Source: Bacteriovoracia bacterium
Lineage (GTDB): Bacteria > Bdellovibrionota > UBA1018 > JBFWNL01
Length of the DNA stretch: 64,000 nt
Assembly (NCBI GenBank): GCA_050251055.1
Contig: JBFWNL010000005.1
Location: forward strand, 64,001 to 128,000
Reading direction: 5' to 3'
Translations under genes and position numbers: made by a program
In this document: piece by piece, positions 1-64,000 of the stretch
Position numbering within the stretch: position 1 is the first letter of the stretch
How the letters are laid out: each line of letters begins with the position of its first letter
The notes under the pieces: model-generated
What the model saw: the letters and a program-made list of their open reading frames with translations, nothing else
Database searches by the model: none
Told to the model about the DNA's origin: nothing

Positions 1-31
1 GCCCCCCGCGTATCGCAAGTCGCTCGCGCAA

Positions 32-1270
32 ATGCGCGAAGTCGCGCGTATCTTGCGAAAACTGGGAGCTTCGGAAAAAAACCGCGTATTGGAGAAGATC
101 GCGCGCGGCTTGGTCGCCCATTCGGCGGTCATTCTGAAAGAAAATGCGAAGGATCTGAAGGCGCTAGACAAGAAAGCGACCCCGGCTTTCCGGGACCGGC
201 TTACGTTGGATGAAAAACGGTTGGCCGCGATGGCGGAAAGTTTGCGGCAAGTCGCCGCGCTGCCCGATCCGGTCGGCGAGCTCGTGGATCGATCCACGCT
301 TCCGAACGGCTTGAAGCTTCGGCGGGTGCGCGCACCGCTCGGGGTGATCTTCATGATTTACGAATCGCGCCCCAACGTCGCGACGGAAGCATTTTCGCTG
401 GCGTTCAAGGCGGGGAACGCGGCGATTTTGCGCGGCGGCCGCGAGTCGGCCCGAACGGTGGCGGCGCTTTACCAGCTGATCGCGGATGCCTTGGCCGAAG
501 AGGGCCTGCCGCGACTGGCCGCTTGGGGCGTGACGGATCCCGATCGCGCGCTCGTGAAGGCGTTGCTGAGGGAACGCGCCGCGATCGATGTCGTGGTCCC
601 GCGCGGGGGGGACCGCCTGATCGAGTTTGTCGTGAACGAATCGCTGATCCCCGTGATAAAAAACGATCGTGGCTTGTGCCACGTCTACCTACACGAGGAT
701 TTGGCCGGCGAGGCGAAGCTTTCCGAGATGGGGTTGCGGATCGCGGTGAACGCAAAAACCCAGCGCCCGGGAGTTTGTAATTCAATGGAGACCCTGCTTG
801 TGCACGAGAAGTGCGCGGTGGAGCTGTTGCCGCGCATCTATGACGCGATGGCGGCGGTTTCGGTCGAATGGCGAGCTTGCCCCCGTACGAAAGCGATTTT
901 GAAGGGGCGCTCCCGGGTGATCGCGGCCAAGTCCGCAGATTGGGATACCGAGCACCTGGACTTCATCATGAATTGCCGCGTGGTGAATTCGCTGGCGGAG
1001 GCGATTGGGCACATTGAGAAGCACGGCTCGCGGCATTCGGAGTGCATCGTGACGGGCAGTCATCCGGCGGCGGCGCTCTTTCAGGAAGAAATCGATGCGG
1101 CGGCAGTGTATTGGAATGCTTCCACGCGTTTTACCGACGGCTTCGAGTTTGGCTTGGGTGGAGAGCTGGGGATCAGCACTCAAAAACTGCACGTGCGAGG
1201 CCCGGTGGGGTTGCGCGAGTTGACTTGTCCACGCTGGGTGATCGAAGGCGAAGGCCAAATCCGAAGTTAG
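32..1270 (+). CDS. proA: Gamma-glutamyl phosphate reductase (the true start may lie upstream of the window)
   Basis: PLGVIFMIYESRPNV, PRGG, CNSMETLL, NASTRFTDGFEFGLGGELGISTQKLHVRGPVGL motifs; frame is open to the window edge. Confidence 0.95.
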   Translation: MREVARILRKLGASEKNRVLEKIARGLVAHSAVILKENAKDLKALDKKATPAFRDRLTLDEKRLAAMAESLRQVAALPDPVGELVDRSTLPNGLKLRRVRAPLGVIFMIYESRPNVATEAFSLAFKAGNAAILRGGRESARTVAALYQLIADALAEEGLPRLAAWGVTDPDRALVKALLRERAAIDVVVPRGGDRLIEFVVNESLIPVIKNDRGLCHVYLHEDLAGEAKLSEMGLRIAVNAKTQRPGVCNSMETLLVHEKCAVELLPRIYDAMAAVSVEWRACPRTKAILKGRSRVIAAKSADWDTEHLDFIMNCRVVNSLAEAIGHIEKHGSRHSECIVTGSHPAAALFQEEIDAAAVYWNASTRFTDGFEFGLGGELGISTQKLHVRGPVGLRELTCPRWVIEGEGQIRS

Positions 1271-1288
1271 CGGGGCAGAGGAAAGGTT

Positions 1289-2113
1289 ATGGGTACGAGT
1301 ATCACTACGAATTTGGGTATTTTGGGCATTGGAAAAATGGGCGAGGCGTTGGTGGGTGGGCTTCAGCAAACCCCGGGATTCGAGAAGACCTGGAAGATGA
1401 TGGCGAGCCGCCGCTCGGAAGAGGCCGCCCGAGCCGTGAGCCAGAAGCTTGGGATCCCGGTCGTGACGGACAACCGGGAGCTCGTGAAGAAAAACCGTAT
1501 CGTGATCTTAAGCGTGAAGCCGCATCACGCTCAGGCGGTGCTTGAATCGGTGGCGAAGGATTTTACCAGCGACCATGTACTGGTTTCCATCTGCGCTTCG
1601 GTGCGAATATCGCAGATGAAGAAATGGAGCGGCGGCAAACCCCATCTAATTCGTTGTATGCCTAACACTCCCTGCTTAATCGGCGAGGGGATGACGGCGA
1701 TCTCGACGGCGGGCGGGAAGGACTCCGTGAGCGACGTGAAACGCGTGGAGCAGATTTTCCGCACGGTCGGAAAGACCGTCCTGGTTGAGGAGTCGCTGAT
1801 GGACGGCGTGACGGGGCTCAGTGGCTGTGGCCCGGCCTATGTTTATTTGGTGGTCGAAGCGCTTAGCGAAGCGGGCGTTAAGGTTGGCCTGCCTCGGCAA
1901 ACGGCGACCTTACTCGCGGCCCAGACGCTGGCGGGCGCGGCGAAGATGGTGCTGGAGCGGGGCGAACATCCGGCGGCGCTGAAAGATGAGGTGACGACTC
2001 CGGCCGGCTGTACGATCGACGGATTGATGGCGCTGGAAGAGGGAAAACTGCGGGTGACTTTGATTAAAGCGGTACTCGCGGCCGCCAAGCGTAGCGCGAG
2101 TTTGAGCGAATAA
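1289..2113 (+). CDS. proC: Pyrroline-5-carboxylate reductase
   Basis: GIGKMG, SVKP, RCMPNTP, SGCGPAY, VTTPAGCT motifs; follows proA. Confidence 0.95.
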   Translation: MGTSITTNLGILGIGKMGEALVGGLQQTPGFEKTWKMMASRRSEEAARAVSQKLGIPVVTDNRELVKKNRIVILSVKPHHAQAVLESVAKDFTSDHVLVSICASVRISQMKKWSGGKPHLIRCMPNTPCLIGEGMTAISTAGGKDSVSDVKRVEQIFRTVGKTVLVEESLMDGVTGLSGCGPAYVYLVVEALSEAGVKVGLPRQTATLLAAQTLAGAAKMVLERGEHPAALKDEVTTPAGCTIDGLMALEEGKLRVTLIKAVLAAAKRSASLSE

Positions 2114-2123
2114 GGCGAGGTGC

Positions 2124-2879
2124 GTGATGGATTGGCTAGACATCGGAGTTAGCTTGCTCACCCTGACGGCGCTGGAAATCGTCCTCGGGATCGACAATAT
2201 TATTTTCATCACGATCTTGGCCGGCCGGCTTCCCGTCGCCGAGCAGGCGAAAGCGCGTCGTTTGGGGCTACTGATGGCGCTCGTTTCCCGCATCATCCTG
2301 TTGATGGGGATTAGCTGGGTGGTCAAGCTGACCCAGCCGCTCTTTGCGGTCTTCGGACGCGATATCTCGATGCGGGATTTAATCTTGATTCTCGGTGGCT
2401 TGTTCCTGATGTGGAAGGCCATGACCGAGATTTACCACAAGGTGGAGGCCAAGGATGCCCACGGGGCGCACGCTCCCGCCAAGGGCACGGGGACTCCGCC
2501 CGTCACGTCCGGAAAACCGAAACTGGGCGGAATCATCACCCAGATCATGATCGTTGACGTCGTCTTCTCGCTCGATTCAGTCATCACCGCCGTGGGCACC
2601 GCTAAGCACCTGGGCGTAATGGTGGCGGCCGTGATCATCTCGGTGCTGGGCATGATGATCTTCGCCCGTGCCATCGGCGATTTCGTCGAGCGCCGGCCGA
2701 GCATCAAGATCCTCGCGCTTTCATTCCTGGTCATGATCGGAACCCTGCTCGTGGCCGAAGGCTTCGGTGAGCATCTCAACAAGGGTTACGTCTACTTCGG
2801 CATGGCTTTCGCGCTCGTGATCGAGATGCTGAATATGCGATTCGAAAAGAAAACGGCCATCGCGGCCAAAGGGAGATAA
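2124..2879 (+). CDS. TerC family integral membrane protein
   Basis: [13 protein letters not shown] and [14 protein letters not shown] signatures, multiple TM segments. Confidence 0.9.
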
Positions 2880-2880
2880 C

Positions 2881-4284
2881 ATGAGTCAGCAGAAGTTTCG
2901 CACCGAGAAAGACACTTTCGGCCCCATCGAGGTACCGGCCGACCGGCTCTGGGGCGCGCAGACCCAGCGGTCACTGAAGTACTTTTCTATTTCCACGGAA
3001 AAGATGCCACTTGCGCTCGTGTATGCGCTGGCCACGGTGAAGAAAGCGGCCGCGATCGTGAACCGTGAAAACGGTTCGCTCGACGCGAAGAAGTCGGAGG
3101 CGATCGTGAAGGCCGCCGACGAGGCGATCGCCGGAAAGCTCGATGCCGAGTTTCCCTTGTTCGTCTGGCAGACCGGGAGCGGCACCCAGTCGAACATGAA
3201 TCTCAACGAGGTCCTGGCCAATCGCGCGAGCGAGCTGATGGGCGGCGAGCGTGGGGAGGCCCGCAAGGTGCACCCCAACGACGACGTGAATAAAGGCCAA
3301 AGCTCCAACGACGTGTTTCCTACTTCCATGCACGTGGCTGCCGCGGCCGCCGTGGTAGGTTCGGTCATTCCGTCGGTGAAGGCTCTGCGCGATACGTTGC
3401 AGGGCAAGGCGAAAAGTTTTCGCGATATCGTGAAGATCGGTCGCACGCACCTGCAGGACGCGACGCCGCTGACGCTTGGCCAGGAGTTCTCGGGCTACGC
3501 CTCGCAGCTGGAACACGGGCTCGCGCACCTGGAGCGCTCGCTTCCGCATCTTTACGAGCTCGCGCTCGGCGGAACCGCGGTCGGCACGGGCCTGAACGCC
3601 CCGAAAGGTTACGCCGAGCGCGTGGCTAAGGAGATCGCTCATTTGACGGGATTGCCGTTCGTGACCGCTCCCAATAAGTTCGAGGCCCTGGCCGCGAACG
3701 ACGCCCTCGTGAGCGCGCACGGGTCGTTGAAGGTGGTGGCGACCGCCCTGTTTAAAATCGCCAACGACATCCGGTGGCTTTCGTCGGGTCCCCGCTCGGG
3801 GTTGGGTGAAATCACGATTCCGGAGAACGAGCCGGGTAGCTCGATCATGCCGGGAAAGGTGAATCCCACCCAGTGTGAGGCCATGACCATGCTCTGCGCC
3901 CAGATCATGGGTAACGACGTGGCGGTGACGATGGGGGGGGCCTCCGGGAATTTCGAACTCAACGTCTATAAACCACTCATGATTCAAAACTTCCTACAGT
4001 CCTGCCGATTGTTGGCGGATGGCTGCCGCAGCTTCCGGGAGCATTGCGCGGAAGGGATCGAAGCAAATCGCGCGCGGATCGATGAAAACCTCAAGCGTTC
4101 GTTAATGCTGGTGACCGCGCTCAATCCCCACATCGGGTACGACAATGCGGCTAAGATCGCTAAAAAGGCGCACAAAGACGGGACGACGCTGAAAGAGGCG
4201 GCGATGGCGTTGGGTTTGGTGACGGCCGAGCAATTTGATCAGTGGATCAAGCCCGAACAAATGGTCGGCGAGATCAAGCTCTAA
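2881..4284 (+). CDS. fumC: Class II fumarate hydratase
   Basis: [37 protein letters not shown]. Confidence 0.97.
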
Positions 4285-4298
4285 CGACTGGCTTCGGG

Positions 4299-7211
4299 TT
4301 ATTTTTCTTTTTCCGGTTCGGGCAAAGTAAACTGGCGGCCGGCGAGCGGGAACTTCACGTCTTTGGGCTGTAGGGCATCCGGCTTTTCGAGGCGCTTGAG
4401 TTCGGCCACATTGGCCGCGATCTTGTTGCCGATGAACGGCCGAATCTGCAGGAGCACGACTTTGTCCTCGACCATCGCCCACTCCATGTCCCACTTGCGG
4501 CTCTCGAGCTTGGGGTAGGCTTGCATCAGGTGCTTCTGGATCCCGTCGCCCTTGCCGGCGAGCGCCTTGGCGTGGGCTTCGGGAATAATCGGATCCAGGC
4601 CTTGCACCGGTACGTCGGCAAATCCTCCGTCCGGCAGCAGCACTTTGCGCGTAGGAGCATAGGCCCGGCGTACCCGGTTCACCGTGCCCGCGTGGCGGGA
4701 AACCAGGACTTCCTCGGGATTGTACTCTCCGTTGACGACCGTGATCCCCACGCCTTCGTTGGCGGCGATCATGACCTCGTCCTGGTATTCCTCATTCTGC
4801 GTACTGCCCACGACCATGACGCCGGCCTTAGTTCCGTTGATCCCGATCTGGACGACCACCGAGGGATACACGTCCCACGGGTTTTCGATCAGGTCTTGTC
4901 GCCAGGTCATCGCCTTGCGCGTGAACGGGGACGCCCAGACGTCCTTGATGGCTTGTACCACCTTGGCCAATCCCACGACGTTAGGGATGGTTTCATTGAG
5001 GCCTGCGCCCACGAACTGGGGCAAATCTTCGGCATTCGTATCGCTGCGGACGAATACGCCGCGGCCCAAGAATGGCTCCTTGCTGAGGGTCTGGGCGATG
5101 AAAGCGATCAATTCGGGTTTGAGCTCGATCGTGCGGATACGCTGACGGATCTTCTCTAGCGCGGCCACCTTCTTGGCCATCCCTTCGTCGCTGGTGTCGC
5201 TGAGGTCAAACTCTTCGAATATCTTACGGGCATCTTCGAGGATTCCCGTCTCCTTCATATGTGCGTAGTAGACGCCGAAGGGGAGGACAAAGGCTTGCGG
5301 GACATGATCCGGGAAGACGGAAGCCAGTTCGCCTTGGCCGCAGGCTTTGCCGCCCGCCACGATGCCACTGTCGGTCATGCGCAGTTGCTCCAGAAACAGC
5401 GGGCGATTGTATTTCATCATATCGGCTGGAATCTGGATGCGGGTACGTTTCTGTTCCCGTACCTTGTTATAGACTTTCCAGGTATCGATCTCCGCGGGCG
5501 TTGCTTGGTCGAAGCGTTTTATGCTGACCTCGCCGTTGGGCAGCGAGATATAGAGCACATCTTGGTTTTCGAGGCCGCGCAGCTTGTCTACCAGGGACTG
5601 GGGAATGACCGCGTTGGGGAGTCCGTGGTTGCTGGCCAGCAGCTGCACGTGCGAAATGGTACTGCCCGAATCGGTCGTCAGTACGCCAGCCACTTTGCTG
5701 AGAGAAGGGGGGGTCTTGGTCAGCACGTAAATGTAGTCGGGCCGCCAGTTATAGTTCTCGTCGTTAGCTTCCGCCTCCGCGGTGACCTTGAGGATGCCGC
5801 GCGCGATGCCTGGGTTTAGCATTCGATGGGGAGCGGAGATTTCTTCCGTCCCGATAGTGATTTTACGGCCCGAATAGGTTTGAACCAGCGTGTGGATCTG
5901 GGCGAGGAAGTTTGTGAGCTGTAACAGCACGGTGGATCGCAGCGAGTCGTCGATGAACTTGTCCGCTTGGGGCACGTACTCTTTGTATTTGGCGAGTACG
6001 GGGTTGAACATCGCGCGGAAATTACGTACGCCTTCCTGGACGCTACCCTCCACCTTTTCGATGAGCATGAGGACTTCGGCCGGATCCACGAGCTGCCCAC
6101 CCCCACCCAGACTCGTGTTTTTTAGGGTGTCTCGGCGGATCAGCCCGATGGACTCCGCGCTTTTCGTCAAGGCGTCAACCATCGCTTGAATGTCGGCAAG
6201 CGAGAGTACCGTGCGGGTGTCTTGTAGACGTCCGATGAGGGCGCCACCTAGGGAAAAAGTCGCGGTTTGTAGCTGATGCAGCAGATCGATTTGCTCGATC
6301 GCGCAATCGATATCGCGGTCGATGCGGCAATTCGTCGTAGCGGCCCGGGCGGCGTTCCCGGCTTTGACGGAGGCATCGGCGAGGGCCGTCAGGTTGTCGC
6401 GTATGGCGTCCAGCTTGCCCGTGAGCGCTTTCGCGCTGGGCTTATCCATGAGGAACTTGGCGTGAGTCTGATAGTTATCGAGCGCCGAGCGCGCCGCTCC
6501 CGTCACATTATAGTGGATATAGAACGTGGCTACGTCTCCGCCCCCGAAGAGCGATTCGAGTTGGTTTTGGATCGTAGCCGCCATCTGGGTCACGCTGTCG
6601 TTGAGGCCCTGCGCTTTGCGCTGGGCGATGAATTTCTTCACGCGCTCGATCGTGAGAAGAGATGGCTGCTGGTGGATTTCCAGGCGAATATCCATGAATC
6701 CAGGCGCCCCTTGAATAACCACCGCGTTGGCCCGCATAGTGTTGATCATGCGGTTATCGTGGTTATGATAGATCGATCCCCCCAATAGGTAGCCCGTCAA
6801 GAGCGCATCGTCGGCGAGGGGTTGCCCGTTCTTTGTGGAGATCGTTTGATTCAATGTTTGGGCGAGCGTGATAAAGTCGCTTTCTGCGTTCGAATAAGTG
6901 AATTTGATCGGAAGCCACGGCATGCCCCACTCTTCCTGCATGCGTAGGTATTCCTGCAGGATCATTTCGCGGGGCTCCGGGTGGGCAGCCATCTGGGTGA
7001 GCAGCGTGTAGGCGGGGAACCCTTTGGCCTGGAATTCGGCGTAACCGCGTTGCAGGTCGGAGCTCGGCTGTCCGCTTGTCTTGGCGGCCTCGTACGCCCG
7101 GATCATTCGTTTGTTCCACTCTTGCTCGGCGGGGCCGGCTGCAGCCACCCCGGAAACGAAAAAGGCGACGGCGGTGATGATTAGGCCTGGAATCGCTTTC
7201 GACTTTGACAT
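4299..7211 (-). CDS. Secreted PEP/pyruvate-binding (ATP-grasp) dikinase-like protein, paralog B
   Basis: Signal peptide (..FFVSGVAAA), phospho-His-like motif TISHVQLLASNHG, GGKACGQGEL, RSDTNAEDLPQFVGAGLNET, DMEWA..LLQIRP. Confidence 0.85.
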   Translation of the reverse strand: MSKSKAIPGLIITAVAFFVSGVAAAGPAEQEWNKRMIRAYEAAKTSGQPSSDLQRGYAEFQAKGFPAYTLLTQMAAHPEPREMILQEYLRMQEEWGMPWLPIKFTYSNAESDFITLAQTLNQTISTKNGQPLADDALLTGYLLGGSIYHNHDNRMINTMRANAVVIQGAPGFMDIRLEIHQQPSLLTIERVKKFIAQRKAQGLNDSVTQMAATIQNQLESLFGGGDVATFYIHYNVTGAARSALDNYQTHAKFLMDKPSAKALTGKLDAIRDNLTALADASVKAGNAARAATTNCRIDRDIDCAIEQIDLLHQLQTATFSLGGALIGRLQDTRTVLSLADIQAMVDALTKSAESIGLIRRDTLKNTSLGGGGQLVDPAEVLMLIEKVEGSVQEGVRNFRAMFNPVLAKYKEYVPQADKFIDDSLRSTVLLQLTNFLAQIHTLVQTYSGRKITIGTEEISAPHRMLNPGIARGILKVTAEAEANDENYNWRPDYIYVLTKTPPSLSKVAGVLTTDSGSTISHVQLLASNHGLPNAVIPQSLVDKLRGLENQDVLYISLPNGEVSIKRFDQATPAEIDTWKVYNKVREQKRTRIQIPADMMKYNRPLFLEQLRMTDSGIVAGGKACGQGELASVFPDHVPQAFVLPFGVYYAHMKETGILEDARKIFEEFDLSDTSDEGMAKKVAALEKIRQRIRTIELKPELIAFIAQTLSKEPFLGRGVFVRSDTNAEDLPQFVGAGLNETIPNVVGLAKVVQAIKDVWASPFTRKAMTWRQDLIENPWDVYPSVVVQIGINGTKAGVMVVGSTQNEEYQDEVMIAANEGVGITVVNGEYNPEEVLVSRHAGTVNRVRRAYAPTRKVLLPDGGFADVPVQGLDPIIPEAHAKALAGKGDGIQKHLMQAYPKLESRKWDMEWAMVEDKVVLLQIRPFIGNKIAANVAELKRLEKPDALQPKDVKFPLAGRQFTLPEPEKEK

Positions 7212-7212
7212 T

Positions 7213-7854
7213 CTATCCTCGTAGTCCGATCACGCAAAGGACCGCTATTTTCAAAAGAGTCGTCAGGAAGTCTTGGCCGACCCGGGCGGCGCTCAGTAAA
7301 ATAAATTCGTCTTTCCACTGAACAATTAGAGGGCGCACCACCTCGAACATAAAGAAGCGGACGGTTCCATTATAGACGAGGTCAAAAGCCAGCCGGGTAA
7401 AGGTAATCACGGCCGCTCCGCTCGAGATCATCGCGAGCAGGCCCTGGCTCATCAGCGAGTTCACTACCCCGAACGCCATGAAGTATTGGAAGCGGTGCCG
7501 GCGCTTCAAGATGAAGTAGATCGGCCCCCCCAGTACGGAAGCGAAGAGGGTCATGAAGATGTTGATCATGGACTGCCGGTGGATGCGATAGTGCCCGTCG
7601 GGAGAGGTAAGAATGAAGGTGTTGTTTTCTGGCTCGGACGTCATGGGCGCGGCGATAGAGCGGGAGATGAATTCGGACGCGGTGGTGATGGTCACGTTCA
7701 CGCCCGTGAGGAGCAAGATGCTGGAGCGATTCGTCCACCAGCTTTGCATCCAGTCGCCGGCGGGACCGGTGATCACGGCAGGCAGCATGCCTTGAAAGGC
7801 GAGCCAAGCCGCCACCCAGGCGTGCCGACGCGAATTTTTTCTCACACCACCCAT
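7213..7854 (-). CDS. Hypothetical multi-pass membrane protein
   Basis: 213-aa ORF with several hydrophobic segments, 1 nt upstream of the dikinase gene. Confidence 0.65.
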   Translation of the reverse strand: MGGVRKNSRRHAWVAAWLAFQGMLPAVITGPAGDWMQSWWTNRSSILLLTGVNVTITTASEFISRSIAAPMTSEPENNTFILTSPDGHYRIHRQSMINIFMTLFASVLGGPIYFILKRRHRFQYFMAFGVVNSLMSQGLLAMISSGAAVITFTRLAFDLVYNGTVRFFMFEVVRPLIVQWKDEFILLSAARVGQDFLTTLLKIAVLCVIGLRG

Positions 7855-7929
7855 TTCCGCTCCTCAGACCCTATGCTTCACTCTCGACCCCGCGAGTAAC
7901 ACGCAGCGTCAAAAACTCAAAACTTTTTT

Positions 7930-8802
7930 TTATTTTCCTTCCCGTCGTCGGCGGTCTTCCTCTTCTTGTTTTTCCACTTCCTGTTCGATCTTGCGCTTGA
8001 GCTCTTCGTCGTAGTTCGGCTCCATCGGCTTCAACCGGTCGCGCGAATCCGTGGGCTGCGTCGAGGCGCTGTTTTCCGGGATGTAGATAATGTCGACCGG
8101 CGGGATGGGGCGAAAACGGGGACCGCGATCGACGAACTCCTTCAGCTCACCGACGACGCTTTCCGAGTAGGTAATCTTTATGTCCCGGGCGAAATCCACT
8201 ACGCAACGGGACGTGCCGGTCTCGCTGCGGCCGTCATGGTTACAAATCCGATCTAGCCGTACGCCATCGACGTCGGTGCTCTCGTAAGATTGTCCGCACA
8301 TCGTGCCGGTTCCGTCGGCCTTGATCACCCACTCGGGGCGGTTGCCGGTCATGGCGACCGTGCCGATCTCGTCGATGCCGAGCTTGGCAAAGTCGTAGAT
8401 GTACGTGCTCCCGTCGGCCACGTTGACCTGGGCCTTGAGGCTTCCGTCCGGGTTCCGCAAGGTGTCGCCGCGCAGGGTGTACTGTTTGTTTTTGCCCAGC
8501 GCCGAAGCAGCGAGTTTCCATTCCGCTTCCGTCGGCAGGCGCTTGCCAACGGCGGTACAGTAAGCCTTGGCCTGTTCGAAGTTCATGCGCATGGCTTTTT
8601 CCGGTCGTCGCGCGCTCGCATTGGTTTGCGCGACGTTCGTACGTCCCGTTTCCCAGATGTCGATATAGAAAGGTTTCGGCGCCCGCACGAGCACCATGTC
8701 GACGAACTCCGCGGCCGAAGCCGACAGCGGCAAACACGCACTCAGGACAAAGGCCATGGCGAAGCGGCCGGTCAAGTGATTCGCGAGCTGGATTTGTTTC
8801 AT
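7930..8802 (-). CDS. Secreted FGE/sulfatase-modifying-factor-fold protein
   Basis: FYIDIWE, AKAYC..GKRLPTEAEW, MTGNRPEWV, RCVVD; signal peptide; GAGGAGA RBS before ATG 8802. Confidence 0.8.
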   Translation of the reverse strand: MKQIQLANHLTGRFAMAFVLSACLPLSASAAEFVDMVLVRAPKPFYIDIWETGRTNVAQTNASARRPEKAMRMNFEQAKAYCTAVGKRLPTEAEWKLAASALGKNKQYTLRGDTLRNPDGSLKAQVNVADGSTYIYDFAKLGIDEIGTVAMTGNRPEWVIKADGTGTMCGQSYESTDVDGVRLDRICNHDGRSETGTSRCVVDFARDIKITYSESVVGELKEFVDRGPRFRPIPPVDIIYIPENSASTQPTDSRDRLKPMEPNYDEELKRKIEQEVEKQEEEDRRRREGK

Positions 8803-8839
8803 AAGTACACTCTCCTCGAAAAAAAATTGCATCGTTCGC

Positions 8840-11785
8840 TCAGGGCTGGGCGGCCCGCTCCAAGTTAAACTCTCGGCTGTTCAGGGGAAATTTCACGACC
8901 TTGGCCTTTACGATTGGTTTTTCCAATACCCGCAGGCCGGCGACGTTGGCAGCAATTTTATTGCCGATGAATGGTCGGATCTGCAGGAGCGCGAGCTTAT
9001 CCTCCACCATCGCCCACTCCATATCCCACTTCAGGTTCTTGGCGTTCGGGTAGCTGCGGGTCAGGTGGCGCTGGATTTGGTCGCCGACGGAAGCAAGTTG
9101 CTTGGCGTGCTCGTCCGGGATGATGGGATCGAGCCCCTGGACGGGCTGTTCGGCGAACCCGCCTTCGGGCAACAGCACCTTGCGGGTTGGGGCATATGCC
9201 TTGCGGACACGGTTTACCGTGCCCGCTTTGCGGGAAACGATGACTTCCTCGGGATTGTACTCGCCGTTCACGACGGTGATGCCCACGCCTTCATTGGCGG
9301 CGATGATTACCTCGTCGTCGAAGTCCTCAGTGGTCGTGCTACCGACGACCATAACCCCGGCCTTGGTTCCGTTGATTCCGATCTGGATCACCACGGAGGG
9401 ATACACGTCCCACGGGTTCTCGATGAGGTCTTGACGCCACGTGAGCGCTTTTTTTGTGAACGGCGAAGCCCAGACTTGCAGGATCGCCTTGATGACATTC
9501 TCCAGACCCACGACGTTCGGAATGGTTTCATTGAGACCCGCGCCTACGAATTGCGGCAGGTCCTCCGCGTTCGTGTCGCTACGCACGAAGACACCGTGCC
9601 CGGAATAAGGCGCCTTCAGCAGGAAGTTGGCGAGGGTTTTGATGATCTCCGGTTTGAGTTGGACTTTGGTCTTGATGAGTTCGCGGATGCGGTCGAGAGC
9701 GGCGGACTTCTTCGCCATGGCATCATCACTCCGGTCGTTGGCATCGAAACTCTTGAACATTGCCTCGATCTGGGCTTGTACGCCGGATTCGCGCATGTGC
9801 TCGTAGTAGACACCGAAGGGAAGCACGATCCCGTAAGGAACGTGGTTCGGGAAAACATGGGCCAATTCCCCTTGTCCGCAGGCCTTGCCGCCGGCGACGA
9901 TTCCGCGATCGGCCATGCGCAGCTGCTCGATTCGAAGCGGCGCCCGATACTCGTAAAGACCGGCGGGAACGGGCAAGCGCATGCGCTTTTCTTCGCGAAC
10001 CTGGTTGTAGCTTTTCCACACCTTGATTTCATCGGCCGTCGCGTTTGCGAACGCTTTAATCTCCACCTGGCCGTTGGGCAGGGAGATCAGCAGCACGTCC
10101 TGACCTGCCATTGGCTCCAAGCGGGCGACCAATGAGGGAGTGATGACGACATTTGGGATGCCGTGATTGCTGGCCAGGAGTTGCACGTGCGAGATAGTGC
10201 TGCCGGAATCGGTGGTGAGCAGACCCGCTACTTTGCTTAAGGAAGCCGGAGTCTTCGTCAGTACGTAAATGCGATCGGGGTGCCAGTTGTAGTTTTCATC
10301 TTGGGTTTGCTCGGCGGTCGGGATTACCAAGGTTCCGCGGGCGATGCCGGGATTCAACATGCGGTAGGCCGCGCCGATTTCCACGCCGTTTAGGATAATG
10401 CGGCTGCCGCTGTGATTCTGGAGGACGGTGTGCATTTGCGCCAAAAGATTGGTCAAGGGGATCAGGATCGTCCCTCGCACCGTGTCGTCGATAAAGCGAT
10501 CCGCCTGCGGTACGTACTCTTTGTAGCGCGCGAGGATCGGATTGTACATTTGGCGAAGGTTCTTCACGCCGTCTTGGGTGGCGGCTTCGAGTTTTTCGAT
10601 CAGAGCCAAGGCTTCTTCCACGCCGACGAGGTCTCCGGACTTGGGTTTTTCCCCCCAAGTGAACACCCGAAGGGTTTCCGGCTTGAGGAAACCAATCGAA
10701 ATTGCGGCCTTGGTCAGCGACTCGGTGATTACCCGCAAATCACCTAGCGACAGGGTGCCCTGGCTCTCCTGTAAGCGGCCGAGGTAGGAATTGGCGAGGG
10801 AGAAGATCGCCGTTTGCAGTTGGCGCAGCAGGTCCATCTGCTCGATGGAGCAATCGACCACGTAATCGATCACGCAGCCCTGGGCCCGCACCGTGCGCGC
10901 CTGGCTCGAAGCCTTCATGGCCGCATCCGCTAGGGCAGTGAGCGCGGAATTGATCTCGTCCGCGCGGGAGTTCAAGTCGGAGGCCTTGACTTTGCCGGCA
11001 AGAAATCCTGCCTGTACTTTGTATGCGGCGAATGCGGCCTTGGTAGCTGCGTCGAGCTGGAAGCGCGCGACGTACCGATCCGCGCTGCCGCCGCCGAAGA
11101 GCGCCTCAAGCTGCTCCAGGATCTCTTGGGCCGCCTGGATCACTTCCGCTCGCGCACCCTTCGCCTTTTGTTCGCTGATAAAACGCTTGGTCTGCTCGAT
11201 GGTGAGCAGTGATGGCTGCTGGTGAATCTCGTAACGGGTGCTGAGGAATGCGGGCTCGACCTTCGCGAGCGCGTGCGCAAGTATACGCACGGTGTTCACC
11301 GGCCCGGAATCCGCGTTGTGGAAGATGGTTCCGGCGAACAAGTACGCCGTGAGCAGGCGGTCGTCCGGCAGCGGGCTGCCGTCATGGCTCGATATGCTCT
11401 GATTCATGACAGAGCCTGTCGTGATGGCGTCGTATTCAGAATGCTGGTACGCCCACCGGCCGGCGAGCCAAGGCAGACCCCAGTCTTCTTGTTTGCGCAG
11501 GTACTCCTGGACGATCATTTCTCGGGGTTCCTTATGCCCGGCCATCTCGATGAGCGTGTCGTACGCGGGAAAACCCTGGGCCCGAAACTCGTCGATACCT
11601 TTTTGGATCTCCGGCGGCGTTCCCCACTTCGGATCCGACGGGTTGCGTTTGAGGGGTTCACGCTTGTAAGCGGCGATGAGCTTTTTATTCCACTCGATTT
11701 CCTTCGGTCCCGCCCAAGACGCGGTCGGTCCGAAGGCCGTGGCCATCATCAAACTCGCGGCGATGAAGCGTTCCCGAAAAAGCAT
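8840..11785 (-). CDS. Secreted PEP/pyruvate-binding (ATP-grasp) dikinase-like protein, paralog A
   Basis: Signal peptide (..AFGPTASWA); same His and ATP-grasp motifs as 4299..7211; alignable along its whole length. Confidence 0.85.
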   Translation of the reverse strand: MLFRERFIAASLMMATAFGPTASWAGPKEIEWNKKLIAAYKREPLKRNPSDPKWGTPPEIQKGIDEFRAQGFPAYDTLIEMAGHKEPREMIVQEYLRKQEDWGLPWLAGRWAYQHSEYDAITTGSVMNQSISSHDGSPLPDDRLLTAYLFAGTIFHNADSGPVNTVRILAHALAKVEPAFLSTRYEIHQQPSLLTIEQTKRFISEQKAKGARAEVIQAAQEILEQLEALFGGGSADRYVARFQLDAATKAAFAAYKVQAGFLAGKVKASDLNSRADEINSALTALADAAMKASSQARTVRAQGCVIDYVVDCSIEQMDLLRQLQTAIFSLANSYLGRLQESQGTLSLGDLRVITESLTKAAISIGFLKPETLRVFTWGEKPKSGDLVGVEEALALIEKLEAATQDGVKNLRQMYNPILARYKEYVPQADRFIDDTVRGTILIPLTNLLAQMHTVLQNHSGSRIILNGVEIGAAYRMLNPGIARGTLVIPTAEQTQDENYNWHPDRIYVLTKTPASLSKVAGLLTTDSGSTISHVQLLASNHGIPNVVITPSLVARLEPMAGQDVLLISLPNGQVEIKAFANATADEIKVWKSYNQVREEKRMRLPVPAGLYEYRAPLRIEQLRMADRGIVAGGKACGQGELAHVFPNHVPYGIVLPFGVYYEHMRESGVQAQIEAMFKSFDANDRSDDAMAKKSAALDRIRELIKTKVQLKPEIIKTLANFLLKAPYSGHGVFVRSDTNAEDLPQFVGAGLNETIPNVVGLENVIKAILQVWASPFTKKALTWRQDLIENPWDVYPSVVIQIGINGTKAGVMVVGSTTTEDFDDEVIIAANEGVGITVVNGEYNPEEVIVSRKAGTVNRVRKAYAPTRKVLLPEGGFAEQPVQGLDPIIPDEHAKQLASVGDQIQRHLTRSYPNAKNLKWDMEWAMVEDKLALLQIRPFIGNKIAANVAGLRVLEKPIVKAKVVKFPLNSREFNLERAAQP

Positions 11786-11787
11786 GA

Positions 11788-13995
11788 TTACTTTACGTCC
11801 TCCGCTTCGTGGGCGCCGGCGGGTGCCTCACGCCGTTTCAACTTGAATTGCGTGGTCATTTGATCCACCAGGCTGCACCAGTTCTCGGAATAGAGGCTAC
11901 CCGGCGGGTAATCCTTCACGCTGAAAGCGGGCGAGGGGTCCCCGTAGATCGGCTCGTAGGAGGTTTCTCGCGTCGGCGAGTATCCCTTCGGACACTCTTC
12001 CTTCTCATCGGCGCGATCGAGGACGCCTTCGGTGCTCGTCACGCACACGGTTCGCTGAGTATCCGACTTCACGCGCAGATGCTTGAAAAGGACCCGCATG
12101 TTTGGGTACTGGGATTTTTCTTTTTTCAGTTCGGCTTCGCGGCGCTGGTAGGCGCCTTCGCATAGGGCTTCGTCCGTTGCCTTGGATCCCGGCGATGCCC
12201 AAGCTTTCACGATCACTTGCTGGTCTTGCCCGTATGTCGACGTGCTCGTAAGCCAGGTGCGCGTGTCGGCCACGCATTCCAGCTCTCGCCACAATTGTTC
12301 CTCGAAAAGCTCGGCGCACTTGCCGCCTTCGTTCAGGAAGTAGGCCTTGTTGTCCTTCATGTAGCGCTCGCACTTGTACTTGTGCGCGGGCTTTTGGCCG
12401 ATGATGCGGGTTACGTTCGTTTGGTGCACTCCCAGGTACGGGACATCCAAGAGCTTCGCAGCCGTGCCTTCCTTCTCGGGCGTTTCGCCCACGAAGCCTA
12501 AGATGCAGGCGCCCGTAGGATCGAGGCTATTGCGCACGCGCGCGGCTTTTTCCTCGCCACCGTAGCCGTTGCCCATCACCTCGAGCGGGATAAAGTTTTT
12601 CTCGCACGCCAGGTTCTGGCGCTGGAGATCGGCGTACGCGCTCGTGCCGGTCGTCGAGACGAGGAAAATAGTCACGTCGTTGGCGATCACGAAGTCTTCA
12701 AAGCACTGCTTGTTTTCCGGCGTCCGCCAAGCATCTAGCGTGCCATGCATGTCCGCCAGCAGCACCGGATGCTGGCATTTGTAATCGTACGAGGTCCCGC
12801 CGATGAAGACGGGGGGTTGCCCGACGCGCTCGTCCTTTATTAGTTCGCCATTTTTCAAAAACCCGATCCGCGCGCGCTCCAAAGGATGTGTTTTGTCAAG
12901 GCTCTGAAATTGAGCGAGGGTGAGTTTTTTCTTGCTGACGTAACCCGTCCCGACGGCCCCGAGGTCCAGGTGGGTGCCGTCTTCGAAGACTAGGGCTAAG
13001 GAGACTTCGCTGGCCCGTGCGCCCGCGGGGAGCGAGAATTCTAGCTCCAGCTGGCGGGGAGAAATGATCTGGCCAGCTGGACCGACCGGAGAACTCACGC
13101 CCGAGGTGCCGCTGCTGGAATAGCCAGAACCCGTGACGACCCGAGGGGCGGACGAGCCACCGCCGTAGGTGCCGCTGCCCGAACCGGAAGGAATTACGAT
13201 CGCGGTGGAGCTGCGGTCCGTGGAACTCGAGGAGTTCGAGTAATAGTAAGTTCGATGGCTACGTTCGTAGGTCGTGGTCGTCTGCTTGCCGCCTTTGGCG
13301 AGGACCAGGGCGCGCACGGGGCCCTGTACATCGCTCGTGAGTTGGATCCGGATATCTTCGGCGTAATCGACGACACAGCGGACGGTAGCGCCACTATCCC
13401 AAGTGCTTTTACAGATCTTGTCCAGGGTCACATCGGCGAGCGCGAACTGGTAATGTCCCCCGCACTGCGCGGGTTTTCCGTCGGGTCCTAAGACCCACTC
13501 GTTGCGGTTTCCGGTCATCCCGACCGCGCCGATCGCGTCGACTCCGGCGTGATTATAGTCCGTTACGTCAACGCTTGAGCCACCACCGGTGTGTCCGACG
13601 TTCGCCTGCGGCTGACCTGGCTTGAACTCGAGTTTGTCGCCTTCCAGGGTATAGGACTTGTTTTGCCCGAGGTTGGACCCCGCCGTCAGCCACTCCGCCT
13701 GGGTAGGGATGCGCTTGCCCTGAGCCGCGCAGTATTGCACGGCAGTTTCATATTCCAGCCGCGGGGGATTGATCCCAGAACGTCCGGTCGGTACGTTGGC
13801 TTCTGGAAGCACGTACGCTAGCTCGCTGATGCTGGCCTCGAAGATATCCATATAGAAGGAGGCTTCGGGAGCGTTCACGAAAGTCATGTCTTGGAAGGAT
13901 TTGGGGGGTGACTGGGGAGTCACTTGACCGACCAAAGTTACGGGTAACAAGGTCCCAAAAAATTTAGCGATGACACTATGCATCCGCTCCCTCAA
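11788..13995 (-). CDS. Multidomain protein: FGE-fold domain, Ser/Gly linker, degenerate HAD-like domain, Cys-rich C-terminus
   Basis: FYMDIFE, YCAAQGKRIPTQAEW, MTGNRNEWV; LLADMHGTLD and GFVGETPEKE resemble HAD motifs I and IV. Confidence 0.7.
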   Translation of the reverse strand: MRERMHSVIAKFFGTLLPVTLVGQVTPQSPPKSFQDMTFVNAPEASFYMDIFEASISELAYVLPEANVPTGRSGINPPRLEYETAVQYCAAQGKRIPTQAEWLTAGSNLGQNKSYTLEGDKLEFKPGQPQANVGHTGGGSSVDVTDYNHAGVDAIGAVGMTGNRNEWVLGPDGKPAQCGGHYQFALADVTLDKICKSTWDSGATVRCVVDYAEDIRIQLTSDVQGPVRALVLAKGGKQTTTTYERSHRTYYYSNSSSSTDRSSTAIVIPSGSGSGTYGGGSSAPRVVTGSGYSSSGTSGVSSPVGPAGQIISPRQLELEFSLPAGARASEVSLALVFEDGTHLDLGAVGTGYVSKKKLTLAQFQSLDKTHPLERARIGFLKNGELIKDERVGQPPVFIGGTSYDYKCQHPVLLADMHGTLDAWRTPENKQCFEDFVIANDVTIFLVSTTGTSAYADLQRQNLACEKNFIPLEVMGNGYGGEEKAARVRNSLDPTGACILGFVGETPEKEGTAAKLLDVPYLGVHQTNVTRIIGQKPAHKYKCERYMKDNKAYFLNEGGKCAELFEEQLWRELECVADTRTWLTSTSTYGQDQQVIVKAWASPGSKATDEALCEGAYQRREAELKKEKSQYPNMRVLFKHLRVKSDTQRTVCVTSTEGVLDRADEKEECPKGYSPTRETSYEPIYGDPSPAFSVKDYPPGSLYSENWCSLVDQMTTQFKLKRREAPAGAHEAEDVK

Positions 13996-14219
13996 TCGTA
14001 TTTAAATTTGATTAAACTCTCTCTAACTCGCTGCGTTGTACCCATGGATAACGCATGCAGTCAAGATGGAAACTCCTTTTCATTTGAGTGGTCTGGTTGA
14101 TTTTTTTGACACACTGCGTGAACTATGATTTAAGGGCGCCGGACTCAATTTTACTCAGTTATTTGGCAGCTTTTGCCACCAGTTTGCCGCTGGCTTGAGA
14201 GACGGATTGGAGAGAAAAG

Positions 14220-17078
14220 GTGACCTCAAATATCGCACGTCTATTGGTGTTTGGTTTGGCCTTACAGGGACTCGGTTGCGCGTTCAAGTCGGCTCCGGAG
14301 AGCGCCACGCCGGCGGTTTCGCCTCCTGCCGTGAGCGAAAATTCAACGTTGTTTGATACTTTTTATGCCCAGGCCCTGCGGGACGCCCAGGCGAAACGCC
14401 CGATCCTTGAAAATCCGTATTCCCTGATTCCGCAGGCGGCTCCGTCATACTTCGATGCTCAATTCGCCGAGATTGCCAACGACACGCCTGGCGATCCGTT
14501 GGAACAAAAGGCGCTGATGGATAAGGCGATGGCGTTGGGCGCCCGCTTTGGGGAAATCGACGGTACGAGCGAAGGGGTGCGCATCGGCGTTCTGCACGCC
14601 CAGAAAAAGGCGGAGATCGCGGCGGCCAAAGGAATCTATGATCGCTTCTTCGCCGATCAAGACGGTCGCGCGCTTTTCGAGAAGATCAGTTCCACGGTCG
14701 CTACTTCTCCAAATCTCAAGACGCTCGTCACTAGCACCACGGGCGAACAGAAAGACTCCGCTGCCTATAAAGTGGGGTACTTGTTCGGCAAGCAGCATGG
14801 GGACGCCACTGGTCGCAACATGCAGGGCAAAGAAAAAGGGGCGGCTGACGCGCAGTCGGGCAAGGACGACGCCGTTCGTCGTCAAGCACGCAGCGTAGGT
14901 GAGCCGGCCGGCAAGGCCCGCGCCCTCAAGTCGTATCAAGACGACCGTGATTTCAAAAACGTGAGGCAGACGGCCGATGGGCGTAGGCCTCAGGCGAGCC
15001 CGCCGGTCCTTCCGCCGGATGCCGAGGTGACCAAGCCGGATTGGACGACCGTGAAGGGTTTCAACCCCAATCCCCGCCGTCCTTTCGGTAGCATCGAACT
15101 TGATAAGGCGTACTTCGACGCCTACGCAGCGGCTTTTCAAAGTTCTGCGGAGAAGTCCTACGTTAAGGCGTTGGCGGACGCGGTGCCAGCCTTAACCAAG
15201 AGCGTGGAGTTCTGGACCGCGAAGCACTACCAAAACGCCGGCTTGGCCGATCTCATCGGCAAAGATACCCTTGTTTTTGCGGGCTATTTGGACGCATACC
15301 TCGTGGCGAAAGATGCGGCATACCTCGAGGAAGTCAAAAAAGGATTCGAAAGCGCGATGGATGCGGCGATGACGGAGTCGCTGAATCGCATGACCGAGGA
15401 AGAAGAAAAGCGGGCCCACGATGCGGAGCTTCGGCGCCTCATGCGCGAGCCAGATGTCCGCTTCGAGAATATCGTGATGGAAGACGTCGATAGCGACGGT
15501 TTGCACGCTCCGGGAGGCAGCTTCGGAGTAGCGGTTCAACTGGCCAACTACGGCGAAGCCTTCGCGGCGGGCGATTACCAGCTCTCGATGAAGGATGTTG
15601 ATGGCGCTGAATTCACTTCCGATGGGCAGCTGGTGCGCGCGCTGCCGGCCGGGGAAAAACGAAGCCGAAACACCATCACGGGTATCTTTAAATTCAAGAT
15701 TTCTCCGAACGCGACGGTGTCCAAGCGTCATGCCTTTAGTTTCGAGTTGAAGGATAGAAAAGGGGTAGTGATCGCGAGCCGCAACGGTGAGCTCGCGGTG
15801 ACGTTCCCGTTCGAAATCGCGGAAACCGCGTTGCCCAAGAACCTGGTGGCGGGCAATGCCACCACCTTGGACTTTCGCGTGACGCGAACGGCGCGGACCG
15901 AAGCGAAGGGATTGCAGGTTACCTTGACCGAAACTACGGGGGATACCGTGATCGCGGTTCCGAGCGCGACCTTCGATTCCGCGGGCGGCGCGGTAACTTC
16001 CTTGCGGTTTGACGTGAAGGCCGGTCTTACCCGGCATTCCGACGAGCGGCAGTTTAAGTTGGAAATCCGCCAGGGCGCGCAGCTGGTGGGTCTAAAGGAA
16101 GTGAAGCTCGCCACCGTGCTTGATTACTTCCCCGATCCCAATGCGCGCATTTTAGTGCTCGCTTCATCGGCCGACGAGATCAAGCGGTATTACGGACTGG
16201 CTCAGCAAATGGGAATCTCCCTGTCGGTTTGGAATCTGACGCAAAACTCGACCTTGAGCGCCGAAGCTTGGCGCGCGTTCGTGGATCGCGGTATTTTCTA
16301 CCCTTCGCCACCGGATGTGACGGCTAAGGACATTTCTCGGCCTCAGCGCGACGCCGCCGTGAGCGTGTTCCAGCAGCTGGTGCGTGGATACCTGGGCGCC
16401 GGGGGTTGGCTCGTGTATGGCGATCAGGCGGGCTCTCCGCTGAAGACCTGGCTGGATCACGCGACGGGGCCTGAATTGAAGGAAACGAACGAAAAGGCCA
16501 AGGCCGCTCGCGGCCGTGCCTTTGCGCCTTCGGTGTTCGCGCCGTTTCCGTACGGCAACTTGCCCGAGATTTTCGAGGGCAACTATTTCGACGTCAACCG
16601 TCCGGAACTCGCCCAGTATCACATCGGCCGGGTTAAAGGGATGAGCGGTCTCACCGACGCGCAGCTGCAGAATATCATCAAGGACTTCCTAGTTGTTTCA
16701 GCTCCGATCGAGAAAAAAGTGCAACAGCTGGCCGCCGCCGCGAAGGCGCGTGACCAGGCGGGCGTCGATCGCTGGAAGACGGTTATCTTGCGTGAACTAA
16801 CGAAAGAGATGAACGACGACAAGCAAATGAACGGGCAGTGGAGCGTGTTCAACACCGAAAAACAGGAAGTTCAGTTTGACACTTCCAAGTTGCTGCTGGT
16901 TCGCTTCATGAACGCCTTTTCGCAAGTGAAAGACGTGGCGGAGCTTCGCGCCGTTTGCGATCTCTACAAGCCGCTGTACGACGCCGCGGGTAAGCTCGGC
17001 GGCACGGCCAGCCGCAAGCAGAAGGTACGCGCGCTGATCAAGCCTTTGGAAGACGCCCAAAAGAAGTTGTCCAAGTAA
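14220..17078 (+). CDS. Large hypothetical lipoprotein
   Basis: 952-aa ORF, lipobox-like LQGLGC; helical N-terminal half, beta-rich middle, alpha/beta C-terminal part. Confidence 0.75.
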   Translation: MTSNIARLLVFGLALQGLGCAFKSAPESATPAVSPPAVSENSTLFDTFYAQALRDAQAKRPILENPYSLIPQAAPSYFDAQFAEIANDTPGDPLEQKALMDKAMALGARFGEIDGTSEGVRIGVLHAQKKAEIAAAKGIYDRFFADQDGRALFEKISSTVATSPNLKTLVTSTTGEQKDSAAYKVGYLFGKQHGDATGRNMQGKEKGAADAQSGKDDAVRRQARSVGEPAGKARALKSYQDDRDFKNVRQTADGRRPQASPPVLPPDAEVTKPDWTTVKGFNPNPRRPFGSIELDKAYFDAYAAAFQSSAEKSYVKALADAVPALTKSVEFWTAKHYQNAGLADLIGKDTLVFAGYLDAYLVAKDAAYLEEVKKGFESAMDAAMTESLNRMTEEEEKRAHDAELRRLMREPDVRFENIVMEDVDSDGLHAPGGSFGVAVQLANYGEAFAAGDYQLSMKDVDGAEFTSDGQLVRALPAGEKRSRNTITGIFKFKISPNATVSKRHAFSFELKDRKGVVIASRNGELAVTFPFEIAETALPKNLVAGNATTLDFRVTRTARTEAKGLQVTLTETTGDTVIAVPSATFDSAGGAVTSLRFDVKAGLTRHSDERQFKLEIRQGAQLVGLKEVKLATVLDYFPDPNARILVLASSADEIKRYYGLAQQMGISLSVWNLTQNSTLSAEAWRAFVDRGIFYPSPPDVTAKDISRPQRDAAVSVFQQLVRGYLGAGGWLVYGDQAGSPLKTWLDHATGPELKETNEKAKAARGRAFAPSVFAPFPYGNLPEIFEGNYFDVNRPELAQYHIGRVKGMSGLTDAQLQNIIKDFLVVSAPIEKKVQQLAAAAKARDQAGVDRWKTVILRELTKEMNDDKQMNGQWSVFNTEKQEVQFDTSKLLLVRFMNAFSQVKDVAELRAVCDLYKPLYDAAGKLGGTASRKQKVRALIKPLEDAQKKLSK

Positions 17079-17180
17079 CGGTGCTGTCTAGGGCTTAGAC
17101 AGCTGCCACAACCCTGTCCGACCCGGGCACTCGTGCGCGTGGCGAGCGAGGTCTGGCGCGAGTTTGGCGACGCCTTATCC

Positions 17181-17196
17181 TGGCATTCGCTTTGCT
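17181..17196 (+). promoter_or_regulatory. Sigma54-type -24/-12 promoter
   Basis: TGGCATTCGCTTTGCT (GG-N10-GC), 52 nt upstream of ATG 17249. Confidence 0.6.
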
Positions 17197-17248
17197 TAGT
17201 TCGACCCCGGTTGAACAACTGGAAATGGAAATGGAAGGCAAGAGTTGT

Positions 17249-18085
17249 ATGAAGCGTAATTGGGATGCATGGGCAATATTGGCGGGCATGGCCGTCATTG
17301 CGGGGTTGTTGATTCATTCGCTGTCGACGACTTCCAACCGCACCGCGGCTTTGCCGCAGAAAGAGTTTTCCGGAAGTTCCGCCGCGGGCGCGGAAGGCAA
17401 CGCCGTGGATTCTGCGCCTAACTCTTTTCAAGTTTCCTTTCGAGACCAGTGTCGCACGAAGGAGTGCGAAGCCATCATGGCGCGCGAGTTTGAAAAGTTC
17501 CAGGCCGCCAAGCAGGTCGATTCGCCTCGGCAGCTGGGCCCGGTTACGGGTAGCGGCCGCCCGGTTTCCTTCCCGGTGGTCCCGGCGATTCGTGAGTCCC
17601 AGCCCGGAGCGGTGGCGATTGCGCCATCCGCCCCTCATCACCAGATTCCCTTGGTCTTGCCGGCAGGCACGGACGAAGTCGCCAAGACCGAAGCGCGGGG
17701 AATCCTATCCATGGCTAAGGACCTCTACGTCTGGACTAAGAAAAAGATGGCCGGCACCCTTAAGGAAAGTTTGAAGGACGACGTCGACGAGATGGAAAAG
17801 TACGTCAAGAAGGGCGATAAATCCGGCGTAAAAGTCGAAATCAAGGGCGATGACCTTGAGGCCTTCATCGCTCGGCAAAGAGGCGCTGGCGGCGAAGCCA
17901 TCGATTCTGGCGACGACGCTACGGGCCTGCCCACGGCACGTTTACCTCTAGTGAAGCCCACCCGGGCCCCGGTCCGCCCAGTGGCTGAAAATGCCTATCA
18001 TAACGATGACATGGATCTCGATATGGCGGAAGACTTCTTCAAGGTTTCGGACCAACCCAAGGAAGCGCAAGAAGGCGGGAGCTGA
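17249..18085 (+). CDS. Hypothetical membrane-anchored protein
   Basis: N-terminal TM segment (WAILAGMAVIAGLLI); start placed downstream of the sigma54 site. Confidence 0.65.
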   Translation: MKRNWDAWAILAGMAVIAGLLIHSLSTTSNRTAALPQKEFSGSSAAGAEGNAVDSAPNSFQVSFRDQCRTKECEAIMAREFEKFQAAKQVDSPRQLGPVTGSGRPVSFPVVPAIRESQPGAVAIAPSAPHHQIPLVLPAGTDEVAKTEARGILSMAKDLYVWTKKKMAGTLKESLKDDVDEMEKYVKKGDKSGVKVEIKGDDLEAFIARQRGAGGEAIDSGDDATGLPTARLPLVKPTRAPVRPVAENAYHNDDMDLDMAEDFFKVSDQPKEAQEGGS

Positions 18086-18113
18086 GTCGTTCTCCTCAAT
18101 TAGGTAGATTGAC

Positions 18114-19112
18114 CTAGGGGAACTCGAGTCCCCACCAGGTGGCGATGTTCGGGCAGAGGCCCGCGACGCTGCCGCAGAAGTTGCCGCCGCTGTGCCCGTT
18201 GCCGCCATTCGCTTTGATATACAGATTGTTGTTCGTGGAAGTCCCCCCCGCCGCCTTCGAAGGGATGGCCAGGTACGAGTACGCGCTCGCGTAGTTCTGC
18301 ATCGTACTGTGACAGCTTAAGCACCCCGCCAGTCGTCCGCGCACGTTGTTCGTAAAGTAGGTCTGACCGGCCGCCGTGGGCGTGTAGAGCGTGAAATTAA
18401 ACGGCGACGTGTTGATGGGAAAAAGCTGTCCCGAGGCCGTGTCGGCCGCATAGGCATATAGGGGGTGCTGGACGCCGTCGCGATAGGGCGCCGGGATTGT
18501 GAACTGGAACTCGTGGTTTCCCGGGATCGGGACGCCGAAGATACGGGGGAGGTTGGCGATCGCTTCTCCGGCCAGCGTGCCCACGCCGATAGGCCCGTTG
18601 ATATAGAATTTCACCGTCACGGCCTGGCTCGGGGTATCGGCGTCTGCGGCCCAGCCACTGAGCACGTTCCCCGAGATCGTCGGATCGAGCGCGCCGCTAG
18701 GCGCACCACCCGCCGAAGCGGGAGAGAATTCTAGATCCCACCATTGTTGAAAGAGCGAGCAAGGCGGGGAGTCCGCCGTGGGCGTGCACTGATTCCCGCC
18801 GCCGTGGGTGATCACGTTCCGGGTCTTCTCCACGAGCTCGTTTTGCGTGCGGGATGCTCCGTTGGCGAGCATGGCCCGCATCGGATCGTAATCGTAGATA
18901 TCGTCGGTGGCGATGCCGTTGGGGCTGTGGCAGGCGATGCAGCGGGTGCGGAGCGACGGAGCGACGGAATTCGCGAAAAAATCCGGGCCGGCCTGCGCCT
19001 GACGAAGACTATCTTGATTGTTGGCTTTCATGCAGCCGTTGGCGCCGACGAGCAAAGAGCTCACGGCGAAGAAGGTTCCCCATGACCGGATCTGCGTAAA
19101 CGTCGCCTTCAA
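18114..19112 (-). CDS. Di-heme c-type cytochrome lipoprotein with a central Ig-like domain
   Basis: CIACH and CLSCH motifs in two repeated domains; lipobox GANGC. Confidence 0.75.
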   Translation of the reverse strand: MKATFTQIRSWGTFFAVSSLLVGANGCMKANNQDSLRQAQAGPDFFANSVAPSLRTRCIACHSPNGIATDDIYDYDPMRAMLANGASRTQNELVEKTRNVITHGGGNQCTPTADSPPCSLFQQWWDLEFSPASAGGAPSGALDPTISGNVLSGWAADADTPSQAVTVKFYINGPIGVGTLAGEAIANLPRIFGVPIPGNHEFQFTIPAPYRDGVQHPLYAYAADTASGQLFPINTSPFNFTLYTPTAAGQTYFTNNVRGRLAGCLSCHSTMQNYASAYSYLAIPSKAAGGTSTNNNLYIKANGGNGHSGGNFCGSVAGLCPNIATWWGLEFP

Positions 19113-19236
19113 CTCTTCCCCCTAAAAGGCCCCAAAATTACCCTAAGACAATAGTTTACTATTTCAATCAACTTATGACAATGACTATGGGATGGGTGGG
19201 CGAGTGTTAAAAAAAACAATAAATATATATAGTTAT

Positions 19237-19659
19237 CTATTCGCCGCGGTAAATGGAGATGTTGTTCTCCGTTTCCCGTAGCCGGACCTCATGAAGCAGT
19301 CCGCGCGGGATCCGGTTCGATAAAATCTTCCAGAACACCACGACCAAGTTTTCGGCCGTGGGGTTGATTCCGCGCAGGAAATCGACGTCCTCGTTCAGAT
19401 GCTTGTGATCGACGTGACGAATGATTTCGTCGAGCATGATCTGCTTGAGCTCGACGAGGTTCATGATCATGCCCGTCTCGCGATCGACTTCGCCCGCGAT
19501 CACGACTTCAAGCTCGTAGTTATGGCCGTGGCCTTTGAGGTTGTTGCAGATGCCGTAGACGCGCACGTTCTCAGCGTCGGAAAAGGCGGGATTATGGAGT
19601 CGGTGGGCGGCGCTGAAGGTTTCGCGGCGGGTGATGTAGACTTTGGGCATTTTCGTCAC
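19237..19659 (-). CDS. 6-pyruvoyl/6-carboxy-tetrahydropterin synthase (PTPS/QueD family)
   Basis: FSAAHRL, CNNLKGHGHNY, DHKHLN, PTAEN, ETENN. Confidence 0.9.
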   Translation of the reverse strand: MTKMPKVYITRRETFSAAHRLHNPAFSDAENVRVYGICNNLKGHGHNYELEVVIAGEVDRETGMIMNLVELKQIMLDEIIRHVDHKHLNEDVDFLRGINPTAENLVVVFWKILSNRIPRGLLHEVRLRETENNISIYRGE

Positions 19660-20393
19660 TCCACGTTGCTATGGATTTCCACGACGGTGCCCGTCACCGT
19701 ACGTGCCCGGTTTTCATCGCAGAGAAATAAAATCGATTGGGCCACGTCCAGGGGCAGGGTGTGGGTTTTCAAGAATGGCGCCGCTTCCTTGAGCATGCGG
19801 GTTTCCACCGCGCCCGGCGCCACGCAGTTTACGCGGATGCCTTTTTCGCGGCCTTCCACGGCGAGCGATTCGGTCAGGCCCACCATGCCGAACTTGCTAA
19901 CCCCGTAAGCGGTGAGGCCCTTGAACTTGGTCGTGCCGCGCAGCCCGCCGAGCGAGCTCAAGTTCACGATCGCGCCCCCTTTTTTGAAGGTGCGAAATGC
20001 TTCGCGCGCGAATAGGAAGGGACCGCGCAAGTTGATCGCCATGACGTGATCCCACTGCGCGGCGGTGAATTCGGTGAACTCTCCCGTGGGCGCGATGGCC
20101 GCGTTGTTGACCAAGATGTCGGCGCCTCCCCAATGCGCTTCCGCAGTTTGAAATACTTTTTGCGCGAGCGATTCGCTACTAACATCGCCCGCGACGCAAA
20201 GGGCTCTTTCGCCACCATGGCGACGATTGATCGCGTCGGCGACCACGCGAAGTTCCGCTTCGGTTCGGCTTACGAGCAGGACCTTGGCGCCTTCATCGGC
20301 GAAGAGCTCCGCGCAGGCGGCGCCGATGCCGCGGCCCGCACCCGTGATGATGGCGTGTCTTCCCGCCAGGCTACCTGAATTCATACGAGGCAT
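19656..20393 (-). CDS. SDR family oxidoreductase
   Basis: TGAGRGIG, NNAA, YGVSK, VAPGAVET; 4-nt overlap with the PTPS gene. Confidence 0.92.
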   Translation of the reverse strand: MPRMNSGSLAGRHAIITGAGRGIGAACAELFADEGAKVLLVSRTEAELRVVADAINRRHGGERALCVAGDVSSESLAQKVFQTAEAHWGGADILVNNAAIAPTGEFTEFTAAQWDHVMAINLRGPFLFAREAFRTFKKGGAIVNLSSLGGLRGTTKFKGLTAYGVSKFGMVGLTESLAVEGREKGIRVNCVAPGAVETRMLKEAAPFLKTHTLPLDVAQSILFLCDENRARTVTGTVVEIHSNVE

Positions 20394-20482
20394 TTTATAG
20401 CCGCGGAAAGCGGGGCGTCCAAGCGGTATTTCGAGTGAGGCGCGGGTGCGAATAACGCAGTAATTTCAAAAGCCTGTCGATT

Positions 20483-20884
20483 TTATTTAGGGCAGTGAGC
20501 CCGGATGGGGAAGGTCTTTTCGTAAGGCTTTTCGCATTTGCCGGTATCTGGGTTGTAGGCTTTGAACTTAAGTGAGATTTTTCCGCCCCCATCATCCACT
20601 GCCGCAGCGACGAATTCACAGGTGCCATGATCTGTCAGCAGCGGACGGAATTTTAGGTTTTTACCGCAAGACAACTGCACGGTCACCCGACTCGGCTCGG
20701 ACATTGGCTCGCCGTAACGATCCTGACGAACCTGCAGCTCGCCGAAGCCTTTGAAGCTCAATACCTTCAGAGATGAGGGAATCTCCTGGACGGTCGGCTC
20801 TGCGCTAAAAGACGCAAGCGGGAGCGCCCAGCTGAATGACGTCATCAGGAGAGCAAGCGGGATTAATCGGGGCATGAATGGCAT
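20483..20884 (-). CDS. Small secreted Cys-containing protein
   Basis: Signal peptide, 4 Cys; overlaps the 3' end of the upstream gene. Confidence 0.55.
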   Translation of the reverse strand: MPFMPRLIPLALLMTSFSWALPLASFSAEPTVQEIPSSLKVLSFKGFGELQVRQDRYGEPMSEPSRVTVQLSCGKNLKFRPLLTDHGTCEFVAAAVDDGGGKISLKFKAYNPDTGKCEKPYEKTFPIRAHCPK

Positions 20885-22022
20885 AGAGAACCTCGTGCCA
20901 GGTTTCTAACTGGCTGGAGTTGAATTGGTAGCCGTTGACCCGGTTCGGACAGAACGGCAACGAAAGATGCAAATGATGTTGGTGCGCGTGGTCTTCACAG
21001 CCGACAGTACCGGACTGCTCAGAGCAAGCGGGGTTGGCGAAGTGCGCTTGCACGGCGTCGGTCCAACAGCTGCGGAATCCCTGCCAGAAAGCGCGGTTTT
21101 TCTTTTGGACGGCGGTGAGTTGGCGCTCGAAGCCGCGCTTCACGAGCGCCTCCGCCTCGGCCGCGATTTCGTATTTCATCTCCATCACGCCGTTCCGGGG
21201 TTTGAGAGTGATGCTCAGCGATTTCACGTCGATCGCACGGTTCAAGGAGTGGTAGCTGCGCGGAAGATGGTTTTGATCCGCGGCGAGCCCGTTATGTACG
21301 AGCTTGATCGCGGAGACCTCGTTCGCGATCTGTAGTTTCGTCAATCCTTCACTCACGCAGCGGGAAAAGTTTTCGTCGATGAAATCCGCCAGGGCTTTGG
21401 ACATTTCACGGCGTTCGGAGCAGTCGTAGCCGGAGAAATTCCCATAGAGTCCCTTCCGGTTTTCGCACTCATTCCAAAACACCATTTGTTCTTCGACTTT
21501 GCTGGGGCCGTGGGACAGCACGTTCCCCGGCTTGAACGTGATATTGAGTGGCTTCGGCACGCTGGGAAAGACGTGGTGAGTGGTAGCGGCAGGCGGCGTG
21601 CTCGTTTGTTCGCATTCCGGTGGGGGGGGGGAGTTGACGGCCTCAAGTACCGTGTTTTGGCCGGCAATGAGTTGCACCGCGGCTGTTTCTTCCGTTTCGG
21701 CGGTGTAAAGATCGAAGTATTTCTTGGAAATGGCCAGCACGCGGTCTGTGCCCACGACTTGGGCGAATACAAATCCCCCGCGTTCAGTTTGGCCGTCCGT
21801 CAGGGCGATTCGCCGCAAGTAAATGTTAGACGAAGAGGTTGGCGCGATATTTTCATCAGGGCCGGTCCATTTGAAGCGTCCATCAGGAAGCATTTCGACG
21901 GGACGCCCCGCGATCTGGGCAGAGACGAGACGATTTGGCGGTGGGTCTTCGGCCCGTATGAGCGTAGTCCCGCAAAGGATCGCGATCACGCCGAGCCGAA
22001 TCAAGGTTGTAAAATTTGGCAT
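20805..22022 (-). CDS. Secreted extensin-like-C/M15-fold Zn peptidase-like protein
   Basis: SYHSLNRAIDV and HAHQHHLHLS fit the SxHxxxxAxD...HxH pattern; signal peptide. Confidence 0.6.
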   Translation of the reverse strand: MPNFTTLIRLGVIAILCGTTLIRAEDPPPNRLVSAQIAGRPVEMLPDGRFKWTGPDENIAPTSSSNIYLRRIALTDGQTERGGFVFAQVVGTDRVLAISKKYFDLYTAETEETAAVQLIAGQNTVLEAVNSPPPPECEQTSTPPAATTHHVFPSVPKPLNITFKPGNVLSHGPSKVEEQMVFWNECENRKGLYGNFSGYDCSERREMSKALADFIDENFSRCVSEGLTKLQIANEVSAIKLVHNGLAADQNHLPRSYHSLNRAIDVKSLSITLKPRNGVMEMKYEIAAEAEALVKRGFERQLTAVQKKNRAFWQGFRSCWTDAVQAHFANPACSEQSGTVGCEDHAHQHHLHLSLPFCPNRVNGYQFNSSQLETWHEVLYAIHAPINPACSPDDVIQLGAPACVF

Positions 22023-22044
22023 CCGCCTCCCCAGCTTAAATATT

Positions 22045-22476
22045 TTACGGGGTTGGCGTCGGCTTGTCGAGCGGTGGCCGCTGTGACACAGCTCCGGCGA
22101 AGCCGGCTATAAAGAAGGGCAGGATCTGGGAAAAGTCCTTCTGGACGACGCTGATACAGAGCCCGATCAAGGTCACAAACTCGAACATCGCCAAGGGAAT
22201 GACTAACGCATCCGGCTGATGGCGGCCCGCCCGCTTAAAAACGCGACCCAGTCGAACCGCCGCGAGAAAGGTAGAGCCCCCGAGCACGTAACAGACGACG
22301 GTCAGCATGTCGTTAAAGTCGGGCCAGCTCAACCAAGCTTGTTCGGGCCGGTAGGCGAGCAGGAAAGAAATGCCCACGAAGACGAGTTGCGAACCCACGA
22401 GGGCCATCCATAGAAGGCGCGGGGACACGGGCAACGGTTGGTCGAGAGACCGTTTTTGGCTTGAGCTACGTGGCAT
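22045..22476 (-). CDS. Hypothetical 4-TM membrane protein
   Basis: Hydrophobic segments; coupled to the MFS gene. Confidence 0.6.
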   Translation of the reverse strand: MPRSSSQKRSLDQPLPVSPRLLWMALVGSQLVFVGISFLLAYRPEQAWLSWPDFNDMLTVVCYVLGGSTFLAAVRLGRVFKRAGRHQPDALVIPLAMFEFVTLIGLCISVVQKDFSQILPFFIAGFAGAVSQRPPLDKPTPTP

Positions 22477-23659
22477 GGGGAACCGCCTTTCGCAGGGATA
22501 GCGTGCTGATGGTCGCGCCGATGGCGGCGCAGAGCGCGGGCATCAGCGCCCAGGCTTCCAGCCACTGGTGATGAATCAGGTAACCACTGAATAGCGGCGC
22601 GATGACGAGTGAGATGGAGTTAAGCGATTGCGTCAGTCCCAGCACGGTGCCCTGCTCGGTCGGGCCGACGGCACGGGACACGAGACTCGTGATGGCCGGC
22701 CGGAGCACGCCGTGCCCAAGCGAGGAAAGGGTGGTGGCGACGATCAGGCCCGGGAGTTCCCGGCTTTGGGAAAGCAGAAAGTATCCGGCCGTGGCCGTTG
22801 TGAATCCAACGAGGGCGAGCTTGCGCTCGCCTAACCACTTCACCAGTCGCCCCAACAGTCCACCTTGGACGATTAGACCCAAGAATCCTGCATAGGCGAA
22901 TAAGTAACCGACTTGCTTAGGGCCCCAGGGCGTACCGTGATGAAGAAAGCGTCGCTCCGCAAAGAGGGCAAATCCGGAAATAAAGAGCGCAAAAGAAAGC
23001 GTGAAGCAAAAGAAAAGCAGGAGGTAGGAGGCGATTTGCGGATCACGGAAGTACTTGGTGTAGATGCGCCAGTCCAGCGTGCGCCGCGCGCCCTCCTTGG
23101 CGGGAGTTGGGGATGTTGCTAGCGCCTTTCCCGGTAATAGAAAGTAGGTGGCGACGATGCTGAGCGCCGAAAGCGTGGCGGCGGCGATGAATGGCATGTG
23201 AATGCCGAATCCGGAGAGCGCCGCCGATATGGCAGGCCCTACCAGAAATCCCAAGCCGAAGGCGATGCCGATCACACCAAATGCCTTGGCCCGATTCTCG
23301 GGCGCGGTTACGTCCGAGATATAGGCCTGGGCAATGGAGAGGTTTCCGGCGGTGATCCCATCCATCAGTCGGCCGCAGAAGACCCAAGCGAGCGACTGCG
23401 CGGTGGCTTGAATGAGGAAGCCGGCGAAGGTGCCTACCTGGCTGATCAGCAGCATTGGCTTTCGACCGAAGCGATCGGAAAGCTGGCCTAAGATCGGGCC
23501 CGAGATCAACTGGCAGAGCGCGAACGAGGCGCCCAGGTAGCCCACGACCGCAGGGCTAGCGCCGAAGTGCTCAGCGTAAAATGGCATCAGGGGGATGACG
23601 ATGGTCAGCGCCAATACGTCCACGGCGACGATCAGGAAAATCGGCAGTAGGGGACCCAT
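22466..23659 (-). CDS. MFS drug:H+ antiporter (TetA/DHA1-like)
   Basis: GQLSDRFGRKP motif A, AYISDVT, GFLVGPAI motif C, about 12 TM. Confidence 0.92.
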   Translation of the reverse strand: MGPLLPIFLIVAVDVLALTIVIPLMPFYAEHFGASPAVVGYLGASFALCQLISGPILGQLSDRFGRKPMLLISQVGTFAGFLIQATAQSLAWVFCGRLMDGITAGNLSIAQAYISDVTAPENRAKAFGVIGIAFGLGFLVGPAISAALSGFGIHMPFIAAATLSALSIVATYFLLPGKALATSPTPAKEGARRTLDWRIYTKYFRDPQIASYLLLFFCFTLSFALFISGFALFAERRFLHHGTPWGPKQVGYLFAYAGFLGLIVQGGLLGRLVKWLGERKLALVGFTTATAGYFLLSQSRELPGLIVATTLSSLGHGVLRPAITSLVSRAVGPTEQGTVLGLTQSLNSISLVIAPLFSGYLIHHQWLEAWALMPALCAAIGATISTLSLRKAVPHAT

Positions 23660-23707
23660 CCGCGGATTCTAATGCAAATGGCTAGGAAAATCAGTTATTT
23701 TAGAGGC

Positions 23708-25645
23708 ATGCGCACGTTGTTGCTCATCCCCCCCATGGTGCAGGTGAATACGCCTTATCCGGCCACCGCCTACTTAACGGGTTTTTTGAAGTCGCGCGGT
23801 CACGATGTGGTGCAGGCGGACCCTTCGGTTGAATTGATCTGCCGCCTCTTTTCGGCGAACGGGTTGCAGCGCGTTCGGGAGGCGCTCCCTTCGCGCGCGG
23901 CCAAGGGTTGGAAGCATTTTGATCGCGAATTCGCGCGTTATGAGGCGACGGTCGAGCCCGTCTTGGACTTCCTGCGCGGACGTAATCCATCGCTCGCCAA
24001 CCGAATTGTCACCCGCAACTTCCTGCCCGAAGGACCGCGGTTTCACGCGCTTTCTCCGACCGGTACGGAAGGCGAAGATAGCGAGACGCTAGGGTGGGCG
24101 TTCGGCGCCCTGGGGGTAACCGATCAGGCGAAGCATTTAGCCAGTCTTTACCTAGACGATCTAGCGGACGTAATCCGGCTCGGCATTGATCCTTATTTCG
24201 AGTTTTCCCGTTACGGGGAAAAGCTCGCCGCCTCCCAGGCTTCCTTCGATCCCCTGCGCGAGGCCTTGTTGGCGCCCGCGACCCTGGTGTCACTAGTCTT
24301 AGAGGAAATCACCGTGGAGCTTTTGCGTGAGCATCGCCCCAGCTTGGTGGGGCTCACGGTGCCGTTTCCTGGAAACGTCTACGGAGCGTTCCGTATGGCC
24401 GCGGCGATTCGTCGGGAGGCACCCACGGTAAAAATCGCCTTGGGTGGAGGTTACGTGAACACGGAGCTGCGTGAACTCTCCGATCCGCGGGTCTTCGATT
24501 GGGTGGACTTCATCACCTACGATGACGGGGAGCGGCCGCTCGAGTGTCTGATTGAGCATCTCGCAGGGAAACGTCCTCGCGAAGAGTTACTGCGTACGGC
24601 TTTCCGCGAGCTACCGCCCGACGGCAAGCGGGCCGCAGAATCCGACGGGGGAGTCATCCGCCTCGTTTCTTCGCCCCGGGAGCACGATGTGCCGCTCAAG
24701 CAAGCGGGGTTTCCAACCTATGCGGGGTTGCCGCTCGACCGTTACATACCGGTTTTTGAGATGCTCAACCCGATGAATCGCCTGTGGACGGACTTTCGTT
24801 GGAATAAGCTCACGCTCGCGCACGGATGTTACTGGAAAAAGTGCACGTTTTGCGACACTTCGCTCGATTACATCGGTCGCTATGATCCTCTGCAGGCGGA
24901 CGCGATTATCGATCGCATGGAGGCCTTGATCCGGGAAACCGGGCAAAGCGGTTTTCACTTCGTCGACGAGGCGGCTCCCCCCGCGATTCTGCGAGGGCTT
25001 TCCGAGCGTCTGCTCGCGCGCAAGGTGGTCGCGAGTTGGTGGGGCAATATCCGATTCGAGAAAACCTTCACGCCCGAGCTCGCCCGTCTGATGGCCGAGG
25101 CTGGTTGCATCGCCGTGACCGGTGGCTTAGAGGTCGCCTCGGATCGCGTGCTGAAGCTCATTAATAAAGGGGTGAGCATCGAGCAGGTCGTGCGGGTAAC
25201 CCGCGCATTTCGGGATGCCGGTATCTTCGTGCATGCATACTTGATGTATGGCTTCCCTACGCAGACGGTGCAAGAAACCGTCGATAGCCTCGAGGTCGTA
25301 CGCCAGCTTTTTTCTGAGGGTTGCTTACACTCTGGCTTCTGGCATCGCTTTTCGGCGACCGTGCACAGCCCCGTAGGCCGCGACCCCAAGGCGTTTGGGA
25401 TTCGTTTGCGCGAGGGCAAAACCCCGAAGCCAGGGCGTTTCGCGCGGAACGATTTACCCTTCGAGGATCCCACACTAGGTGCCGGTAAGTCCAAGCTGGA
25501 TCATGCCCAACTGGGCGAGGGCTTGCGCCGGGCTATTTATAATTACATGCATGGGGTAGGATTGGATCAGGACGTGCACCGGTGGTTTGACGTGAAGGTG
25601 CCGGCCACGAAAGTTTCTAAAACCCTGGTACAGAGGTGCCGGTGA
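23708..25645 (+). CDS. B12-binding-domain radical SAM protein
   Basis: CYWKKCTFC; N-terminal PYPATAYL..FL B12-binding-like region; FVDEA, GGLE, YLMYGFP. Confidence 0.88.
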   Translation: MRTLLLIPPMVQVNTPYPATAYLTGFLKSRGHDVVQADPSVELICRLFSANGLQRVREALPSRAAKGWKHFDREFARYEATVEPVLDFLRGRNPSLANRIVTRNFLPEGPRFHALSPTGTEGEDSETLGWAFGALGVTDQAKHLASLYLDDLADVIRLGIDPYFEFSRYGEKLAASQASFDPLREALLAPATLVSLVLEEITVELLREHRPSLVGLTVPFPGNVYGAFRMAAAIRREAPTVKIALGGGYVNTELRELSDPRVFDWVDFITYDDGERPLECLIEHLAGKRPREELLRTAFRELPPDGKRAAESDGGVIRLVSSPREHDVPLKQAGFPTYAGLPLDRYIPVFEMLNPMNRLWTDFRWNKLTLAHGCYWKKCTFCDTSLDYIGRYDPLQADAIIDRMEALIRETGQSGFHFVDEAAPPAILRGLSERLLARKVVASWWGNIRFEKTFTPELARLMAEAGCIAVTGGLEVASDRVLKLINKGVSIEQVVRVTRAFRDAGIFVHAYLMYGFPTQTVQETVDSLEVVRQLFSEGCLHSGFWHRFSATVHSPVGRDPKAFGIRLREGKTPKPGRFARNDLPFEDPTLGAGKSKLDHAQLGEGLRRAIYNYMHGVGLDQDVHRWFDVKVPATKVSKTLVQRCR

Positions 25646-25881
25646 GCGAAGATAAAAAGTTGATCGACCGTCTCTGGGTGCTGATCGTGGCCGTGGCCAC
25701 GGTGGGGCCGTTCGCCCTTCCGCTTTTGTGGCGCAATCCGCATTACAAGCTATCGACGAAGATCGGCGCTTCCGTATTGGTGGTCGCGTTGACCGTCTAC
25801 TTGCTTTATTTCTCGGCCGGGCTCATGCAACAGCTAGCCGAGCAGCTTCAGGCCCTGCAGCAGATGCAGAACCAGAATTAA
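25636..25881 (+). CDS. Small 2-TM membrane protein
   Basis: GPFALPLLWRNP motif, two TM segments, coupled to the radical SAM gene; exact start uncertain. Confidence 0.65.
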   Translation: MPVSEDKKLIDRLWVLIVAVATVGPFALPLLWRNPHYKLSTKIGASVLVVALTVYLLYFSAGLMQQLAEQLQALQQMQNQN

Positions 25882-26585
25882 AACCCGTAAGTATAGAAGT
25901 AGTAGGTATAGCGCTGGTACGTGAACGAGTAATACGGCGAGTGATTCAGGTAGGAGCCGCCTGAATAATACGACGGGTAGTAGTAGTAGTTCGGGTCGTA
26001 GTATTGGCCGTAGTTGCGCGGGTTAAAGAAATAGCCGGGATTTCCGTAGTAGCTGGGCGGTTGGCCCCACGAGTAAGGGTACTCTACTCCGTAGCGGACG
26101 TTGAAGCGGCCGCACCAGCCGTCTTGGCCATGGCCATAACCGCGTCCATAACCATAACCAGGTCCGTAACCATATCCAGGCCCGTAGCCGTATCCATACC
26201 CACGCCCATACCCGCGTCCGTAAGCGGGCATTTCTGGGCGAAAGAAGTACCAGGACCCATCCACCGGTCCGCCTTGATAGTGACCCTGCGGGGTGACGAC
26301 TTGGTTGGGAGCGACGTTGGTGTACTCGCGCGATTCGCCGGCGAAGGTCGCTTCGTTTTGCGGGCTCATTGCGATGTAGGTCGCGGATTGGTGATATTGA
26401 GTTTCACCGGTTTCGTTGTCCATGCGAACGACGATCACGCCCTGGTTATAGCCGCCACCGTAACCGGGTTGGCCGGGTTGCGCGGGGATGACCAACGGAG
26501 TGGCGGGGCGAGAGTCCGTCCCGCAGGCCGAGAGCAGTAAAGAAGTTCCGAGTACTAAAGCATGGGCGAAATTCATTTTTTTCAT
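25878..26585 (-). CDS. Lipoprotein with a Tyr/Gly-rich C-terminal half
   Basis: Lipobox LLLSAC; GYG repeats; pro-region resembles that of 30764..31246. Confidence 0.8.
   Translation of the reverse strand: MKKMNFAHALVLGTSLLLSACGTDSRPATPLVIPAQPGQPGYGGGYNQGVIVVRMDNETGETQYHQSATYIAMSPQNEATFAGESREYTNVAPNQVVTPQGHYQGGPVDGSWYFFRPEMPAYGRGYGRGYGYGYGPGYGYGPGYGYGRGYGHGQDGWCGRFNVRYGVEYPYSWGQPPSYYGNPGYFFNPRNYGQYYDPNYYYYPSYYSGGSYLNHSPYYSFTYQRYTYYFYTYGF
26130..26225 (-). repeat. Coding GYG(R/P/Y) tandem repeats
   Basis: YGRGYGRGYGYGYGPGYGYGPGYGYGRGYGHG; boundaries approximate. Confidence 0.8.
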
Positions 26586-26707
26586 ACGGCCCTGCTTTTA
26601 TAACGCTAGGCATTAGATGACAAGAGAAAAACCGTCAACAATTTGCCGTGAATTCATTTAATTTCAATGAGTTATAAAATACTTTAAGTGGAGTCTTTAG
26701 CCCGGCC

Positions 26708-27181
26708 CTAGCCCCAACGGTGGTAGGCGGGGTGGCCTGGCTTTACGGCGACGAAGGTGCCCCGACAAGTCGCGCAGATTTTTCCGCCGGCCGTGAGGGT
26801 GGCGGTGATAACGGCGCGATCGTCGGTGGAACTTTCGACTTTGGCTTCGAGGTGAATCTTCGTATTCGCGGGCGTGGGTCGCAGTAGTTTTACGGCGTAG
26901 TCCGCGGTGACGGTGCACTGGGGTTGGGAAGCGCCCGCGCGGTTCATCAGATGCCATGCCGCCGTCCAGTTGGAATGGCAATCGAGCAGCGCTCCGATGA
27001 TTCCACCGTTGAGCACGCCCGGAAATGCTTCGTGATGAGATTCGGGCTGCCAATCGGCGACGACGAGCTCGCCTTCGGGGAAGCTGCGGATGCGAAGCCC
27101 CTTTTGGTTAGCAGGCCCGCAGCCAAAACAAGCGCTCGTGGGAGCGTACTTTTCCTGCAAGGATGGATCGTTTGGCGTCAT
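26708..27181 (-). CDS. PaaI/hotdog-fold thioesterase
   Basis: CFGCGPAN..GL, GVLNGGII..LLD. Confidence 0.88.
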   Translation of the reverse strand: MTPNDPSLQEKYAPTSACFGCGPANQKGLRIRSFPEGELVVADWQPESHHEAFPGVLNGGIIGALLDCHSNWTAAWHLMNRAGASQPQCTVTADYAVKLLRPTPANTKIHLEAKVESSTDDRAVITATLTAGGKICATCRGTFVAVKPGHPAYHRWG

Positions 27182-27252
27182 GGTTGCCGGTATAGCCTGC
27201 CTGCCCGCGAATGCCCATTGTTTTAAAGGGGGGTGGCGGGTAAACCGGGGAG

Positions 27253-28182
27253 ATGGCTTGCGTAACGATTGATTGCGATTACGTCTATCCCCAGTTCGCC
27301 GGCGCTTACCTGGTGCACGCGGACGGACGCGGCTATTTCGTGGAAAACAACACGGCCCATGCGGTCCCCCGGTTGTTACAGGCCTGCCAGACCTCCGGGG
27401 TTTCTCCGGACGCTGTGGACTTTCTGATCATCACGCATGTGCATCTGGATCACGCGGGGGGAACCTCCACCTTGCTTGCGCACTGTCCAAACGCGACGGT
27501 GCTTGCTCATCCGCGCGCGGCCCGTCACCTCGTCGATCCATCGCGCTTGGTGGGAAGCGCCCGCCAAGTATACGGAGACGCGGTGTTTGAAAAGCTCTAC
27601 GGAAGGGTGGACCCCATTCCCGCCCCGCGCGTGCGGGAAATGACGGATGGGGAACGGCTGACGTGGCAAGGACGCGAGCTTTGTTTTTGGCACACGCGCG
27701 GGCACGCCAATCACCACTTCGTAGTTCACGACGAAAAAGAAGATGCAGTTTTTACGGGCGACGCATTTGGAATCATGTACCCCGCGCTGCAAAAGCACGG
27801 GCTCTTCATCTTTCCTTCGACGAGCCCGACGGACTTCGACGCGGAAGCCGCGCGCGAAGCTGTGCGCAAGATCGTGGGCCTGGGCGCTCGTACGGCCTTG
27901 CTTACGCACTTTGGCGGCCTGACCGCCCAGCGGGAAGCCGCCGACCAGCTGATCGGGCACCTGGACTTCAGCGAGGGGCTCATGCTCGAGGCCGAAAAGT
28001 CAGGGCGATCGGACGAGGAGCTCACGGCTTTTTGCCGCGAGAAGCTGCAGACCCATTTCGTGACGACTTGGGAAGCCACGCGCCCGGCGATGAGTGGGGC
28101 GGAAAGCACGCTATTGAAGTTGGATCTGGATTTGAATGCGGCGGGCCTCGCCTACGCGGCCGTCAAGCGGCGCCAACGCTAA
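27253..28182 (+). CDS. MBL-fold metallo-hydrolase
   Basis: THVHLDHAGG, GHANHH, FTGDAFG, THFG. Confidence 0.92.
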   Translation: MACVTIDCDYVYPQFAGAYLVHADGRGYFVENNTAHAVPRLLQACQTSGVSPDAVDFLIITHVHLDHAGGTSTLLAHCPNATVLAHPRAARHLVDPSRLVGSARQVYGDAVFEKLYGRVDPIPAPRVREMTDGERLTWQGRELCFWHTRGHANHHFVVHDEKEDAVFTGDAFGIMYPALQKHGLFIFPSTSPTDFDAEAAREAVRKIVGLGARTALLTHFGGLTAQREAADQLIGHLDFSEGLMLEAEKSGRSDEELTAFCREKLQTHFVTTWEATRPAMSGAESTLLKLDLDLNAAGLAYAAVKRRQR

Positions 28183-28215
28183 CGTCGGTCCACAGACTCA
28201 CGAGACTCACGCTGG

Positions 28216-28968
28216 TTACTCACGAAACGGTTTTTCGCCCGTCTTTTGTTCAAAGCGCTTGGCCCATTCGGTAAGTAAGTCCGGATGTGCCGGTCCAAAA
28301 CCGCAGGGGCCGGCATCGTCGGAAGAACGGTAGGTGGCCTTCGAAGGCGAAGCGCCGTAGTGGCACATGAGGCAATTGTGGAGCGGTACGCGGTTCATCT
28401 GGATGCGCAGATCCCGTCCGCTCGCCGCGCTTTGAAATGCGACCTCGAAAGCAGGGGTGCCGGTGTACCGGTTTAGTTTCAACTTTCTCGGCGTGGCTTC
28501 GCCCAAAAATTCCTCGGGCGAATAGACTCCGAGCGCCCAGCGCCCCTCGGGGAGCAGTCGGGCGGTACGCAATTCATAGACCTGTGGGATCGCGGTTTGG
28601 AATTCCAGAAGGTGAAAAAGCTGGGTGCCGACGGGGTACTCCCAGCGCTCTCCCGTTTCGGTTTGAATGCGCCGGATGGCATGGCCCTTGGGCACGTGGG
28701 CATAGAAACGCTCGCGAAAGGCTTCCATCAGGTTGGCGTGGATGGAAGTCGGCTTATCGTTGATGAGGATGCGTAGGCCGAGCGGGGAAAATAGGAAGCG
28801 TGCAGGTTGGGAGAATTCCACGGTATGCGCGCCTTCTAGAACGCTGAGGGAGATTTCCTCGGGTAGGCCTTCGTAAAGCGGACCGGCCAGAACGAGAGAA
28901 AGGGGGGCGAGAAGCAGGCAACCGGTGACTAACAGGATCTTGAGAATCATTCTCATTTTTGTTCGCAC
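28216..28968 (-). CDS. Secreted protein with a single CxxCH (putative c-type heme)
   Basis: Signal peptide; CLMCH near the C-terminus followed by GPCGF. Confidence 0.65.
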   Translation of the reverse strand: MRTKMRMILKILLVTGCLLLAPLSLVLAGPLYEGLPEEISLSVLEGAHTVEFSQPARFLFSPLGLRILINDKPTSIHANLMEAFRERFYAHVPKGHAIRRIQTETGERWEYPVGTQLFHLLEFQTAIPQVYELRTARLLPEGRWALGVYSPEEFLGEATPRKLKLNRYTGTPAFEVAFQSAASGRDLRIQMNRVPLHNCLMCHYGASPSKATYRSSDDAGPCGFGPAHPDLLTEWAKRFEQKTGEKPFRE

Positions 28969-29061
28969 AGAAGCCTTTGCCCGGCAAGCGGATACCCGGC
29001 AATGACAAGAGGCGTTGACGCTTTTTCAAGAACAGGTCCGCGTCTGGGCTCGTGATCCCGA

Positions 29062-30672
29062 CTATTTTGGCGTCTCGGCGAGTTTTCGCAGCTCCGCGGG
29101 AAACGGCGTCCGCCATTCACGGGATAGGGCGCGCCGCTTTTTGAATGCGAGTTGGGGCGAAACGATGGTCCCTTGCTTTTCCTGGGCGACGGCGATGACC
29201 TTTTTATCTTTGGAAGAAGCCACGATGATGTCGGTAGGCAGCGTGCGTTTGGCGCCAACGGCTTTTAGTTCCGGGATCTCGGTCGGATCCTGCGTCGTTA
29301 GGGCGGTGAGATAGCCGCGGGCGTCGAACACGAGCTGAGCGTCTTTCGGCACGAGTTTTTTGGTCCACTCATCCAGTAAGTCGAGCGTCCCCGTGCGTAG
29401 CATCGGGGGAGCCAGCGGTGTTTTTAGCGTGTTCATGAAACGACGGACCTGGCCCGTGGTGAGGCCAGGCTCTTCGGATTTCATCACCGCCACGGCCGCG
29501 GCCAAAAATGCGGCCGCGGTGGACGAGCCGTCGAAGCTTTCTCCGTTCGTGAAGCGCACGCGGGCGCCGTCGATAGAGACTTCGGGCTTTACGCGTCCGT
29601 CGGCAGTGGGGCCGATGGAGGAAACCCCGGTAAAATCACCGACGGTAATCACCGTGGGGTTGTCCGCCGGAGCCATGATCTCGCTCGTTTCGGAACGATC
29701 GTGGAAAATAACGGCGTCCTGCTTGTCGGATTTCAAGAGCACGCGCAAGCGGTCCATGGATTCGAAATGGTTGGATTTTGCGCGCACTTGGATTCGATAG
29801 TTACCGCGATTGAGATTCACGAGCTGGACGGTTTCGCGGGCGTGACTCGAAAGCTTGGCGTTATCCGGCGAGGCGTTGGGATCGTCCTTGGCTTTCGGAG
29901 CCTCTCCCCGCTGGATCAGTTCGCCGGATCCGACGAGTTGGTCCTTTTCGTCGTAAACGAATACATCGAGATCCTTGGCGGTATTATAAGCCTCGTCATC
30001 TTTGAAGTCGCTCCAGCTCAGGCTGATATTCACGGTGTTCTCGTCGAGCAGATTCTGGAAGCGCAGGTGATCCCGCACCCCGAACTGCACGACGTCGCCC
30101 TTGAGCTGGCGTTTGATTGCGGCGTTGTGCACCATCGCGCCGTGGTTGCCGGAGGCATTGATCCAAATCACGCCCGCCGCGGTGGCGCGGCTCACCTGGG
30201 CATTAATAAAACCCTTGCCGTCGAAGTTACTACCGAACGGCCAGACCTGGCTGTAGAGCACGACGTCGATTTTGTGTTCGATCACGTAATCGATTGCGGC
30301 TTTAAGATTCGAGAATCCGTTGGTGTTGATGAGATAGAATTCGGGGCCGGTCTCGCGCTTGCCGGTGAGCCCCCAAATGACTTGGGCCATCCCGGTACCG
30401 TGCGTGGTTTGGCCGGCGGGGAACTGGGTGAGGTTCAATAGCTGGGCGTTGTCGGGCAGCAAACCCTTGCCGGTTTCGAAGCCGCCGAAGCCGTTGTCGA
30501 GCACGGCGACTTTCACGTGCTTCAGCTTCTCGGCGTTCGCATAGGCGCGCAGGCCCAGGTTGTTACGCAGACGCTCGCGGTCCATGATCTCGTTTGCCGC
30601 CAGCGCCTTTACCGCGAAGGCCAGAGCCATTGAAACCGCCAAGATGCTGAGGATCCACTTTTTCATAAACAT
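29062..30672 (-). CDS. Secreted S8 (subtilisin-like) serine peptidase with an inserted beta-domain
   Basis: VAVLDNGF (Asp), HGTGMA (His), NASGN, FDGSSTAA (Ser); signal peptide from ATG 30672. Confidence 0.85.
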   Translation of the reverse strand: MFMKKWILSILAVSMALAFAVKALAANEIMDRERLRNNLGLRAYANAEKLKHVKVAVLDNGFGGFETGKGLLPDNAQLLNLTQFPAGQTTHGTGMAQVIWGLTGKRETGPEFYLINTNGFSNLKAAIDYVIEHKIDVVLYSQVWPFGSNFDGKGFINAQVSRATAAGVIWINASGNHGAMVHNAAIKRQLKGDVVQFGVRDHLRFQNLLDENTVNISLSWSDFKDDEAYNTAKDLDVFVYDEKDQLVGSGELIQRGEAPKAKDDPNASPDNAKLSSHARETVQLVNLNRGNYRIQVRAKSNHFESMDRLRVLLKSDKQDAVIFHDRSETSEIMAPADNPTVITVGDFTGVSSIGPTADGRVKPEVSIDGARVRFTNGESFDGSSTAAAFLAAAVAVMKSEEPGLTTGQVRRFMNTLKTPLAPPMLRTGTLDLLDEWTKKLVPKDAQLVFDARGYLTALTTQDPTEIPELKAVGAKRTLPTDIIVASSKDKKVIAVAQEKQGTIVSPQLAFKKRRALSREWRTPFPAELRKLAETPK

Positions 30673-30686
30673 AGCCAACTTCCTTC

Positions 30687-30753
30687 GTGAGCGAGAACGA
30701 GGCTCCCCTTGACGGAGAAGATTAGGCCCCCGACGTCGGGGAGCCTCTCTCAC
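30687..30753 (-). terminator. Intergenic stem-loop between the Tyr-rich gene and the S8 peptidase
   Basis: GAGGCTCCCC (30699-30708) pairs with GGGGAGCCTC (30738-30747), with inner and outer extensions; no U-tract. Confidence 0.6.
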
Positions 30754-30763
30754 TCAGACCTGA

Positions 30764-31246
30764 TTACCACCAACCGCGATAGCAGTTACTGTAACGGGGA
30801 TAATAGTACGTGTAGCTATATCCCGAGTAACGGTAGCTGTAGCTCGGATAGTAGTAGTAGGTGTAGCCATAGCTGCCACGGTAGTAATTGTACGAGTAAT
30901 AGTTTCCGCAACTATTACGATAGTAGTTACCGTAGTTGTAGCCGCCGGAGTAACTCCAGCGGTGCCACGACTCATCTGACGTGACCTTGTCCAGCTCCGT
31001 GCCGTCGGTCACGTTCATCAGGTTCTCTTTCTTCACGTGAGACATGGCGTTCATGGCGGCCTTTTCGTCCGTCACGACCTTCATGTCCTTAGCGAGATAG
31101 ATTTCCTGATGACCCGAGACGTCCTCGCGGACCACGAGACCTTGAGGGGCGTCTTTGCCATCAGCAGGAGCGGTGGGATCAAGCTCACCCGCGGATGCGC
31201 TGAGCGCGCCCACGGCAAACATCATCAATGCGATGTGCTTAATCAC
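30764..31246 (-). CDS. Secreted pre-pro-protein with a Tyr-rich C-terminal core
   Basis: GTG start with AGGAGG RBS; signal peptide ..LSASA; the last 66 aa contain 26 Tyr. Confidence 0.85.
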   Translation of the reverse strand: MIKHIALMMFAVGALSASAGELDPTAPADGKDAPQGLVVREDVSGHQEIYLAKDMKVVTDEKAAMNAMSHVKKENLMNVTDGTELDKVTSDESWHRWSYSGGYNYGNYYRNSCGNYYSYNYYRGSYGYTYYYYPSYSYRYSGYSYTYYYPRYSNCYRGWW

Positions 31247-31249
31247 GAT

Positions 31250-31456
31250 GTGCCTCCTAGTTACTCACCCATAAAACCCCCGCCGCTTGCGCAGTGGGGT
31301 GAAGGGCACTGGGTGAGGTTCAGTGCTCTCAGACTAGGTTCTGAAGATCGCTTGGAGCGTGAGCGTGTGCCCCGTTCGTTTAGGCGCACGGGGTAGCGCC
31401 TGGGCGGACTGAAGGATGATTCAAGTCCGTCCGACTCCAAAAAAAATCCAGAACGG
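31250..31456 (-). ncRNA. Candidate structured 5' leader (cis-regulatory RNA)
   Basis: Several nested helices between the sigma54 site and the RBS. Confidence 0.45.
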
Positions 31457-31466
31457 AGGGCTGTTC

Positions 31467-31482
31467 AGCAAGGGGTGTACCA
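31467..31482 (-). promoter_or_regulatory. Sigma54-type -24/-12 promoter
   Basis: Minus strand reads TGGTACACCCCTTGCT. Confidence 0.7.
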
Positions 31483-31643
31483 GGGAGGTGGGCTAGGTGA
31501 GCGGCGCGTTGTGTTTTTTGACTTTGAAATAACTGAGATTTTTTAGGCAGTCTGCACGCAAGCGGGATGCATTGGAGCCAAAAAAGAATAGCCGATTTTT
31601 TTTATCGGAGACAAAATGGGCAATGCTGCGAATACAAAGTGGC

Positions 31644-32090
31644 TTAGCTTGCGCGGATCACGATTCCAGTGATCGAGTAGCTACCGCAAGTCGGTGAACC
31701 CGTCACCGTCACCGTGAGGTTGTTGCCGTCCAACGTGCCCGATAGTGTCAGCGCGCCCGTGCAGGTACTGGGGGCGGTGAGGGTGATCGTGCCGGTAACG
31801 GAGTTGCCGGATTTAGTGGCGGTGATCGTGCCCTGATAGGTGATGTTCCCCGTTGTCGTGACGGCGGTGTAAGTTCCGGTGGTGGTGCTACCTGATTCCG
31901 TCATCGCAAACTGCGCAGTCGCGCTTTGGCCGGTGGCGCCGCCGATGGTTCCGGTCAAGGTACCCGTGAAGGTTCCGGTCAGCCCCTTTCCACAAGAGGT
32001 CAGGGATAAAGCGAAAAGCGCCACTACTGCGAAATTCACTACTTTCAACCGGATCTTCATAGCTGGATCATCTCCCTTATATATCCTCAA
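31644..32090 (-). CDS. Small Thr/Gly-rich beta-strand lipoprotein
   Basis: Lipobox SLTSC; alternating Thr/Gly strands, two additional Cys. Confidence 0.7.
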   Translation of the reverse strand: MRIYKGDDPAMKIRLKVVNFAVVALFALSLTSCGKGLTGTFTGTLTGTIGGATGQSATAQFAMTESGSTTTGTYTAVTTTGNITYQGTITATKSGNSVTGTITLTAPSTCTGALTLSGTLDGNNLTVTVTGSPTCGSYSITGIVIRAS

Positions 32091-32204
32091 GAATGACGGG
32101 GATATGCAACAAAATCAATTGAAAAGGTGGCAATGGCTCCTCCTTTCCTCCGTCAATTTTGTGGCATGGTGATTCGGGGAGTCGCGTGCGATCCTAAGCC
32201 GTAT

Positions 32205-33326
32205 ATGAAAATCAAATGGATCGTAGCGGGCGTGGGGTTCGCGTGGGCCATGACGGGACCCGCGACGGTGCAAGATCACGGTTTTCGATTTCGGGATGGA
32301 GTCTGCCAGGATGAACGGGGGCTGCGCGGGCTGAATCCGGGGTACTTCGGCCAGTGTGGGGATCTGAGTGGCGCGGTGCTCGCCAAACTCGATTTGAGCG
32401 GAACAGACTTCAGCGGTACGCTCTTGTCCTCCGCGATTTTAACTCAGGTGTCTTTCAAGGGGGCGACCCTTAAGGGTGTTCGCTTTGATTCATCCCGATT
32501 CGAAGACGTGAAATTCGACGACGCCTTGGTTCAGGGCGCGGATTTCTCACGGGGTACCTTCAAGCGCGTGACGTTTCTGAATGCCAAGCTTTCGTCGACG
32601 CGATTCGTAGGCAGCGATTTGCAGGGTACGGTTGCGGATCAGTTCGCTTGCGAAAAATGCGATTTCACGGGGGCATTTCTGAATGGCGTGACGTGGACCT
32701 CCGCGCAGCTGGAAGGTGGAAAGTTCGTGCGCGCCAATCTCTCCAGCGCCAATCTCTCGCGTGCCAACCTGGGAGGAGCTGATTTTTCGGAGGCGCGCGT
32801 GACTTCCGCGGTGTTAGAACGCGCCACGCTCAGTCGCGCGGAAATGCGGGGGGCGAACTTTCGGGCCGCGAAGCTGAAGGGTGCCATCGTGGCGGATGTG
32901 CGCTGGGCGGGCGCGGTCTACAGCCGTAAGACGATCCTCCCTTTTTCTGAAACCGACGCCAAGGACCTGGGAATGATCTTGAAGGGTGCCGAATGCCAAG
33001 CGGGCACCGACGTCGAAGTGGACGAGATTTGCTATTACCTAGACGGCTCGGGCGGCAACTGCGCCGAAGACTTCATGCTCGCGCCCCAGTCGATCCTGGC
33101 GACGATTGGCACGAAATTCGTGGGCAAGACCTATCGCACGAAGGTTTCCGATAACTGCTGCGTCTACCATGCCGAGGTGGCGAAGGAAGGCGAAGATTAC
33201 GGTGCGCAAATCGACTGTAACGAGCCAGGCCCTTTCAAGGAGGGCGTTATTCTCAATGGTGCCGGCTGCACGGACGTACAGAACAAGCAGCCGGCTCAGC
33301 TGACTCTTTGTATGTCGAAGGAATAG
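32205..33326 (+). CDS. Secreted pentapeptide-repeat protein with a Cys-rich C-terminal domain
   Basis: ANLSSANLSRANLGGADFS-type repeats; C-terminal domain with many Cys. Confidence 0.85.
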   Translation: MKIKWIVAGVGFAWAMTGPATVQDHGFRFRDGVCQDERGLRGLNPGYFGQCGDLSGAVLAKLDLSGTDFSGTLLSSAILTQVSFKGATLKGVRFDSSRFEDVKFDDALVQGADFSRGTFKRVTFLNAKLSSTRFVGSDLQGTVADQFACEKCDFTGAFLNGVTWTSAQLEGGKFVRANLSSANLSRANLGGADFSEARVTSAVLERATLSRAEMRGANFRAAKLKGAIVADVRWAGAVYSRKTILPFSETDAKDLGMILKGAECQAGTDVEVDEICYYLDGSGGNCAEDFMLAPQSILATIGTKFVGKTYRTKVSDNCCVYHAEVAKEGEDYGAQIDCNEPGPFKEGVILNGAGCTDVQNKQPAQLTLCMSKE

Positions 33327-33342
33327 TCCAGAGCAACGCTTA

Positions 33343-34632
33343 TTAGCGCAGGCCCCAGATCTCCACCGTGGCTTGCGAATTGTTCAATACCGGATATCCG
33401 CCGTAAGGGCTGCGCACGTAAGTGGACACGCTTTGGCCTACGACGACGATCGAGTCGATGCACTTGGTGCCCCAACGCGAGAGATCGCGCCAGGCGAGAT
33501 CGCCCGCACCATCGACGTACACGCCGTTGACATCAAGCTCGTCGCCCGTGCCGTCGGTGAACCGCAGCGCGATACGATCGATGTTCGCGGCGGCGCCCGT
33601 CACGCGGATGCGCACCTTCTTCACGCAATTGGTGTAATCATTCACTTCGATGACGTCGAAGTCCGTCATGCTGGTGGAGAGCGACGTCGATCCGATTTTA
33701 TAGACCGACTGGCCAGTGGGAATGCCCACGCGACAGGCGTCTTCCCAGTTGCCGACGAAGCGATCGTAGCGGGCCGAGCCGGCACGCATGCTGAAGCCGC
33801 GCTGGGGTTTGAAGCGATAGCGCCCTCCGCGCTCTTCGGCATTGCCGATCGTGCCCCAGCCGCCGTGGCGTTGGGGGCGGCCCGGGTTCGGATTATAACC
33901 GCCTGGGTTACCAGGGTTACCGGGGTAGCCAGGGTTGCCACCGGGGCGTCCAGGGCCGCCGGGGTAACCGGGGTAACCAGGATTGCCTGGGTAACCTGGG
34001 TTTCCAGGATAGCCGGGGTTCGTGGGTGGAGCCGGCGGATTGTAGGCCGGGACCAAGCTCTTCATGTAAAGGCGAAGCGTCACCATCGCGGCGGATACCT
34101 TATCGTAGTCCGCTTCGATCTGACGCAGGTTGAAATGGCGCGCGAAACGGGCGCGGCGGCCGCCGTTAAATTCCGTCATCTGCATCACGAGCTGGGTCTT
34201 GAAGCTCGTGGCGTGCTCGTCCAGAACTTCGAAGGCCGTCGGCAGCGAGAATAGCGTCCATTCCACGGCGTACTTTCCGGTACTGTCGACGCGATTCACG
34301 AGGTCGTTGAAGATCAGCACCGAGGTGTTCAGGCGCTGGGCTTCGAACATGATATCCATTTCAGCCTTGCTGCTCGTGTCTTGACCGCGCCAGTAGTCGG
34401 CGCCCCAGTAGTCGCCGCTCATGTTGTTGAAGTAGGTGTTGGCGGTCGTATTCATGGCGTTCGCCTGCGTCACCAGGTAATTGGTGAGCTCGCGGACGCG
34501 ATCCATGCGAGGATCGCTGCAGTGGCCGTCGATTCCGGGTTGGGCCTGGGAGGTCGCCGCGATGGCGAGCAGGGCCAGGGCGGATACGATTTGGGTCGAG
34601 ATCTTGGTTTTCATTTTCGTTTCCTTTTCCAT
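33343..34632 (-). CDS. Secreted protein: helical domain, GNPGYP linker, beta-sandwich C-terminus
   Basis: Signal peptide ..AATSQA; Pro/Gly repeats; C-terminus DFDVIEV..ATVEIWG. Confidence 0.78.
   Translation of the reverse strand: MEKETKMKTKISTQIVSALALLAIAATSQAQPGIDGHCSDPRMDRVRELTNYLVTQANAMNTTANTYFNNMSGDYWGADYWRGQDTSSKAEMDIMFEAQRLNTSVLIFNDLVNRVDSTGKYAVEWTLFSLPTAFEVLDEHATSFKTQLVMQMTEFNGGRRARFARHFNLRQIEADYDKVSAAMVTLRLYMKSLVPAYNPPAPPTNPGYPGNPGYPGNPGYPGYPGGPGRPGGNPGYPGNPGNPGGYNPNPGRPQRHGGWGTIGNAEERGGRYRFKPQRGFSMRAGSARYDRFVGNWEDACRVGIPTGQSVYKIGSTSLSTSMTDFDVIEVNDYTNCVKKVRIRVTGAAANIDRIALRFTDGTGDELDVNGVYVDGAGDLAWRDLSRWGTKCIDSIVVVGQSVSTYVRSPYGGYPVLNNSQATVEIWGLR
33880..34040 (-). repeat. Coding (GN/GY)PG tandem repeats
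   Basis: NPGYPGNPGYPGNPGYPGYPGGPGRPGGNPGYPGNPGNPG; boundaries approximate. Confidence 0.85.
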
Positions 34633-34649
34633 TTTCTCTAGGGCTGGAT

Positions 34650-35795
34650 TCAGCGCGTATATTTCACGGTTACTTTTTCAACGACGACTTCGTTGTTGCC
34701 GCTGGCGTGCAGGCGCAACGTGCCGCTTCCGGAGGTCTCGGCAGGCGCGTCGAACGCCGCGATCATTGAGTTCTTTCCGATGGAGACTCCGTCCCCGAAG
34801 TTGAAGCCCAGGCTAGAGACGCCCTTTAGGGTGATGGAAGCGTTGCCGCGCTTGGGATAGATCACGTACGCGTAGAGATATCCGTTCTTCGAGTCCCCGA
34901 CGCGCGCGTTCGCTTGTACGCTCACTTGGACAACCTTCGCCCCGCGTGGGAGCATCGAGTCCAAGTCGAAGTCGAGCATGTCTTTATTCGGGACCGTCGG
35001 GGGGGCGATGCGAGCGCCTTCCGTCGCGCACTTGTTGCCGCCGATACAGTACCAGCCGCGAGAGCCGTCCGCCGCGTTTTTCGGCATTTCGATTAACTCG
35101 AAAGTCGGGCCAGGGTTCGGGCGACCAGGGCCACCCGGAAAACCAGGGCCATTCGGGCCTCCCGGACGTCCGGGACCATTCGGATTTCCAGGCGGGTAGC
35201 CCGGACCGTTGGGACGGCCAGGGCCGCCAGGGTTACCTGGCCCAGAGGGGCCGTCGATTTCATTCACCCAAGCCTTCAGCTGATCCATCTTTTGGTTGAG
35301 GCTAATGAGCTGATTGTAGGTTTGTTCAATCTTGGTGTGCTCGCAGAAATCGCGGTGGCGATCACCGTTCATGATGTTGGCGATGATCTGGATAAGCGAG
35401 GCATGATCGCCGGAGAACACGCGGAACGCTTTCGGCAGGGAGTAGTAGGTGCTGTCGATGCGATAGGTCGTGGGCGCGGGCATCCACCAGGTACCGGTGC
35501 TGACGATGGGATTCACCAAGTTGTCGAACGTCTGCGCCGAAGTGACGAAACGGCGCACTTCGAAGATGGCCTTCATCTCGTCCTTGCGATTCTGGGGGTT
35601 TTGCACCCAGTAGCGCGGGTTGTTCTCCACGAAGGCATCGAAAGCGGCGGTGAGCTGAGTGGCTTCGTCGAGCACGTTCTTGCTAAGCGTGCGGATCGCG
35701 GCTTTGTTTTGATACTCTTCACGGGGGCCGTCGGCCAAAGCGGCCACGGCGATAACGAGCAACGAGCTGATAGCGATAAGCGGTGACTTCACCAT
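34650..35795 (-). CDS. Secreted protein with an N-domain paralogous to 33343..34632, a GPGRP linker and a different C-terminus
   Basis: Shared FE..R..TS...F..LVN...STG and SLP.AF.V motifs. Confidence 0.78.
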   Translation of the reverse strand: MVKSPLIAISSLLVIAVAALADGPREEYQNKAAIRTLSKNVLDEATQLTAAFDAFVENNPRYWVQNPQNRKDEMKAIFEVRRFVTSAQTFDNLVNPIVSTGTWWMPAPTTYRIDSTYYSLPKAFRVFSGDHASLIQIIANIMNGDRHRDFCEHTKIEQTYNQLISLNQKMDQLKAWVNEIDGPSGPGNPGGPGRPNGPGYPPGNPNGPGRPGGPNGPGFPGGPGRPNPGPTFELIEMPKNAADGSRGWYCIGGNKCATEGARIAPPTVPNKDMLDFDLDSMLPRGAKVVQVSVQANARVGDSKNGYLYAYVIYPKRGNASITLKGVSSLGFNFGDGVSIGKNSMIAAFDAPAETSGSGTLRLHASGNNEVVVEKVTVKYTR

Positions 35796-35908
35796 TTGCG
35801 TACTCCTTAGGTAATCAATCGAGGAAGCTATACCGAATGGTGACGCGTTGTGTCAATGATTCTGTGGGGATCGTTGCTAGAAAAAAGGTTTTATTAGAAC
35901 ATGGGCTT

Positions 35909-36337
35909 ATGCCGATTTGGTTTCGTGATTATGAGTTAGAGGAAGTGAGAAAGCTTGGGCGGGAGACGATGGTCGACCACCTGGGTATCGAAATCACCTA
36001 TATAGATGATCAGGCCATTCACGGCTCCATGCCGGTGGACGCGCGTACGAAACAGCCGGCCGGTCTCCTGCATGGAGGAGCTTCGGTTGCGCTCGCCGAG
36101 TCGCTTGCGAGCATTGGAGCAAACCTCGTAGTCGACCCGAGTCGGCAGTATTGCGTGGGTTTGGAAATCAACGCAAACCACGTGGGCGCTTGCACGGAAG
36201 GAAAGGTGCAGGCGACGGCGGCGCCGCTTCACTTGGGGAAGAGCACCCAGGTGTGGGAAACCCGCATTCACCAGGGAGACCGCCTGGTTTGCGTAAGTCG
36301 CATGACTCTGGCCGTGCTTGAACGACGCGTGAAATAG
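35909..36337 (+). CDS. Hotdog thioesterase (MenI/EntH/YdiI-like)
   Basis: QPAGLLHGGASVALAES, GLEINANH, HLGKSTQVW. Confidence 0.9.
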   Translation: MPIWFRDYELEEVRKLGRETMVDHLGIEITYIDDQAIHGSMPVDARTKQPAGLLHGGASVALAESLASIGANLVVDPSRQYCVGLEINANHVGACTEGKVQATAAPLHLGKSTQVWETRIHQGDRLVCVSRMTLAVLERRVK

Positions 36338-36398
36338 TCCCGCCATACTTGTGTTGTCCGATCTACCATGTTAACACGCCGCCCAGTCGCCTATAGAA

Positions 36399-37232
36399 TT
36401 GACGGGGGAAATGAGCGTGGTGGTGAGTTTAGAACCGAACGTGGAGCCGATCATTTCGGCCAGAAGCCTGGTGAAAACATTTGTAGGTGGCGCGCGCGTG
36501 CTCAACGGCGTGGACCTATCCATTTATCCCGGCGAGTTGGTGGTTTTCATAGGGTCCTCCGGGTGCGGTAAAACGACGCTGCTGAAATGCCTGAACGGGT
36601 TAGAGGCTTTTGATACGGGCGCGCTGAGCATCGCGGGCGTGGAGGTTCATAAATCTGCTGGGGGGACGGGATCTCCCGAGCTAGTCGAAGCCGCCTTCGC
36701 CAAGATTCGCCGCAAGGTCGGCATGGTTTTCCAAAGCTTCAACCTTTTTCCTCACCTCAGCTTGCTGGAGAACGTCGTGAAGCCTCAGGTCGTGGTGCAA
36801 AAGACCGATCTGGAGACGGCGCGCCGTCAGGCCGTTCGCCAGCTAGAACGCGTGGGACTCGCGTCGCTCGCTTCGCGTTTTCCCGCCCAGCTTTCGGGTG
36901 GCCAACAGCAGCGGGCGGCGATCGCGCGCGCGCTGGCACTTTCTCCCGAAGTGATGCTTTATGACGAACCTACCTCGGCGCTCGATCCGGAACTCGTCGA
37001 CGAAGTACTTGACGTGATGAAGCGGCTGGATACCGAGGGGATGACCCAGCTCGTAGTCACGCATGAAATGCACTTCGCGCGGCAAGCTGCGGATAGGATT
37101 CTCTATTTACATGAAGGCGCAATCGCGGAAGAAGGCGCGCCGACCGATATTTTCCAAGCGCCGAAGGACGCACGCACGCGCAAGTTTTTAAAGCGCTTCC
37201 TTTCGCAAGGGGTGGGGGTGGAGCTCGCATGA
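36399..37232 (+). CDS. Polar amino acid ABC transporter ATP-binding protein
   Basis: [36 protein letters not shown]. Confidence 0.95.
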
Positions 37233-38881
37233 TTACGCACGTTTTCGAAAGGCTCTGGATTCTCTTCGTGGGATTGTTCCTGGTGGTCTGGTCGGCGTCG
37301 GCCGCCGACGGCGATGAGCTCCCCGTATTGAAGTGGGGCGCGGATTCCGAGGGCGGAGCCCCGTACATCATGCAGGATCCCGCCGATCCCGCGCGCGTGA
37401 TTGGTTACGAGGTGGACCTGATGGAAGCCGTGGCCGCCCAGATGGGGCGTCGCTCGGAGTTTGTTCAGAATCAATGGGACGGGCTGATCCCCGGATTGAA
37501 CCGCGGTAATTATGATCTGGTGGTGAACGGGCTAGAGATCACCGAAGACCGCAAAGCGGAGGTTCTCTTTTCTGATCCCTACTACGTCACCTACGAGCAG
37601 CTCACTGTCCGCAAAGAAACTTCGCATATCCAGTCGCTGCGCGATTTGCCCGGCCGCAAGGTAGGTACCCTTAAAGCCACCTTGGCCGAGCGCATCTTGC
37701 AGGGATTTGGGCAAGGCGAGACGACCGGTGCCGGCCAAAAGATCGAGGTCGTAAGTTACGACGGCCAGATCAACGCGTATGAAGATTTGGCTTTGGGGCG
37801 GGTGGAAGCGGTGCTGATGGATTGGCCGATCGCGCTCTATTATGGACATCCGAACCCGAAGCTAAAACCAGTGGGGCTCGAGATCAGTGATCTGGCTTAC
37901 GGCATGGGTATTCGCAAGCGTGATACTGCGCTCCAGCGCGAAGTGAACGCCGCGATCGCGACCCTCAAGGCCAACGGAAAACTACGCGAGATCTACGAGC
38001 GGTGGGGCATGTGGAACCCGCGGGTGGCTTCGTTCCTACGCGACATGGGTCCGCCACAGCATCAACCCGACAAGTACATGGCTTATCTGAAGGCCGTCGG
38101 CATGGAGCGCGACTGGCGCGTGCGCCTGCAGCAGTACGCGGGCTATCTTCCGTTGTTAATTGACGGGGCATGGATGACGCTGAAGATTTCCTTCCTGGCT
38201 ATGGCGTTGGCCGTGAGCTTTGGGCTTTTGCTCACCTTGGTGCGTCTATATGCTCCGGCGCCCTTGTCGACGCTATCGGTGGCGTACATCGAATTGGTGC
38301 GCGGCACGCCACTTTTGATCCAGCTCTTTTTCATTTTTTATGGTTTGCCGAACCTCGGCATTAGCCTTAGCCCGATCGTGGCCGCAGTATTGGGCTTGGG
38401 CTTGAACTACGCCGCTTATGAGTCTGAGAACTATCGGGCGGGTATTTGTTCGATGCCTAAAAGTCAGTTCGAAGCCGCGAAGGCCTTGGGATTTTCCGAG
38501 CGCCAGTCGCTTTTCCACATCATCCTCCCGCAGGCGATCCGCGTGGTGATCCCGCCGGTGACGAACGACTTCATCTCGCTTTTGAAGGATTCCTCGCTCG
38601 TGTCGGTCATCACGATGGTGGAGCTCACGAAGGTTTACGGACAGCTCGCTTCGACCTACTACGATTATTTTGGCATCGGCGTGATGACGGCCATCCTCTA
38701 CCTGGTGATGGGCTTGCCGTTCGTACTGCTTTCCCGTATGGCGGAGAAAAAATTCGCGGTGGCCGGCACTTCCGGCGCGACGCTCGTATCGAGTCGAGGC
38801 ACGGGCGGTATTGCGGGAGGATTAAGACGGGTTCTGAGCGGTGCTTCCGACCGGCTGCGGGGCCGGCAGGTGTCTACTTAG
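37229..38881 (+). CDS. Polar amino acid ABC transporter, fused substrate-binding protein and permease
   Basis: SBP family 3 N-terminal region; RGTPLLIQL and EAAKALG permease motifs. Confidence 0.92.
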   Translation: MITHVFERLWILFVGLFLVVWSASAADGDELPVLKWGADSEGGAPYIMQDPADPARVIGYEVDLMEAVAAQMGRRSEFVQNQWDGLIPGLNRGNYDLVVNGLEITEDRKAEVLFSDPYYVTYEQLTVRKETSHIQSLRDLPGRKVGTLKATLAERILQGFGQGETTGAGQKIEVVSYDGQINAYEDLALGRVEAVLMDWPIALYYGHPNPKLKPVGLEISDLAYGMGIRKRDTALQREVNAAIATLKANGKLREIYERWGMWNPRVASFLRDMGPPQHQPDKYMAYLKAVGMERDWRVRLQQYAGYLPLLIDGAWMTLKISFLAMALAVSFGLLLTLVRLYAPAPLSTLSVAYIELVRGTPLLIQLFFIFYGLPNLGISLSPIVAAVLGLGLNYAAYESENYRAGICSMPKSQFEAAKALGFSERQSLFHIILPQAIRVVIPPVTNDFISLLKDSSLVSVITMVELTKVYGQLASTYYDYFGIGVMTAILYLVMGLPFVLLSRMAEKKFAVAGTSGATLVSSRGTGGIAGGLRRVLSGASDRLRGRQVST

Positions 38882-39811
38882 TCGTCCGCCGAGGCTAAGC
38901 CAATATTCCAGTACGCGCGCGGTGGCTTCGAAGCGCGCCTTTTGTCCGGGATCGGCCTGCTGGGCCGGCCGGCGGCTTTCCCCGGAAGCGGGGGCCGCGA
39001 CTTTTTTCAGCTCCGATTTTACGATCTCGAGCGGCGTACGGCCGAAGGCGTCGCGATGCTCAATATTCACTTTGCTCTTCAATAACAGCTGTGCGACGCG
39101 GGCGAATCCTTTTTCGGAGGCCGCCAGCAACGGGGTCATTTTCGTATACTTCGTGGCGGCGTCCGCGTTCGCTCCGGCTTGGAGTAATAGCTGCACGGAT
39201 TCGAATTCACCGCGCTCAGCGGCTACGTAAAGGGGCGTTTCGTGGACTCGGTTGGGTTGGTCAACACGCGCGCCGTAGGCCAAGAGCGCTTCCACGAGTT
39301 CGGCGTGACCGTAAGCCGCAGCCAAGTGAAGGGCGCTGCGGCCGTCTCCGATGTAGGCTCGATCGATGGCATTGGGATCGGCGCCGTGGCTCAGCAAGAT
39401 GCGTACGGTCTCCAAGCCAGCATGTTTTAGGGTCGCGAAATATGCAACGACGCTAACTAGGATCGGGGTGCCGCGCGCATCCCGGGCGTTCGGGTTCGCG
39501 CCCGCCCGTAAAAGGGCTTCGATCGTGGCTGGGCGCGCTTGGGTCGCGGCGAGATACAAAAGGGGAAAACGAAACGAGTCCGCCGTGCGGGCGTTGGGAT
39601 CGGCGCCCTGTTGCACGAAAGCTAAAACTTGCTCGGGACGATTTTCGTATACGGCCACGGCGAGCCGCTGATCCAGCTGCTGAATCTCGCCCGCGGGGGT
39701 GCGGCCGGGGACGGCGGCGTGGGTAGGGGACGGGCCGAAGAGGCTACCGATTACGGCGACGCAGGTGATGACGGATCTCAACTCAACTCTCACTGCTTGA
39801 TGATTTCGCAA
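38822..39811 (-). CDS. Secreted ankyrin-repeat protein
   Basis: GADPNA, SALHLAA, TPLYVAA, TPLLAA repeats. Confidence 0.9.
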   Translation of the reverse strand: MRNHQAVRVELRSVITCVAVIGSLFGPSPTHAAVPGRTPAGEIQQLDQRLAVAVYENRPEQVLAFVQQGADPNARTADSFRFPLLYLAATQARPATIEALLRAGANPNARDARGTPILVSVVAYFATLKHAGLETVRILLSHGADPNAIDRAYIGDGRSALHLAAAYGHAELVEALLAYGARVDQPNRVHETPLYVAAERGEFESVQLLLQAGANADAATKYTKMTPLLAASEKGFARVAQLLLKSKVNIEHRDAFGRTPLEIVKSELKKVAAPASGESRRPAQQADPGQKARFEATARVLEYWLSLGGRLSRHLPAPQPVGSTAQNPS

Positions 39812-39953
39812 GTTTCAGACCAGGCTCCCCCCGGCCGGCTTCATGACATCCCTTTGATATTATGGGCTGTCTTTGATGTGTAGAAAAGAAAAGTGTCTAA
39901 TGTTTTGACGGTTGAGGTGATTCGCAGCTCGGTCCTGATCGTCGGTCCTTGAT

Positions 39954-40592
39954 CTACTCGAGGGGGAACTGGGCCTTAACGGCCTCCAGGAACGCCGGTT
40001 TGAGGGTCATGGGCTTGCGAATCTTATCTCCGAACCGGCCACCTAGACCGCCCCACTGCCCGGCCTTTACACGGGTGGACGGAAAGGGCCGGGTGGTCGA
40101 GCCAAAATCGATTTCGTGCTCAAAGCAGATCGTCTCAGTTTCGCCCAGCCCAGGTTCGTAAGACGCGAAGAAGTCCGTACCCCGTACGCCCATCACCGCT
40201 ACGGGCGTTTTTACGGGGCGATACTTCATTTTTTTATTCGCAGGTAGGTTCTTGAAACGTGCGCGCAATTTACCGAAATTCAGCTGGATCTCCGCCAGCT
40301 CCTTCACTTCGCCGTTCGCCTGCAGGAGCATGTCGAATGGCCCTTGGAGCGCCACATCTTCGTAAGGCAATTGAAGGATGGCGACGGAGCCCGCCTCGCC
40401 GACGATTCGATCGCCGAACTGGAGCGGACTTCCTGCCTTAACTTCCGATTTCTTTCCGGAGTATTCGGTAGTGACCGCGCCTTTCACGGAAATGAATTTC
40501 ATGTCCGCCCCCGCGGCGCCCGCCAGGAGTAAAGCCCCGATCCCGCAAGCCAAGGCCGTAAAACAACGACGAAGAGAAGAGTGGTTCAGCAT
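39954..40592 (-). CDS. FecR-domain secreted protein
   Basis: VKTPVAVMGVRGTDF motif; signal peptide. Confidence 0.8.
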   Translation of the reverse strand: MLNHSSLRRCFTALACGIGALLLAGAAGADMKFISVKGAVTTEYSGKKSEVKAGSPLQFGDRIVGEAGSVAILQLPYEDVALQGPFDMLLQANGEVKELAEIQLNFGKLRARFKNLPANKKMKYRPVKTPVAVMGVRGTDFFASYEPGLGETETICFEHEIDFGSTTRPFPSTRVKAGQWGGLGGRFGDKIRKPMTLKPAFLEAVKAQFPLE

Positions 40593-40600
40593 AGGCGCTC

Positions 40601-41239
40601 ATGGTAACGAGGAAAGAACCGATGAGCAAGCAATCGATCGTGGTTTTTGATTTGGGCGGTGTGTTGGTGGACTGGGATCCTCGCTACTTGTTCATGAAAA
40701 TGAAGCGGCCCGAAGGCGTGACGGAAGACATCGAATGGTTCTTGGGTCACGTCTGTACCCAGGCGTGGAACGAGCAAATGGACGAGGGACTCCCGTTCCG
40801 GGAGGGTTTGGCGCAGCTCTCGCCGCAGTTTCCGGCTTGGCGCGACTGGATCGAGGCGTATCACGCGCGGTGGGTGGAGATGCTTGGCGGCGAGATAGGT
40901 GGGACCGTCGAGATTTTGAACCGCCTCTCCGCGCGCGGCGTACCACTCTATGCGCTGTCCAACTGGTCGGCAGAAACGTTTCCGATTGCCCGTGCGCGCT
41001 ACGACTTTTTCCGTCATTTTCGGGGAATCGTGCTGTCGGGCGAGGTTAAACTCAAAAAGCCAGACCTGCGCATTTATCGGCATTTGCTGACGACGCATGG
41101 GCTGGAGGCGGACCGTTGCGTCTATATCGACGACGTGGCCCGTAATGTTGAAGCCGCCCGGACGCTCGGTTTTCACGGCCACCTGTTTCGGGATCCGCCC
41201 GCGCTGGCTCGCGAACTGGCCAGTTTAGGTCTGTTGTAG
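40601..41239 (+). CDS. HAD family phosphatase
   Basis: FDLGGVL, LSN, KPD, YIDD..NV. Confidence 0.92.
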   Translation: MVTRKEPMSKQSIVVFDLGGVLVDWDPRYLFMKMKRPEGVTEDIEWFLGHVCTQAWNEQMDEGLPFREGLAQLSPQFPAWRDWIEAYHARWVEMLGGEIGGTVEILNRLSARGVPLYALSNWSAETFPIARARYDFFRHFRGIVLSGEVKLKKPDLRIYRHLLTTHGLEADRCVYIDDVARNVEAARTLGFHGHLFRDPPALARELASLGLL

Positions 41240-43054
41240 GTTTTCCAGGCGCGATTGCGCTTCCCGCGCTTCTTGCTGCTTCGCCCACATGTGGGCGTAT
41301 TCGCCGCCACGGGCAAGCAGTTCGGCGTGGCGGCCCCGTTCCACGATCTGTCCGTCTTTTAGGACGAGGATTTGATCGGCGTTCACAATGGTCGAAAGGC
41401 GGTGGGCAATAACGAGGGTCGTGCGGTCGCTCGAGACTTCGTCCAGGGACTTTTGGATTTCCTTCTCGGTGTGCGAGTCAAGCGCCGAGGTGGCTTCGTC
41501 GAACAGCAATATGCGCGGATTCTTGAGGATCGTGCGCGCGATGGCCACGCGTTGTTTTTCGCCACCCGAAAGCTTTAATCCGCGCTCGCCCACGGCCGTC
41601 TCCATCTTCTTCGGAAGTTTTTCGATGAAGCCCGCGAGCTTGGCGAAGTCCGCCGCGCGCTCGACTTCGGCGACGGAGGCGTTCGGGCGCCCATATAGAA
41701 TGTTGTAGCCCAGGGTATCGTTGAAGAGGACCGTATCTTGGGGGACAATGCCGATCACCGATCGCAGCGAGCTTTGTTTCACCCGCCGGATATCCTGGCC
41801 GTCGATGCGGATGGTTCCGCCTTTTACGTCATAGAATCGAAAGAGGAGACGCGCGAGCGTGGACTTGCCGGCGCCGCTCGGGCCGACAATGGCGTAAGTT
41901 TGCCCGGCCGGAACCTTGAAGCTGACGTCGGTCAGGATGGGCCGGGCGGACGTGGCGTCCGGGCCGCCGTAGTCGAACGATACGTGATCGAACTCGACTT
42001 CTCCGTGGTGGACGCGCAGGGCCTCCGCGCCGGGGACGTCGCTGATATCCGCGTTCACCGCGAGCAGCTCGAACATCTTTTCCATGTCGATCAGGCTTTG
42101 CTTGATTTCACGGTAGACGAAACCCAGGAAGTTGAGCGGCAGGTAGAGCTGGATCAGATAGGTGTTCACGAGAACGAAGTCGCCCACCGTCATGGCTTTT
42201 TCCGCGACCTGACGGGCGGAGAGCACCATTACGATCACCAAGCCTACGCCGATGATGAGGCCTTGGCCCACGTTCAGGAAGGAAAGCGAAGCTTGGCTTT
42301 GCACCGCCGCTTTTTCGTAGCCCTGCAGTGCATGGTCGAAACGGCGGTACTCGTGCTCCTCGTTGTTAAAGTACTTCACGGTTTCGTAATTCAGCAGGCT
42401 GTCGATGGCCTTGGTGTTAGCCGTGGTGTCCGTCTGGTTCATCTCCTTGCGGTACTTTAACCGCCAGTCGGTGATGCCTAGGGTGAAGGCGACGTAGACC
42501 ACGATCGTGACGAAGATTACCAGCGAGAATTCGCTTGGGTACTGCCAGTACAGCACGATCGTCACGAGCACAATCTCGAGCAGGGTAGGCAAGATATTGA
42601 AGAGCATGAAATTCAGCACGAACTGGATGCCGCGCGTTCCGCGCTCGATCACCCGGCTCAAGCCTCCGATTTGGCGATCCAGATGGAACGCGAGCGAGAG
42701 CTGGTGCAGGTGCCGAAAAGTATGAAGCGCGATCGTTCGTTGCGCGTGCTGGGCCACGCGCGCGAAAACGAAGTCGCGGAACTCACCGAAGAACTGACTA
42801 AGGATTCGGGCGCCCCCGTAAGCGACGGTGAAACCGACGGCGAGCGAGACCGCAAGGTCCGGGCCGGTAAGCGAATCGACGGCGCGTTTATAAAGGAAGG
42901 GGATGTAGACGCTGATGGCTTTCGCGCCCAATAGGCTCAGCATGGCGATCACTACGCGCAGGCGTAGGTCGGCGCGGCCGCGGGGCCAGAGATATGCGCT
43001 CAGCGTGCGCAGGGTGGACCAGTTGGAGCGGGCGGTGGTTTCCGAGGTTTTCAT
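41225..43054 (-). CDS. ATM1/HMT1-type ABCB exporter (fused TMD-NBD)
   Basis: SLLNYETVKYF, GPSGAGKS, LSGGEKQR, DEATSALD. Confidence 0.93.
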   Translation of the reverse strand: MKTSETTARSNWSTLRTLSAYLWPRGRADLRLRVVIAMLSLLGAKAISVYIPFLYKRAVDSLTGPDLAVSLAVGFTVAYGGARILSQFFGEFRDFVFARVAQHAQRTIALHTFRHLHQLSLAFHLDRQIGGLSRVIERGTRGIQFVLNFMLFNILPTLLEIVLVTIVLYWQYPSEFSLVIFVTIVVYVAFTLGITDWRLKYRKEMNQTDTTANTKAIDSLLNYETVKYFNNEEHEYRRFDHALQGYEKAAVQSQASLSFLNVGQGLIIGVGLVIVMVLSARQVAEKAMTVGDFVLVNTYLIQLYLPLNFLGFVYREIKQSLIDMEKMFELLAVNADISDVPGAEALRVHHGEVEFDHVSFDYGGPDATSARPILTDVSFKVPAGQTYAIVGPSGAGKSTLARLLFRFYDVKGGTIRIDGQDIRRVKQSSLRSVIGIVPQDTVLFNDTLGYNILYGRPNASVAEVERAADFAKLAGFIEKLPKKMETAVGERGLKLSGGEKQRVAIARTILKNPRILLFDEATSALDSHTEKEIQKSLDEVSSDRTTLVIAHRLSTIVNADQILVLKDGQIVERGRHAELLARGGEYAHMWAKQQEAREAQSRLENLQQT

Positions 43055-43081
43055 GACCCACGTATGGTAAAGGGGTGGGGC

Positions 43082-43924
43082 ATGGAAAATCAAACGCCAA
43101 ACGGTGCGCGATTCAAAGAGTGGGCGGTCCCCGGTCCCGCCGCGCCCGGATCGGACGGTCCCCCTTTTGAAGAACCCGGCGTAACGCTCGACGCGATCTC
43201 CGGCCAGTTTCGTCTTCTTCAGTTACGTGAGGGACATCGTTTTTCTACCGATGATTTGTTGGTGGCTTGGTACGGCACGACTCACGCGCCGTGTGTGCGA
43301 ACGATCTTGGATCTGGGGAGCGGAATCGGGTCGGTGGCTACGATCGCCGCTTGGAGACTCCAGGGTGCCCAGGTTACCACGATCGAAGCCCAGCCCGAGA
43401 GCGTCGCACTGGCGCGACGGTCGGCGACATATAACGGTCTTGAATCGCGTATGGATATTCGTCAGGGAGATCTGCGCGACTTGAACCTGCCCGCAGGCTT
43501 TGATTTGGTTTTGGGGAGTCCTCCCTATTTTCCACCGGGCAGCGGCATTGAGGGTGATCACCCTCAAAAGGTCGCCTGTCGTTTCGAAATGCGAGGAGAC
43601 ATCGCGGATTATTGCCAGGCGGCGCGTCGGCACCTAGCCCATGCCGGTGTTTTTGCCGTGGTGTTCCCCGCCCATCCGGAGGAGCAGCGTGCCCGTGCCG
43701 ACCGCGCCGCCGCGGCCGCGCGGCTGAGACGTTTGCGCTCGCGCGATATCATTTTCAAAGAAGGGGATCCGCCGCTCTTACGGGTAGCGCTCTATGGGCG
43801 GGAGGAGGATTTCCCCCGGTCCGTTTCCGAGTGGTGCGAGCCTCCGCTGACGATTCGTTTGGCCGATGGCCGGGTTCATCCCGAATATTCCGTTATAAAG
43901 ATGGAAATTGGTTTCCCTCCCTGA
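43082..43924 (+). CDS. SAM methyltransferase, tRNA1(Val) m6A37 (TrmN6/YfiC)-like
   Basis: GHRFSTD, LDLGSGIG, SPPYF. Confidence 0.8.
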   Translation: MENQTPNGARFKEWAVPGPAAPGSDGPPFEEPGVTLDAISGQFRLLQLREGHRFSTDDLLVAWYGTTHAPCVRTILDLGSGIGSVATIAAWRLQGAQVTTIEAQPESVALARRSATYNGLESRMDIRQGDLRDLNLPAGFDLVLGSPPYFPPGSGIEGDHPQKVACRFEMRGDIADYCQAARRHLAHAGVFAVVFPAHPEEQRARADRAAAAARLRRLRSRDIIFKEGDPPLLRVALYGREEDFPRSVSEWCEPPLTIRLADGRVHPEYSVIKMEIGFPP

Positions 43925-43980
43925 TCCGCGCTCTTTCCAGGTTTGCTGACGTCTTTGTTAAGAGAATCACATAAAAACAG

Positions 43981-43993
43981 CAAGTATTTGATA
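43981..43993. promoter_or_regulatory. IHF-like binding site
   Basis: CAAGTATTTGATA matches YAANNNNTTGATW; similar sites at 46168-46180 and 26662-26674. Confidence 0.4.
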
Positions 43994-44021
43994 TTAAACA
44001 ATAAATATAGCATCACCAAAG

Positions 44022-44050
44022 TTGCTTTGACCCTCTGTTTTCGCCATAAT
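44022..44050 (+). promoter_or_regulatory. Sigma70-like promoter
   Basis: TTGCTT-N17-CATAAT upstream of the Ig-repeat gene. Confidence 0.4.
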
Positions 44051-44074
44051 TAAGGGGAGAACAAGTTTTTTAGA

Positions 44075-46129
44075 GTGGTACGTGAGTTGAGGGAGAACAC
44101 CATGTTTAGCTTTGGTAACCGGAAGTCCATGCGCTTATTCAAGACGTTGGCGCTGATCTGTGCGCTGATGGGTATGGGATCCTCGTGTTTATTGACGACA
44201 GCCAACCAGCACTTGGGGAAGCTCCCCGGAAGTGGCGTCGATTTAGTCTCGATCGAAGTGGATCCGCCCGTCTTGGCCTTGGCCAAGGGGATGAAGCAGG
44301 CGATCACCGTCATTGGCTACGACAAGGAAGGCAACAAGTACAACGTCACGCAGCTCGCGAACTGGGCTTCCCTGAAGGAAGTGATCGCCGAAGTGGAAAA
44401 CCAGGGCGTGGATGTCGGCGTGGTGAAGGCCATGGACAAGGGCAGTGTAGTCATTACTGTCAGCTATAAAGATTTGGAAGCGGAGTTACCGGTAGACGTC
44501 AGCGACGCGGAGCTTTCGCGGATCGAGATTTCCCCGTCGATCGTCTCGGTGGCCAAGGGCATGAGCCAGAAACTCGTGGCGACCGGCGTTTTCACCGACG
44601 ATACGACCCAGGATTTGTCCGGCGATGTGAAGTGGACGTCTTCTGCCTCGGCGGTGACTATCGATGCCAAGGGCGTGTTGGCTGGGGCGGATGTGGGTGG
44701 TGCCAAGATTAAGGCCGCGTTGAATGGCGTGGAAGCCGCCGCCGAAGCGGTGATCACTTCCGCGAGCTTGAGTTCGCTCGAAATTTCCCCCACGAACCCG
44801 TCGGCCCCCGTCGGAGTAGCGCAGAGCTTTGTTGCTACGGGCATCTTCAGCGACGGATCCAAGCAAGACCTAACCAAGTCGGTGAAGTGGGCATCTGCCG
44901 AGGCCAAATTCGCCAGCGTGGACTCGAGTGGCGGCGCATTGGGGATTTCGGCCGGTTCAAGCGCTATTTCCATCCAATATGAATCAGGAGATGGCTCGAT
45001 CTTGGACGCCAAGACGAGCTTTGCCGTCACGGCGGCGGAGTTGGTTAGCTTGACGGTCAGCCCGGATAAGGGCTCGATCGCGGCCGGGCTCACGCAACAG
45101 TTTTCGGCCATGGGTTCTTATACCGACGGCACCCAAAAGGATGTTTCCGCCTCGGTAACCTGGAGCGCTTCGGATAAGAATGTGTTGGCGATTTCCAACG
45201 GCAAGGGCACGGAGGGCCTCGCGACTAGCCTGCAGGCTGGCGTGACGGAAGTGCAAGCGCAGATGAACGGCTTCGGCGGCATGGTCACGGGCAAGATCGA
45301 CTTCACGGTTTCGGCCGCCGAGCTTGTGTCGATCGACATCAAGCCCGCGAGCCTAGCGCTGGCCAAAGGCCTCACCCAGAGTTTTTTCGCAACCGGTAAT
45401 TACACGGACGGAAGCGTGAACGACATCACCACCGACGTGGTTTGGGATTCTTCGGACGCGAAGGTCGCGGCGGTAAGCAATGGCAAGGGGGAGCAAGGTT
45501 TGGCTTCCGCGCTTTCGGCCGGACAGGTCACCGTCACCGCATCACTCAACGGCATTGATGCCAAAGCGGCGATGGAAACGACGGCCGCCGAGTTGGTTTC
45601 GATCGCGGTCAGTCCCAATAATGCCTCGCTCGTGACCGGTGAAACCGGAGTCTACACCGCGACGGGCACCTACACGGACGGTTCGACGGAAGATTTGAGC
45701 GCCAGCGCGGTTTGGGCTTCTTCGGATACGAAGTACGCCACCCTGAGCAACGGCAAGGGCAGTGAAGGCGTCGCTACGGGCGTGGCCAAAGGAAATGTCG
45801 TCGTAAGCGCCACCTTGAAAGGCGTCAGTGGCAGCGCGGACTTGGCGATTCTGGCGCCGAGCTTGAAGAGCATTGCGGTGACTCCGGCTAACTCGTCGGT
45901 GAGCGTGGGAGGGAAGCTCCAATACGTGGCTACCGGCACTTATTCCAACGGCTCCACCGCCGACATTACGGCCAGCGTGGCCTGGACGGCGACGGCCGGA
46001 TCAAAAGGCGCTTCTGCCACCATCTCGGCTTCCGGTCTGTTGACCGGGGGTACAGCCGGTCAGGTCATCGTATCGGCCACGGCTGAAGAGATCGGTGGAT
46101 CGACTAACCTTACGGTCTCCTCCAAGTAA
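44075..46129 (+). CDS. Ig-like (Big_2) repeat surface lipoprotein, 7 repeats (Lig-like)
   Basis: Repeats LVSIxVxP...ATGxYTDGS..D....WxSSD; lipobox MGSSC; the true start is probably a downstream ATG. Confidence 0.9.
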   Translation: MVRELRENTMFSFGNRKSMRLFKTLALICALMGMGSSCLLTTANQHLGKLPGSGVDLVSIEVDPPVLALAKGMKQAITVIGYDKEGNKYNVTQLANWASLKEVIAEVENQGVDVGVVKAMDKGSVVITVSYKDLEAELPVDVSDAELSRIEISPSIVSVAKGMSQKLVATGVFTDDTTQDLSGDVKWTSSASAVTIDAKGVLAGADVGGAKIKAALNGVEAAAEAVITSASLSSLEISPTNPSAPVGVAQSFVATGIFSDGSKQDLTKSVKWASAEAKFASVDSSGGALGISAGSSAISIQYESGDGSILDAKTSFAVTAAELVSLTVSPDKGSIAAGLTQQFSAMGSYTDGTQKDVSASVTWSASDKNVLAISNGKGTEGLATSLQAGVTEVQAQMNGFGGMVTGKIDFTVSAAELVSIDIKPASLALAKGLTQSFFATGNYTDGSVNDITTDVVWDSSDAKVAAVSNGKGEQGLASALSAGQVTVTASLNGIDAKAAMETTAAELVSIAVSPNNASLVTGETGVYTATGTYTDGSTEDLSASAVWASSDTKYATLSNGKGSEGVATGVAKGNVVVSATLKGVSGSADLAILAPSLKSIAVTPANSSVSVGGKLQYVATGTYSNGSTADITASVAWTATAGSKGASATISASGLLTGGTAGQVIVSATAEEIGGSTNLTVSSK

Positions 46130-46286
46130 GACGATTGATAATTGTGAAGGTTTGTATATATTATTAGTAAGTCATTGAAACCAAAGGATAATCACCGGAT
46201 AGGTTGAGTTGTGCAAAGGCCGGGCTTTTGAGAGAATTATAAATAAGCAGTTTGCCTAATTGCAGTACGTTTGTTGAGGTAAAGAT

Positions 46287-49200
46287 ATGCAAACATTTCT
46301 AAAGAAACTGGGTTCAATGCTGGCCACGTCCGCGTTCCTCGCGGCCTCCTCCGGCTGTGTGGTGGTAACCAAGGGTTCGCTTTCAAAAAAGCAAATCGTT
46401 ATCCCCGATGCCAAGCTGGTTTCCTTGGAAATCGACCCTCCCACCGCGGCCATCGCCAAGGGCACGGAAGTGGGATTCACGGCGACCGCGATCTTCGACG
46501 ACGGCACTAAAACGGAAATCAAGGAAGTGGCGACCTGGGTCACCAGCAACGCCGCGGTTGCCACGGTAGAGAACACCGGCGATGAAATCGGTAACGCCAC
46601 GGGCGTGACCGTCGGGACCGTATTGGTTCAAGCGACCTATGAAGGCATGACCGCGGAAGCGGAGCTCGAAGTCACCGCCGCGGAACTCGTGAGCTTGGCC
46701 GTGACTCCGGCCAGCCCGGTGGTCGCGAAAGGCACGACGCAGGCGCTGGTCGTTACCGGCACGTACACCGACAATTCTACCCAAGACATTTCGGGTCTCG
46801 TGACTTGGCTTTCGGCTGACGGCGCGGTGGCCATGGTTGACGCCGCTGGCGTGCTTACCGCCGTAAACGGCGGATCTGCCAACATCACCGCGATGCTCGA
46901 CGGCAAGTCGGGCTCGCAAACTGTGACGGTCACTTCGGCCAGCCTGGTTTCCATCGACGTCACTCCCGCCAATCCTTCCGCCGCGAAGGGCACCACTAAA
47001 CAGTTTACGGCGACCGGCGTTTTCAGCGATGCCAGCACCCAAAACCTTACCGCCATGGCGACGTGGAGTTCGTCCGCCACGGGGGTAGCGACGGTCAGTA
47101 TTTCCGGCCTTGCCTCCGGCGTAGCCATGGGCAGCGCTAACATTAGTGCAAGCTACGGCGGCCAGACGGGCCAGACCACGTTCACGGTGACGGCGGCCAC
47201 ACTTGTTTCCATCGATATTACTCCTAAAAATCCCACGAAGCCTTTGGGCCTGAGCGAGCAGCTCACCGCCACTGGCACGTATACCGACGCCACGACGCAG
47301 GACCTGACTTCGCTCGTGACGTGGTCTTCCGATGATACTTCAGTAGCGACGGTCAGCAACGCGGGCGGCACCCAGGGTAAGGCTACGACCGGTAGCAAGA
47401 CCGGCACGGCGAAAATCAAGGCCGCCTTGAGTGGCGTGGAAGCGGAAGTAGATTTCACCACCACGAGTCCAGAGCTTGTGTCGATCGGCGTGACGCCTTC
47501 CAACCCATCTATTGCCAAGGGCCTGACCCAGCAGTTTACCGCTACCGGCGTGTATACCGACAACAGCTCGGCGGATATCACCAGCGATGTGACTTGGTCT
47601 TCTTCCGCTTCGGACGTTGCTTCGATCAGTAACGCGGGTGGTAGCAAGGGCTTGGCTTCTTCGATCAAGGCCGGATCTACCACGGTTACGGCCGCGAAGG
47701 GATCGATCAACGGTTCGACCACTTTGACAGTCACCGCCGCGGAACTTGTTTCGGTCGCGGTTACTCCGGGCACGCCCTCGATCGCGAAGGGCTTAACCCA
47801 GCAGTTCGCCCTGACCGGCACGTACACCGATGCAACCACCCAAGATTTGACCGCGACGGGTACTTGGACTTCGTCGAACACGGGCGTGGCGACTATTAGC
47901 AACGCCGGCGGTAGCCAGGGCTTAGCAACGAGCGTGGCCGCGGGTTCGACGACGATCACCGGCACCTCGGGCGGCAAGAGTCATACGGCAACGCTTACGG
48001 TGACGGCGGCGACGCTGGTTTCCGTCGGCGTGACCCCGAAGAGCACGTCGATCGCTCTGGGGCTCACGAAACAGTTTGCGGTTACGGGTGTGTACACCGA
48101 CGCCTCGACGCAGGATCTGACGGCATCTGCGACGTGGAGCTCGAGCGATACCGGCGTGGCGACGATCAGCAACGCGGGCGGGAGCCAAGGTTTGGCTACT
48201 TCGGCGGGCACGGGCTCGACGACGATTACGGCCACCTATAGCGGTCAAAGTGATACCGCCAGCCTCGCGGTTACCGCCGCAGAGTTGGTCTCGATCGGAG
48301 TCTCCGGATCGAAAGCTTCGATTCCGAAAGGTTTGACCACTCAGTTGACCGCCACGGGTACCTACACGGATGGTTCGAAACAGGCTTTAACCACGACGGC
48401 GACTTGGACTTCGAACGATTCGCTCGTCGCGGCCGTTAACAACGCTGGCAGCAAGGGCTTGGTGAGTGGCGCCGGCAAGGGGAGCGCCACGATCACTGCG
48501 GCCGTGGGAGGCATCAGCGGTACGTTCGATATCTCTGTGACGGACGCCGAACTCGTGTCCATCGCGGTAAGCCCCTCGTCCGCCTCGGTGGCGAAGGGTC
48601 TGACCCAGCAGTTCGCGGCTACCGGTACCTATACGGATAGCAGCACCCAAACGTTGACGACGACGGTGACCTGGTCTTCGTCCGACACTGGCGTGGTGAC
48701 GATCAGTAACGCGGGCGGCAGCAAGGGCTTGGCGTCTTCGATCGCTACGGGTTCGGTTACGATCACGGCGACTTCGGGTACGGTAAGCGGCACGGCTTCG
48801 ATGACGGTGACGGCGGCGACGCTTGTCTCCGTCGCGGTCACGCCGGGAAGTGCGACCAAGGCTGCGGGCTATACCCAGCAGTTTACGGCGACGGGCACGT
48901 ATACCGATGCTTCGACGCAGAATCTGACGAGTTCGGCCACTTGGAGTTCTAGCTCATCGGGCGTAGGTTCGGTTTCTAACGCCGCTGGAACTAAAGGCCT
49001 GGCGACGGCCGTTTCTTCCGGCACGGTAACGATTACGGCTCTCAGCGGCGGCGTATCCGGTACGGCGACGTTCACCGTGACGGCCGCAGTCGTGACTTCA
49101 CTCATTGCGACCGACGAAATCAACTTGGCCGTGGGCGATGCCGAAGAGGCCTTTGCCATGGCATTATACTCTAACTCAACCAGTGCCGACGTGACTGCAG

Positions 49201-49385
49201 AAACGACTTGGACTTCAAGCGACGAAAGTATCGTGCAGCTAGACTCCAAGGCTCCTAACCAAGCCACTTGCGTTGCCGAAGGCAATGCGAAGCTCACGGC
49301 GGAATACAGTGGATTCACGGCCGAAGTTCCCGTGAACTGCGTGGATATGAGCGGCGGCGGCGGTGGCGGCGACACTAAAAAGTAA
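46287..49385 (+). CDS. Ig-like (Big_2) repeat surface lipoprotein, about 11 repeats (Lig-like)
   Basis: Repeats SIAKGLTQQFTATGxYTD..WSSS; lipobox ASSGC. Confidence 0.92.
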   Translation: MQTFLKKLGSMLATSAFLAASSGCVVVTKGSLSKKQIVIPDAKLVSLEIDPPTAAIAKGTEVGFTATAIFDDGTKTEIKEVATWVTSNAAVATVENTGDEIGNATGVTVGTVLVQATYEGMTAEAELEVTAAELVSLAVTPASPVVAKGTTQALVVTGTYTDNSTQDISGLVTWLSADGAVAMVDAAGVLTAVNGGSANITAMLDGKSGSQTVTVTSASLVSIDVTPANPSAAKGTTKQFTATGVFSDASTQNLTAMATWSSSATGVATVSISGLASGVAMGSANISASYGGQTGQTTFTVTAATLVSIDITPKNPTKPLGLSEQLTATGTYTDATTQDLTSLVTWSSDDTSVATVSNAGGTQGKATTGSKTGTAKIKAALSGVEAEVDFTTTSPELVSIGVTPSNPSIAKGLTQQFTATGVYTDNSSADITSDVTWSSSASDVASISNAGGSKGLASSIKAGSTTVTAAKGSINGSTTLTVTAAELVSVAVTPGTPSIAKGLTQQFALTGTYTDATTQDLTATGTWTSSNTGVATISNAGGSQGLATSVAAGSTTITGTSGGKSHTATLTVTAATLVSVGVTPKSTSIALGLTKQFAVTGVYTDASTQDLTASATWSSSDTGVATISNAGGSQGLATSAGTGSTTITATYSGQSDTASLAVTAAELVSIGVSGSKASIPKGLTTQLTATGTYTDGSKQALTTTATWTSNDSLVAAVNNAGSKGLVSGAGKGSATITAAVGGISGTFDISVTDAELVSIAVSPSSASVAKGLTQQFAATGTYTDSSTQTLTTTVTWSSSDTGVVTISNAGGSKGLASSIATGSVTITATSGTVSGTASMTVTAATLVSVAVTPGSATKAAGYTQQFTATGTYTDASTQNLTSSATWSSSSSGVGSVSNAAGTKGLATAVSSGTVTITALSGGVSGTATFTVTAAVVTSLIATDEINLAVGDAEEAFAMALYSNSTSADVTAETTWTSSDESIVQLDSKAPNQATCVAEGNAKLTAEYSGFTAEVPVNCVDMSGGGGGGDTKK

Positions 49386-49390
49386 GGTGT

Positions 49391-50290
49391 TTGCCGCAAG
49401 GTGACGGCCATGCTAAAGCCATACGCATGCCGTCTGCACGCCTTGCTCAGTCCGCCCGCCTAATCGAGCTGCCCGACATAACTCGATTGGCGAAAAACTC
49501 GAAGCTGAAATCCGCGTCTCGGATTTGGCTCTGGCTGTTGAAGGCCTACTTTCGTGTGGAAGTCGAGGGTCTGGAGAATATCCCCCGCCGTGGCCGAGCG
49601 CTTATCATGCCGAACCACTCCGGATTCGCCGGGGCGGACGCGGTCCTGCTGACTTACATCGTAAAACGCAATACCCGCCGTCGCGCCCGGATTTTGGCGC
49701 ATCGGGCATTTTTTGATTTTTCCAAAACCTTGAAGACGATCTCCGAAAGCCATGGCCTGCGGAAGGCTTCGATACAATCGGGGGTAGACGTGCTCAAGCG
49801 CGATCAGCTCCTGGTGATCTTCCCCGAAGGCGAGACCGGAAACTTCAAGTCTACTTACCGGCGTTATAAACTGCAGCGCTTTCACACGGGGTTCCTGCGC
49901 ATGGCGGCCCAGGCCCAGGCGCCCATCATTCCCTGCGTGATTATTGGCGCGGAAGAAAGCCACCTCAACCTCGGTAACATTAACTTCTCGAAACTCATCC
50001 GCGGGCTGCGGATGCCGTTGCCGCTCAACTGGATCCCGTTACCGGCGAAGTGGCGGATCGTCTTTTTGCCGCCGTTGCCGATCGAATGGACGTCCGAACT
50101 CCTGACCAATCCAGAAAAGTTGAAGGCTTTGGCAGAAAAAATTCAATCCAACCACCAGCGCGAACTCAAGAAACGGCTTCAAAGCCGCCCGTATGTTTAT
50201 TTTCGGCAAACCCAAAAAATCTACAATGAAGTCCGCCGGCGCGTCGGTGCCCGGCTCAGGTCAAAAGCGCGAGCAGGTCGTCGCGGGTAA
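49391..50290 (+). CDS. Lysophospholipid acyltransferase (PlsC-like)
   Basis: NHSGFAGAD, IFPEG motifs. Confidence 0.88.
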   Translation: MPQGDGHAKAIRMPSARLAQSARLIELPDITRLAKNSKLKSASRIWLWLLKAYFRVEVEGLENIPRRGRALIMPNHSGFAGADAVLLTYIVKRNTRRRARILAHRAFFDFSKTLKTISESHGLRKASIQSGVDVLKRDQLLVIFPEGETGNFKSTYRRYKLQRFHTGFLRMAAQAQAPIIPCVIIGAEESHLNLGNINFSKLIRGLRMPLPLNWIPLPAKWRIVFLPPLPIEWTSELLTNPEKLKALAEKIQSNHQRELKKRLQSRPYVYFRQTQKIYNEVRRRVGARLRSKARAGRRG

Positions 50291-53222
50291 GCGCCGTGTC
50301 CCCGAAAGTCAGCAGGTCTTCGGCGAGCTGTTGCTTGCTCGCCTGCAGGGCCAGAATTTTTTCCTCGATCGTATCGCGGGCAATGAGTTTATGGATGATT
50401 ACGGGCCGGGACTGTCCGATGCGATGGGCCCGATCGGCGGCTTGTCGCTCGACCGCGGGGTTCCACCACGGATCCATCAGGAAGACGTAGTCGGCTTCCG
50501 TGAGTGTTAGGCCCACGCCACCTGCTTTCAGAGAGAGCAGTAGAACGGGCGGCCCATCCGGCCGTTGAAACCCTTGCACGATTTCTTCGCGATTCGCGGT
50601 GGCGCCGTCGAGCCGGAGGAAGGGAATATCCCGTTCGAGGAGTCCGGGCTCCAATAAGTCCAGGAAGCTTGTCCATTGGGAGAATACGAGGGCCTTGTGC
50701 CCGGCGGCCACGGCTTCGTGCAATCTCTCCCAAAGAAGCTCCGCCTTAGCGGAGCTTGCGTCCGCCTCGGTCATGCCCGGAAGGAGGCGCGGGTGGCAAC
50801 AGGCCTGGCGCAAGCGAAGCAACGCTTCGAGCGCCCCAAATAGACCGCCTGCAGAATGCCCTGAGGCAAGTTGGGCCACAACTTCGGCGCGGGTCGCCGC
50901 GAGCACGGCCTGGTACTTTTCTCGTTCCGGCGCGCTGAGTTCGAGCGAAAGAGTAAGCTCAGTCTTGGATGGGAGCTCGCGCGTGACGTCTTCTTTTGTC
51001 CGGCGCAGGAAAAACGGGCGGATTCGCCGCCGCGTGGATTCGACATCGCTTTCGCCGAATTCGCGCGGGAGCAATCCCGGATTGATGAATTCGAACTGCG
51101 CCCACAGATCCGAAAAGCGGTTTTCGATCGGCGTTCCCGAGAGCGCCAGGCGGAATGGGGCCCGTAGTTTTTTCACGGCTTGGAAGGTTTGGCTTTGCGG
51201 ATTTCGAATGATCTGTGACTCGTCGATCACGATCATGTCCCAAGCTTCTCCGGCCAGACGGTCAGCTTCGGCACGCAAAGTGCCGAAGCTCGTTAGCATG
51301 ACGTCGCCGCCCTCGATTGCGCGACCCGCGCCATGGAAGAGATTCGGTGCGAGGCTGGGTCGGAATTTGCGCAATTGCTCGCGCCAACCGTGGAGAACAC
51401 TCGTCGGTGCGACGACTAATGTACGGGCGCCACCGCCTTCGGGCATTGCGCAGATCGCTTGCAAGGTCTTGCCTAAACCCATGTCGTCGGCCAGCAGTCC
51501 ACCCATTTCGTGGCGGCGGAGGAACTGCAGCCAGGCCACGCCTGCTTTCTGGTAGTCGCGCAGCGTGGCGCTTACTCCCGCGGGGAGAGCGGCGGCGGGA
51601 ATTTGGGTGAAGTCTTTCGTGAATTCACGAATTCGCGCCAGGGTTTGGGCTTCTCCGTCGACTTCGCCAATATCAAGTAGGGCGGGGATCAGGTACGGCG
51701 GCAGCCGCTCGCCGTTCGCCGTTTGGGCCGCAAGCAAATCTTGGATCGTCTTCCCGTAGCGTTCTAGCCAGTCGCGGGGCAATTCCCCCCAGGCGCCTTC
51801 GGTGACCGGCACGTACGCACGTCCGTCGCCCCACGCCGCCCAAACGGCGTCGGCCGTGACGCCCACGTCGTGGCTTCCCGTCGATGACCGGAATTGGAGT
51901 TGAAAGCGCCCTTTGGGGTCGAGGCTCAATTGTGGAATGAGTTCGCCTAGCAGCCGCGGCGAGGGTCGGGACGTTCCGCCCACGGGCTTTTCCGCCGGCT
52001 CGCCCAGGTTTTCCCAGCCCGCGGCGAGCCGTAAAAATCGCACCGCCTCCATCCCCTCGAAGCGAGTGGGTTGATCGAGCTGGAGATGAAGTTCGGACTT
52101 CAGCGATTTCGCTAGTGCGGCTTCTAGGGCGAGGATCGCCGCGTCTCGTATGGGGACTTTTCCAGGGTGCTCGAGCAAGAGCTCGCCGCCCCGAACTTGG
52201 CCAAGCCGGGGACCGCCGGGCTCGGCGTAGACGATCACGGCCGTTACCACGAGCCGGTCCTCGCCCAGGCTTTCTTGCTTCAGGGCAATCCGTGGACGCA
52301 CCCGGACGGACTCGGGTAATCGCGCCTCGCTGACGTCGAGCGCCAGCTCCTGACGCAGTTCAGGCAAAGTTTCGGAGACAAACCGGGGTAGGGCTTTTTC
52401 TTCGATGAGCCGTCCTTCGAGGAAAGCCAGGGTGGTCGTGGAAAGCCGGGGGACCTCGTAGGGGCATAAGGTGTCACCCTGACAGGCGATGCCATTTTCA
52501 AAGATCTCCATGCCGTTCCCACCTGCCTGGCTTTCGATCCGAAGGCCGCCCGGGACCCGCATCAGCCGCGCCGAGTGTCGGATGGGAGTCGTTGAGATTT
52601 TCATGCGCACCTCCGCCCGACGGGTTTCCGACAAGCCCTGCGCGGCTTTCAAAAATGAGATCGAGTCGGGCGCCTGGGTTCCGCCCGCTTCACTCAAAAG
52701 GCGATCCATCGCAAAGTCAGCGCGCGTGGCGGCTGGGAGCGCTCCCGCGATGCGGCCCGAGGTGATACCGCCCAGGTATCCGACTAGGCTTCCCGTCAGC
52801 GGGACTGGCGCGCCTCGCTGTACGATCGCGCGCTCGAGGAGCAGTCGAGGTAACGCTCGCCCCGCGCGGGTTACCCAAGTGTAGATGATCTGCCCGTTCT
52901 GTCGGGCCTGACCTTCGTGTCCCGCGCTTTCGTCCGGTTTCTTTAGCAGGTCGTTTTTCAGCGCCACGACTGCCGCCACCACGTGCAGGCAGGGTTCCAC
53001 CCGGTCTCCGCAATCGCAATAGGCGTCGTCTTCTTCGGGCCAAAGGGTGACCTGGGGACTTACGGGCCGATTCGTTACCTTGACGCGCAGGTGGATTTCC
53101 CCTGCTTCCCGTCGGTCTTCGTAGACGGAGTTCTCACGGGCCAACGCGACGCCGCGGGACCAGATTCCCGGTAGGGCTTGGCGTTGGATAGATTGAAAGA
53201 ATTCGTCGATCACCTTGGACAT
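50256..53222 (-). CDS. SWIM zinc finger-SNF2 family helicase
   Basis: CDC..CLHVVA; LADDMGLGKT, DESQ, SGTPIEN, DPWWNP..QAADRAHRIGQ. Confidence 0.93.
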   Translation of the reverse strand: MSKVIDEFFQSIQRQALPGIWSRGVALARENSVYEDRREAGEIHLRVKVTNRPVSPQVTLWPEEDDAYCDCGDRVEPCLHVVAAVVALKNDLLKKPDESAGHEGQARQNGQIIYTWVTRAGRALPRLLLERAIVQRGAPVPLTGSLVGYLGGITSGRIAGALPAATRADFAMDRLLSEAGGTQAPDSISFLKAAQGLSETRRAEVRMKISTTPIRHSARLMRVPGGLRIESQAGGNGMEIFENGIACQGDTLCPYEVPRLSTTTLAFLEGRLIEEKALPRFVSETLPELRQELALDVSEARLPESVRVRPRIALKQESLGEDRLVVTAVIVYAEPGGPRLGQVRGGELLLEHPGKVPIRDAAILALEAALAKSLKSELHLQLDQPTRFEGMEAVRFLRLAAGWENLGEPAEKPVGGTSRPSPRLLGELIPQLSLDPKGRFQLQFRSSTGSHDVGVTADAVWAAWGDGRAYVPVTEGAWGELPRDWLERYGKTIQDLLAAQTANGERLPPYLIPALLDIGEVDGEAQTLARIREFTKDFTQIPAAALPAGVSATLRDYQKAGVAWLQFLRRHEMGGLLADDMGLGKTLQAICAMPEGGGARTLVVAPTSVLHGWREQLRKFRPSLAPNLFHGAGRAIEGGDVMLTSFGTLRAEADRLAGEAWDMIVIDESQIIRNPQSQTFQAVKKLRAPFRLALSGTPIENRFSDLWAQFEFINPGLLPREFGESDVESTRRRIRPFFLRRTKEDVTRELPSKTELTLSLELSAPEREKYQAVLAATRAEVVAQLASGHSAGGLFGALEALLRLRQACCHPRLLPGMTEADASSAKAELLWERLHEAVAAGHKALVFSQWTSFLDLLEPGLLERDIPFLRLDGATANREEIVQGFQRPDGPPVLLLSLKAGGVGLTLTEADYVFLMDPWWNPAVERQAADRAHRIGQSRPVIIHKLIARDTIEEKILALQASKQQLAEDLLTFGDTALTRDDLLALLT

Positions 53223-53939
53223 ACCGGGATATACTGCCCCGGAGTGAAGCTCAAAACCACGCATTTATCACGGCCGCCGCACCCTTATTCGATTCCGATG
53301 ACACTGGGAATTCTCCTCTGGGTGGCCACCTGGTCCACCGCGTATTGGCAGGACTGGGGTGGACTCGCCGGCCTATGGAGCGCGATTCCCGAGCGCGTAC
53401 TTCAGCACGGCGAACTCTGGCGGATCCTCACCGCCGCGTTCGTTCACTCCGATCTGTCCCATTTGCTTTCCAATGCGTTGGGGTTGGGCGTGCTCTCGTT
53501 TCTCACTTTCGGTTACTACGGGTTCCGCGTGACGCCGCTACTGACGTTGGGGTTGGCTGCGGCGGCGAACTTGATCGTGATGTTCACGTACTCCCCGCAA
53601 GTTCGGCTGGTCGGAGCATCCGGCTGGGTATATACGCTCGCCGGTTTTTGGTTGGTTCAGTTCATTTGCCTGCAACGCCAATACACACTCCCGGGCAGAT
53701 GGATGCGTGCGGTGGCGGTCGCCTTGGCTACGATGGGACCTTCCACTTACGAGCCCGGCGTCAGCTACCGAACCCATGTGGTGGGATTTTTCTTGGGTGC
53801 CGTGGTTTCCTGGTTTTATTTTAGAATTCATCGCGAGCGTCTCCGCTCGGCGGAAGAGTGGGTATTGACGAGCTTGGAGCGCCCCCTGGGTTGGGAAGAA
53901 CAAGCGGATGCGTCTTCCAACCGTTCTCGCCCGTCTTGA
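53178..53939 (+). CDS. Rhomboid intramembrane serine protease (start uncertain)
   Basis: WRILTA, HLLSN, GASG, HVVGF. Confidence 0.85.
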   Translation: MALDRLKEFVDHLGHTGIYCPGVKLKTTHLSRPPHPYSIPMTLGILLWVATWSTAYWQDWGGLAGLWSAIPERVLQHGELWRILTAAFVHSDLSHLLSNALGLGVLSFLTFGYYGFRVTPLLTLGLAAAANLIVMFTYSPQVRLVGASGWVYTLAGFWLVQFICLQRQYTLPGRWMRAVAVALATMGPSTYEPGVSYRTHVVGFFLGAVVSWFYFRIHRERLRSAEEWVLTSLERPLGWEEQADASSNRSRPS

Positions 53940-53969
53940 CAACCCGCGTCTTATTCTGTATTAATACAG
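53936..53969 (+). promoter_or_regulatory. Sigma70-like promoter overlapped by a 14-bp palindrome
   Basis: TTGACA-N17-TATTAA; CTGTATTAATACAG at 53956-53969. Confidence 0.55.
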
Positions 53970-53982
53970 TCGGTTTATTGTT

Positions 53983-55557
53983 GTGAAAAACTACTTTAAT
54001 TTCAAATATTTAATTCTGGGATGGGGAATTGGGATCGGCGCAATTAGCTGTGCCCCCTCCGCTTCTCGAACTCCGCTTCCGAGTCATTCGGGAGGCGGCC
54101 ATCAAAGGGCTGCCGTGGAAGACGTTTACGTGGCCGAGGTCTGGCCGCTCGATGAGGCCGTATCTCGGCTGCAAAGTAATATCTCGACCTTGGCTAAAGG
54201 ACTCGAAGCAGAAGCGGAGCTTAAGCTGGAGGCGAGCCGATTCGTGGAATCCGTGCTGCGATCGCGCAACGGCGACGGTGCGGATATCCGTGCCTTTAAT
54301 CGTTTTGAGACCGTCTTTTCGGCGGTGTACGAGAACGACTTTCCCAGGGATCCGGTGTGGTTCGACGGTAGAGACCTCGTGGCGGACACGATCCAGCTCA
54401 TGAACTTTCTTCACCACCGCTTGCATGGTGCGGAGGAGGGAGAAAGTGGTTCCGGCCTCGACGACTACCGGGCGTGGGTGAGAATCCGAGAGCTGGCGGG
54501 TGCTCTGCGGGAGCGTATAAACGCCCAGCTCCAAGCTCGTGAGATCGTTTCCCGTGACTTCGTGACTTACGAAGTGGGCAGAGTTCGGATGACTGCCTCG
54601 TGGGCGGCTCAATTCCACGACGCATTGCGGGTGACACTATTCCACAACCCGCTTTGTAAGCGAGGTACCCTCCGCGCGCCTTTCGCTTGGAAAGACCTGT
54701 TTCCGAATCCGGAACTTTTACCCGCGTTGAACCAAACTTACCGGCAATTCCTGTATTTTTGGCAGGCGGCAGGGATCAGGGATTCTGCCACGGTTTTGGC
54801 TTTCAATCGGCTGCATGCGGAGCTGGACCGGCAAGCGGTCGTGTCGGCGAAGCTGACGGGATCGATGAAATTTTATCTTGAGCACACCAAGATCATCGAC
54901 GATCGGTCGCGCGTGCGGTTCGTCGTCAGTGAGTTAGAGCTTCCCGAGCTCAAGGATGACGAACAGGGTTTCGAGCTGCGGGTGGAGATGGAGAAGACCT
55001 TGTCGTTGATAGACGGCAACGCGCTGCAAGTCCGGCACGCGCTGGCTTCGACGGCGCTCCTCAAGCATTCGCCAGGGACTTCTGACAGCTTAGAGCTGAA
55101 TTTTCCGGCACGGCTGCTCAACGAAGCGATTGGCCAGCTGGAGCCCCTTTCCTTTTTTCCTCCTAGCCGTCTCCGCCTGGGGCTTTACCGGATTGATGGA
55201 AAGGGCGAAGAGCACGAGGTGGGTTATCTCTACCTGCCTTTCAAACGGAGTCTAGAGAACCCCTCGCTGACACGTTTGAATTTAATCGCGCTCTATCCAC
55301 CTAACGAGCGTTATGGGCTCGGGCATGTCAAAGGCTATGATTTAGGTCATTTTGAGTCCGATTCGGTGGATCGTAGTTTTCATCTTTACCTGGAAGAGAT
55401 CGATCGCGCCGCTCCGCAGGTGGAAGTCGCCCTCAATGAGCGTTGGGCGCGCTCTTTCCACGTGGGCGCTCCGGGCGAGGAAGAAGCCGCTACCCGGTGG
55501 GGCAAGGACACTCGAATTTTGGCCCGGATGCACCTTCAATTCCTGATTTCCCGATAG
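53983..55557 (+). CDS. Hypothetical lipoprotein
   Basis: Lipobox GAISC; 524-aa ORF. Confidence 0.7.
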   Translation: MKNYFNFKYLILGWGIGIGAISCAPSASRTPLPSHSGGGHQRAAVEDVYVAEVWPLDEAVSRLQSNISTLAKGLEAEAELKLEASRFVESVLRSRNGDGADIRAFNRFETVFSAVYENDFPRDPVWFDGRDLVADTIQLMNFLHHRLHGAEEGESGSGLDDYRAWVRIRELAGALRERINAQLQAREIVSRDFVTYEVGRVRMTASWAAQFHDALRVTLFHNPLCKRGTLRAPFAWKDLFPNPELLPALNQTYRQFLYFWQAAGIRDSATVLAFNRLHAELDRQAVVSAKLTGSMKFYLEHTKIIDDRSRVRFVVSELELPELKDDEQGFELRVEMEKTLSLIDGNALQVRHALASTALLKHSPGTSDSLELNFPARLLNEAIGQLEPLSFFPPSRLRLGLYRIDGKGEEHEVGYLYLPFKRSLENPSLTRLNLIALYPPNERYGLGHVKGYDLGHFESDSVDRSFHLYLEEIDRAAPQVEVALNERWARSFHVGAPGEEEAATRWGKDTRILARMHLQFLISR

Positions 55558-55573
55558 TACAATACGGGCACGC

Positions 55574-56338
55574 ATGACCATCGCGCGAGCCGGGCTGATT
55601 TCCTTTTTTTTGTTTTTCGGTTTCTCCCGTGGAGCCGTCGCCGAGGAATGGCAGGTTTTGGCGGAGCGACTGACGGGGGAGTCCGACGCCGCGCGCGCCG
55701 AAGTCGTGCAAGCGTTGCGCGACGTCCCCGATCTCCAAAATCTCCTGTTTCGGGAGTTAAGCGGTATGAACCGCCCTCTGGCGCTCGATGTGATCGCCGC
55801 GCTTGGATTGAAGGAGTTCATCCCGGAGCTCAAGGCGCGCGTGGCCAGCGATGCCGATGGCTTGGTCACGTTGGCTTTGAATACCTTGGCCGCGGGACCC
55901 GCGGCGCACGAGCTGGCGGAGTTTTACCGGGCCGTGCTCGAAACCGCCCGTACGGGGATTTACCTATCTCCCGTGACGCGGGTGATTCTACTCGACACCT
56001 TGGGACGTTTTGGCGGATTCGTGGATCCTGCCGTGCTTCAGGAGCTGCTGGTGGCCGACGAACCCGAAGTCCGCAGCGCGGTCTTGTACTACTCTCGCTT
56101 CTTCTGGAAAAAAAGCGAGCGAGCTGAGCTTTTACCTTTAGCCAGGGAAGCCCTCTTTGCCCCTGCTTTTCAGCTGCGCCTACAGGTTTTGAGTCTCCTG
56201 CCGGAGTTGCCGCCCGCGTTTCGTTCCACGGGACGTCGCTATCTCGACCACTGCTTGCGGGATCCCCATGCGGAAGTGCGGGCTCAGTGCCGTTTGCAGC
56301 TTCAAGCCGAGTTGACGCGAGGGTGGGGGCGTTCATGA
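55574..56338 (+). CDS. Secreted HEAT-repeat-like protein
   Basis: Signal peptide; DEPEVRSAV, DPHAEVR helical repeats. Confidence 0.65.
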   Translation: MTIARAGLISFFLFFGFSRGAVAEEWQVLAERLTGESDAARAEVVQALRDVPDLQNLLFRELSGMNRPLALDVIAALGLKEFIPELKARVASDADGLVTLALNTLAAGPAAHELAEFYRAVLETARTGIYLSPVTRVILLDTLGRFGGFVDPAVLQELLVADEPEVRSAVLYYSRFFWKKSERAELLPLAREALFAPAFQLRLQVLSLLPELPPAFRSTGRRYLDHCLRDPHAEVRAQCRLQLQAELTRGWGRS

Positions 56339-57168
56339 GCCCGCGCGCATTCTATGGTGCATGGACGATCCTTCTCGTGGCCATGGCTCCCGTGGCGGCT
56401 GCAGCTCCGGTTGATTGCTCCTCCGCGTTTAGCCGGATTTTCGGCAAGCCGACAGCCGATATCCGGCTGGTGTTTGGGTATAAAGATGCGCGGCCGGCCC
56501 GCTTCGTGGGTGATCGCTACGAGCGAATGATGGTGATTCGCCGTTTGATGGCTCCGTGCGTGGCTGATCAGAGTGTTTGCGGATTTCGGCGCGATCCGGG
56601 GGATGCGGAGCTATTCCTAAAGGATATCCCCGGAGAAACGGGCGATACGACCGTGCGACTCCGCGTGGTCGCCAGTTCCGCCGGTCCGGACGACGATGCT
56701 AACCGTGAGGATCCTTTTCAATCTTGGTTGAGTCGCCGCGCCGAACAAGTGTTTCTATCCGGACTCCAGTTCGCGGACGTGGTTTTTTATCTCGGGCACT
56801 CTCGTTCCGGTGGGGGGCCGGACTTCACGCCGCCGCGGCTCGATTCCGCCCAGCACGCCGACTACGCTTGGTACAAGGCACAGGCGCCCGGCCTCAAGCG
56901 GATGCTTGAAAGTTTAGCGCGTGCGGACATTCCGCCCCGCTGGATCGGGTTGTTTTCATGTGTTTCGGAAAGGCATTTCCTGGAAGCATCGACCAAGGCT
57001 TTGCCTAGGTCGGTTCGGGGCGAGGTGGGATTCATCACTAGCGATCGGCTGCTCTACTATTGGGATTCGTTACAAAACGCGCTGGCGGCGCTGTCGGCCG
57101 TGTTGGGAAAAAGATGCGAGCCCGCCTTGAGCGGAGCCGTTTATGGCGACGCTCAGGCGGGCCCGTAA
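56335..57168 (+). CDS. Secreted hypothetical protein, possible His-Cys (caspase/CHAT-like) peptidase
   Basis: ATGA overlap with the upstream gene; VFYLGHS..G and IGLFSC motifs. Confidence 0.55.
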   Translation: MSPRAFYGAWTILLVAMAPVAAAAPVDCSSAFSRIFGKPTADIRLVFGYKDARPARFVGDRYERMMVIRRLMAPCVADQSVCGFRRDPGDAELFLKDIPGETGDTTVRLRVVASSAGPDDDANREDPFQSWLSRRAEQVFLSGLQFADVVFYLGHSRSGGGPDFTPPRLDSAQHADYAWYKAQAPGLKRMLESLARADIPPRWIGLFSCVSERHFLEASTKALPRSVRGEVGFITSDRLLYYWDSLQNALAALSAVLGKRCEPALSGAVYGDAQAGP

Positions 57169-57185
57169 ATCTTTATTAAATGGAA

Positions 57186-57365
57186 TTAGATACCGCGGCC
57201 GCTAGAGGCAGCGCCGAGGGAAAGCGAGTCGGAAGTTTGCATGGGGGCAGCTTCCGGAGCCGGGGCAGCCACGGCTACCGGTTCTTCCTGCTTCACTTCT
57301 TTGTTGCTGCAAGCAAACGCCATCATGGTTACGGCAGCTAAAAACAACGTCTTCAAGGTTTTCAT
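57186..57365 (-). CDS. Small lipoprotein (59 aa)
   Basis: Lipobox MAFAC, GGAG RBS, Ala/Pro linker, C-terminus LGAASSGRGI. Confidence 0.75.
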   Translation of the reverse strand: MKTLKTLFLAAVTMMAFACSNKEVKQEEPVAVAAPAPEAAPMQTSDSLSLGAASSGRGI

Positions 57366-57400
57366 AGTTTCATCTCCAAATAGGTTCAAGGCATACAATG

Positions 57401-57416
57401 TGCAAAGCATATGCCG
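57401..57416 (-). promoter_or_regulatory. Sigma54-type promoter
   Basis: Minus strand reads CGGCATATGCTTTGCA (GG-N10-GC). Confidence 0.55.
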
Positions 57417-57519
57417 CCGCGATAATACCGGAAGTATTTGAAACTTCAAGTGTTTTTGATAAAGCGCTCAGGGTAATTTGGGCGGTGTTGTCACAAAATT
57501 ACCCGCAACTGTTGAAACT

Positions 57520-58074
57520 CTAGACAAATTTCCAAAGGTAGGTGGGTTGGCCCCAGAGCCCCGCGACCTGACGAAAGCCGGCATTCATGAAACGCGTGTT
57601 CCACCAAGCTTCCGAACGCAGCGTACGGCGGTAGGAATCGCGGCAGGCATTTCCCAAAAAAGAGCCCTCGTAGTGGAAATAGCGGCATTTCTTCCCGGCG
57701 GTGATGAGAAACGGCTCGATCTCCGCGGGCCGAAGGTACATGAGGGAGTTGGAGAAAATGAGGTCAAAGCGCGGGCATTCCTGGATATAGTCGCGCATGT
57801 CGCGAAGCTCGATCCGCGCCCGCAGGGCGCGGGGAATACGGGTAAATGCCCACGGGCTGAATTCGCAGCCGTAGGGAGTTCGGTGTAATCGCTTGCGGAA
57901 AATCCGAAGGACCTGGCCGGTGCCGGCCCCGAGCACGCAGATCGTGCGTAACCGCGGCGCCCCAGGCGCCTTGAAAAGTTCAATGCACTCGTCGACGGCG
58001 CTATATTCCCGAAAAACTTGGGAATAGGACTTTCCCGAGCCCGCGTAGCGCTGAAAGTACTTTTGGTCAAACAT
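57520..58074 (-). CDS. Class I SAM-dependent methyltransferase
   Basis: VLGAGTG, GCEFS, FDLIFS. Confidence 0.75.
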   Translation of the reverse strand: MFDQKYFQRYAGSGKSYSQVFREYSAVDECIELFKAPGAPRLRTICVLGAGTGQVLRIFRKRLHRTPYGCEFSPWAFTRIPRALRARIELRDMRDYIQECPRFDLIFSNSLMYLRPAEIEPFLITAGKKCRYFHYEGSFLGNACRDSYRRTLRSEAWWNTRFMNAGFRQVAGLWGQPTYLWKFV

Positions 58075-58201
58075 GAAGGAATCCTATGTAAAAAAGGCCC
58101 TCCGGGATGGCAACGAAATACGCTTTTGATAGCCACCAAATTTGACATCGCGCTTCAAAGCATGCTATCGCGGTGCATCCTGACCGACTCGTCAGGACAG
58201 T

Positions 58202-59149
58202 TTGGGGGGAGTCTTGAAGCAGAATCGTAATTTTTTTTGGGTGAGTTTACTGGGCGTCCTGGTCTTGGGCTCCGTAACGCCGGTGGAAGCGAATGTCTCT
58301 TCCGTGCTGCGCCGGTTGGCCGGCCCGATTGGCCGCTTCTTCGTCCAGGAAACGAGTGAGGGGCAAGCGCTTTTGCGCAGCCTGGGAGCGAGCGACGAAC
58401 GGGCCTTGGCCCTCAAGCTCATGGCTCCGGACGCGAACGAGCTTGCGAATAGCTTGGGCGGACGGTTGAGAACGATCGAGCGGGAACTCTTTTACCGCTC
58501 ATTGTTAGATGACGCATTCGACGCCGAATCAGTCCTGAGAACCTTGATCGCTTCCGAACTCAAGCTCGCGGCCCGCGTGCCGGGCCGGATATCCTTTGTC
58601 ATTTCCGAGACGGAAGAAACTTATCGAGCGACGGTACTCGCCGTGGAGGCCAAGTTGAAGGAAACCAAGCAGGCCTCCTCGTTAGTGGGAAAGGTCCTCG
58701 CGCGATCACAGTCCAAGTTCGTGGGGACTGAGCTGGATCTACGCTTCGGGCATTGGCAGAGCGTGAAGGCGGAGATGAATACGCCGGGATTGCGCGCGGG
58801 GCGCGCGGTATTCGAGGACTGTCAGTTAGTCGAGGCGGTTTGGTTGGACGCGCAGGCCGCCCGGGCCGAGATCGTCGGCGGCACGGTGGAAAACATGATT
58901 GCCGACGGCGCTAATTTCCAAAATTCGATTTGGCGTGGGCAGATTCGCATCGATGGCGCGAGCTTCCGCCACGCGGACTTTCGTGGAGCGGACATGCGCG
59001 GTATGGAGGCCGGAACTCTCTTCGACGCCGGCCGCGCCCACGGGCTGATTGGCCGCGTGGATTTCACGGGCGCGATCTTTGACGAGGCGACGAAGTTGCC
59101 CTTTCCGCGGGAACGGGCACTCGAGCTAGGGATGGTGTTTCTTCGGTAG
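58202..59149 (+). CDS. Secreted protein with C-terminal pentapeptide repeats
   Basis: ASFRHADFRGADMRG; capping motif GAIFDEATKLPF..LGM. Confidence 0.75.
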   Translation: MGGVLKQNRNFFWVSLLGVLVLGSVTPVEANVSSVLRRLAGPIGRFFVQETSEGQALLRSLGASDERALALKLMAPDANELANSLGGRLRTIERELFYRSLLDDAFDAESVLRTLIASELKLAARVPGRISFVISETEETYRATVLAVEAKLKETKQASSLVGKVLARSQSKFVGTELDLRFGHWQSVKAEMNTPGLRAGRAVFEDCQLVEAVWLDAQAARAEIVGGTVENMIADGANFQNSIWRGQIRIDGASFRHADFRGADMRGMEAGTLFDAGRAHGLIGRVDFTGAIFDEATKLPFPRERALELGMVFLR

Positions 59150-60280
59150 CTTCACTACGAAGCACGTCTGGGGACAGGCTTCGTCGATGTAGAGCTGGCC
59201 TCGGTGGCGGAGCACGATCTGCCGGGAGATGCTGAGACCTAGCCCGCTGCCCTGGCCGGGGGGTTTGGTGGTGAACAAGGGTTCGAAGATCCGGTGCCGC
59301 ACATTTTCGGGGACCCCCCTTCCGCCATCAGTTACCTTTATGCTCACGGTATCTGAGCTTGAGACGGATTCGATCCGAATCCACCGTCGATCGGCGGGCA
59401 GCCCCGTTACGGCATCGGTTGCGTTGTTCAGTAAATTCACAATCAGCTGAAAGATCTGTACCCCCGAGCATTCGGCTTCGAAATTTTCCAGCGGGGTTGA
59501 GATTTCGAGGCGTGCGTTCGCGTCCCTTAAACGGTGGGCGCAAAAATCCGCGGCTTCTTGGATGACTCGCGACAAATTGGTCTCTGTCACGACGGCGTTT
59601 TCGCCATCAGCCGAAAGCTTCCGCATTCCCTCCACGATCTCATTCGCCTTGCCGGAAGCGGCGTGAAGCTTCTCGATGACTTCGCGTAGTTTTATCAGAT
59701 CGGGAGGCATCGCCTCTAGGCGGCGCTGCAGCTCTTCCACGCGAAGCTGGATCACCGCCAGGGGATTGCGTACCTCGTGAGCGACGTGCATGGCCGCCTC
59801 GCCCGCGTTGACGAACTTGCCTAGCCGGGAGAGGTTTTTCTCGTGCATCTCAAGCCGTTGCTCTAGGCTGAGCAGTCTTCCGGCGAGCTCCGCCAGCGCG
59901 CATAGTCGTGCGCGCTGCACATCGGAGAGGTGCCGAGGTTCGCGATCCATCACGCAGAGCGTGCCGATCGCTTCCCCTCGTGAGTCGAGCACGGGAATCC
60001 CGGCATAAAAGCGCAGATCTGGATGCTTGCGTAAGATCGGAAAGTCGTAAGCCGCCGTATCTACGGAGATGTCGGGTATTTCGTGTAAGGATCGGGTCGA
60101 AAGAGCCTGCTCGCAAAACGCGCGTCCCCGAGGCTGTTCGTCCATTTCGATAGCGTGGGATGAGTAGGCTTTCCAACCCGTCTCGTCCACGCGGTTCAAC
60201 ATGGCATAGGGGGTCTCGCAAAGCTCGGATGCCAGCGTCACCCAGGTTTTTGCCACTGTATCCACGTCGGGGGAGCTCAT
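59126..60280 (-). CDS. GAF-domain sensor histidine kinase (cytoplasmic)
   Basis: RFYAGIP..GTLCVMD GAF; HEVRNPL, NLLNNA, DGGRG, GSGLGL. Confidence 0.93.
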   Translation of the reverse strand: MSSPDVDTVAKTWVTLASELCETPYAMLNRVDETGWKAYSSHAIEMDEQPRGRAFCEQALSTRSLHEIPDISVDTAAYDFPILRKHPDLRFYAGIPVLDSRGEAIGTLCVMDREPRHLSDVQRARLCALAELAGRLLSLEQRLEMHEKNLSRLGKFVNAGEAAMHVAHEVRNPLAVIQLRVEELQRRLEAMPPDLIKLREVIEKLHAASGKANEIVEGMRKLSADGENAVVTETNLSRVIQEAADFCAHRLRDANARLEISTPLENFEAECSGVQIFQLIVNLLNNATDAVTGLPADRRWIRIESVSSSDTVSIKVTDGGRGVPENVRHRIFEPLFTTKPPGQGSGLGLSISRQIVLRHRGQLYIDEACPQTCFVVKLPKKHHP

Positions 60281-60384
60281 CGTTCCGAAGCTATACGGAC
60301 AAAATCGGTTTCCTAGAAGTAAAGATCCCTTAACTTGAGTTGGAGTTTCTCATGAATGCCGCGTGACGCGCGTCATGGGGGTGT

Positions 60385-61098
60385 ATGTGGTTAGCTTTAA
60401 TTAACTTGTCGCCATTCCGGTTTGCCCCGACGATTTCCCCACCTCAAATGACAAACGTAGGGTTTGGGTCTTTCTCATTTTCGCATTCAGTGCTGGGAAT
60501 CCAGTGGGAGAAGCACTTTCCCTGGCCCGCCACGCCGAGCATCGAGGTGCGGCCGGGAAGTTTTCCCCGCTTCATGGATTTTCTCCAGACCCATCAGGCC
60601 AGGCTATTCGCGGATTCAGTTTCCGCGGGGGGATTTCTGTCGGAGCCATTCAGTTCCAATAAGCGCCGGTACTACGAGTTAGCTGGCGACTTTCTCGAGT
60701 TCTTTGCGGACGGCCGACCCGTCGGTTATTTCATTGGCAACGTGCAGGACTGGAATACTTACTACTTGAGGTTCTGCGCGATATTGCCGGAGTACCGTGG
60801 ATCCCCCGCGTACGCGCGATTTTTACGACACCTTTTGGAGATCTTGCCGGTTTATGGCGTGGAAAGAGTGGAAGCCCACGTGTCTCCCGCGAACTTTGTA
60901 AACCTTCACATGCTGACGAAGCTGCAGTTCAACGTCTCTGGACAATGCCTCAGCGAGCGCTGGGGAGCGCTATTGCATTTTACGAAGTTCCTGAGCGCTC
61001 GGCATGAAAACGTCTTCCTGAAGCAGTTCTGTAATAGTGATTGGCCTCAGGTGAGGAATCGTGCTGGTTCCGATGATCTTACGCCGATGAGCGTGTGA
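60385..61098 (+). CDS. GNAT-fold acyltransferase (likely start ATG 60448)
   Basis: YYLRFCAILPEYRG, VSPAN....LTKLQF. Confidence 0.75.
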   Translation: MWLALINLSPFRFAPTISPPQMTNVGFGSFSFSHSVLGIQWEKHFPWPATPSIEVRPGSFPRFMDFLQTHQARLFADSVSAGGFLSEPFSSNKRRYYELAGDFLEFFADGRPVGYFIGNVQDWNTYYLRFCAILPEYRGSPAYARFLRHLLEILPVYGVERVEAHVSPANFVNLHMLTKLQFNVSGQCLSERWGALLHFTKFLSARHENVFLKQFCNSDWPQVRNRAGSDDLTPMSV

Positions 61099-61113
61099 AA
61101 GGGGGATTGGATC

Positions 61114-61143
61114 ATGAAAAAGTTCGCAAAATGGTGCGCCTAA
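61114..61143 (+). CDS. Putative 9-aa precursor peptide MKKFAKWCA (absent from the ORF track)
   Basis: AAGGGGGA RBS 7 nt before ATG AAA AAG TTC GCA AAA TGG TGC GCC TAA; lies between the GNAT and the HDO/YcaO genes. Confidence 0.65.
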   Translation: MKKFAKWCA

Positions 61144-61157
61144 TTTTCTGAACGAGT

Positions 61158-61198
61158 GTCTCCCTCGCGCCATCCCTCACGGGTGGCTCGGGGGAGGC
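61158..61198 (+). terminator. Stem-loop downstream of the mini-ORF
   Basis: GTCTCCCTCGCGCCATCC pairs with GGGTGGCTCGGGGGAGGC (17 of 18 pairs including G-U), 5-nt loop. Confidence 0.65.
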
Positions 61199-61220
61199 TT
61201 GAATTTTTCCTGGAGGTAAT

Positions 61221-61880
61221 GTGATTTCCGAAGTTATCCGTAAGACAATCGAAGACGAAACGAATAATATCCTGGCGGAAAACCGCCTAGTGGCGAAGGT
61301 GAAGAGCGGCCAGCTGGACCCCCGTGATTTTCGCCTCTATCTATATAATTTAAAATACGCTTTCTCCAATACTCCACCCAATCTCGAGCGGGCGGCTCGC
61401 CTCGCCGCTGAGCGAGGACATTCGTTGGTTTCCGAGTTCATGCTGGAAAAGCTAAGCGAAGAGATCGGACACGATCTATGGCCCGAAGCCGATCTGAAGA
61501 AAACCTCCGACCTGGCGAATCCCGAGGGCGAGAATCTGTACGTTACTCAGGCGACGAAAGACCTCATGGATTATACGGCCGCGGTCGTCACCGAAGATCC
61601 CCGCGTTTATCTTTCCTATCTTACCTTCACCGAATACTTTACGGTGCTGGCCGCCCCGCAGTTCCTGCAGGACATGGAAGACAAGTGCGGTATCGCCAAA
61701 GATAAGGTGAGCGCGATTGCCAATCACGAAGAATCCGACCGCGAGCACTCGAAGGAAGATTTCAAGGTTTTCGATCAGCTGGAGATGGACGATCAGTTGC
61801 GCGAACAGCTCGTGACCGCGGTCAAGCGTTCCGCGCGTTTGGTCGGCAACGCCATGAACGCTTGTGTTCAGGCGTCATGA
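61221..61880 (+). CDS. Heme-oxygenase-like diiron oxidase (PqqC/CADD/TenA superfamily)
   Basis: EEIGH, FTE, HEESDREH ligand pattern; GGAGG RBS. Confidence 0.8.
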   Translation: MISEVIRKTIEDETNNILAENRLVAKVKSGQLDPRDFRLYLYNLKYAFSNTPPNLERAARLAAERGHSLVSEFMLEKLSEEIGHDLWPEADLKKTSDLANPEGENLYVTQATKDLMDYTAAVVTEDPRVYLSYLTFTEYFTVLAAPQFLQDMEDKCGIAKDKVSAIANHEESDREHSKEDFKVFDQLEMDDQLREQLVTAVKRSARLVGNAMNACVQAS

Positions 61881-62899
61881 GGCCGGAGTGGCCGGCGTTG
61901 CCGGCGGGGTGCGGGCTGCTCGAGGTCTTTGAGTCCGAGTTCGCCCTTGGCGCCACGAGCTACCGCATGGTGGGCATGAGCGCGCCCTCGAGCCGCCATG
62001 GCGAGGTGGTCGGCAGCGCCGTGGGTACGGGACCGGACACATCCCAGCGCGCATATTTCGAGCTCTGGGAACGTGCGGTCCTGTTCGATGCGGACGCGCG
62101 CGCGCAGGAGGACACGGAGCATCCCGGGTTTCCCGGGTTGGCTTTCGATGGAACGCCGCTGGGCCGGTTGGAGCCGACCGCGGTTTTCCCACGTTCCCCG
62201 AGTCCGGAAACTTGGACTTATGCGCGATCTAGCGGAGTAGCGGCGCATGCTGATCTGACCCGGGCGTGCATGTCCGCGGTTTGGGAGTTGATCGAGCGAG
62301 ATCGCGTCTTGCGTGCTTGGTGGGGGCAGTACGTGCCGCGTCCCCTGAGTGGCGTTCCTGCCGGGGCACTGGAGACCGTGAACGAGCGGTTCGCGGCCCG
62401 ATTTTGGGATTTTGGCTGCGGAGTGGTGGGCGTATTCGGACCCGCGCGTCAGTCGGGCAAGCCATTTCTGATGGGATTTGGCGCCGGCGCTAACGTGGCC
62501 GAGGCTTGCGATCACGCCTTGCGGGATGCGATTCAACGGGTGGCTTTTCTCTGGGATGAGCCCGCCGCGGATCCGAATCCACAGGCGGAGATCGAGTTTC
62601 GGCCCTCCGTCGACTTCCACTTGGAGAGCTTCCTGCTTCCGCGCAGCTTTGATCGCGTGCAGGCGTGGCTTGACGGAAAGCATCTAGGTCGCGTACCGGG
62701 GTTGGTCCCGGCGGCGCCGGAGGCCTACCGGCTGGAGAGCTTCGCTTTCGCGGATATTACCCCGGAGGGGAGCCGATCCCACGGTCGCGTCGTGCGCGCG
62801 ATTTCGCCCGTTCTGATTCCGTTGTGCTTTGGACGCGGAAACGCGCGGGTGGCTCCAGGCGGGATGCCCGAAGGGCTATGGATTCATCCCTTCGCCTGA
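61877..62899 (+). CDS. YcaO-family protein (compact)
   Basis: AYFELWER, SSGVAAH, ELIERD ATP-binding motifs; C-terminus IHPFA; ATGA coupling to the HDO gene. Confidence 0.8.
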   Translation: MRPEWPALPAGCGLLEVFESEFALGATSYRMVGMSAPSSRHGEVVGSAVGTGPDTSQRAYFELWERAVLFDADARAQEDTEHPGFPGLAFDGTPLGRLEPTAVFPRSPSPETWTYARSSGVAAHADLTRACMSAVWELIERDRVLRAWWGQYVPRPLSGVPAGALETVNERFAARFWDFGCGVVGVFGPARQSGKPFLMGFGAGANVAEACDHALRDAIQRVAFLWDEPAADPNPQAEIEFRPSVDFHLESFLLPRSFDRVQAWLDGKHLGRVPGLVPAAPEAYRLESFAFADITPEGSRSHGRVVRAISPVLIPLCFGRGNARVAPGGMPEGLWIHPFA

Positions 62900-63565
62900 G
62901 AGGGTGTAGCCGTCGGGCGACTGAAACTGAATTTCGACGTCTAACTGGGATAACTTCTTCCGTAAATTGTACAGATGCACGTCGAGTGTTTTTGCGGAAA
63001 CCGTGACGTTCTTCCAAACTTCATCCTGCATTTCCTTGCGGCGGACGATGCGGCCGCGCGCGCGGTGCAGGAGGGAAAAGATTTGAAGCTCTCGTGCGGT
63101 CAATTGCGCCAAAACGTCATCCCCCTTCTTGAGGGCTAGGGCAGTGGGGTCGAAGGTGAATTTGGAATCCAGGTTTCCGCGGGTAGCGGGAGTGAGAAAG
63201 AACCGCTCGATTTTCACGATTAGCTCTGAGCGCGTAAACGGCTTAGTCAGGTAGTCAATGGCGCCTTCCTTGAAGCAGGTCTGCAGAATTTCGATGTTGT
63301 CGCAGGACGACACTACCAGGAAAGGGATCGAATTGGGCAGCAGGGCTTCTTGCTGGGAAAGGAACTCGAAGAAATGCCCGTCCGGAAGGGTAAGATCGGC
63401 GATGAGCAGATGGGGCGTCTCCGCGGCGTTGGCTTTCAGAGCCTTGAAGTTTTCGCTAAATTCTCGCAGGCATTTAAAGATCCGTATTTCATATTTGCTG
63501 CCTAATATCTCTCGATAGACAAAGAGCGCGTCGGTATCATCCTCTACGATCCAGATCTTTTTCAT
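62876..63565 (-). CDS. OmpR-type response regulator
   Basis: IVEDD, DLTLPDG, DYLTKPF receiver; winged-helix LDVHLYNLRKKL. Confidence 0.92.
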   Translation of the reverse strand: MKKIWIVEDDTDALFVYREILGSKYEIRIFKCLREFSENFKALKANAAETPHLLIADLTLPDGHFFEFLSQQEALLPNSIPFLVVSSCDNIEILQTCFKEGAIDYLTKPFTRSELIVKIERFFLTPATRGNLDSKFTFDPTALALKKGDDVLAQLTARELQIFSLLHRARGRIVRRKEMQDEVWKNVTVSAKTLDVHLYNLRKKLSQLDVEIQFQSPDGYTLSGEGMNP

Positions 63566-63999
63566 ACGAATTCCTCAAGGCGAGTCGATGTCGTTGGAGT
63601 TTCCACCCTCATCCCCGGCTTTTCGGCCGCAGCGCGGGGCAGGCGTAGGTTGAAGTGACTACCCGGTAGGCCGGTCGGATCCATCGCTTCCAAGGTTCCC
63701 CCCGCGAGCTCCACTAGCCGGCGGGTCAAACGTAATCCTAACCCGATTCGGGCCTGGGAGTTCGTGAGTTGCTCAAAGCGTTCCGGAGTCAAGCCGCTGC
63801 CGTAGTCCCGGATGGAAATCTCGACCGCGTCCGCAGATTCGGCGACGAGGCTAACCTCGATCGTGCACTCGGCCAAGCGGAGAGACGCTCGGTGGCGCAG
63901 AAAATCTTCGATACTGTTGCGATACAAGTTATCCAGGATATGAATTAGGTCAATTTGGGGCATGCTCACCCTGACACTGTGAAGGGCCGGATCCAGCGG
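63562..63999 (-). CDS. Histidine kinase, C-terminal HATPase part (truncated by the window end)
   Basis: NLYRNS, DYGSG, GLGL; frame is open to the window edge; 4-nt overlap with the response regulator. Confidence 0.8.
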   Translation of the reverse strand, partial: PLDPALHSVRVSMPQIDLIHILDNLYRNSIEDFLRHRASLRLAECTIEVSLVAESADAVEISIRDYGSGLTPERFEQLTNSQARIGLGLRLTRRLVELAGGTLEAMDPTGLPGSHFNLRLPRAAAEKPGMRVETPTTSTRLEEFV

Positions 64000-64000
64000 G

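Follow-up and report, generated by a model that had tools for sequence, protein, structure and literature searches.

A minus-strand operon of five genes in an uncultured, predatory-type Bacteriovoracia bacterium (Bdellovibrionota; UBA1018; JBFWNL01) encodes two proteins, P0001 and P0002, that are best explained as Sec-exported, catalytically competent dikinase-type phosphotransferases, which would work with their operon partners on an acceptor outside the cytoplasm; we give this reading a probability of about 0.55. The operon lies in the window, by which we mean the whole stretch of DNA analysed, 64,000 nt long (GCA_050251055.1, JBFWNL010000005.1, positions 64,001-128,000 of the forward strand), and gaps of 2, 7, 75 and 1 nt lie between its genes (Table 1). 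The domain architecture of the two dikinases is clear, and their catalytic residues, export signals and partners are conserved. Enzyme activity and passage out of the cytoplasm are what the protein sequences point to; the acceptor is, at best guess, a polymer of the envelope or of the prey, and ATP would come through a membrane carrier or from prey contents. A consensus promoter above chance was not found in the intergenic region upstream of the operon, and promoter and terminator sites across positions 3900-17500 were no more numerous than in shuffled sequences. Two DNA runs of a single study (X1, X2), possibly the source of the stretch, contain it; among RNA runs none was listed as containing it.

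Both proteins (59% identity over 976 columns) were found where the sequence-only reading had placed two dikinases of ~975 residues, and they have the long helical N-region, the phospho-His-like motif (STISHVQLLASNHG in both) and the C-terminal ATP-grasp domain that it described. In an AF2 model of P0002 (pLDDT 89.8, pTM 0.89) the N domain of ~435 residues is all-helical, its helices spanning residues 27 to 459. PPDK_N (PF01326) matches residues 619-930 of P0001 (5.6e-37) and 631-939 of P0002 (1e-39), and both chains end ~40 residues past the ATP-grasp. The pyruvate-binding barrel is absent, as had been claimed (PF02896 unmatched at E<=1 in the Pfam scan); beyond the families named here, that scan returned nothing for either protein even at E<=1. 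PEP-utilizers (PF00391) is weak in P0002 (18 bits) and above cut-off in 12 of 50 relatives, and the His domain (464-596) aligns structurally with that of Enzyme I (Z 10.3) and with the phosphoryl-carrier domain of PPDK (Z 8.5). His533 of P0002, equivalent to His521 of P0001, is invariant in 75/75 aligned relatives; so are Lys634, Arg735, Asp921, Glu923, Gln935 and Arg937 (P0002 numbering, 75/75 aligned sequences), and the pattern GGK / VRS / DxE...LQxR agrees with the canonical PPDK that the genome itself encodes on contig C4. Within the N domain, His188 is family-invariant and Arg167 and Arg184 are near-invariant; searched with Foldseek and VIA within the P0002 model, its fold gave generic helical-bundle or repeat matches, the four-helix-bundle Z of about 9.5 lying under the helical noise level. 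Cysteines are few, with one close pair, Cys304/Cys312, which we count in favour of export.

Sec-type signal peptides had likewise been proposed, and by inspection both N-termini carry the n/h/c pattern: a basic n-region, then 12-17 uncharged hydrophobic residues, then a candidate cleavage site at residues 23-25 (AAA before G in P0001, SWA before G in P0002). The same pattern is seen by inspection in P0011 and in all four clade members first seen, and signal-like N-termini recur among relatives with only 25-40% identity. A strict rule is positive for 81 of 128 full-length family members versus 654 of 2567 ORFs of the own genome (25%); a lenient rule is positive for 118 of the 128 and also for 506 of 1133 six-frame control ORFs, which makes it too lenient, and both rules are crude. 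In the public annotation, P0002 (called P0006, 969 aa) begins at Met13 and would lose part of its signal peptide; 2 nt separate the longer start from the stop of the gene upstream. Clear signal peptides are also present in P0004, in a paralog of P0005 on contig C1 and in the HAD-like proteins of two related loci (L008 and L009), that of P0005 itself being weak.

The family of P0001 and P0002 is large and uncharacterised, with 331 clusters at E<=1e-30, and the majority of its full-length members begin with a signal-like hydrophobic N-terminus. In a 139-row tree both fall in a clade of 13 rows with an SH-like support of 100%; their nearest relatives are Bdellovibrionales MAGs (38-39% identity), and a third paralog is encoded on contig C1 of the same genome. 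The main branch of the family has the signal peptide, the length and the order of the three domains in common with this clade, along with the invariant residues, His188 among them, but the two share only 23-28% identity and an N-terminal Cys motif of the main branch (RGPF..IRWFC.DG) is missing from the window clade. Among Acidobacteriota and Gammaproteobacteria the exported architecture is common; the helical N domain is rare in our phylum sample (10 of 401 genomes). Split forms also occur (loci L091 and L106), in which a signal peptide, a His domain and an ATP-grasp make up a protein of 493-523 aa beside separate N-domain-motif proteins. A word-based homolog search returned only 3 proteins for P0002, a scan of metagenome contigs with the clade N-domain alignment gave 180 pattern matches of which 0 were confirmed, and the literature searched held no paper on an exported dikinase of this kind. 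The genome also encodes a cytoplasmic 703-aa protein with a C-terminal PPDK_N and no signal, which by eye has a TPLSH His-domain-like motif ahead of PPDK_N (Pfam PEP-utilizers unmatched).

The new finding is that the dikinases of this Bdellovibrionota clade, which is small and well supported, have other partners. A beta-lactamase-fold hydrolase, the partner typical of the main branch, adjoins the dikinase in 36 of 42 loci and is absent from the window and from L008-L010; an FGE-sulfatase-fold partner stands in for it in the window clade, where its gene immediately follows the dikinase in the window (twice), L008, L009, L010 and L092, compared with 0 of 39 main-family loci examined. PF03781 matches P0004 and the N-terminal part of P0005 (46.7 and 35.2 bits, cut-off 23.3) over profile positions 93-194 of 255 only; the C-terminal part of the profile, presumably the site of the FGE catalytic Cys pair, lies outside the match. 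P0004 is predicted to be exported and is possibly a lipoprotein; a complex prediction of the P0002 N domain (27-470) with P0004 (41-262) scored 0.00 and gave no verdict.

Relative to the main branch, the window clade adds a HAD-like domain, a 950-aa protein and P0003. In P0005 a Ser/Gly-rich linker follows the FGE-fold domain and leads to a Cys-rich C-terminal part. A HAD-like gene occurs in the window, in L008, in L009 and on contig C1, where it lies 8.4 kb from the third dikinase paralog. HAD motifs I-IV are present in 4/4 sequences (D415, S447, K483 and G-E-T-P-x-x-E in P0005 numbering), the second Asp of motif I (D+2) being His in P0005, the C1 paralog and L009 and Asp only in L008. With a P0005 model of low overall confidence (pLDDT 50.5), nearly all of the 50 VIA rows listed belonged to HAD hydrolases or phosphatases, aligned from the motif I strand (Z 10.5-13.5), and 3 of 4 PDB profile matches were HAD proteins (best E 0.013); Pfam gave no match for this part, and a word-based search with the P0005 C-terminal part returned only itself. 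The 952-aa protein, also without a Pfam family, is homologous to a 925-aa protein (24% over 968 columns) whose gene in L008 is flanked by the HAD-like gene on one side and the dikinase gene on the other. P0003 contains some four weakly hydrophobic segments and matches no Pfam family, and 12/12 copies of its family that were examined adjoin signal-peptide-bearing ATP-binding proteins. In Atlas features, to be taken as a lead only, P0003 is close to MFS-like fragments (0.92-0.94); a fragment or relative of a TLC carrier was considered for it and rejected (hhalign probability 0.15%). Other neighbours in related loci are LRR proteins and large secreted proteins, secreted proteases (L008, L010 and L093) and, near a main-family member in L095, a sub-threshold DSP-phosphatase-like gene.

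Table 1. Genes and domains of the dikinase locus (positions in the window)
Feature	Position	Strand	Remark
P0001 (dikinase 1), 970 aa	4299..7211	-	ORF
P0001 PPDK_N ATP-grasp, residues 619-930	4422-5357	-	Pfam
P0001 His domain, residues about 451-584	5460-5861	-	His521 at 5649-5651
P0001 helical N domain, residues about 26-450	5862-7136	-	
P0001 predicted signal peptide, residues 1-25	7137-7211	-	
P0003, 213 aa	7213..7854	-	end 1 nt ahead of dikinase 1 start
P0004, 300 aa	7930..8832	-	start 7 nt past dikinase 2 stop
P0002 (dikinase 2), 981 aa	8840..11785	-	ORF
P0002 ATP-grasp, residues 612-950	8936-9952	-	Lys634, Arg735, Asp921, Glu923, Gln935, Arg937
P0002 His domain, residues 463-596	9998-10399	-	His533 at 10187-10189
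P0002 helical N domain, residues 26-462	10400-11710	-	His188 at 11222-11224
P0002 predicted signal peptide, residues 1-25	11711-11785	-	
P0005, 735 aa	11788..13995	-	stop 2 nt before dikinase 2 start
P0005 HAD-like core, residues about 406-525	12421-12780	-	motif I D415-M-H417-G-T
P0005 FGE-sulfatase-fold domain, residues about 30-235	13291-13908	-	
Divergent intergenic region, AT-rich	13996..14219	.	between five-gene operon and 952-aa gene
952-aa protein gene	14220..17078	+	signal-peptide-like N-terminus

How could such a system work? The C-terminal ATP-grasp would bind ATP and transfer its beta-phosphate to the swivel His (His521 in P0001, His533 in P0002), the gamma-phosphate going to water or phosphate; the swivel domain would then carry that phosphate to the helical N domain peculiar to the family, where His188, Arg167 and Arg184 may form the acceptor site and from which the phosphate would be passed to the extracytoplasmic acceptor. 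The FGE-sulfatase-fold protein (C-type-lectin-like) probably recognises or holds this acceptor, and the HAD-like phosphatase domain may strip the phosphate again, which would make phosphorylation a reversible cycle; the small membrane protein P0003 and a secreted ~950-aa protein would be further operon partners. A broader scheme is rather unlikely: the dikinases would write phosphate on a polymer of the envelope or of the prey, the exported HAD-like phosphatase erase it and the lectin-fold adaptor select the target, with dedicated membrane proteins that deliver ATP or activate the enzymes, altogether a self-contained extracytoplasmic cycle in some bacteria. In that scheme the TLC-type carrier (in some lineages) and the P0003 family (in Bdellovibrionota) could conceivably deliver ATP to exported ATP-dependent enzymes, or activate them, and Clp/torsin-like AAA+ proteins might, just as speculatively, be among the enzymes so served.

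The distribution of TLC carriers bears on the ATP source. The window has no TLC carrier gene, and the sole copy in the own genome is on contig C7. Among the 42 loci examined, L008 (with two copies) and 7 others encode a TLC-type carrier near the dikinase, and within the window's clade it is in the cluster only at L008; PF03219 occurs in 3 of 10 N-domain genomes versus 80 of 401 overall in the phylum sample, that is, without genome-level co-occurrence. According to the available part of PMC5381601, NTT/TLC genes occur in free-living bacteria, and that part makes no link to such enzymes.

Alternatively, the enzymes might be predation effectors, secreted past the predator's own envelope into prey that contains ATP, where their target would be a prey polymer, or where, paired with the HAD-like phosphatase, they would drain prey ATP to AMP and phosphate in a futile cycle. 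The host genome is that of a Bdellovibrionota, its nearest relatives at this locus are Bdellovibrionales MAGs, and the lack of TLC co-occurrence in the phylum points the same way, as do other signal-peptide-bearing ATP-binding enzymes in the genome and phylum (two AAA proteins on contig C3, CUB-AAA_2 proteins), the secreted proteases beside the cluster in L008, L010 and L093, and a kinase and a phosphatase in one operon, which fits an ATP-hydrolysing cycle. We nevertheless consider this unlikely: elsewhere the exported architecture is accompanied by carrier and hydrolase partners, and the N domain is rare in the phylum. Bryobacteraceae, Solibacteraceae, Chromatiaceae and Teredinibacter, all with the exported architecture, are taxa that we take to be non-predators. 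Action in prey, which the sequence-only reading had suggested, is not required by the data; the same architecture is common in Acidobacteriota and Gammaproteobacteria, where the gene for a TLC-type nucleotide carrier is often a neighbour. That the enzymes use cytoplasmic ATP, their N-termini being a non-working signal or a start-codon artefact, would agree with the Met13 start of the public P0002 call and with the signal-less 703-aa PPDK_N protein of the same genome; it is nonetheless very improbable given that signal-like N-termini persist at 25-40% identity, that the longer P0002 start is coupled to the upstream stop, that both paralogs have full signal peptides and that the conserved partners themselves appear to be exported.

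The nature of the acceptor separates the remaining alternatives, both of which are improbable. Phosphorylation of a small molecule such as an antibiotic, a phenolic or a metabolite, as by Rph, HpeHI or phenylphosphate synthase, would here serve detoxification or capture outside the cytoplasm; it is suggested by an ATP-grasp whose closest structural counterparts are those of Rph, at Z 34.6, and HpeI, at Z 26.5, with PPDK far behind at Z 15.6, by the HpeHI precedent (PMC12167813) and by the split forms of the family. The N domain is however unlike the rifampin-binding domain, lectin-fold, LRR and large secreted partners better suit macromolecular targets, and no catabolic or resistance genes adjoin the dikinases in the window. 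A macromolecular target of a specific type, an alpha-glucan or a storage or capsular glycan phosphorylated and dephosphorylated in the way that GWD/PWD and SEX4/LSF2 treat starch, draws on the shared domain order, on the pairing of kinase with phosphatase known from starch turnover (PMC12892837, in the part available), on the DSP-phosphatase-like gene in L095, although sub-threshold, and on clusters carrying GWD1_pHisD being among the nearest at 0.75-0.76 in an Atlas feature search, a lead only. Against it, no starch- or glycan-binding module was found in the Pfam scan (CBM45, CBM20 or any carbohydrate-binding family in 0/50 proteins, P0001, P0002 and 48 relatives, at E<=1); GWD1_pHisD (PF22973) is absent from P0001 and P0002 and sub-threshold in 10 of the 50 (12-18.7 bits versus 27), and glycogen or glucan genes are not adjacent in the window.

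ATP is generally regarded as absent outside the cytoplasm, and bacterial ATP-dependent enzymes are held to be confined within it. Dikinases with export signals, in operons with phosphatase-like and lectin-fold partners, suggest phosphate chemistry beyond that boundary, and a large, conserved family that combines export signals with all dikinase catalytic residues challenges the cytoplasm-only view; if the extracytoplasmic cycle were true, the rule that no ATP-driven enzymology takes place in the periplasm would be overturned. To this the window adds (i), a lineage with a triplicated dikinase; (ii), the combination of the dikinase with a lectin-fold protein and a phosphatase-like domain, which recalls the logic of reversible polymer phosphorylation in starch; and (iii), in the P0003 family of small membrane proteins, present beside each exported ATP-binding enzyme examined in the phylum, a concrete candidate for how such enzymes might be supplied. 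Every part lends itself to expression and assay, which makes the question testable.

Among known systems, PEP synthase and PPDK share the PPDK_N ATP-grasp, the PEP-utilizers swivel domain and the catalytic motifs with P0001 and P0002, which differ in lacking the PEP/pyruvate TIM barrel and in their reversed domain order; nor do the two proteins group with cytoplasmic PEP synthases (NCBIfam 124-131 bits versus cut-offs of 598-740), a grouping that had been named beforehand as a refutation. The order of His domain before C-terminal ATP-grasp is indeed the reverse of that in PEP synthase, PPDK and Rph, the ATP-grasp of Rph occupying residues 1-318. A structure comparison with Foldseek and VIA, proposed with GWD/PWD in mind, found Rph closest and no GWD among the PDB matches: Rph (5hv1) superposes with an rmsd of 2.2 A over 311 residues at 25% identity, and in Foldseek (5hv1, 5fbs; E 1.7e-16 against P0002) only the ATP-grasp aligns. 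Rph has in common the swivel-His mechanism and a non-barrel acceptor domain, but it is cytoplasmic, begins with its ATP-grasp and ends with its His domain, and P0001 and P0002 reach 90-96 bits against the Rph equivalog NF041857 (cut-off 999). HpeI is the third-best structural match, and HpeHI, a two-component small-molecule dikinase, keeps its acceptor-binding and swivel parts apart from the ATP-grasp, which resembles the split forms of L091 and L106 (PMC12167813, accessible part); dikinases of the HpeHI and phenylphosphate-synthase type are cytoplasmic and catabolic, without signal peptides and with another acceptor domain. GWD and PWD, which carry PPDK_N at the C-terminus (available text of PMC11986951) and whose structures are unsolved according to the available part of a 2026 review (PMC12892837), come nearest in layout, with an N-terminal substrate-binding part, a phospho-His domain, a C-terminal PPDK_N, no pyruvate barrel and a phosphatase alongside. 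The GWD/PWD-like order claimed at the outset holds as domain order, the likeness being architectural only and the two proteins falling outside GWD/PWD (without CBM, and with GWD1_pHisD sub-threshold): P0001 and P0002 are bacterial, bear predicted signal peptides, have a His domain that scores as generic PEP-utilizers and carry an unrelated, all-helical N domain.

P0001 and P0002, the two dikinase paralogs of the window, are 59% identical and lie in a run of five close-set minus-strand genes (4299-13995; intergenic gaps of 2, 7, 75 and 1 nt). The sequence-only reading had described them as two signal-peptide-bearing dikinases with a His domain followed by a C-terminal ATP-grasp, and this was borne out for ORFs 4299-7211 and 8840-11785 by Pfam, an AF2 model and the N-termini. 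Pfam places PPDK_N at the C-terminus of both (P0001 619-930, P0002 631-939) and a weak PEP-utilizers match at P0002 515-553; no further Pfam family was matched in either protein, even at E<=1, and the NCBIfam models of PEP synthase, rifampin phosphotransferase (Rph) and PigC matched the ATP-grasp part alone, with scores far under their cut-offs. Elsewhere in the window (18114-19112, minus strand), a 332-aa protein is probably a multihaem cytochrome c-like protein; it has weak CXXCH and haem-binding matches, and contig C2 encodes a paralog with internal repeats.

Coordinates of the dikinase gene run, the modelled P0002 domains and related features (window positions unless a contig or locus is named)
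Feature	Location	Strand	Length	Remark
P0005, FGE-fold + HAD-like fusion	11788-13995	-	735 aa	
P0002, dikinase 2	8840-11785	-	981 aa	
P0004, FGE-sulfatase-fold protein	7930-8832	-	300 aa	
P0003, small membrane protein	7213-7854	-	213 aa	
P0001, dikinase 1	4299-7211	-	970 aa	
952-aa gene	14220-17078	+	952 aa	divergently transcribed from the five-gene run
P0002 signal helix	residues 2-18			AF2 model
P0002 all-helical domain	residues 27-459			AF2 model
P0002 beta-rich domain	residues 463-596			AF2 model
P0002 alpha/beta ATP-grasp	residues ~612-950			AF2 model
Second FGE-fold + HAD-like fusion	G000 C1:568869-570995 (L096:8470-10596)			clear signal peptide; 8.4 kb downstream of P0011
P0003-family copy, window	7213-7854	-		
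P0003-family copy, own contig C3	L097:5733-6371			
P0003-family copy, L091	L091:7595-8209			
Other P0003-family copies	L098-L106			

The AF2 model of P0002, built with 75 relatives as input, is confident (pLDDT 89.8, pTM 0.89). By VIA-align, its ATP-grasp comes nearest to that of rifampin phosphotransferase (5hv1; Z 34.6 over 311 residues, with an rmsd of 2.2 A), ahead of HpeI (Z 26.5) and maize PPDK (Z 15.6). Residues 464-596 resemble both the His domain of Enzyme I (Z 10.3) and the phosphoryl-carrier domain of PPDK (Z 8.5); Foldseek agrees. His533, Gly632, Lys634, Arg735-Ser-Asp-Thr, Glu741-Asp742, Gly748-Ala-Gly-Leu, Asp921, Glu923, Gln935 and Arg937 are invariant in a 75-row alignment; most of these catalytic positions are still invariant in 128 rows, where His533 is at least 90% conserved. 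The dikinase residues follow the GGK / VRS / DxE...LQxR pattern of the canonical PPDK of the same genome, which we take to be the nucleotide- and Mg-binding residues of PPDK. P0001 and P0002 are predicted to be dikinase-like in their working.

For the family-specific helical N domain, a whole-model structure search returned generic four-helix-bundle matches alone, under the noise level for helical proteins. Within this domain His188 is invariant, and conservation is 90% or higher at Arg167, Phe180, Arg184 and Pro191; these positions form an R...F...R.EIH..P element that we infer to be a putative acceptor site. The element recurs in variants across the phylum (Bdellovibrionota): in bigger signal-peptide-bearing dikinases of 1286-1463 aa that end in a C-terminal PPDK_N (L088, L089 and L090, from genomes G081, G057 and G232), and in LRR proteins of ~540 aa. 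The latter belong to a split form (L091 in G215:C28, L106 in G307:C27), in which a 493-523-aa protein made of a signal peptide, the His domain and PPDK_N adjoins up to six tandem paralogs combining LRR repeats with the element (R..F..R.EIH..P). The window genome also encodes a 703-aa protein without a signal peptide (G000 C1:113806-115917; L005:253-2364), with PPDK_N at 416-701 after a His-motif (TPLSH); it is predicted to be cytoplasmic and has the same dikinase module order as P0001 and P0002.

Export is predicted for most of the family. In P0001 and P0002, as in the third paralog P0011 (996 aa, on contig C1) and the clade member P0007, the N-terminus runs from a basic n-region through an uncharged hydrophobic segment to a small-x-small site; the public gene call for P0002 begins at Met13. 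Among 128 full-length members, home-made rules call a signal peptide in 118 (lenient) or 81 (strict), the strict rule also calling 654 of 2567 own-genome ORFs as a control. Five of the ten members missed by the lenient rule (P0055, P0068, P0107, P0134 and P0137) start at a conserved N-terminal motif, as if their gene calls were truncated. There are few cysteines, of which Cys304 and Cys312 form a closely spaced pair.

Searched with a profile, 1.84 billion representatives yielded 8151 matches at E<=1e-3, of which 2948 reached E<=1e-10 and 331 reached E<=1e-30. The top 150 measure 940-1050 aa for the most part and align end to end. NCBI names members 'PEP/pyruvate-binding domain-containing protein'. 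Loci on genome contigs come chiefly from Bryobacteraceae, Solibacteraceae and Gammaproteobacteria (including Teredinibacter and Chromatiaceae), and the three closest relatives on such contigs (38-39% identity) are from Bdellovibrionales MAGs. In a 139-row FastTree tree with one outgroup row, the window paralogs fall within a clade of 13 rows (SH-like support 100%). This clade is rare within the phylum: the P0002 N domain as lone query matched only its own genome among 201, and a five-row N-domain profile matched 10 of 401, with whole-domain matches in only two beyond the own genome. P0011 itself (G000 C1:557499-560489) sits among housekeeping and fatty-acid-synthesis genes.

Neighbourhoods were compared at 42 of 68 loci, picked for long flanks, plus the window. 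A predicted exported Beta-lactamase2-like gene is found in 36 of the 42, directly 3' of the dikinase in 20 (by a crude ORF caller), and a TLC/NTT-type nucleotide carrier (PF03219 above cut-off) in eight. Six gammaproteobacterial loci have a small Beta-lactamase2-like gene and the TLC gene on one strand, with the dikinase and a Beta-lactamase2-like gene on the opposite one. In another Bdellovibrionota genome, two genes after a main-family dikinase, lies a gene for a secreted protein of 193 aa whose DSP/PTP phosphatase match stays below threshold (L095:12245-12826; 23.5 bits, cut-off 27).

The Beta-lactamase2-like gene is absent from all loci of the window clade (window, L008, L009, L010 and L092), in each of which an FGE-sulfatase-fold gene directly follows the dikinase, twice in the window. 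In P0005 this fold is fused to a Cys-rich C-terminal part, whose homologs are a 708-aa C1 paralog 8.4 kb from P0011 and, in L008 and L009, separate ~500-aa genes located upstream of the dikinase. All four sequences of this part carry HAD motifs I-IV (D-x-[HD]-[GN]-T, S-x-x-G-x-S, E-K-A-x-R, G-[DE]-T-P-x-x-[DE]), the D+2 residue of motif I being His in three. No Pfam family matched it. The AF2 model of this part is of poor quality as a whole (pLDDT 50.5; core 54-81); from the motif I strand on, the 50 VIA matches listed are almost exclusively HAD hydrolases and phosphatases (Z 10.5-13.5), and HAD proteins are three of four matches in a PDB profile search (best E 0.013). The divergent 952-aa gene has a 925-aa homolog within the L008 cluster; L008 further contains a pair of TLC-like genes, one trypsin-like gene and one S8 peptidase gene, with a ClpB-type AAA fragment at the locus edge. 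In one Bdellovibrio MAG (L009:2260-5357), a string of HAD-like, 941-aa, dikinase and FGE-fold genes comes directly after PBP2- and RodA-looking genes (N-termini judged by eye).

Where would exported dikinases find ATP? The prey-directed reading is one of two options, both of them live. As to nucleotide carriers, no TLC gene lies in the window, the own genome having one on contig C7. PF03219 occurs in 80 of 401 sampled Bdellovibrionota genomes, including 50 of 100 of one family, and in none of 14 control genomes; since these 80 include only three (G000, G057 and G081) of the ten that the N-domain profile matched, TLC and dikinase do not co-occur in the phylum sample. P0003 was considered as a TLC relative and ruled out, the two being unrelated. 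Its family of small membrane proteins occurs in 12 of 401 phylum genomes, and all 12 copies examined (a weak G163 match left out) adjoin a predicted signal-peptide-bearing ATP-binding protein, which makes the family a candidate to act as conduit, anchor or activator of exported enzymes that use ATP. The partner is dikinase 1 in the window, a split dikinase cluster in L091 and L106, and in L098, L099, L101, L102, L104 and L105 a 737-785-aa protein with a signal peptide, CUB, AAA_2 and ClpB_D2-small (6/6 scanned); those in L100 and L103 are similar by look, the domain scan having covered the other six. On the own contig C3 the partners are two AAA proteins: these adjacent 453- and 493-aa proteins (L097:2877-4238 and 4251-5732) combine signal-peptide-like N-termini, their sole hydrophobic segments, with intact AAA domains (PF00004) and Walker A motifs, and resemble exported AAA+ ATPases.

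In the literature searched, we came across no account of exported dikinases of this type. The likeness to the plant starch dikinases GWD and PWD put forward from the sequence holds in part: P0001 and P0002 have the same module order, but tests of membership in the GWD group came out negative. Their nearest solved relative is Rph, and their putative acceptor domain appears to be new.

Follow-up and report, generated by a model that had tools for sequence, protein, structure and literature searches.

A predicted pro-protein with an aromatic tail and its subtilase neighbour form a conserved gene pair in Bdellovibrionota

What might a small, tyrosine-laden protein with a predicted export signal be doing directly upstream of a protease gene? 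The question is raised by a locus in the window, the 64,000-nucleotide stretch of a Bacteriovoracia genome that was analysed here. The preliminary description, made from the sequence, had read there a 160-residue protein consisting of a signal peptide, a pro-region ending in ELDKVTSDESW and a 66-residue core with 26 Tyr, 2 Cys and no acidic residue, followed on the same strand by a stem-loop, an S8 protease gene and a CxxCH protein gene. The translated open reading frames bear out the composition of the protein, and the three genes and the stem-loop all exist, on the minus strand:

30764 to 31246, minus strand: gene for the secreted aromatic-tail pro-protein, 160 aa, GTG start (open reading frame and translation)
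31190 to 31246, minus strand: predicted signal peptide, residues 1-19 (MIKHIALMMFAVGALSASA), with A-x-A preceding the cut, as read from the sequence
31178 to 31186, minus strand: first E-L-D motif, residues 21-23, one residue past the predicted signal-peptidase cut
30965 to 31189, minus strand: acidic pro-region, residues 20-94, pI 4.46, net charge -8
30965 to 30997, minus strand: junction motif ELDKVTSDESW, residues 84-94, a second E-L-D followed by S-x-x-S-W
30767 to 30964, minus strand: aromatic tail, residues 95-160, containing YYYYPSY (composition and AlphaFold2 model)
30685 to 30758, minus strand: intergenic stem-loop, from the pro-protein stop to the S8 start (folding energy)
29062 to 30672, minus strand: gene for the S8 subtilase, predicted to be secreted, 536 aa (PF00082 match)
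28216 to 28968, minus strand: gene for the CxxCH protein, predicted to be secreted, 250 aa (open reading frame and motif)

The signal peptide is hydrophobic and terminates in SASA. Besides its 26 Tyr, the 66-residue tail holds 10 Ser, 8 Gly, 6 Arg, 6 Asn, 3 Trp, 2 Cys, 2 Thr, 2 Pro and 1 His, with no Asp or Glu at all, and its pI of 9.23 and net charge of +5.8 stand against 4.46 and -8 for the pro-region. Such a tail is no accident of composition: the 3.77-Mb genome has 31,503 open reading frames of 60 aa or more, and only 4 of them reach 10 or more Tyr per 40 residues, the two densest (20 and 17 per 40 residues) being the pro-protein gene and another one 4.2 kb from it.

The small protein and the protease keep company well beyond this locus. 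When surveyed from the protease side, 57 of 80 S8 loci carry a precursor detected by HMM directly upstream on the same strand; the remainder comprises 9 loci with a divergent aromatic-tailed open reading frame, 2 at contig starts and 12 with none. From the precursor side, the order has 16 further loci with a solid match; in 13 of them the S8 orthologue lies directly downstream, and the other three are one with a different S8 abutting (the orthologue follows 2 kb on), one without S8 and one at a contig end. In the S8 tree, all nine precursor-less rows fall inside a single clade of 13 (SH-aLRT 96), and the other clades, of 24 and 36 rows, are fully paired save for 2 rows at contig edges. Neighbour clustering over the 57 paired loci found no third conserved gene, with S8 present in 56 loci and the next cluster in 17. 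Judged by gene order, the small protein and S8 are a conserved two-gene module of Bdellovibrionota, and the suggestion that they form a functional pair is strengthened by a linkage that is kept across the phylum, from the precursor side and the protease side alike. Two-thirds of the three-gene picture first drawn for this locus (small protein and S8) therefore stands, and one-third, the heme protein, falls.

The window protein, which matches no Pfam or NCBIfam family, is by its sequence the founding member in this analysis of an unnamed family. This family comprises 326 clusters at 50% identity and is present in 75 of 401 sampled Bdellovibrionota genomes; a Pfam search over 96 members gave no common family, only 17 families each matched by a single member (best E 0.0025). 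Its hallmarks are two [GSDN]-E-L-D motifs flanking an acidic domain of about 63 aa, an S-x-x-[SA]-W junction and an uncharged tail that is about 50% Tyr/Trp/Phe. Specifically, the N-terminal ELD is found in 120 of 151 family representatives and the junction motif in 124 of 151; the residue preceding the first ELD is G, S, D or N in 100 of the 120, a preference identical at both ELD motifs, with A at -4 in 66/120 and A at -2 in 84/120. The two motifs lie 56-84 residues apart (median 63). E21, D23, E84, D86, S90 and W94 are invariant in the pro-protein alignment A1, and W94, Y132 and Y148 are nearly invariant among the aligned pro-proteins. The pro-region has a net negative charge in 113 of 124 members, and 111 of 124 tails lack any D or E. 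The family tails contain 38% Y, 8.6% W and 3.7% F, with D+E+K at 0.6%, and Tyr makes up just 0.5% of the front half. Tail length ranges from 27 to 129 residues, the last residue is W, Y or F in 100 of 124, often preceded by Arg, and the median charge is +2, some tails (including that of Bdellovibrio bacteriovorus HD100) having no charged residue. The front part is thus conserved, acidic and motif-bearing, and the tail hypervariable in length and sequence and constant in composition, a pattern that suits the initial reading of a pro-region plus core.

The genome's second most Tyr-rich open reading frame is a relative of the same family:

25878 to 26585, minus strand: divergent paralogue, a 235-aa lipoprotein (A3 profile match)

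The A3 HMM matches this paralogue at 2.8e-6, and hhalign aligns A3 with it over residues 50-115 (probability 95.3%, E 2.3e-8). It shares the front domain, has a ...DGSW junction without ELD, and carries a Gly/Tyr-rich tail (41 Tyr) with YYYYPSY in common. Another family member, at locus L023, likewise has neither an ELD nor an adjoining S8, and such members are a point against the best explanation given below.

The protease scores 51.1 bits with PF00082, for which the cut-off is 21.8 (E 1.6e-13). Its probable start is the ATG at 30672 (MFMKKW, 536 aa), which is preceded by AAGGAAG, so that the GTG at 30753 that opens the longest reading frame is disfavoured. The catalytic residues are D59 (30496-30498), H91 (30400-30402) and S384 (29521-29523), invariant in alignments of 6 and of 46 sequences; D59 (VAVLDNGF) aligns to the catalytic-Asp strand and S384 (GSS) to the GTSMA serine motif of subtilisin BPN', and H91 is assigned from an HG motif and its invariance. 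A PDB profile search recovered subtilisin BPN' at 8.6e-12 in two pieces, 48-183 and 324-409, and the protein has the subtilisin alpha/beta fold. Because the catalytic triad does not vary over 46 sequences and the structure model reaches a pLDDT of 91.9, the enzyme looks active. Its subtilase domain is interrupted:

29704 to 30123, minus strand: beta-rich insertion inside the subtilase domain, a Csp-like jellyroll, residues about 184-323

The best Foldseek matches are CspA, CspB and CspC, with CspB aligned over 356 residues compared with about 245 for plain subtilisins. Csp proteases likewise have a jellyroll inserted in the subtilase domain, but sequence identity to them is only 13-17%, and they work in Firmicutes spores, whereas S8 belongs to a Gram-negative predator, is predicted to be Sec-exported and has an additional C-terminal domain of about 120 aa. 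Csp proteases also retain a bound N-terminal prodomain. S8 has none: about 28 residues separate its signal peptide from the first core strand (residue 54), D59 comes next, and Pfam finds no I9 domain. As it lacks the prodomain, it is Csp-like by architecture and is not classed as a Csp protease.

The AlphaFold2 model presents the pro-protein as one compact unit (pTM 0.67). The pro-region is predicted to form a beta-hairpin (36-52), a helix (61-68) and a strand (93-97), and the tail a three-stranded beta-meander (116-150), the strands of which (pLDDT 93-94) are packed together with the front domain. Residues 81-90 reach a pLDDT of just 65, and as both ELD motifs fall in low-confidence segments, they are compatible with linear recognition motifs. 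They may serve binding or metal-binding instead of cleavage. The first ELD lies at the extreme N-terminus of the mature protein, where cleavage would achieve little.

The available data are compatible with a model, tentatively preferred here at somewhat less than even chances, in which the module consists of a Sec-exported pro-protein and a dedicated, secreted, propeptide-less S8 with a Csp-like insertion, and the freed tail becomes a self-associating material. Conserved synteny suggests that S8 would act on its neighbour. The protease would recognise the ELD-bracketed domain and cut at or near the second ELD, taking off the acidic domain that would hold the tail soluble through export; the freed tail could then self-associate via aromatic beta-strands, and disulfides may contribute where the tail has Cys. 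The product would, to judge from composition, be an envelope-associated or extracellular material of the late growth phase. The gene pair may well serve to produce a material of the envelope or matrix that is processed and sticks to itself, and subtilase cleavage with tail self-assembly is a plausible way of doing so. A bolder version, unlikely in its full detail, holds that these are previously unrecognised 'aromatic-zipper' pro-proteins, in which an acidic cap between two caspase-site-like [GSDN]-E-L-D motifs would be excised by a dedicated, propeptide-less, Csp-like and Asp-directed S8, and the 50%-aromatic beta-hairpin tail would form a Tyr/Trp-based polymer on progeny or in the bdelloplast at septation; this would amount to a biomaterial new to bacteria, matured by a new route. 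Among S8 enzymes, Asp-directed specificity is not known outside plant phytaspases.

The module is found in many predatory Bdellovibrio-like bacteria. In B. bacteriovorus HD100, the counterparts are Bd0450 (pro-protein; the HD100 precursor is 100% identical to CAE78432.1) and Bd0449 (S8), annotated as 'hypothetical protein' and 'putative protease', and a literature search found no discussion of the pair. Both genes are growth-phase specific, as Bd0450 rises from an RPKM of 0.76 in attack phase to 197.9 at 3 h of growth phase and Bd0449 from 0.77 to 66.1 (PMC3627812, supplementary file 2). Bd0449 protein is maximal at 3 h (PMC12546842 supplement), and the culture supernatant contains it by mass spectrometry (PMC3898049 table); a search of 7 supplementary files from the HD100 proteome study (PMC12546842) gave no entry for Bd0450, which counts against the preferred model.

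The 91-nt spacer between the two genes in the window, folded with its flanks, has an MFE of -48.2 kcal/mol, and its z is -6.9 relative to 30 mononucleotide shuffles. A terminator scan did not call the hairpin, and no T-run follows it. Among 34 folded spacers of 25-250 nt (the window's and those of 33 related loci), z is below -2 in 21. Where present, it would keep the structural-gene message in excess over the enzyme message. In 22 of the 57 pairs, however, the spacer is shorter than 25 nt by roughly estimated start sites, and the HD100 precursor-to-S8 RPKM ratio is only about 3; the hairpin is therefore not general to the module.

The proposed arrangement recalls several known systems. Lantibiotic LanP/NisP systems pair a leader-core precursor with a dedicated subtilase, and the module shares with them a conserved motif-bearing front, a hypervariable back, a precursor gene immediately ahead of the protease gene and, in many cases, a hairpin behind that first gene. 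Whereas those systems use a short leader, the 'leader' of this conserved-leader/variable-core pattern is a Sec signal plus a folded 63-aa domain, its cleavage is putative, and the 'core' is 27-129 aromatic, low-complexity residues; across the 57 loci there is no linked transporter, nor the modifying enzyme beside the precursor that characterises RiPPs. Functional amyloids and coat proteins (curli CsgA, chaplins, TasA) are secreted, aggregation-prone, beta-forming subunits with accessory genes in the operon. The pro-protein resembles them as a secreted and predicted beta-forming subunit that would assemble outside the cell and has an operon partner, but their systems employ nucleators, chaperones or signal peptidase, not S8, their subunits are not 50% aromatic, there is no relation in sequence, and Pfam finds no curlin repeat, chaplin or TasA match for the window protein and no such family shared by the 96 members. 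In the Eimeria oocyst wall, subtilisins cut Tyr-rich secreted precursors (GAM56/GAM82) into smaller Tyr-rich wall-building pieces (PMC4345034), and the module is proposed to follow the same logic; Eimeria differs in being a eukaryote whose wall genes lack operon organisation, the precursors there are large glycoproteins, and no similarity in sequence to the module was found.

Instead of being a substrate, the small protein could be a controller of S8, a folding helper or temporary inhibitor in trans with the aromatic tail as anchor or plug. This is unlikely, although the enzyme gives it some ground: S8 lacks a propeptide of its own, the signal peptide nearly abutting the catalytic core (strand at 54, D59), and the Csp proteases, which share the insertion and are closest to it in structure, need a prodomain that stays bound (PMC3567191). 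The position of the small protein as first gene and its tight coupling in many loci would also suit a one-to-one partner, and I9-type stand-alone propeptides (e.g. POIA1, 1v5i) are likewise small, separately encoded proteins able to bind a protease active site. Those proteins, however, lack an aromatic tail, and the predicted secondary-structure order of the pro-protein differs; Pfam matches the I9 propeptide in 0 of the 96 family members, and no propeptide complex appears among the fold-search matches listed (Foldseek, VIA-align), although an I9-like fold could still give a weak match or none. A tail so variable in length, of which only the composition is kept, would be odd for an inhibitor, the HD100 precursor transcript is about threefold that of the protease, and paralogues occur without a nearby protease.

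Since the confident tail strands are packed with the front part, the pro-protein may also work uncleaved as a single beta-rich domain, its aromatic strands forming a core or a binding face (e.g. for sugars or envelope polymers) and S8 being merely co-regulated or having other targets. A single modelled unit with both halves confident and the near-invariance of W94, Y132 and Y148 would fit this. Yet a pairing kept over three deep S8 clades and most of the phylum exceeds usual co-regulation, the split in Tyr content between the halves is sharp, tail length varies strongly, and the conserved ELD motifs sit where the model is least ordered, which together make a permanently intact protein a rather improbable reading.

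More doubtful again is that the freed tail is a weapon, an aromatic, Arg/Trp-ended peptide directed against prey membranes or outer-membrane assembly that the pro-region would keep harmless until S8 frees it in prey. Pro-forms of cationic host-defence peptides combine an acidic pro-region with a basic part, and the charges of the window protein (-8 and +5.8) show the same division; the aromatic C-terminus, frequent across the family, resembles the ends of outer-membrane proteins, the hosts are predatory, and expression occurs within prey. The low median tail charge and the uncharged tails, HD100's among them, speak against such a role, lipoprotein-anchored paralogues fit surface material better than a diffusible toxin, and the 3-h peak of expression falls well after the death of the prey (PMC12546842).

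Finally, the preliminary description had linked a heme protein to the pair. The CxxCH gene does come next on the same strand, about 93 nt after the S8 stop; its product has a hydrophobic N-terminus and the motif CLMCH and is without a match in Pfam or NCBIfam. Across 9 distinct aligned sequences (the window's and 8 homologues from other genomes), C..CH and AGPCGF do not vary, and the conserved C-x-x-C-H, as in c-type cytochromes, makes it a putative heme protein. Of the 115 other genomes of the order, 8 carry a homologue, a set disjoint from the 16 that have a solid precursor match; the homologues' loci contain no S8 or precursor and adjoin unrelated genes (M28 peptidase, GH1, C1 peptidase, methyltransferase). 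A CxxCH open reading frame follows the S8 orthologue at 0 of 5 loci (L003-L007). Since no other genome of the order with the precursor holds a homologue, and since no third gene is conserved, the CxxCH gene was rejected as a module member. Peroxidase dityrosine cross-linking of subtilisin-cut, Tyr-rich wall proteins is documented for Eimeria (PMC4345034), whereas the module has no linked oxidase, none being conserved near the 57 paired loci. Oxidative (dityrosine) cross-linking of the freed tails by the CxxCH protein is thus highly improbable and, as a conserved feature, already largely refuted.

If the preferred model of a processed, self-associating tail is true, the pair would add to the extracellular or envelope materials of bacteria one of a new kind, composed almost wholly of aromatic residues. 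It would also give a function to one among many unexplained Bdellovibrio proteases and provide a compact two-gene system for the controlled release of a self-associating peptide. The presence of the pair in B. bacteriovorus HD100, a tractable model predator, opens the system to direct tests.

The preliminary description placed a precursor gene, a stem-loop, an S8 protease gene and a CxxCH gene on one strand, which is correct in every particular. These genes, a paralogue of the precursor and further genes nearby are as follows.

30764-31246, minus strand: pro-protein gene, 160 aa, the first of three genes
29062-30672, minus strand: S8 subtilase gene (Pfam PF00082), 536 aa with signal peptide from the likeliest start, an ATG at 30672 behind AAGGAAG
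28216-28968, minus strand: CxxCH gene, 250 aa, hydrophobic N-terminus and CLMCH, about 93 nt past the S8 stop
25878-26585, minus strand: lipoprotein paralogue, 235 aa with 41 Tyr and 40 Gly, found by hhalign and HMM comparison with the family profile
31644-32090, minus strand: 148-aa Thr/Gly-rich lipoprotein with GTLTGT-type repeats and no Pfam match, upstream flank of the module
32127-33326, plus strand: 399-aa pentapeptide-repeat protein (PF00805, 1.6e-29), upstream flank of the module
33343-34632, minus strand: secreted low-complexity protein of 429 aa that carries a long Pro/Gly/Tyr/Asn repeat (PGYPGNPGYPGNPG...) and lacks a Pfam match

The pro-protein opens with a hydrophobic signal peptide whose last residues are SASA. 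A 75-residue acidic region (residues 20-94; pI 4.46, net charge -8) ending in ELDKVTSDESW follows, and then a 66-residue tail with 26 Tyr, 10 Ser, 8 Gly, 6 Arg, 6 Asn, 3 Trp, 2 Cys, 2 Thr, 2 Pro and 1 His, no acidic residue and a pI of 9.23. This Tyr-rich composition is not due to chance: in the 3.77-Mb genome, only 4 of 31,503 ORFs with a length of 60 aa or more reach at least 10 Tyr in 40 residues; the top two scores, 20 and 17, belong to the pro-protein gene and to a gene 4.2 kb away. Tandem repeats were looked for in the tail DNA and none was found. Between precursor and protease, the 91-nt spacer and its flanks fold into a long stem-loop (-48.2 kcal/mol; z = -6.9 over 30 shuffles), which lacks a following T-run and is not called by the terminator scan; the promoter and terminator scan found nothing resembling a promoter, and terminator-like sites came up no more often than chance predicts. 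Stable RNA structure recurs between precursor and protease, as either a conserved element or independent hairpins, with z < -2 in 21 of 34 spacers (30685-30758, minus strand, in the window, plus 33 related loci) scored by folding.

Sequence comparison places the small protein in a genuine family without a name. A word-seeded protein search found only the precursor itself and one relative. S8 orthologues in related genomes, in turn, are directly preceded by an ORF of this kind, and an alignment of six of these ORFs (A1) is invariant at E21, D23, V39, A67, E84, D86, S90 and W94. Used in an exhaustive profile search, A1 yields 326 clusters (50% identity) at E <= 1e-3, 135 of them at E <= 1e-10, and the best 150 of the 326 span 118-230 aa. 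No Pfam or NCBIfam model matches the window pro-protein, Pfam matches across 96 family members are at chance level (17 families, one member each, E >= 0.0025), and the ESM Atlas returned only unnamed clusters below 0.9 and structures with TM < 0.5.

The family shares two Glu-Leu-Asp (ELD) motifs that flank the acidic front domain. Specifically, [GSDN]-E-L-D follows the A-x-A signal-peptidase site in 120 of 151 representatives, and [SGDN]-E-L-D-[RQK]-x-[ST]-S-x-x-[SA]-W, present in 124, lies 56-84 residues (median 63) further on. The tails beyond it are 27-129 residues long (median about 50) and consist of 38% Tyr, 11.7% Gly, 8.6% Trp, 8.4% Asn, 7.6% Ser and 3.7% Phe, with Asp, Glu and Lys together at 0.6% and aliphatic residues at about 2%. 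Acidic residues are absent from 111 of 124 tails, and of the 124 front regions 113 carry a net negative charge; cysteine is absent from 122 front regions and occurs exactly once in 74 tails. An aromatic-x-Pro-[S/C/T/A]-aromatic turn, YYYYPSY in the window protein, recurs in 89 of the 124 tails, and Trp, Tyr or Phe is the last residue in 100. The profile matches 75 of 401 sampled phylum genomes, spread unevenly over many families (for instance 22/53, 17/34, 9/20, 1/100 and 0/17).

Profile searching combined with co-occurrence, the check proposed in the preliminary description, finds the pairing of precursor and S8 protease conserved from both starting points, and the gene neighbourhoods indicate that this pairing is the conserved feature of the module. 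Starting from the precursor, 18 of 116 genomes of the order match the profile: the window's own, 16 other solid ones and one weak, stop-ridden one. An S8 orthologue lies immediately downstream at 13 of the 16 other solid loci; a further one of them sits at a contig end, and another (L023) has a precursor with neither ELD motifs nor an S8 gene. At the remaining one of the 16, in the related genome G009 (L020, 1495-3252), the precursor gene and the start of another, distinct S8 gene (455 aa, PF00082 9.4e-28) share one base, and the counterpart orthologous to the window's S8 comes 2 kb later, so that one precursor is accompanied by two subtilases.

Starting from the protease, 80 loci of S8 relatives, nearly all in Bdellovibrionota assemblies, were surveyed from a search with the S8 alignment (A2). 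A same-strand, HMM-detectable family member lies directly upstream at 57 of them, and a divergent aromatic-tailed ORF at nine more, two of these being lipoproteins with a ...STQSW junction; two loci start at a contig edge, and 12 lack an upstream precursor. At seven of these 12 (L043, L044, L046, L047, L064, L085 and L096) the upstream gene instead encodes an FmdB-type zinc-ribbon protein (MPIYEYxCxxC) with a low-complexity Ser/Ala/Pro tail, a candidate replacement partner in the one S8 sub-clade without an aromatic pro-protein. In a quick, midpoint-rooted maximum-likelihood tree of 73 S8 sequences, in which several long branches were flagged, all nine precursor-less rows fall into one clade of 13 (SH-aLRT 96), and in the other two (24 and 36 rows) every row is paired save for two at contig edges. 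The family, its motifs, its compositional split and its phylum-wide pairing with one S8 lineage are established. So is the lack of any other conserved partner: neighbour clustering over 57 loci recovered S8 in 56 and a BLAST-linked precursor in 42, with the next cluster at 17 and no third conserved partner gene.

The pair can be followed into a well-studied predator. A closed phylum genome (L122) encodes a 132-aa precursor and a 525-aa S8 protease of 57.16 kDa, and its precursor is identical over 131/131 residues to CAE78432.1 of B. bacteriovorus HD100 (Q6MQL5, 'hypothetical protein'); the window and HD100 pairs share 29% identity in the precursor and 34% in the protease. The HD100 genes are Bd0449 (1578 nt) and, 196 nt upstream, Bd0450 (399 nt; PMC3627812, supplementary file 2), in agreement with the lengths and spacing in L122. 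Both are scored growth-phase specific, as are most genes in that table (PMC3627812), with RPKM in attack phase versus 3 h growth phase of 0.77 versus 66.1 for the protease gene Bd0449 and 0.76 versus 197.9 for the precursor gene Bd0450 (PMC3627812). At the protein level, Bd0449 is quantified from 20 unique peptides and falls into the 'Peak3h' cluster (start 5.94, 3 h 6.80, 7 h 4.24), 3 h corresponding to late growth and septation (PMC12546842); Bd0450/Q6MQL5 is absent from seven supplementary files of the same study. Bd0449 (Q6MQL6, 'putative protease', 57.2 kDa) was also picked up, using mass spectrometry, in supernatant from host-independent B. bacteriovorus (PMC3898049). In all of four runs, taken from four studies, RNA contigs span both HD100-type genes, on separate contigs in one and on a single spanning contig in another, which indicates presence in the libraries rather than level, strand, a single transcript or operon structure; an uncovered stretch upstream of the precursor in run X1 carries no weight. 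Growth-phase expression and protease export in HD100 are established: on the RPKM, Peak3h and supernatant data, expression of the pair falls late in growth, inside prey, and the protease ends up outside the cell. An adhesin for prey attachment in attack phase was rejected as a role, because both genes are near silent in that phase.

The available data are compatible with a model in which the S8 protease would cut the neighbouring pro-protein near the second ELD motif, the acidic domain would until then mask the aromatic tail, and the freed tail would self-associate. As a whole chain this is put forward tentatively, with a likelihood somewhat short of even; the narrower proposal, that the protease acts on the small protein, merits greater confidence.

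The protease itself is a clear subtilase (PF00082, 51.1 bits against a cut-off of 21.8), with catalytic Asp59, His91 and Ser384 invariant in 46 sequences and a confident AlphaFold2 model (pLDDT 91.9, pTM 0.82). The match to the subtilisin profile is split in two, 48-183 and 324-409, by a beta-rich insertion, and Foldseek ranks clostridial Csp proteases first (E 3e-14, TM 0.43-0.50). Csp proteases carry a jellyroll inserted in the subtilase domain and a bound prodomain (PMC3567191). As such, the window protease shares the Csp architecture, with a jellyroll likewise predicted within its subtilase domain, but it lacks the prodomain that defines how Csp proteases work and is therefore not filed among them. 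It has no propeptide, with about 28 residues between its signal peptide and the start of the first core strand. NCBIfam gave only sub-threshold matches, to mycosin (26 bits against 278.75) and QhpE (23.7 against 165), and membership in either was rejected. A subtilase without its own propeptide would also suit a small protein that serves as its trans-acting helper or inhibitor, an unlikely account, if the best placed of the alternatives to cleavage and release of the tail. The predicted complex of the two proteins scored 0.12 against a mark of 0.32, which weighs neither for nor against binding.

The AlphaFold2 model of the pro-protein (96-sequence alignment; mean pLDDT 75.5, pTM 0.67) predicts a hairpin at 36-52, a helix at 61-68, a strand at the SW junction (93-97) and a three-stranded meander in the Tyr tail (116-150). 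Confidence is high at 31-70 (pLDDT 88-94) and 131-150 (93-94) and falls to 49 at 101-110 and to 55-65 around both ELD motifs. The low values at the motifs favour reading them as exposed linear motifs, which may be recognized by a partner. Conversely, since the model predicts order in the tail along with the front domain, an uncleaved, folded single-domain protein stays among the readings, though its likelihood is a shade lower than that of a helper or inhibitor. Searches of solved structures gave no convincing resemblance to the model, and an outer-membrane beta-barrel anchor for the tail was rejected because only about 2% of its residues are aliphatic.

The lipoprotein paralogue in the window aligns with the family over the front domain and a ...DGSW junction (hhalign 95.3%, E 2.3e-8; HMM 2.8e-6); it has GYGYGPGYG repeats and YYYYPSY, no ELD motifs and no adjacent protease. 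Among the 115 other genomes of the order it has no close orthologue, only low-complexity matches. Lipoprotein variants of the family also lie directly upstream of S8 relatives in L086 (2649-3725) and L049 (2841-3737), the former with a PVQGKV(V/F)QA repeat array inserted between its ...STQSW junction and a short aromatic end. Together with L023, these predicted proteins show that the aromatic tail can apparently also be displayed tethered. The tethered forms fit a surface or material role better than a diffusible toxin; a prey-directed peptide is an improbable reading of the freed tail.

The CxxCH protein represents a small family with an invariant C-x-x-C-H and AGPCGF and no Pfam model. Among the 115 other genomes of the order, 8 carry a homologue, and these do not overlap with the 16 other solid-precursor genomes. 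Neither S8 nor precursor was found at the homologue loci (L107-L114), where the neighbouring genes vary (M28 peptidase, GH1, papain-type (C1) peptidase, methyltransferase), and five S8 orthologue loci inspected in full have no CxxCH ORF downstream. The suggestion that this putative heme protein gene is linked to the module is not borne out, its homologues occurring without precursor or S8 company, and its adjacency in the window is best read as coincidence. Cross-linking of the tail by the heme protein is very improbable, as the CxxCH family is not co-distributed with the precursor.

Cleavage by the S8 protease and self-association of the tail, if correct, would have a functional analogue in the Eimeria oocyst wall, the nearest one found, whose Tyr-rich precursors undergo subtilisin cleavage followed by cross-linking (PMC4345034). 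The logic of Tyr-rich precursor and subtilisin is common to both, whereas sequence and lineage are unrelated and the oocyst wall depends on an oxidase, for which the module has no linked gene. Parts of this logic recur in leader-core systems that have their own subtilase and in the functional amyloids of bacteria, but the module includes no modifying enzyme in the first case and gives no profile match in the second. In a search of openly accessible papers, no description of the precursor family or of its S8 pairing was found among the matches listed, nor any literature on Q6MQL5, CAE78432 or WP_088566396, and the sole relevant item on Bd0449, Bd0450 or Bd0448 was the supernatant table of PMC3898049. 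A secreted precursor with a dedicated subtilase is a known kind of system, of which the aromatic-tail module appears to be a new form. What makes the module worth attention is its phylum-wide occurrence, its extreme composition, its lack of annotation and the fact that it can be tested in HD100.

Follow-up and report, generated by a model that had tools for sequence, protein, structure and literature searches.

Does an open reading frame of nine codons, lying between the gene of a GNAT N-acetyltransferase and those of a heme-oxygenase-like dimetal oxidase (HDO) and a YcaO enzyme, encode a peptide on which its neighbours act? The preliminary description of this locus, found towards the end of the window (the whole 64,000-nucleotide stretch of a Bacteriovoracia contig that was analysed), had proposed a minimal RiPP system made of these four genes and not recognised as a described class. 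We consider it probable that the mini-ORF encodes the precursor of a very small, enzymatically modified RiPP, and that it belongs to a widespread, undescribed family of the Bdellovibrionota and Myxococcota. No description of this mini-peptide HDO-YcaO family was found in the literature; the pairing of a YcaO with an HO-like enzyme has a published precedent in the thiovarsolins. The locus comprises the following features.

60385-61098, forward strand: GNAT N-acetyltransferase, 237 aa from the first ATG (PF00583, E 3.4e-8)
61100-61106, forward strand: Shine-Dalgarno sequence AGGGGGA of the mini-ORF, its 3' end 8 nt before the ATG
61114-61143, forward strand: mini-ORF MKKFAKWCA, nine codons plus TAA, candidate precursor peptide
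61158-61198, forward strand: GC-rich hairpin of 41 nt (10 bp plus 7 bp, 5-nt loop), terminator-like or mRNA-stabilising
61221-61880, forward strand: HDO, 219 aa, GTG start and TGA stop, with GGAGG at 61212-61216
61877-62899, forward strand: standalone YcaO, 340 aa (PF02624), its ATG overlapping the HDO stop by 4 nt (ATGA)
62876-63565, reverse strand: OmpR-type response regulator (Pfam Response_reg and Trans_reg_C)
63562-64000, reverse strand: 3' part of a membrane histidine kinase of 561 aa, which extends past the window to G000:C5:129247

The sequence bears out the arrangement first described, in which the GNAT gene stops with TGA at 61096-61098, the mini-ORF (ATG AAA AAG TTC GCA AAA TGG TGC GCC TAA) begins 15 nt further on at 61114 behind a strong ribosome-binding site, and a stem-loop precedes the translationally coupled HDO and YcaO genes. 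A T run (TTTTT, 61204-61208) lies 3' of the hairpin, which was not called by a simple terminator scan. At 30 nt the mini-ORF is below gene-caller length and was missed by annotation. It sits in the 122 nt that separate the HDO gene from the GNAT gene, and a nine-codon frame in such a gap has no significance when taken alone; its conservation is far beyond chance.

This conservation was assessed in 46 distinct loci with HDO and YcaO homologues (counted after duplicate removal) from Bdellovibrionota, Myxococcota and metagenomes, with mini-ORFs called by an automatic pattern, a frame of 9-12 residues reading M-K-K-(K)-F/Y-A-x-x-[Cys/Ser/Thr]-x-stop. A matching frame is present in 41 of the 46, against 0 of 44 control loci that hold distant HDO paralogues only. 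In one further locus, L029, the precursor is 57 residues long and contains the core A-x-x-[S/C]-F five times, and the remaining four consist of three without upstream DNA and one read-through variant. The comparison named as a check in the preliminary description, a search of HDO-YcaO homologues for a conserved short frame in the gap, came out clearly in favour of its proposal. Wider scans extended the picture: 39 loci came from genome contigs, 45 from metagenome contigs and 30 from a set of 401 genomes of the phylum. In the phylum scan YcaO and peptide accompanied 18 of 18 strong HDO matches versus 0 of 12 weaker ones. Across 41 related genomes, the window's own included, all eight YcaO-bearing loci have the mini-ORF between the upstream gene and the HDO gene, and in the 3.77-Mb genome of the organism itself the pattern fits a single one of 10,394 ORFs of 9-10 codons, the mini-ORF of the window. 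A Shine-Dalgarno-like site lies within 18 nt upstream of the ATG in each of 43 distinct orthologous mini-ORFs. Judged by this sequence conservation, the 30-nt ORF is a real gene, maintained in dozens of genomes of predatory-type bacteria.

The codon table of these 43 versions indicates what is being maintained. The penultimate residue is Cys in 18, Ser in 16 (AGC 9, TCN 7) and Thr in 9, and one of the three is also kept in all further variants seen outside the 43. Elsewhere the codons vary: Lys2 is encoded by AAA (16) or AAG (25), Phe by TTC (23) or TTT (15), Ala by four codons, and the frames end in TAA (22), TGA (15) or TAG (6). The use of synonymous codons, of both serine codon classes and of all three stops shows that selection acts on the peptide. 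The penultimate Cys/Ser/Thr, Cys8 in MKKFAKWCA, is the sole functional side chain conserved in the peptide, and it is what a cyclodehydrating YcaO requires. The motif MKK..WC, expected at the outset to mark homologous loci, survives as a conserved short ORF with a penultimate Cys/Ser/Thr, but its Trp is not conserved and the family motif reads F/Y-A-x-x-[C/S/T]-x. The window peptide is unusual within the family in having nine residues, a Trp at position -3 and a terminal Ala.

The hairpin invites another reading of the mini-ORF, as a regulatory leader whose translation, together with the hairpin, would attenuate the HDO-YcaO operon at the level of transcription or translation, the peptide itself being functionless. 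The order of elements (short ORF, strong hairpin with T run, then the operon) has the form of such a leader, and the structure after the ORF is unusually stable in many relatives: folding of the 80 nt 3' of the stop codon gives z = -3.0 in the window and z < -2 in 30 of 42 orthologues (for the whole 131-nt gap of the window the folding energy is -45 kcal/mol, z = -1.65). However, the same segment is no stabler than shuffled sequence (z > 0) in five of the 42, and in L016, L012 and L024 the mini-ORF almost touches the HDO start. More telling is its placement in L030, where it lies downstream of the YcaO gene on the opposite strand, and in L031, where it is divergent from a kinase gene, on the other strand and 2.4 kb from the HDO gene; a gene so placed is not a cis-acting leader. 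The multi-core version of L029 also speaks against attenuation, as does amino-acid-level selection on the C-terminal Cys/Ser/Thr-x-stop and on exact length, neither of which an attenuator needs, and a hairpin after the precursor gene is usual in RiPP operons as well. We therefore regard a leader function as most improbable. If the reading of the mini-ORF as a precursor gene is right, the hairpin would instead leave more peptide mRNA than enzyme mRNA.

The YcaO is a bare 340-residue domain with no fused E1-like, Ocin-ThiF or RRE part. It matches PF02624 with an E-value of 9.1e-13 (48.6 bits against a gathering cut-off of 25.7), a result that a search of the organism's whole genome reproduced. 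Its profile retrieves 478 representatives, clustered at 50% identity, with E <= 1e-30. In 39 orthologues E62, E65, E137, E140, R141 and H337 never change, and P338 is found in at least 90%. The two Glu-x-x-Glu-Arg stretches have an ATP/Mg-binding role known from E. coli YcaO, and an ExxER motif occurs in the N-terminal part of 145 of the 148 top representatives. The protein ends in ...WIHPFA (gene end 62899), and a C-terminal HP-x-x-COOH is present in 145 of the best 148 of the 478 representatives. Azoline-forming cyclodehydratases carry a Pro-rich C-terminal tail, PxPxP; the tail here is conserved but of a different form. The AlphaFold model (pLDDT 92.9) retrieves with Foldseek, among the matches listed, only YcaO structures at E <= 1e-5, headed by the archaeal enzymes of M. 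kandleri and M. jannaschii (5e-10 to 7e-9), with LynD next at 1e-8 and TruD and McbD also slightly behind the archaeal proteins. Against the PDB, the sequence profile matches TruD (2.2e-9), LynD and McbD, its best relatives there, and MJ1094 at 1.5e-7.

Two results count against azoline chemistry: the window YcaO scores 48.8 bits with TIGR03604 (SagD), far below its cut-off of 219.25, and, among the matches listed, thioamide-forming archaeal YcaOs are the nearest structures. The peptide could accordingly be a ribosomal precursor on which the YcaO forms no azoline, acting by TfuA-free thioamidation (as the archaeal McrA-modifying YcaOs do), by amidine formation or as an ATP-dependent peptidase, with the Cys/Ser/Thr serving as HDO target or recognition element. 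Its advocates could point, besides the Foldseek order and the match to MJ1094, to the thioamide product of the sole published YcaO plus HO-like pathway, as far as the available sections of that report describe it (PMC6511847), and to four loci (L020, L031, L062 and L066) in which peptide and HDO occur with no YcaO within 2.5-4 kb. Two of these loci come from assembled genomes, and in both genomes a family YcaO is encoded at another site. The peptide is thus linked more tightly to the HDO than to the YcaO. What makes thioamidation unlikely is the strict interchange of Cys, Ser and Thr in 43 of 43 peptides, a signature of cyclodehydration that has no role in thioamidation. In addition, TfuA (PF07812) was found in none of six system-bearing genomes, the organism's own (93.5% complete) and five others (90-97%), in a search for which one control genome gave a match, and in NCBIfam all 8 of 8 members match one family alone, the thiazole/oxazole maturase SagD. 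On balance we consider a non-azoline YcaO unlikely.

The HDO assignment depends on relatives and structure, as the window protein itself has no Pfam match at E <= 1. PF14518 is matched by seven of eight orthologues (best E 2.7e-8), and a profile of eight orthologues matches at 1.3e-17 a heme-oxygenase-like domain whose function is unknown (PDB 3dde), as well as CADD/pABA synthase and UndA. The AlphaFold model (pLDDT 95) has a predicted seven-helix HO-like fold, which Foldseek aligns with CADD (1rcw, 8vag) and 3dde at TM 0.79-0.84, and its Atlas structure neighbours are all PF14518 clusters. All 51 of 51 orthologues have E80, E81, H84, E138, H169, D173 and H176, a set that fits three His and three or four carboxylate metal ligands and that we take to correspond to the metal ligands of CADD. 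The seven-helix fold and the 3-His/3-4-carboxylate set are those of CADD, UndA, BesC and SznF. According to the available sections of a 2026 review, known HDO reactions include desaturation and oxidative decarboxylation beside a carboxylate, and the substrates of the characterised enzymes other than VarO are free amino or fatty acids or residues of the enzyme itself (PMC13108848), whereas the present HDO is tied to a ribosomal mini-peptide.

The GNAT exceeds its PF00583 (Acetyltransf_1) gathering cut-off (34.2 versus 20.7 bits), is conserved from near residue 37 in an alignment of 13 orthologues, and has YqjY, RimI, YpeA and Naa30/Naa50 as the nearest solved relatives of its profile. It adjoins the peptide gene in 33 of the 46 loci and is not beside the cluster in the other 13, eight of which have ample upstream DNA; the GNAT is accessory to the system. 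Together with the unlinked YcaO in at least four loci, and with L048, where a close HDO homologue stands alone with neither YcaO nor peptide, this counts against a fixed three-enzyme system. The peptide gene keeps company with the HDO gene, and usually also with those of the YcaO and the GNAT. The absence of an RRE/E1 partner, a flavin dehydrogenase, a protease or a transporter, remarked on in the same description, extends to the conserved neighbourhood of the loci, which is limited to HDO, GNAT and either histidine kinase/response regulator or Ser/Thr kinase; a SagB-type dehydrogenase was likewise not found in the organism's own genome.

Sensor kinases as constant neighbours had gone unmentioned in the preliminary description. 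The response-regulator gene is convergent with the YcaO gene, their 3' ends sharing 24 nt, and a homologue adjoins the cluster in 21 of the 46 loci. The full histidine kinase gene (L095:763-2448) encodes a HATPase_c domain (5.7e-12) and five hydrophobic windows of 19 residues, of which two overlap, within its first 245 residues, and homologous kinases occur in 13 loci. Other lineages have a Ser/Thr kinase-STAND ATPase or a 7TMR-DISM kinase instead, and over all three lineages sensor-kinase genes are the most constant neighbours. That constancy is also what one would expect if the peptide were a real product but not a substrate, for example membrane-active or signalling to the adjacent kinase, and if a small molecule or protein were what HDO, YcaO and GNAT act on. 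The E. coli-type YcaO has been linked to a ribosomal protein. Most characterised HDOs, in the available sections of the review, use free amino or fatty acids (PMC13108848), which lends this reading some further weight. Yet within one phylum the peptide is confined to this HDO subfamily (18 of 18 strong matches against 0 of 12 paralogues), its sole conserved functional residue suits YcaO chemistry, L029 has a multi-core precursor of a form typical for substrate peptides, and no gene of an alternative substrate pathway is among the conserved neighbours, all of which makes such a bystander peptide improbable.

The closest known counterpart is the thiovarsolin pathway of Streptomyces varsoviensis, with a VarA precursor, a YcaO (VarY), a TfuA (VarT) and an HO-like enzyme (VarO), where, in the available sections of the report, VarY, VarT and VarO turn a precursor with one core or with repeats into N-acetylated tripeptides and VarO desaturates the C-terminal Arg beside the YcaO-modified bond (PMC6511847). 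VarO is the only ribosomal-peptide case named in the available part of the 2026 HDO review (PMC13108848). Measured against those sections, both systems combine a YcaO and an HO-like oxidase with a ribosomal peptide and have no dedicated protease, both range from a single core to five (five repeats in thiovarsolin precursors, five cores in L029), and in both the oxidase is encoded next to the YcaO, here with a 4-nt overlap. By the same sections they differ in that thiovarsolins need TfuA and carry a thioamide, whereas here TfuA was not found in six of six genomes and the conserved element is a Cys/Ser/Thr; a leader peptide is part of VarA, but the entire precursor here is 9-12 residues; only here is a GNAT in the cluster with sensor kinases as constant neighbours; and thiovarsolins are actinobacterial, the present family being from Bdellovibrionota and Myxococcota, with VarO likened to our HDO by description.

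Cyclodehydratases of linear azole peptides and cyanobactins (McbD, LynD, TruD and SagD, TIGR03604) share with the window YcaO the fold, the ATP-site motifs and substrates with a core Cys/Ser/Thr, and their conserved C-terminal tail contains Pro, as does the different HP-x-x tail here. Unlike SagD-type systems, the 340-residue YcaO falls below the family cut-off and has no E1-like/Ocin-ThiF/RRE partner or FMN dehydrogenase, and the precursor, unlike those of azole peptides and cyanobactins, is without a leader of the usual length and offers a single modifiable residue. Standalone YcaOs are known from bottromycin biosynthesis (BotC/BotCD), where the precursors also have no N-terminal leader, and from streptamidine biosynthesis (AmiD), the latter described in a survey limited to Actinobacteria in its available sections (PMC8442711). 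These enzymes and the archaeal McrA-thioamidating YcaOs (6cib, 6pe3) resemble ours in having no fused or partner recognition domain, but they make amidines or thioamides, or act on far longer peptides or on protein, and none is known to be paired with an HDO. As to size, microcin C7 MccA has seven residues and biarylitide BytA five; precursor genes of this type, 18-30 nt long, are missed by annotation and are accompanied by one or a few modifying enzymes. The microcin C cluster also holds a GNAT, the GNAT domain of MccE giving self-immunity, but the modifying enzymes (MccB adenylyltransferase, a cytochrome P450) are unrelated, and neither system is known to involve a YcaO or an HDO.

If the mini-ORF is indeed the substrate gene, the chemistry that we infer for YcaO, HDO and GNAT would run as follows. 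The YcaO, with ATP, would activate the amide carbonyl at residue 7, which is Trp in the window; attack on this carbonyl by the side chain of the penultimate Cys8 (Ser/Thr in relatives) would give a thiazoline, or an oxazoline or methyloxazoline. The O2-dependent dimetal HDO may then carry out a two-electron oxidation of the C-terminal unit, in the first place of azoline to azole, which is favoured because no flavin dehydrogenase is present, or else it may desaturate the last residue, in the manner of VarO, or remove its carboxylate by oxidative decarboxylation. The GNAT would acetylate an amino group of the peptide, at the N-terminus or a Lys, and the neighbouring membrane histidine kinase and response regulator may either sense the product or control its formation, a role that the Ser/Thr kinase-STAND ATPase or the 7TMR-DISM kinase would have in other lineages. 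A bolder version, which we put forward tentatively and hold to be rather doubtful, is that of a new minimal signal class, an N-acetylated peptide of 9-10 residues with a terminal azole (or its C-terminal fragment), in which the HDO would be the first O2-dependent, flavin-independent YcaO-azoline oxidase, or a peptide C-terminal oxidative decarboxylase, and the co-inherited membrane sensor kinase would have the product as its ligand, in an agr-like peptide signalling circuit of predatory Bdellovibrionota and of Myxococcota.

If the precursor reading is true, few known genes or RiPP precursors would be as short as this one, and we know of no shorter precursor for a YcaO enzyme. A YcaO of 340 residues would then recognise its substrate with neither leader nor partner protein, a mode that bears on how standalone YcaOs choose their substrates, in a family of several hundred clusters. 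The HDO would be the second to act on a ribosomal peptide after VarO, going by the available part of the review (PMC13108848), and so short a substrate can be synthesised cheaply, which makes the HDO chemistry directly testable. Finally, predatory or social bacteria of three lineages have the system linked to sensor kinases, which suggests that the product may be a peptide signal.

The layout proposed in the preliminary description, a minimal RiPP system made up of an N-acetyltransferase (GNAT), a 9-aa peptide, a diiron heme-oxygenase-like oxidase (HDO) and a YcaO enzyme, is present in full and at the same coordinates, from the GNAT through the YcaO gene. The features below were read from the sequence, the hairpin from folding.

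58202–59149, forward: pentapeptide-repeat protein gene, upstream of the cluster
59126–60280, reverse: GAF-domain histidine kinase gene, upstream of the cluster
60385–61098, forward: GNAT ORF (Pfam PF00583, 3.4e-8)
61100–61106, forward: Shine-Dalgarno site AGGGGGA
61114–61143, forward: mini-ORF of 9 codons encoding MKKFAKWCA, ATG at 61114, TAA at 61141–61143, starting 15 nt past the GNAT stop
61158–61198, forward: GC-rich hairpin of 41 nt, followed by a T run
61221 (GTG start), forward: HDO gene of 219 codons, GGAGG ahead of the start, TGA overlapping the YcaO ATG
61877–62899, forward: YcaO gene of 340 codons, C-terminal end ...WIHPFA (Pfam PF02624, 9.1e-13, above the gathering score)
62876–62899, 3′ overlap of 24 nt: OmpR-type response regulator gene, reverse strand, convergent with the YcaO gene

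The convergent overlap of the last two genes could allow their expression to be coupled. A simple promoter/terminator scan did not call the hairpin and returned nothing above shuffled expectation.

Taken alone, the mini-ORF is no more than chance would supply, because the genome (3.77 Mb) contains 10,394 ORFs of 9–10 codons, and it is the comparative test that settles the matter. Among 41 genomes from this order (this genome included), 8 have a YcaO homologue, and all eight have an adjoining HDO gene and, just upstream, a mini-ORF preceded by a Shine-Dalgarno site, encoding peptides of the form M-K/R-K-(K/L)-F/Y-A-x-x-S/C-x. Among the ORFs of that length in the 3.77-Mb genome exactly one matches the family pattern, the ORF at 61114. 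Wider scans of genome contigs (39 loci), metagenome contigs (45 loci) and 401 genomes of the phylum (30 loci) gave 104 distinct loci once duplicates were removed, 46 of them with both HDO and YcaO. The check proposed in the preliminary description, a scan of HDO–YcaO homologues for mini-ORFs, bore the idea out, as the automatic pattern finds the mini-ORF in 41 of these 46 loci versus 0 of 44 control loci holding only distant HDO paralogues or nothing. The other five are a locus with a 57-residue precursor (L029), three without DNA upstream of the HDO gene (L032, L064, L065) and L078, whose version of the mini-ORF reads on beyond the usual stop. In the phylum scan every strong HDO match (E ≤ 7e-35, 18 of 18) is accompanied by YcaO and peptide, the peptide being found by pattern in 16 and by eye in L108 and L113. 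Weaker HDO paralogues are widespread across the phylum (87 of 105 matching genomes), and all 12 loci of this kind that were examined lack both YcaO and peptide. We are highly confident that the mini-ORF is a real gene, functionally linked to its neighbours. A contig of Brasilonema bromeliae (L037:906-962, forward) carries an 18-residue ORF with an MKK start and an ...EVTF end; about 100 nt further downstream is a distant HDO without YcaO. This may be a chance occurrence or a different peptide–HDO pairing.

The 43 distinct nucleotide versions of the mini-ORF, every one with a Shine-Dalgarno-like site ahead of it, vary in codon use: Lys2 is AAA in 16 and AAG in 25, Phe is TTC in 23 and TTT in 15, all four Ala codons are in use, and the stop is TAA in 22, TGA in 15 and TAG in 6. 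The penultimate residue is Cys in 18, Ser in 16 (AGC in 9, TCN in 7) and Thr in 9, and exactly one residue always separates it from the stop, most often Phe (22), otherwise Leu (6), Ile (6), Val (3), Met (3), Thr (2) or Ala (1). Judged by these patterns, selection is at the level of the peptide and not of the RNA. The 'WC' motif put forward from the window is not general, since the window's own peptide is atypical, with Trp at −3 and, alone among the 43, a final Ala; the motif shared across the family reads F/Y-A-x-x-[C/S/T]-x. Some versions are longer at the N-terminus (12-mers in L108 and L031, a 16-mer in L068), and the precursor on a Bdellovibrionota MAG contig (L029:3771-3944, forward), upstream of the HDO–YcaO pair, carries five A-x-x-[S/C]-F cores with Ser-Pro-(Glu) between them, and there is no protease gene in the locus. 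The five-core precursor argues that the A-x-x-[S/C/T]-x unit is the part that matters and that the Lys-rich start is dispensable; its main role would be to aid translation of so short an ORF.

A short ORF followed by a hairpin might also be a leader-peptide attenuator, and stable structure does follow the ORF in most loci (median z −3.0; z < −2 in 30 of 42 orthologues), which suits an attenuator and a RiPP-style partial terminator equally. In 5 of the 42 orthologues, however, z is above 0, the downstream structure being no stabler than shuffled sequence, and in L016, L012 and L024 the ORF nearly touches the HDO start. The L030 ORF lies on the other strand, downstream of YcaO, and that of L031 is 2.4 kb from the HDO gene and divergent from a kinase gene, positions to which a cis-acting leader could not be relocated. 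With these placements, the loci without a hairpin and the multi-core precursor of L029, we reject the attenuator and retain the mini-ORF as a probable precursor gene.

Neither Pfam nor NCBIfam matches the window's HDO protein, and its assignment rests on profile and fold. A profile of eight orthologues matches the HO-like structure 3dde at 1.3e-17, as well as CADD/4-aminobenzoate synthase and UndA; seven of the eight match PF14518; and the AlphaFold model (pLDDT 95) aligns structurally with both CADD and 3dde at a TM of about 0.8. Residues E80, E81, H84, E138, H169, D173 and H176 are invariant in all 51 orthologues, and together these results uphold the original call of a diiron HDO. The peptide–HDO pair is the tightest link of the system. 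Fourteen further loci have peptide and HDO without a YcaO match, mostly on contigs that end soon after the HDO gene, and in L020, L031, L062 and L066 no YcaO lies within 2.5–4 kb even by profile, the units being arranged as GNAT–peptide–HDO or as peptide/7TMR-DISM kinase–HDO, right beside a sensor kinase. L020 and L031 lie in assembled genomes, each of which has a family YcaO at another site, in one of the two a locus (L127) with no linkage to any HDO or peptide. The window's own genome has a second HDO paralogue outside the window (G000:C9:99975-100598, forward; profile E 1.5e-19). The closest single homologue by tblastn (35% identity, 7e-41), on a metagenome contig (L048:2636-3292, forward), stands without YcaO, GNAT or mini-ORF, beside a divergent ORF that by eye resembles a 2OG-Fe(II) oxygenase.

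The YcaO protein is a bare domain of 340 residues, with a confident predicted model (pLDDT 92.9), in which E62, E65, E137, E140 and R141 (two Glu-x-x-Glu-Arg motifs) and His337 are invariant across 39 orthologues. Its profile recovers 478 representatives at E ≤ 1e-30 from a library of 1.84 billion; the best 150 of the 478 are all full-length matches (314–515 residues, median 338), an HP-x-x C-terminal end is present in 145 of 148 best representatives, and a word-based protein search gave eight matches, none of them named. By sequence, then, the family is sizeable, uniform and unnamed. The evidence on its chemistry is divided: the nearest solved relatives by sequence are the azoline-forming TruD (2.2e-9), MusD, LynD and McbD, with the thioamide-forming MJ1094 among them, and the only NCBIfam relative is the SagD thiazole/oxazole maturase model (8 of 8 members, far below cut-off), whereas compact archaeal thioamide-forming YcaOs rank first, by a narrow margin, in structure comparison. 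We lean towards cyclodehydration to an azoline, because Cys, Ser and Thr strictly interchange at one position. Two loci (L054, L069) differ in gene order, with YcaO upstream of GNAT–peptide–HDO and not downstream of the HDO gene. A second YcaO of the same genome (L094, G000:C5:269995-270414, reverse, outside the window; 354 aa, ending ...LPHFVP) is treated as unrelated, since it has no HDO or recognisable mini-ORF; the gene upstream of it is carboxymuconolactone-decarboxylase/AhpD-like (named by eye) and has a CxxC motif, and the 400-nt gap holds no convincing short ORF.

The GNAT gene adjoins the peptide cluster in 33 of the 46 HDO–YcaO loci and is clearly absent from eight with enough upstream DNA, and GNAT is therefore accessory to the system. 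The nearest solved relatives of its profile are N-alpha-acetyltransferases and small-amine acetyltransferases, and on the simplest reading it would acetylate the peptide N-terminus or a Lys.

The system would work as a YcaO RiPP pathway, nearest to thiovarsolin biosynthesis. In the parts of that report available (PMC6511847), a YcaO, a TfuA and the HO-like VarO act on precursors of one core to five repeats to give N-acetylated Ala-Pro-Arg tripeptides bearing a thioamide, the C-beta/C-gamma double bond of the C-terminal Arg depends on VarO, the pathway is described as having no protease gene and the acetyltransferase is given as unknown. The sections available of a March 2026 HDO review cite the thiovarsolin work as the only ribosomal-peptide case (PMC13108848). 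By analogy with VarO, the HDO would oxidise the C-terminal unit of the peptide by two electrons, and the GNAT would provide the acetylation for which thiovarsolin biosynthesis relies on its host. We rank azoline-to-azole oxidation first among HDO reactions, because any last residue would permit it, the window's Ala among them, and because the genome yielded no SagB-type flavin dehydrogenase. Ranked second is a reaction on the last residue, either desaturation or oxidative decarboxylation, an idea drawn from UndA-type chemistry, which would account for the presence of exactly one residue, with its beta-hydrogen and free carboxylate, after the heterocycle.

TfuA was found neither in this genome nor in five other carriers, so the system is not a TfuA–YcaO thioamide system; nor is it a canonical azole-peptide synthetase, as it has no E1/RRE partner, no flavin dehydrogenase and a score under the SagD cut-off. 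Other enzyme classes have precursors of 5–7 residues (biarylitides, microcin C), but we know of none that short for a YcaO, and we found no description of this YcaO/HDO/mini-peptide family in the largely open-access literature searched. The mini-ORF is probably a RiPP precursor processed in this way, all of whose chemistry we infer.

No protease, exporter or additional enzyme is conserved across the loci. The genes beyond the window (a histidine kinase, an HtrA-like protease, a second histidine kinase, an aminotransferase and an ADH) were considered as parts of the system and set aside, none being conserved, and neither the pentapeptide-repeat nor the GAF-kinase gene upstream is conserved with the cluster elsewhere. 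The conserved neighbours are signalling genes. In Bdellovibrionota the cluster is accompanied by a polytopic membrane histidine kinase and, in convergent orientation, a response regulator of the OmpR type (a homologue of the regulator lies beside the cluster in 21 of the 46 loci). Ten Myxococcota loci, and L066 as well, carry a protein in which a Ser/Thr kinase is joined to an AAA_16 STAND ATPase, and the five GNAT-less Oligoflexus-type loci adjoin a 7TMR-DISM histidine kinase; loci without YcaO keep these neighbours. That three unrelated sensor types adjoin the same peptide–HDO unit suggests that the peptide product may be a signal, or may be made in response to one.
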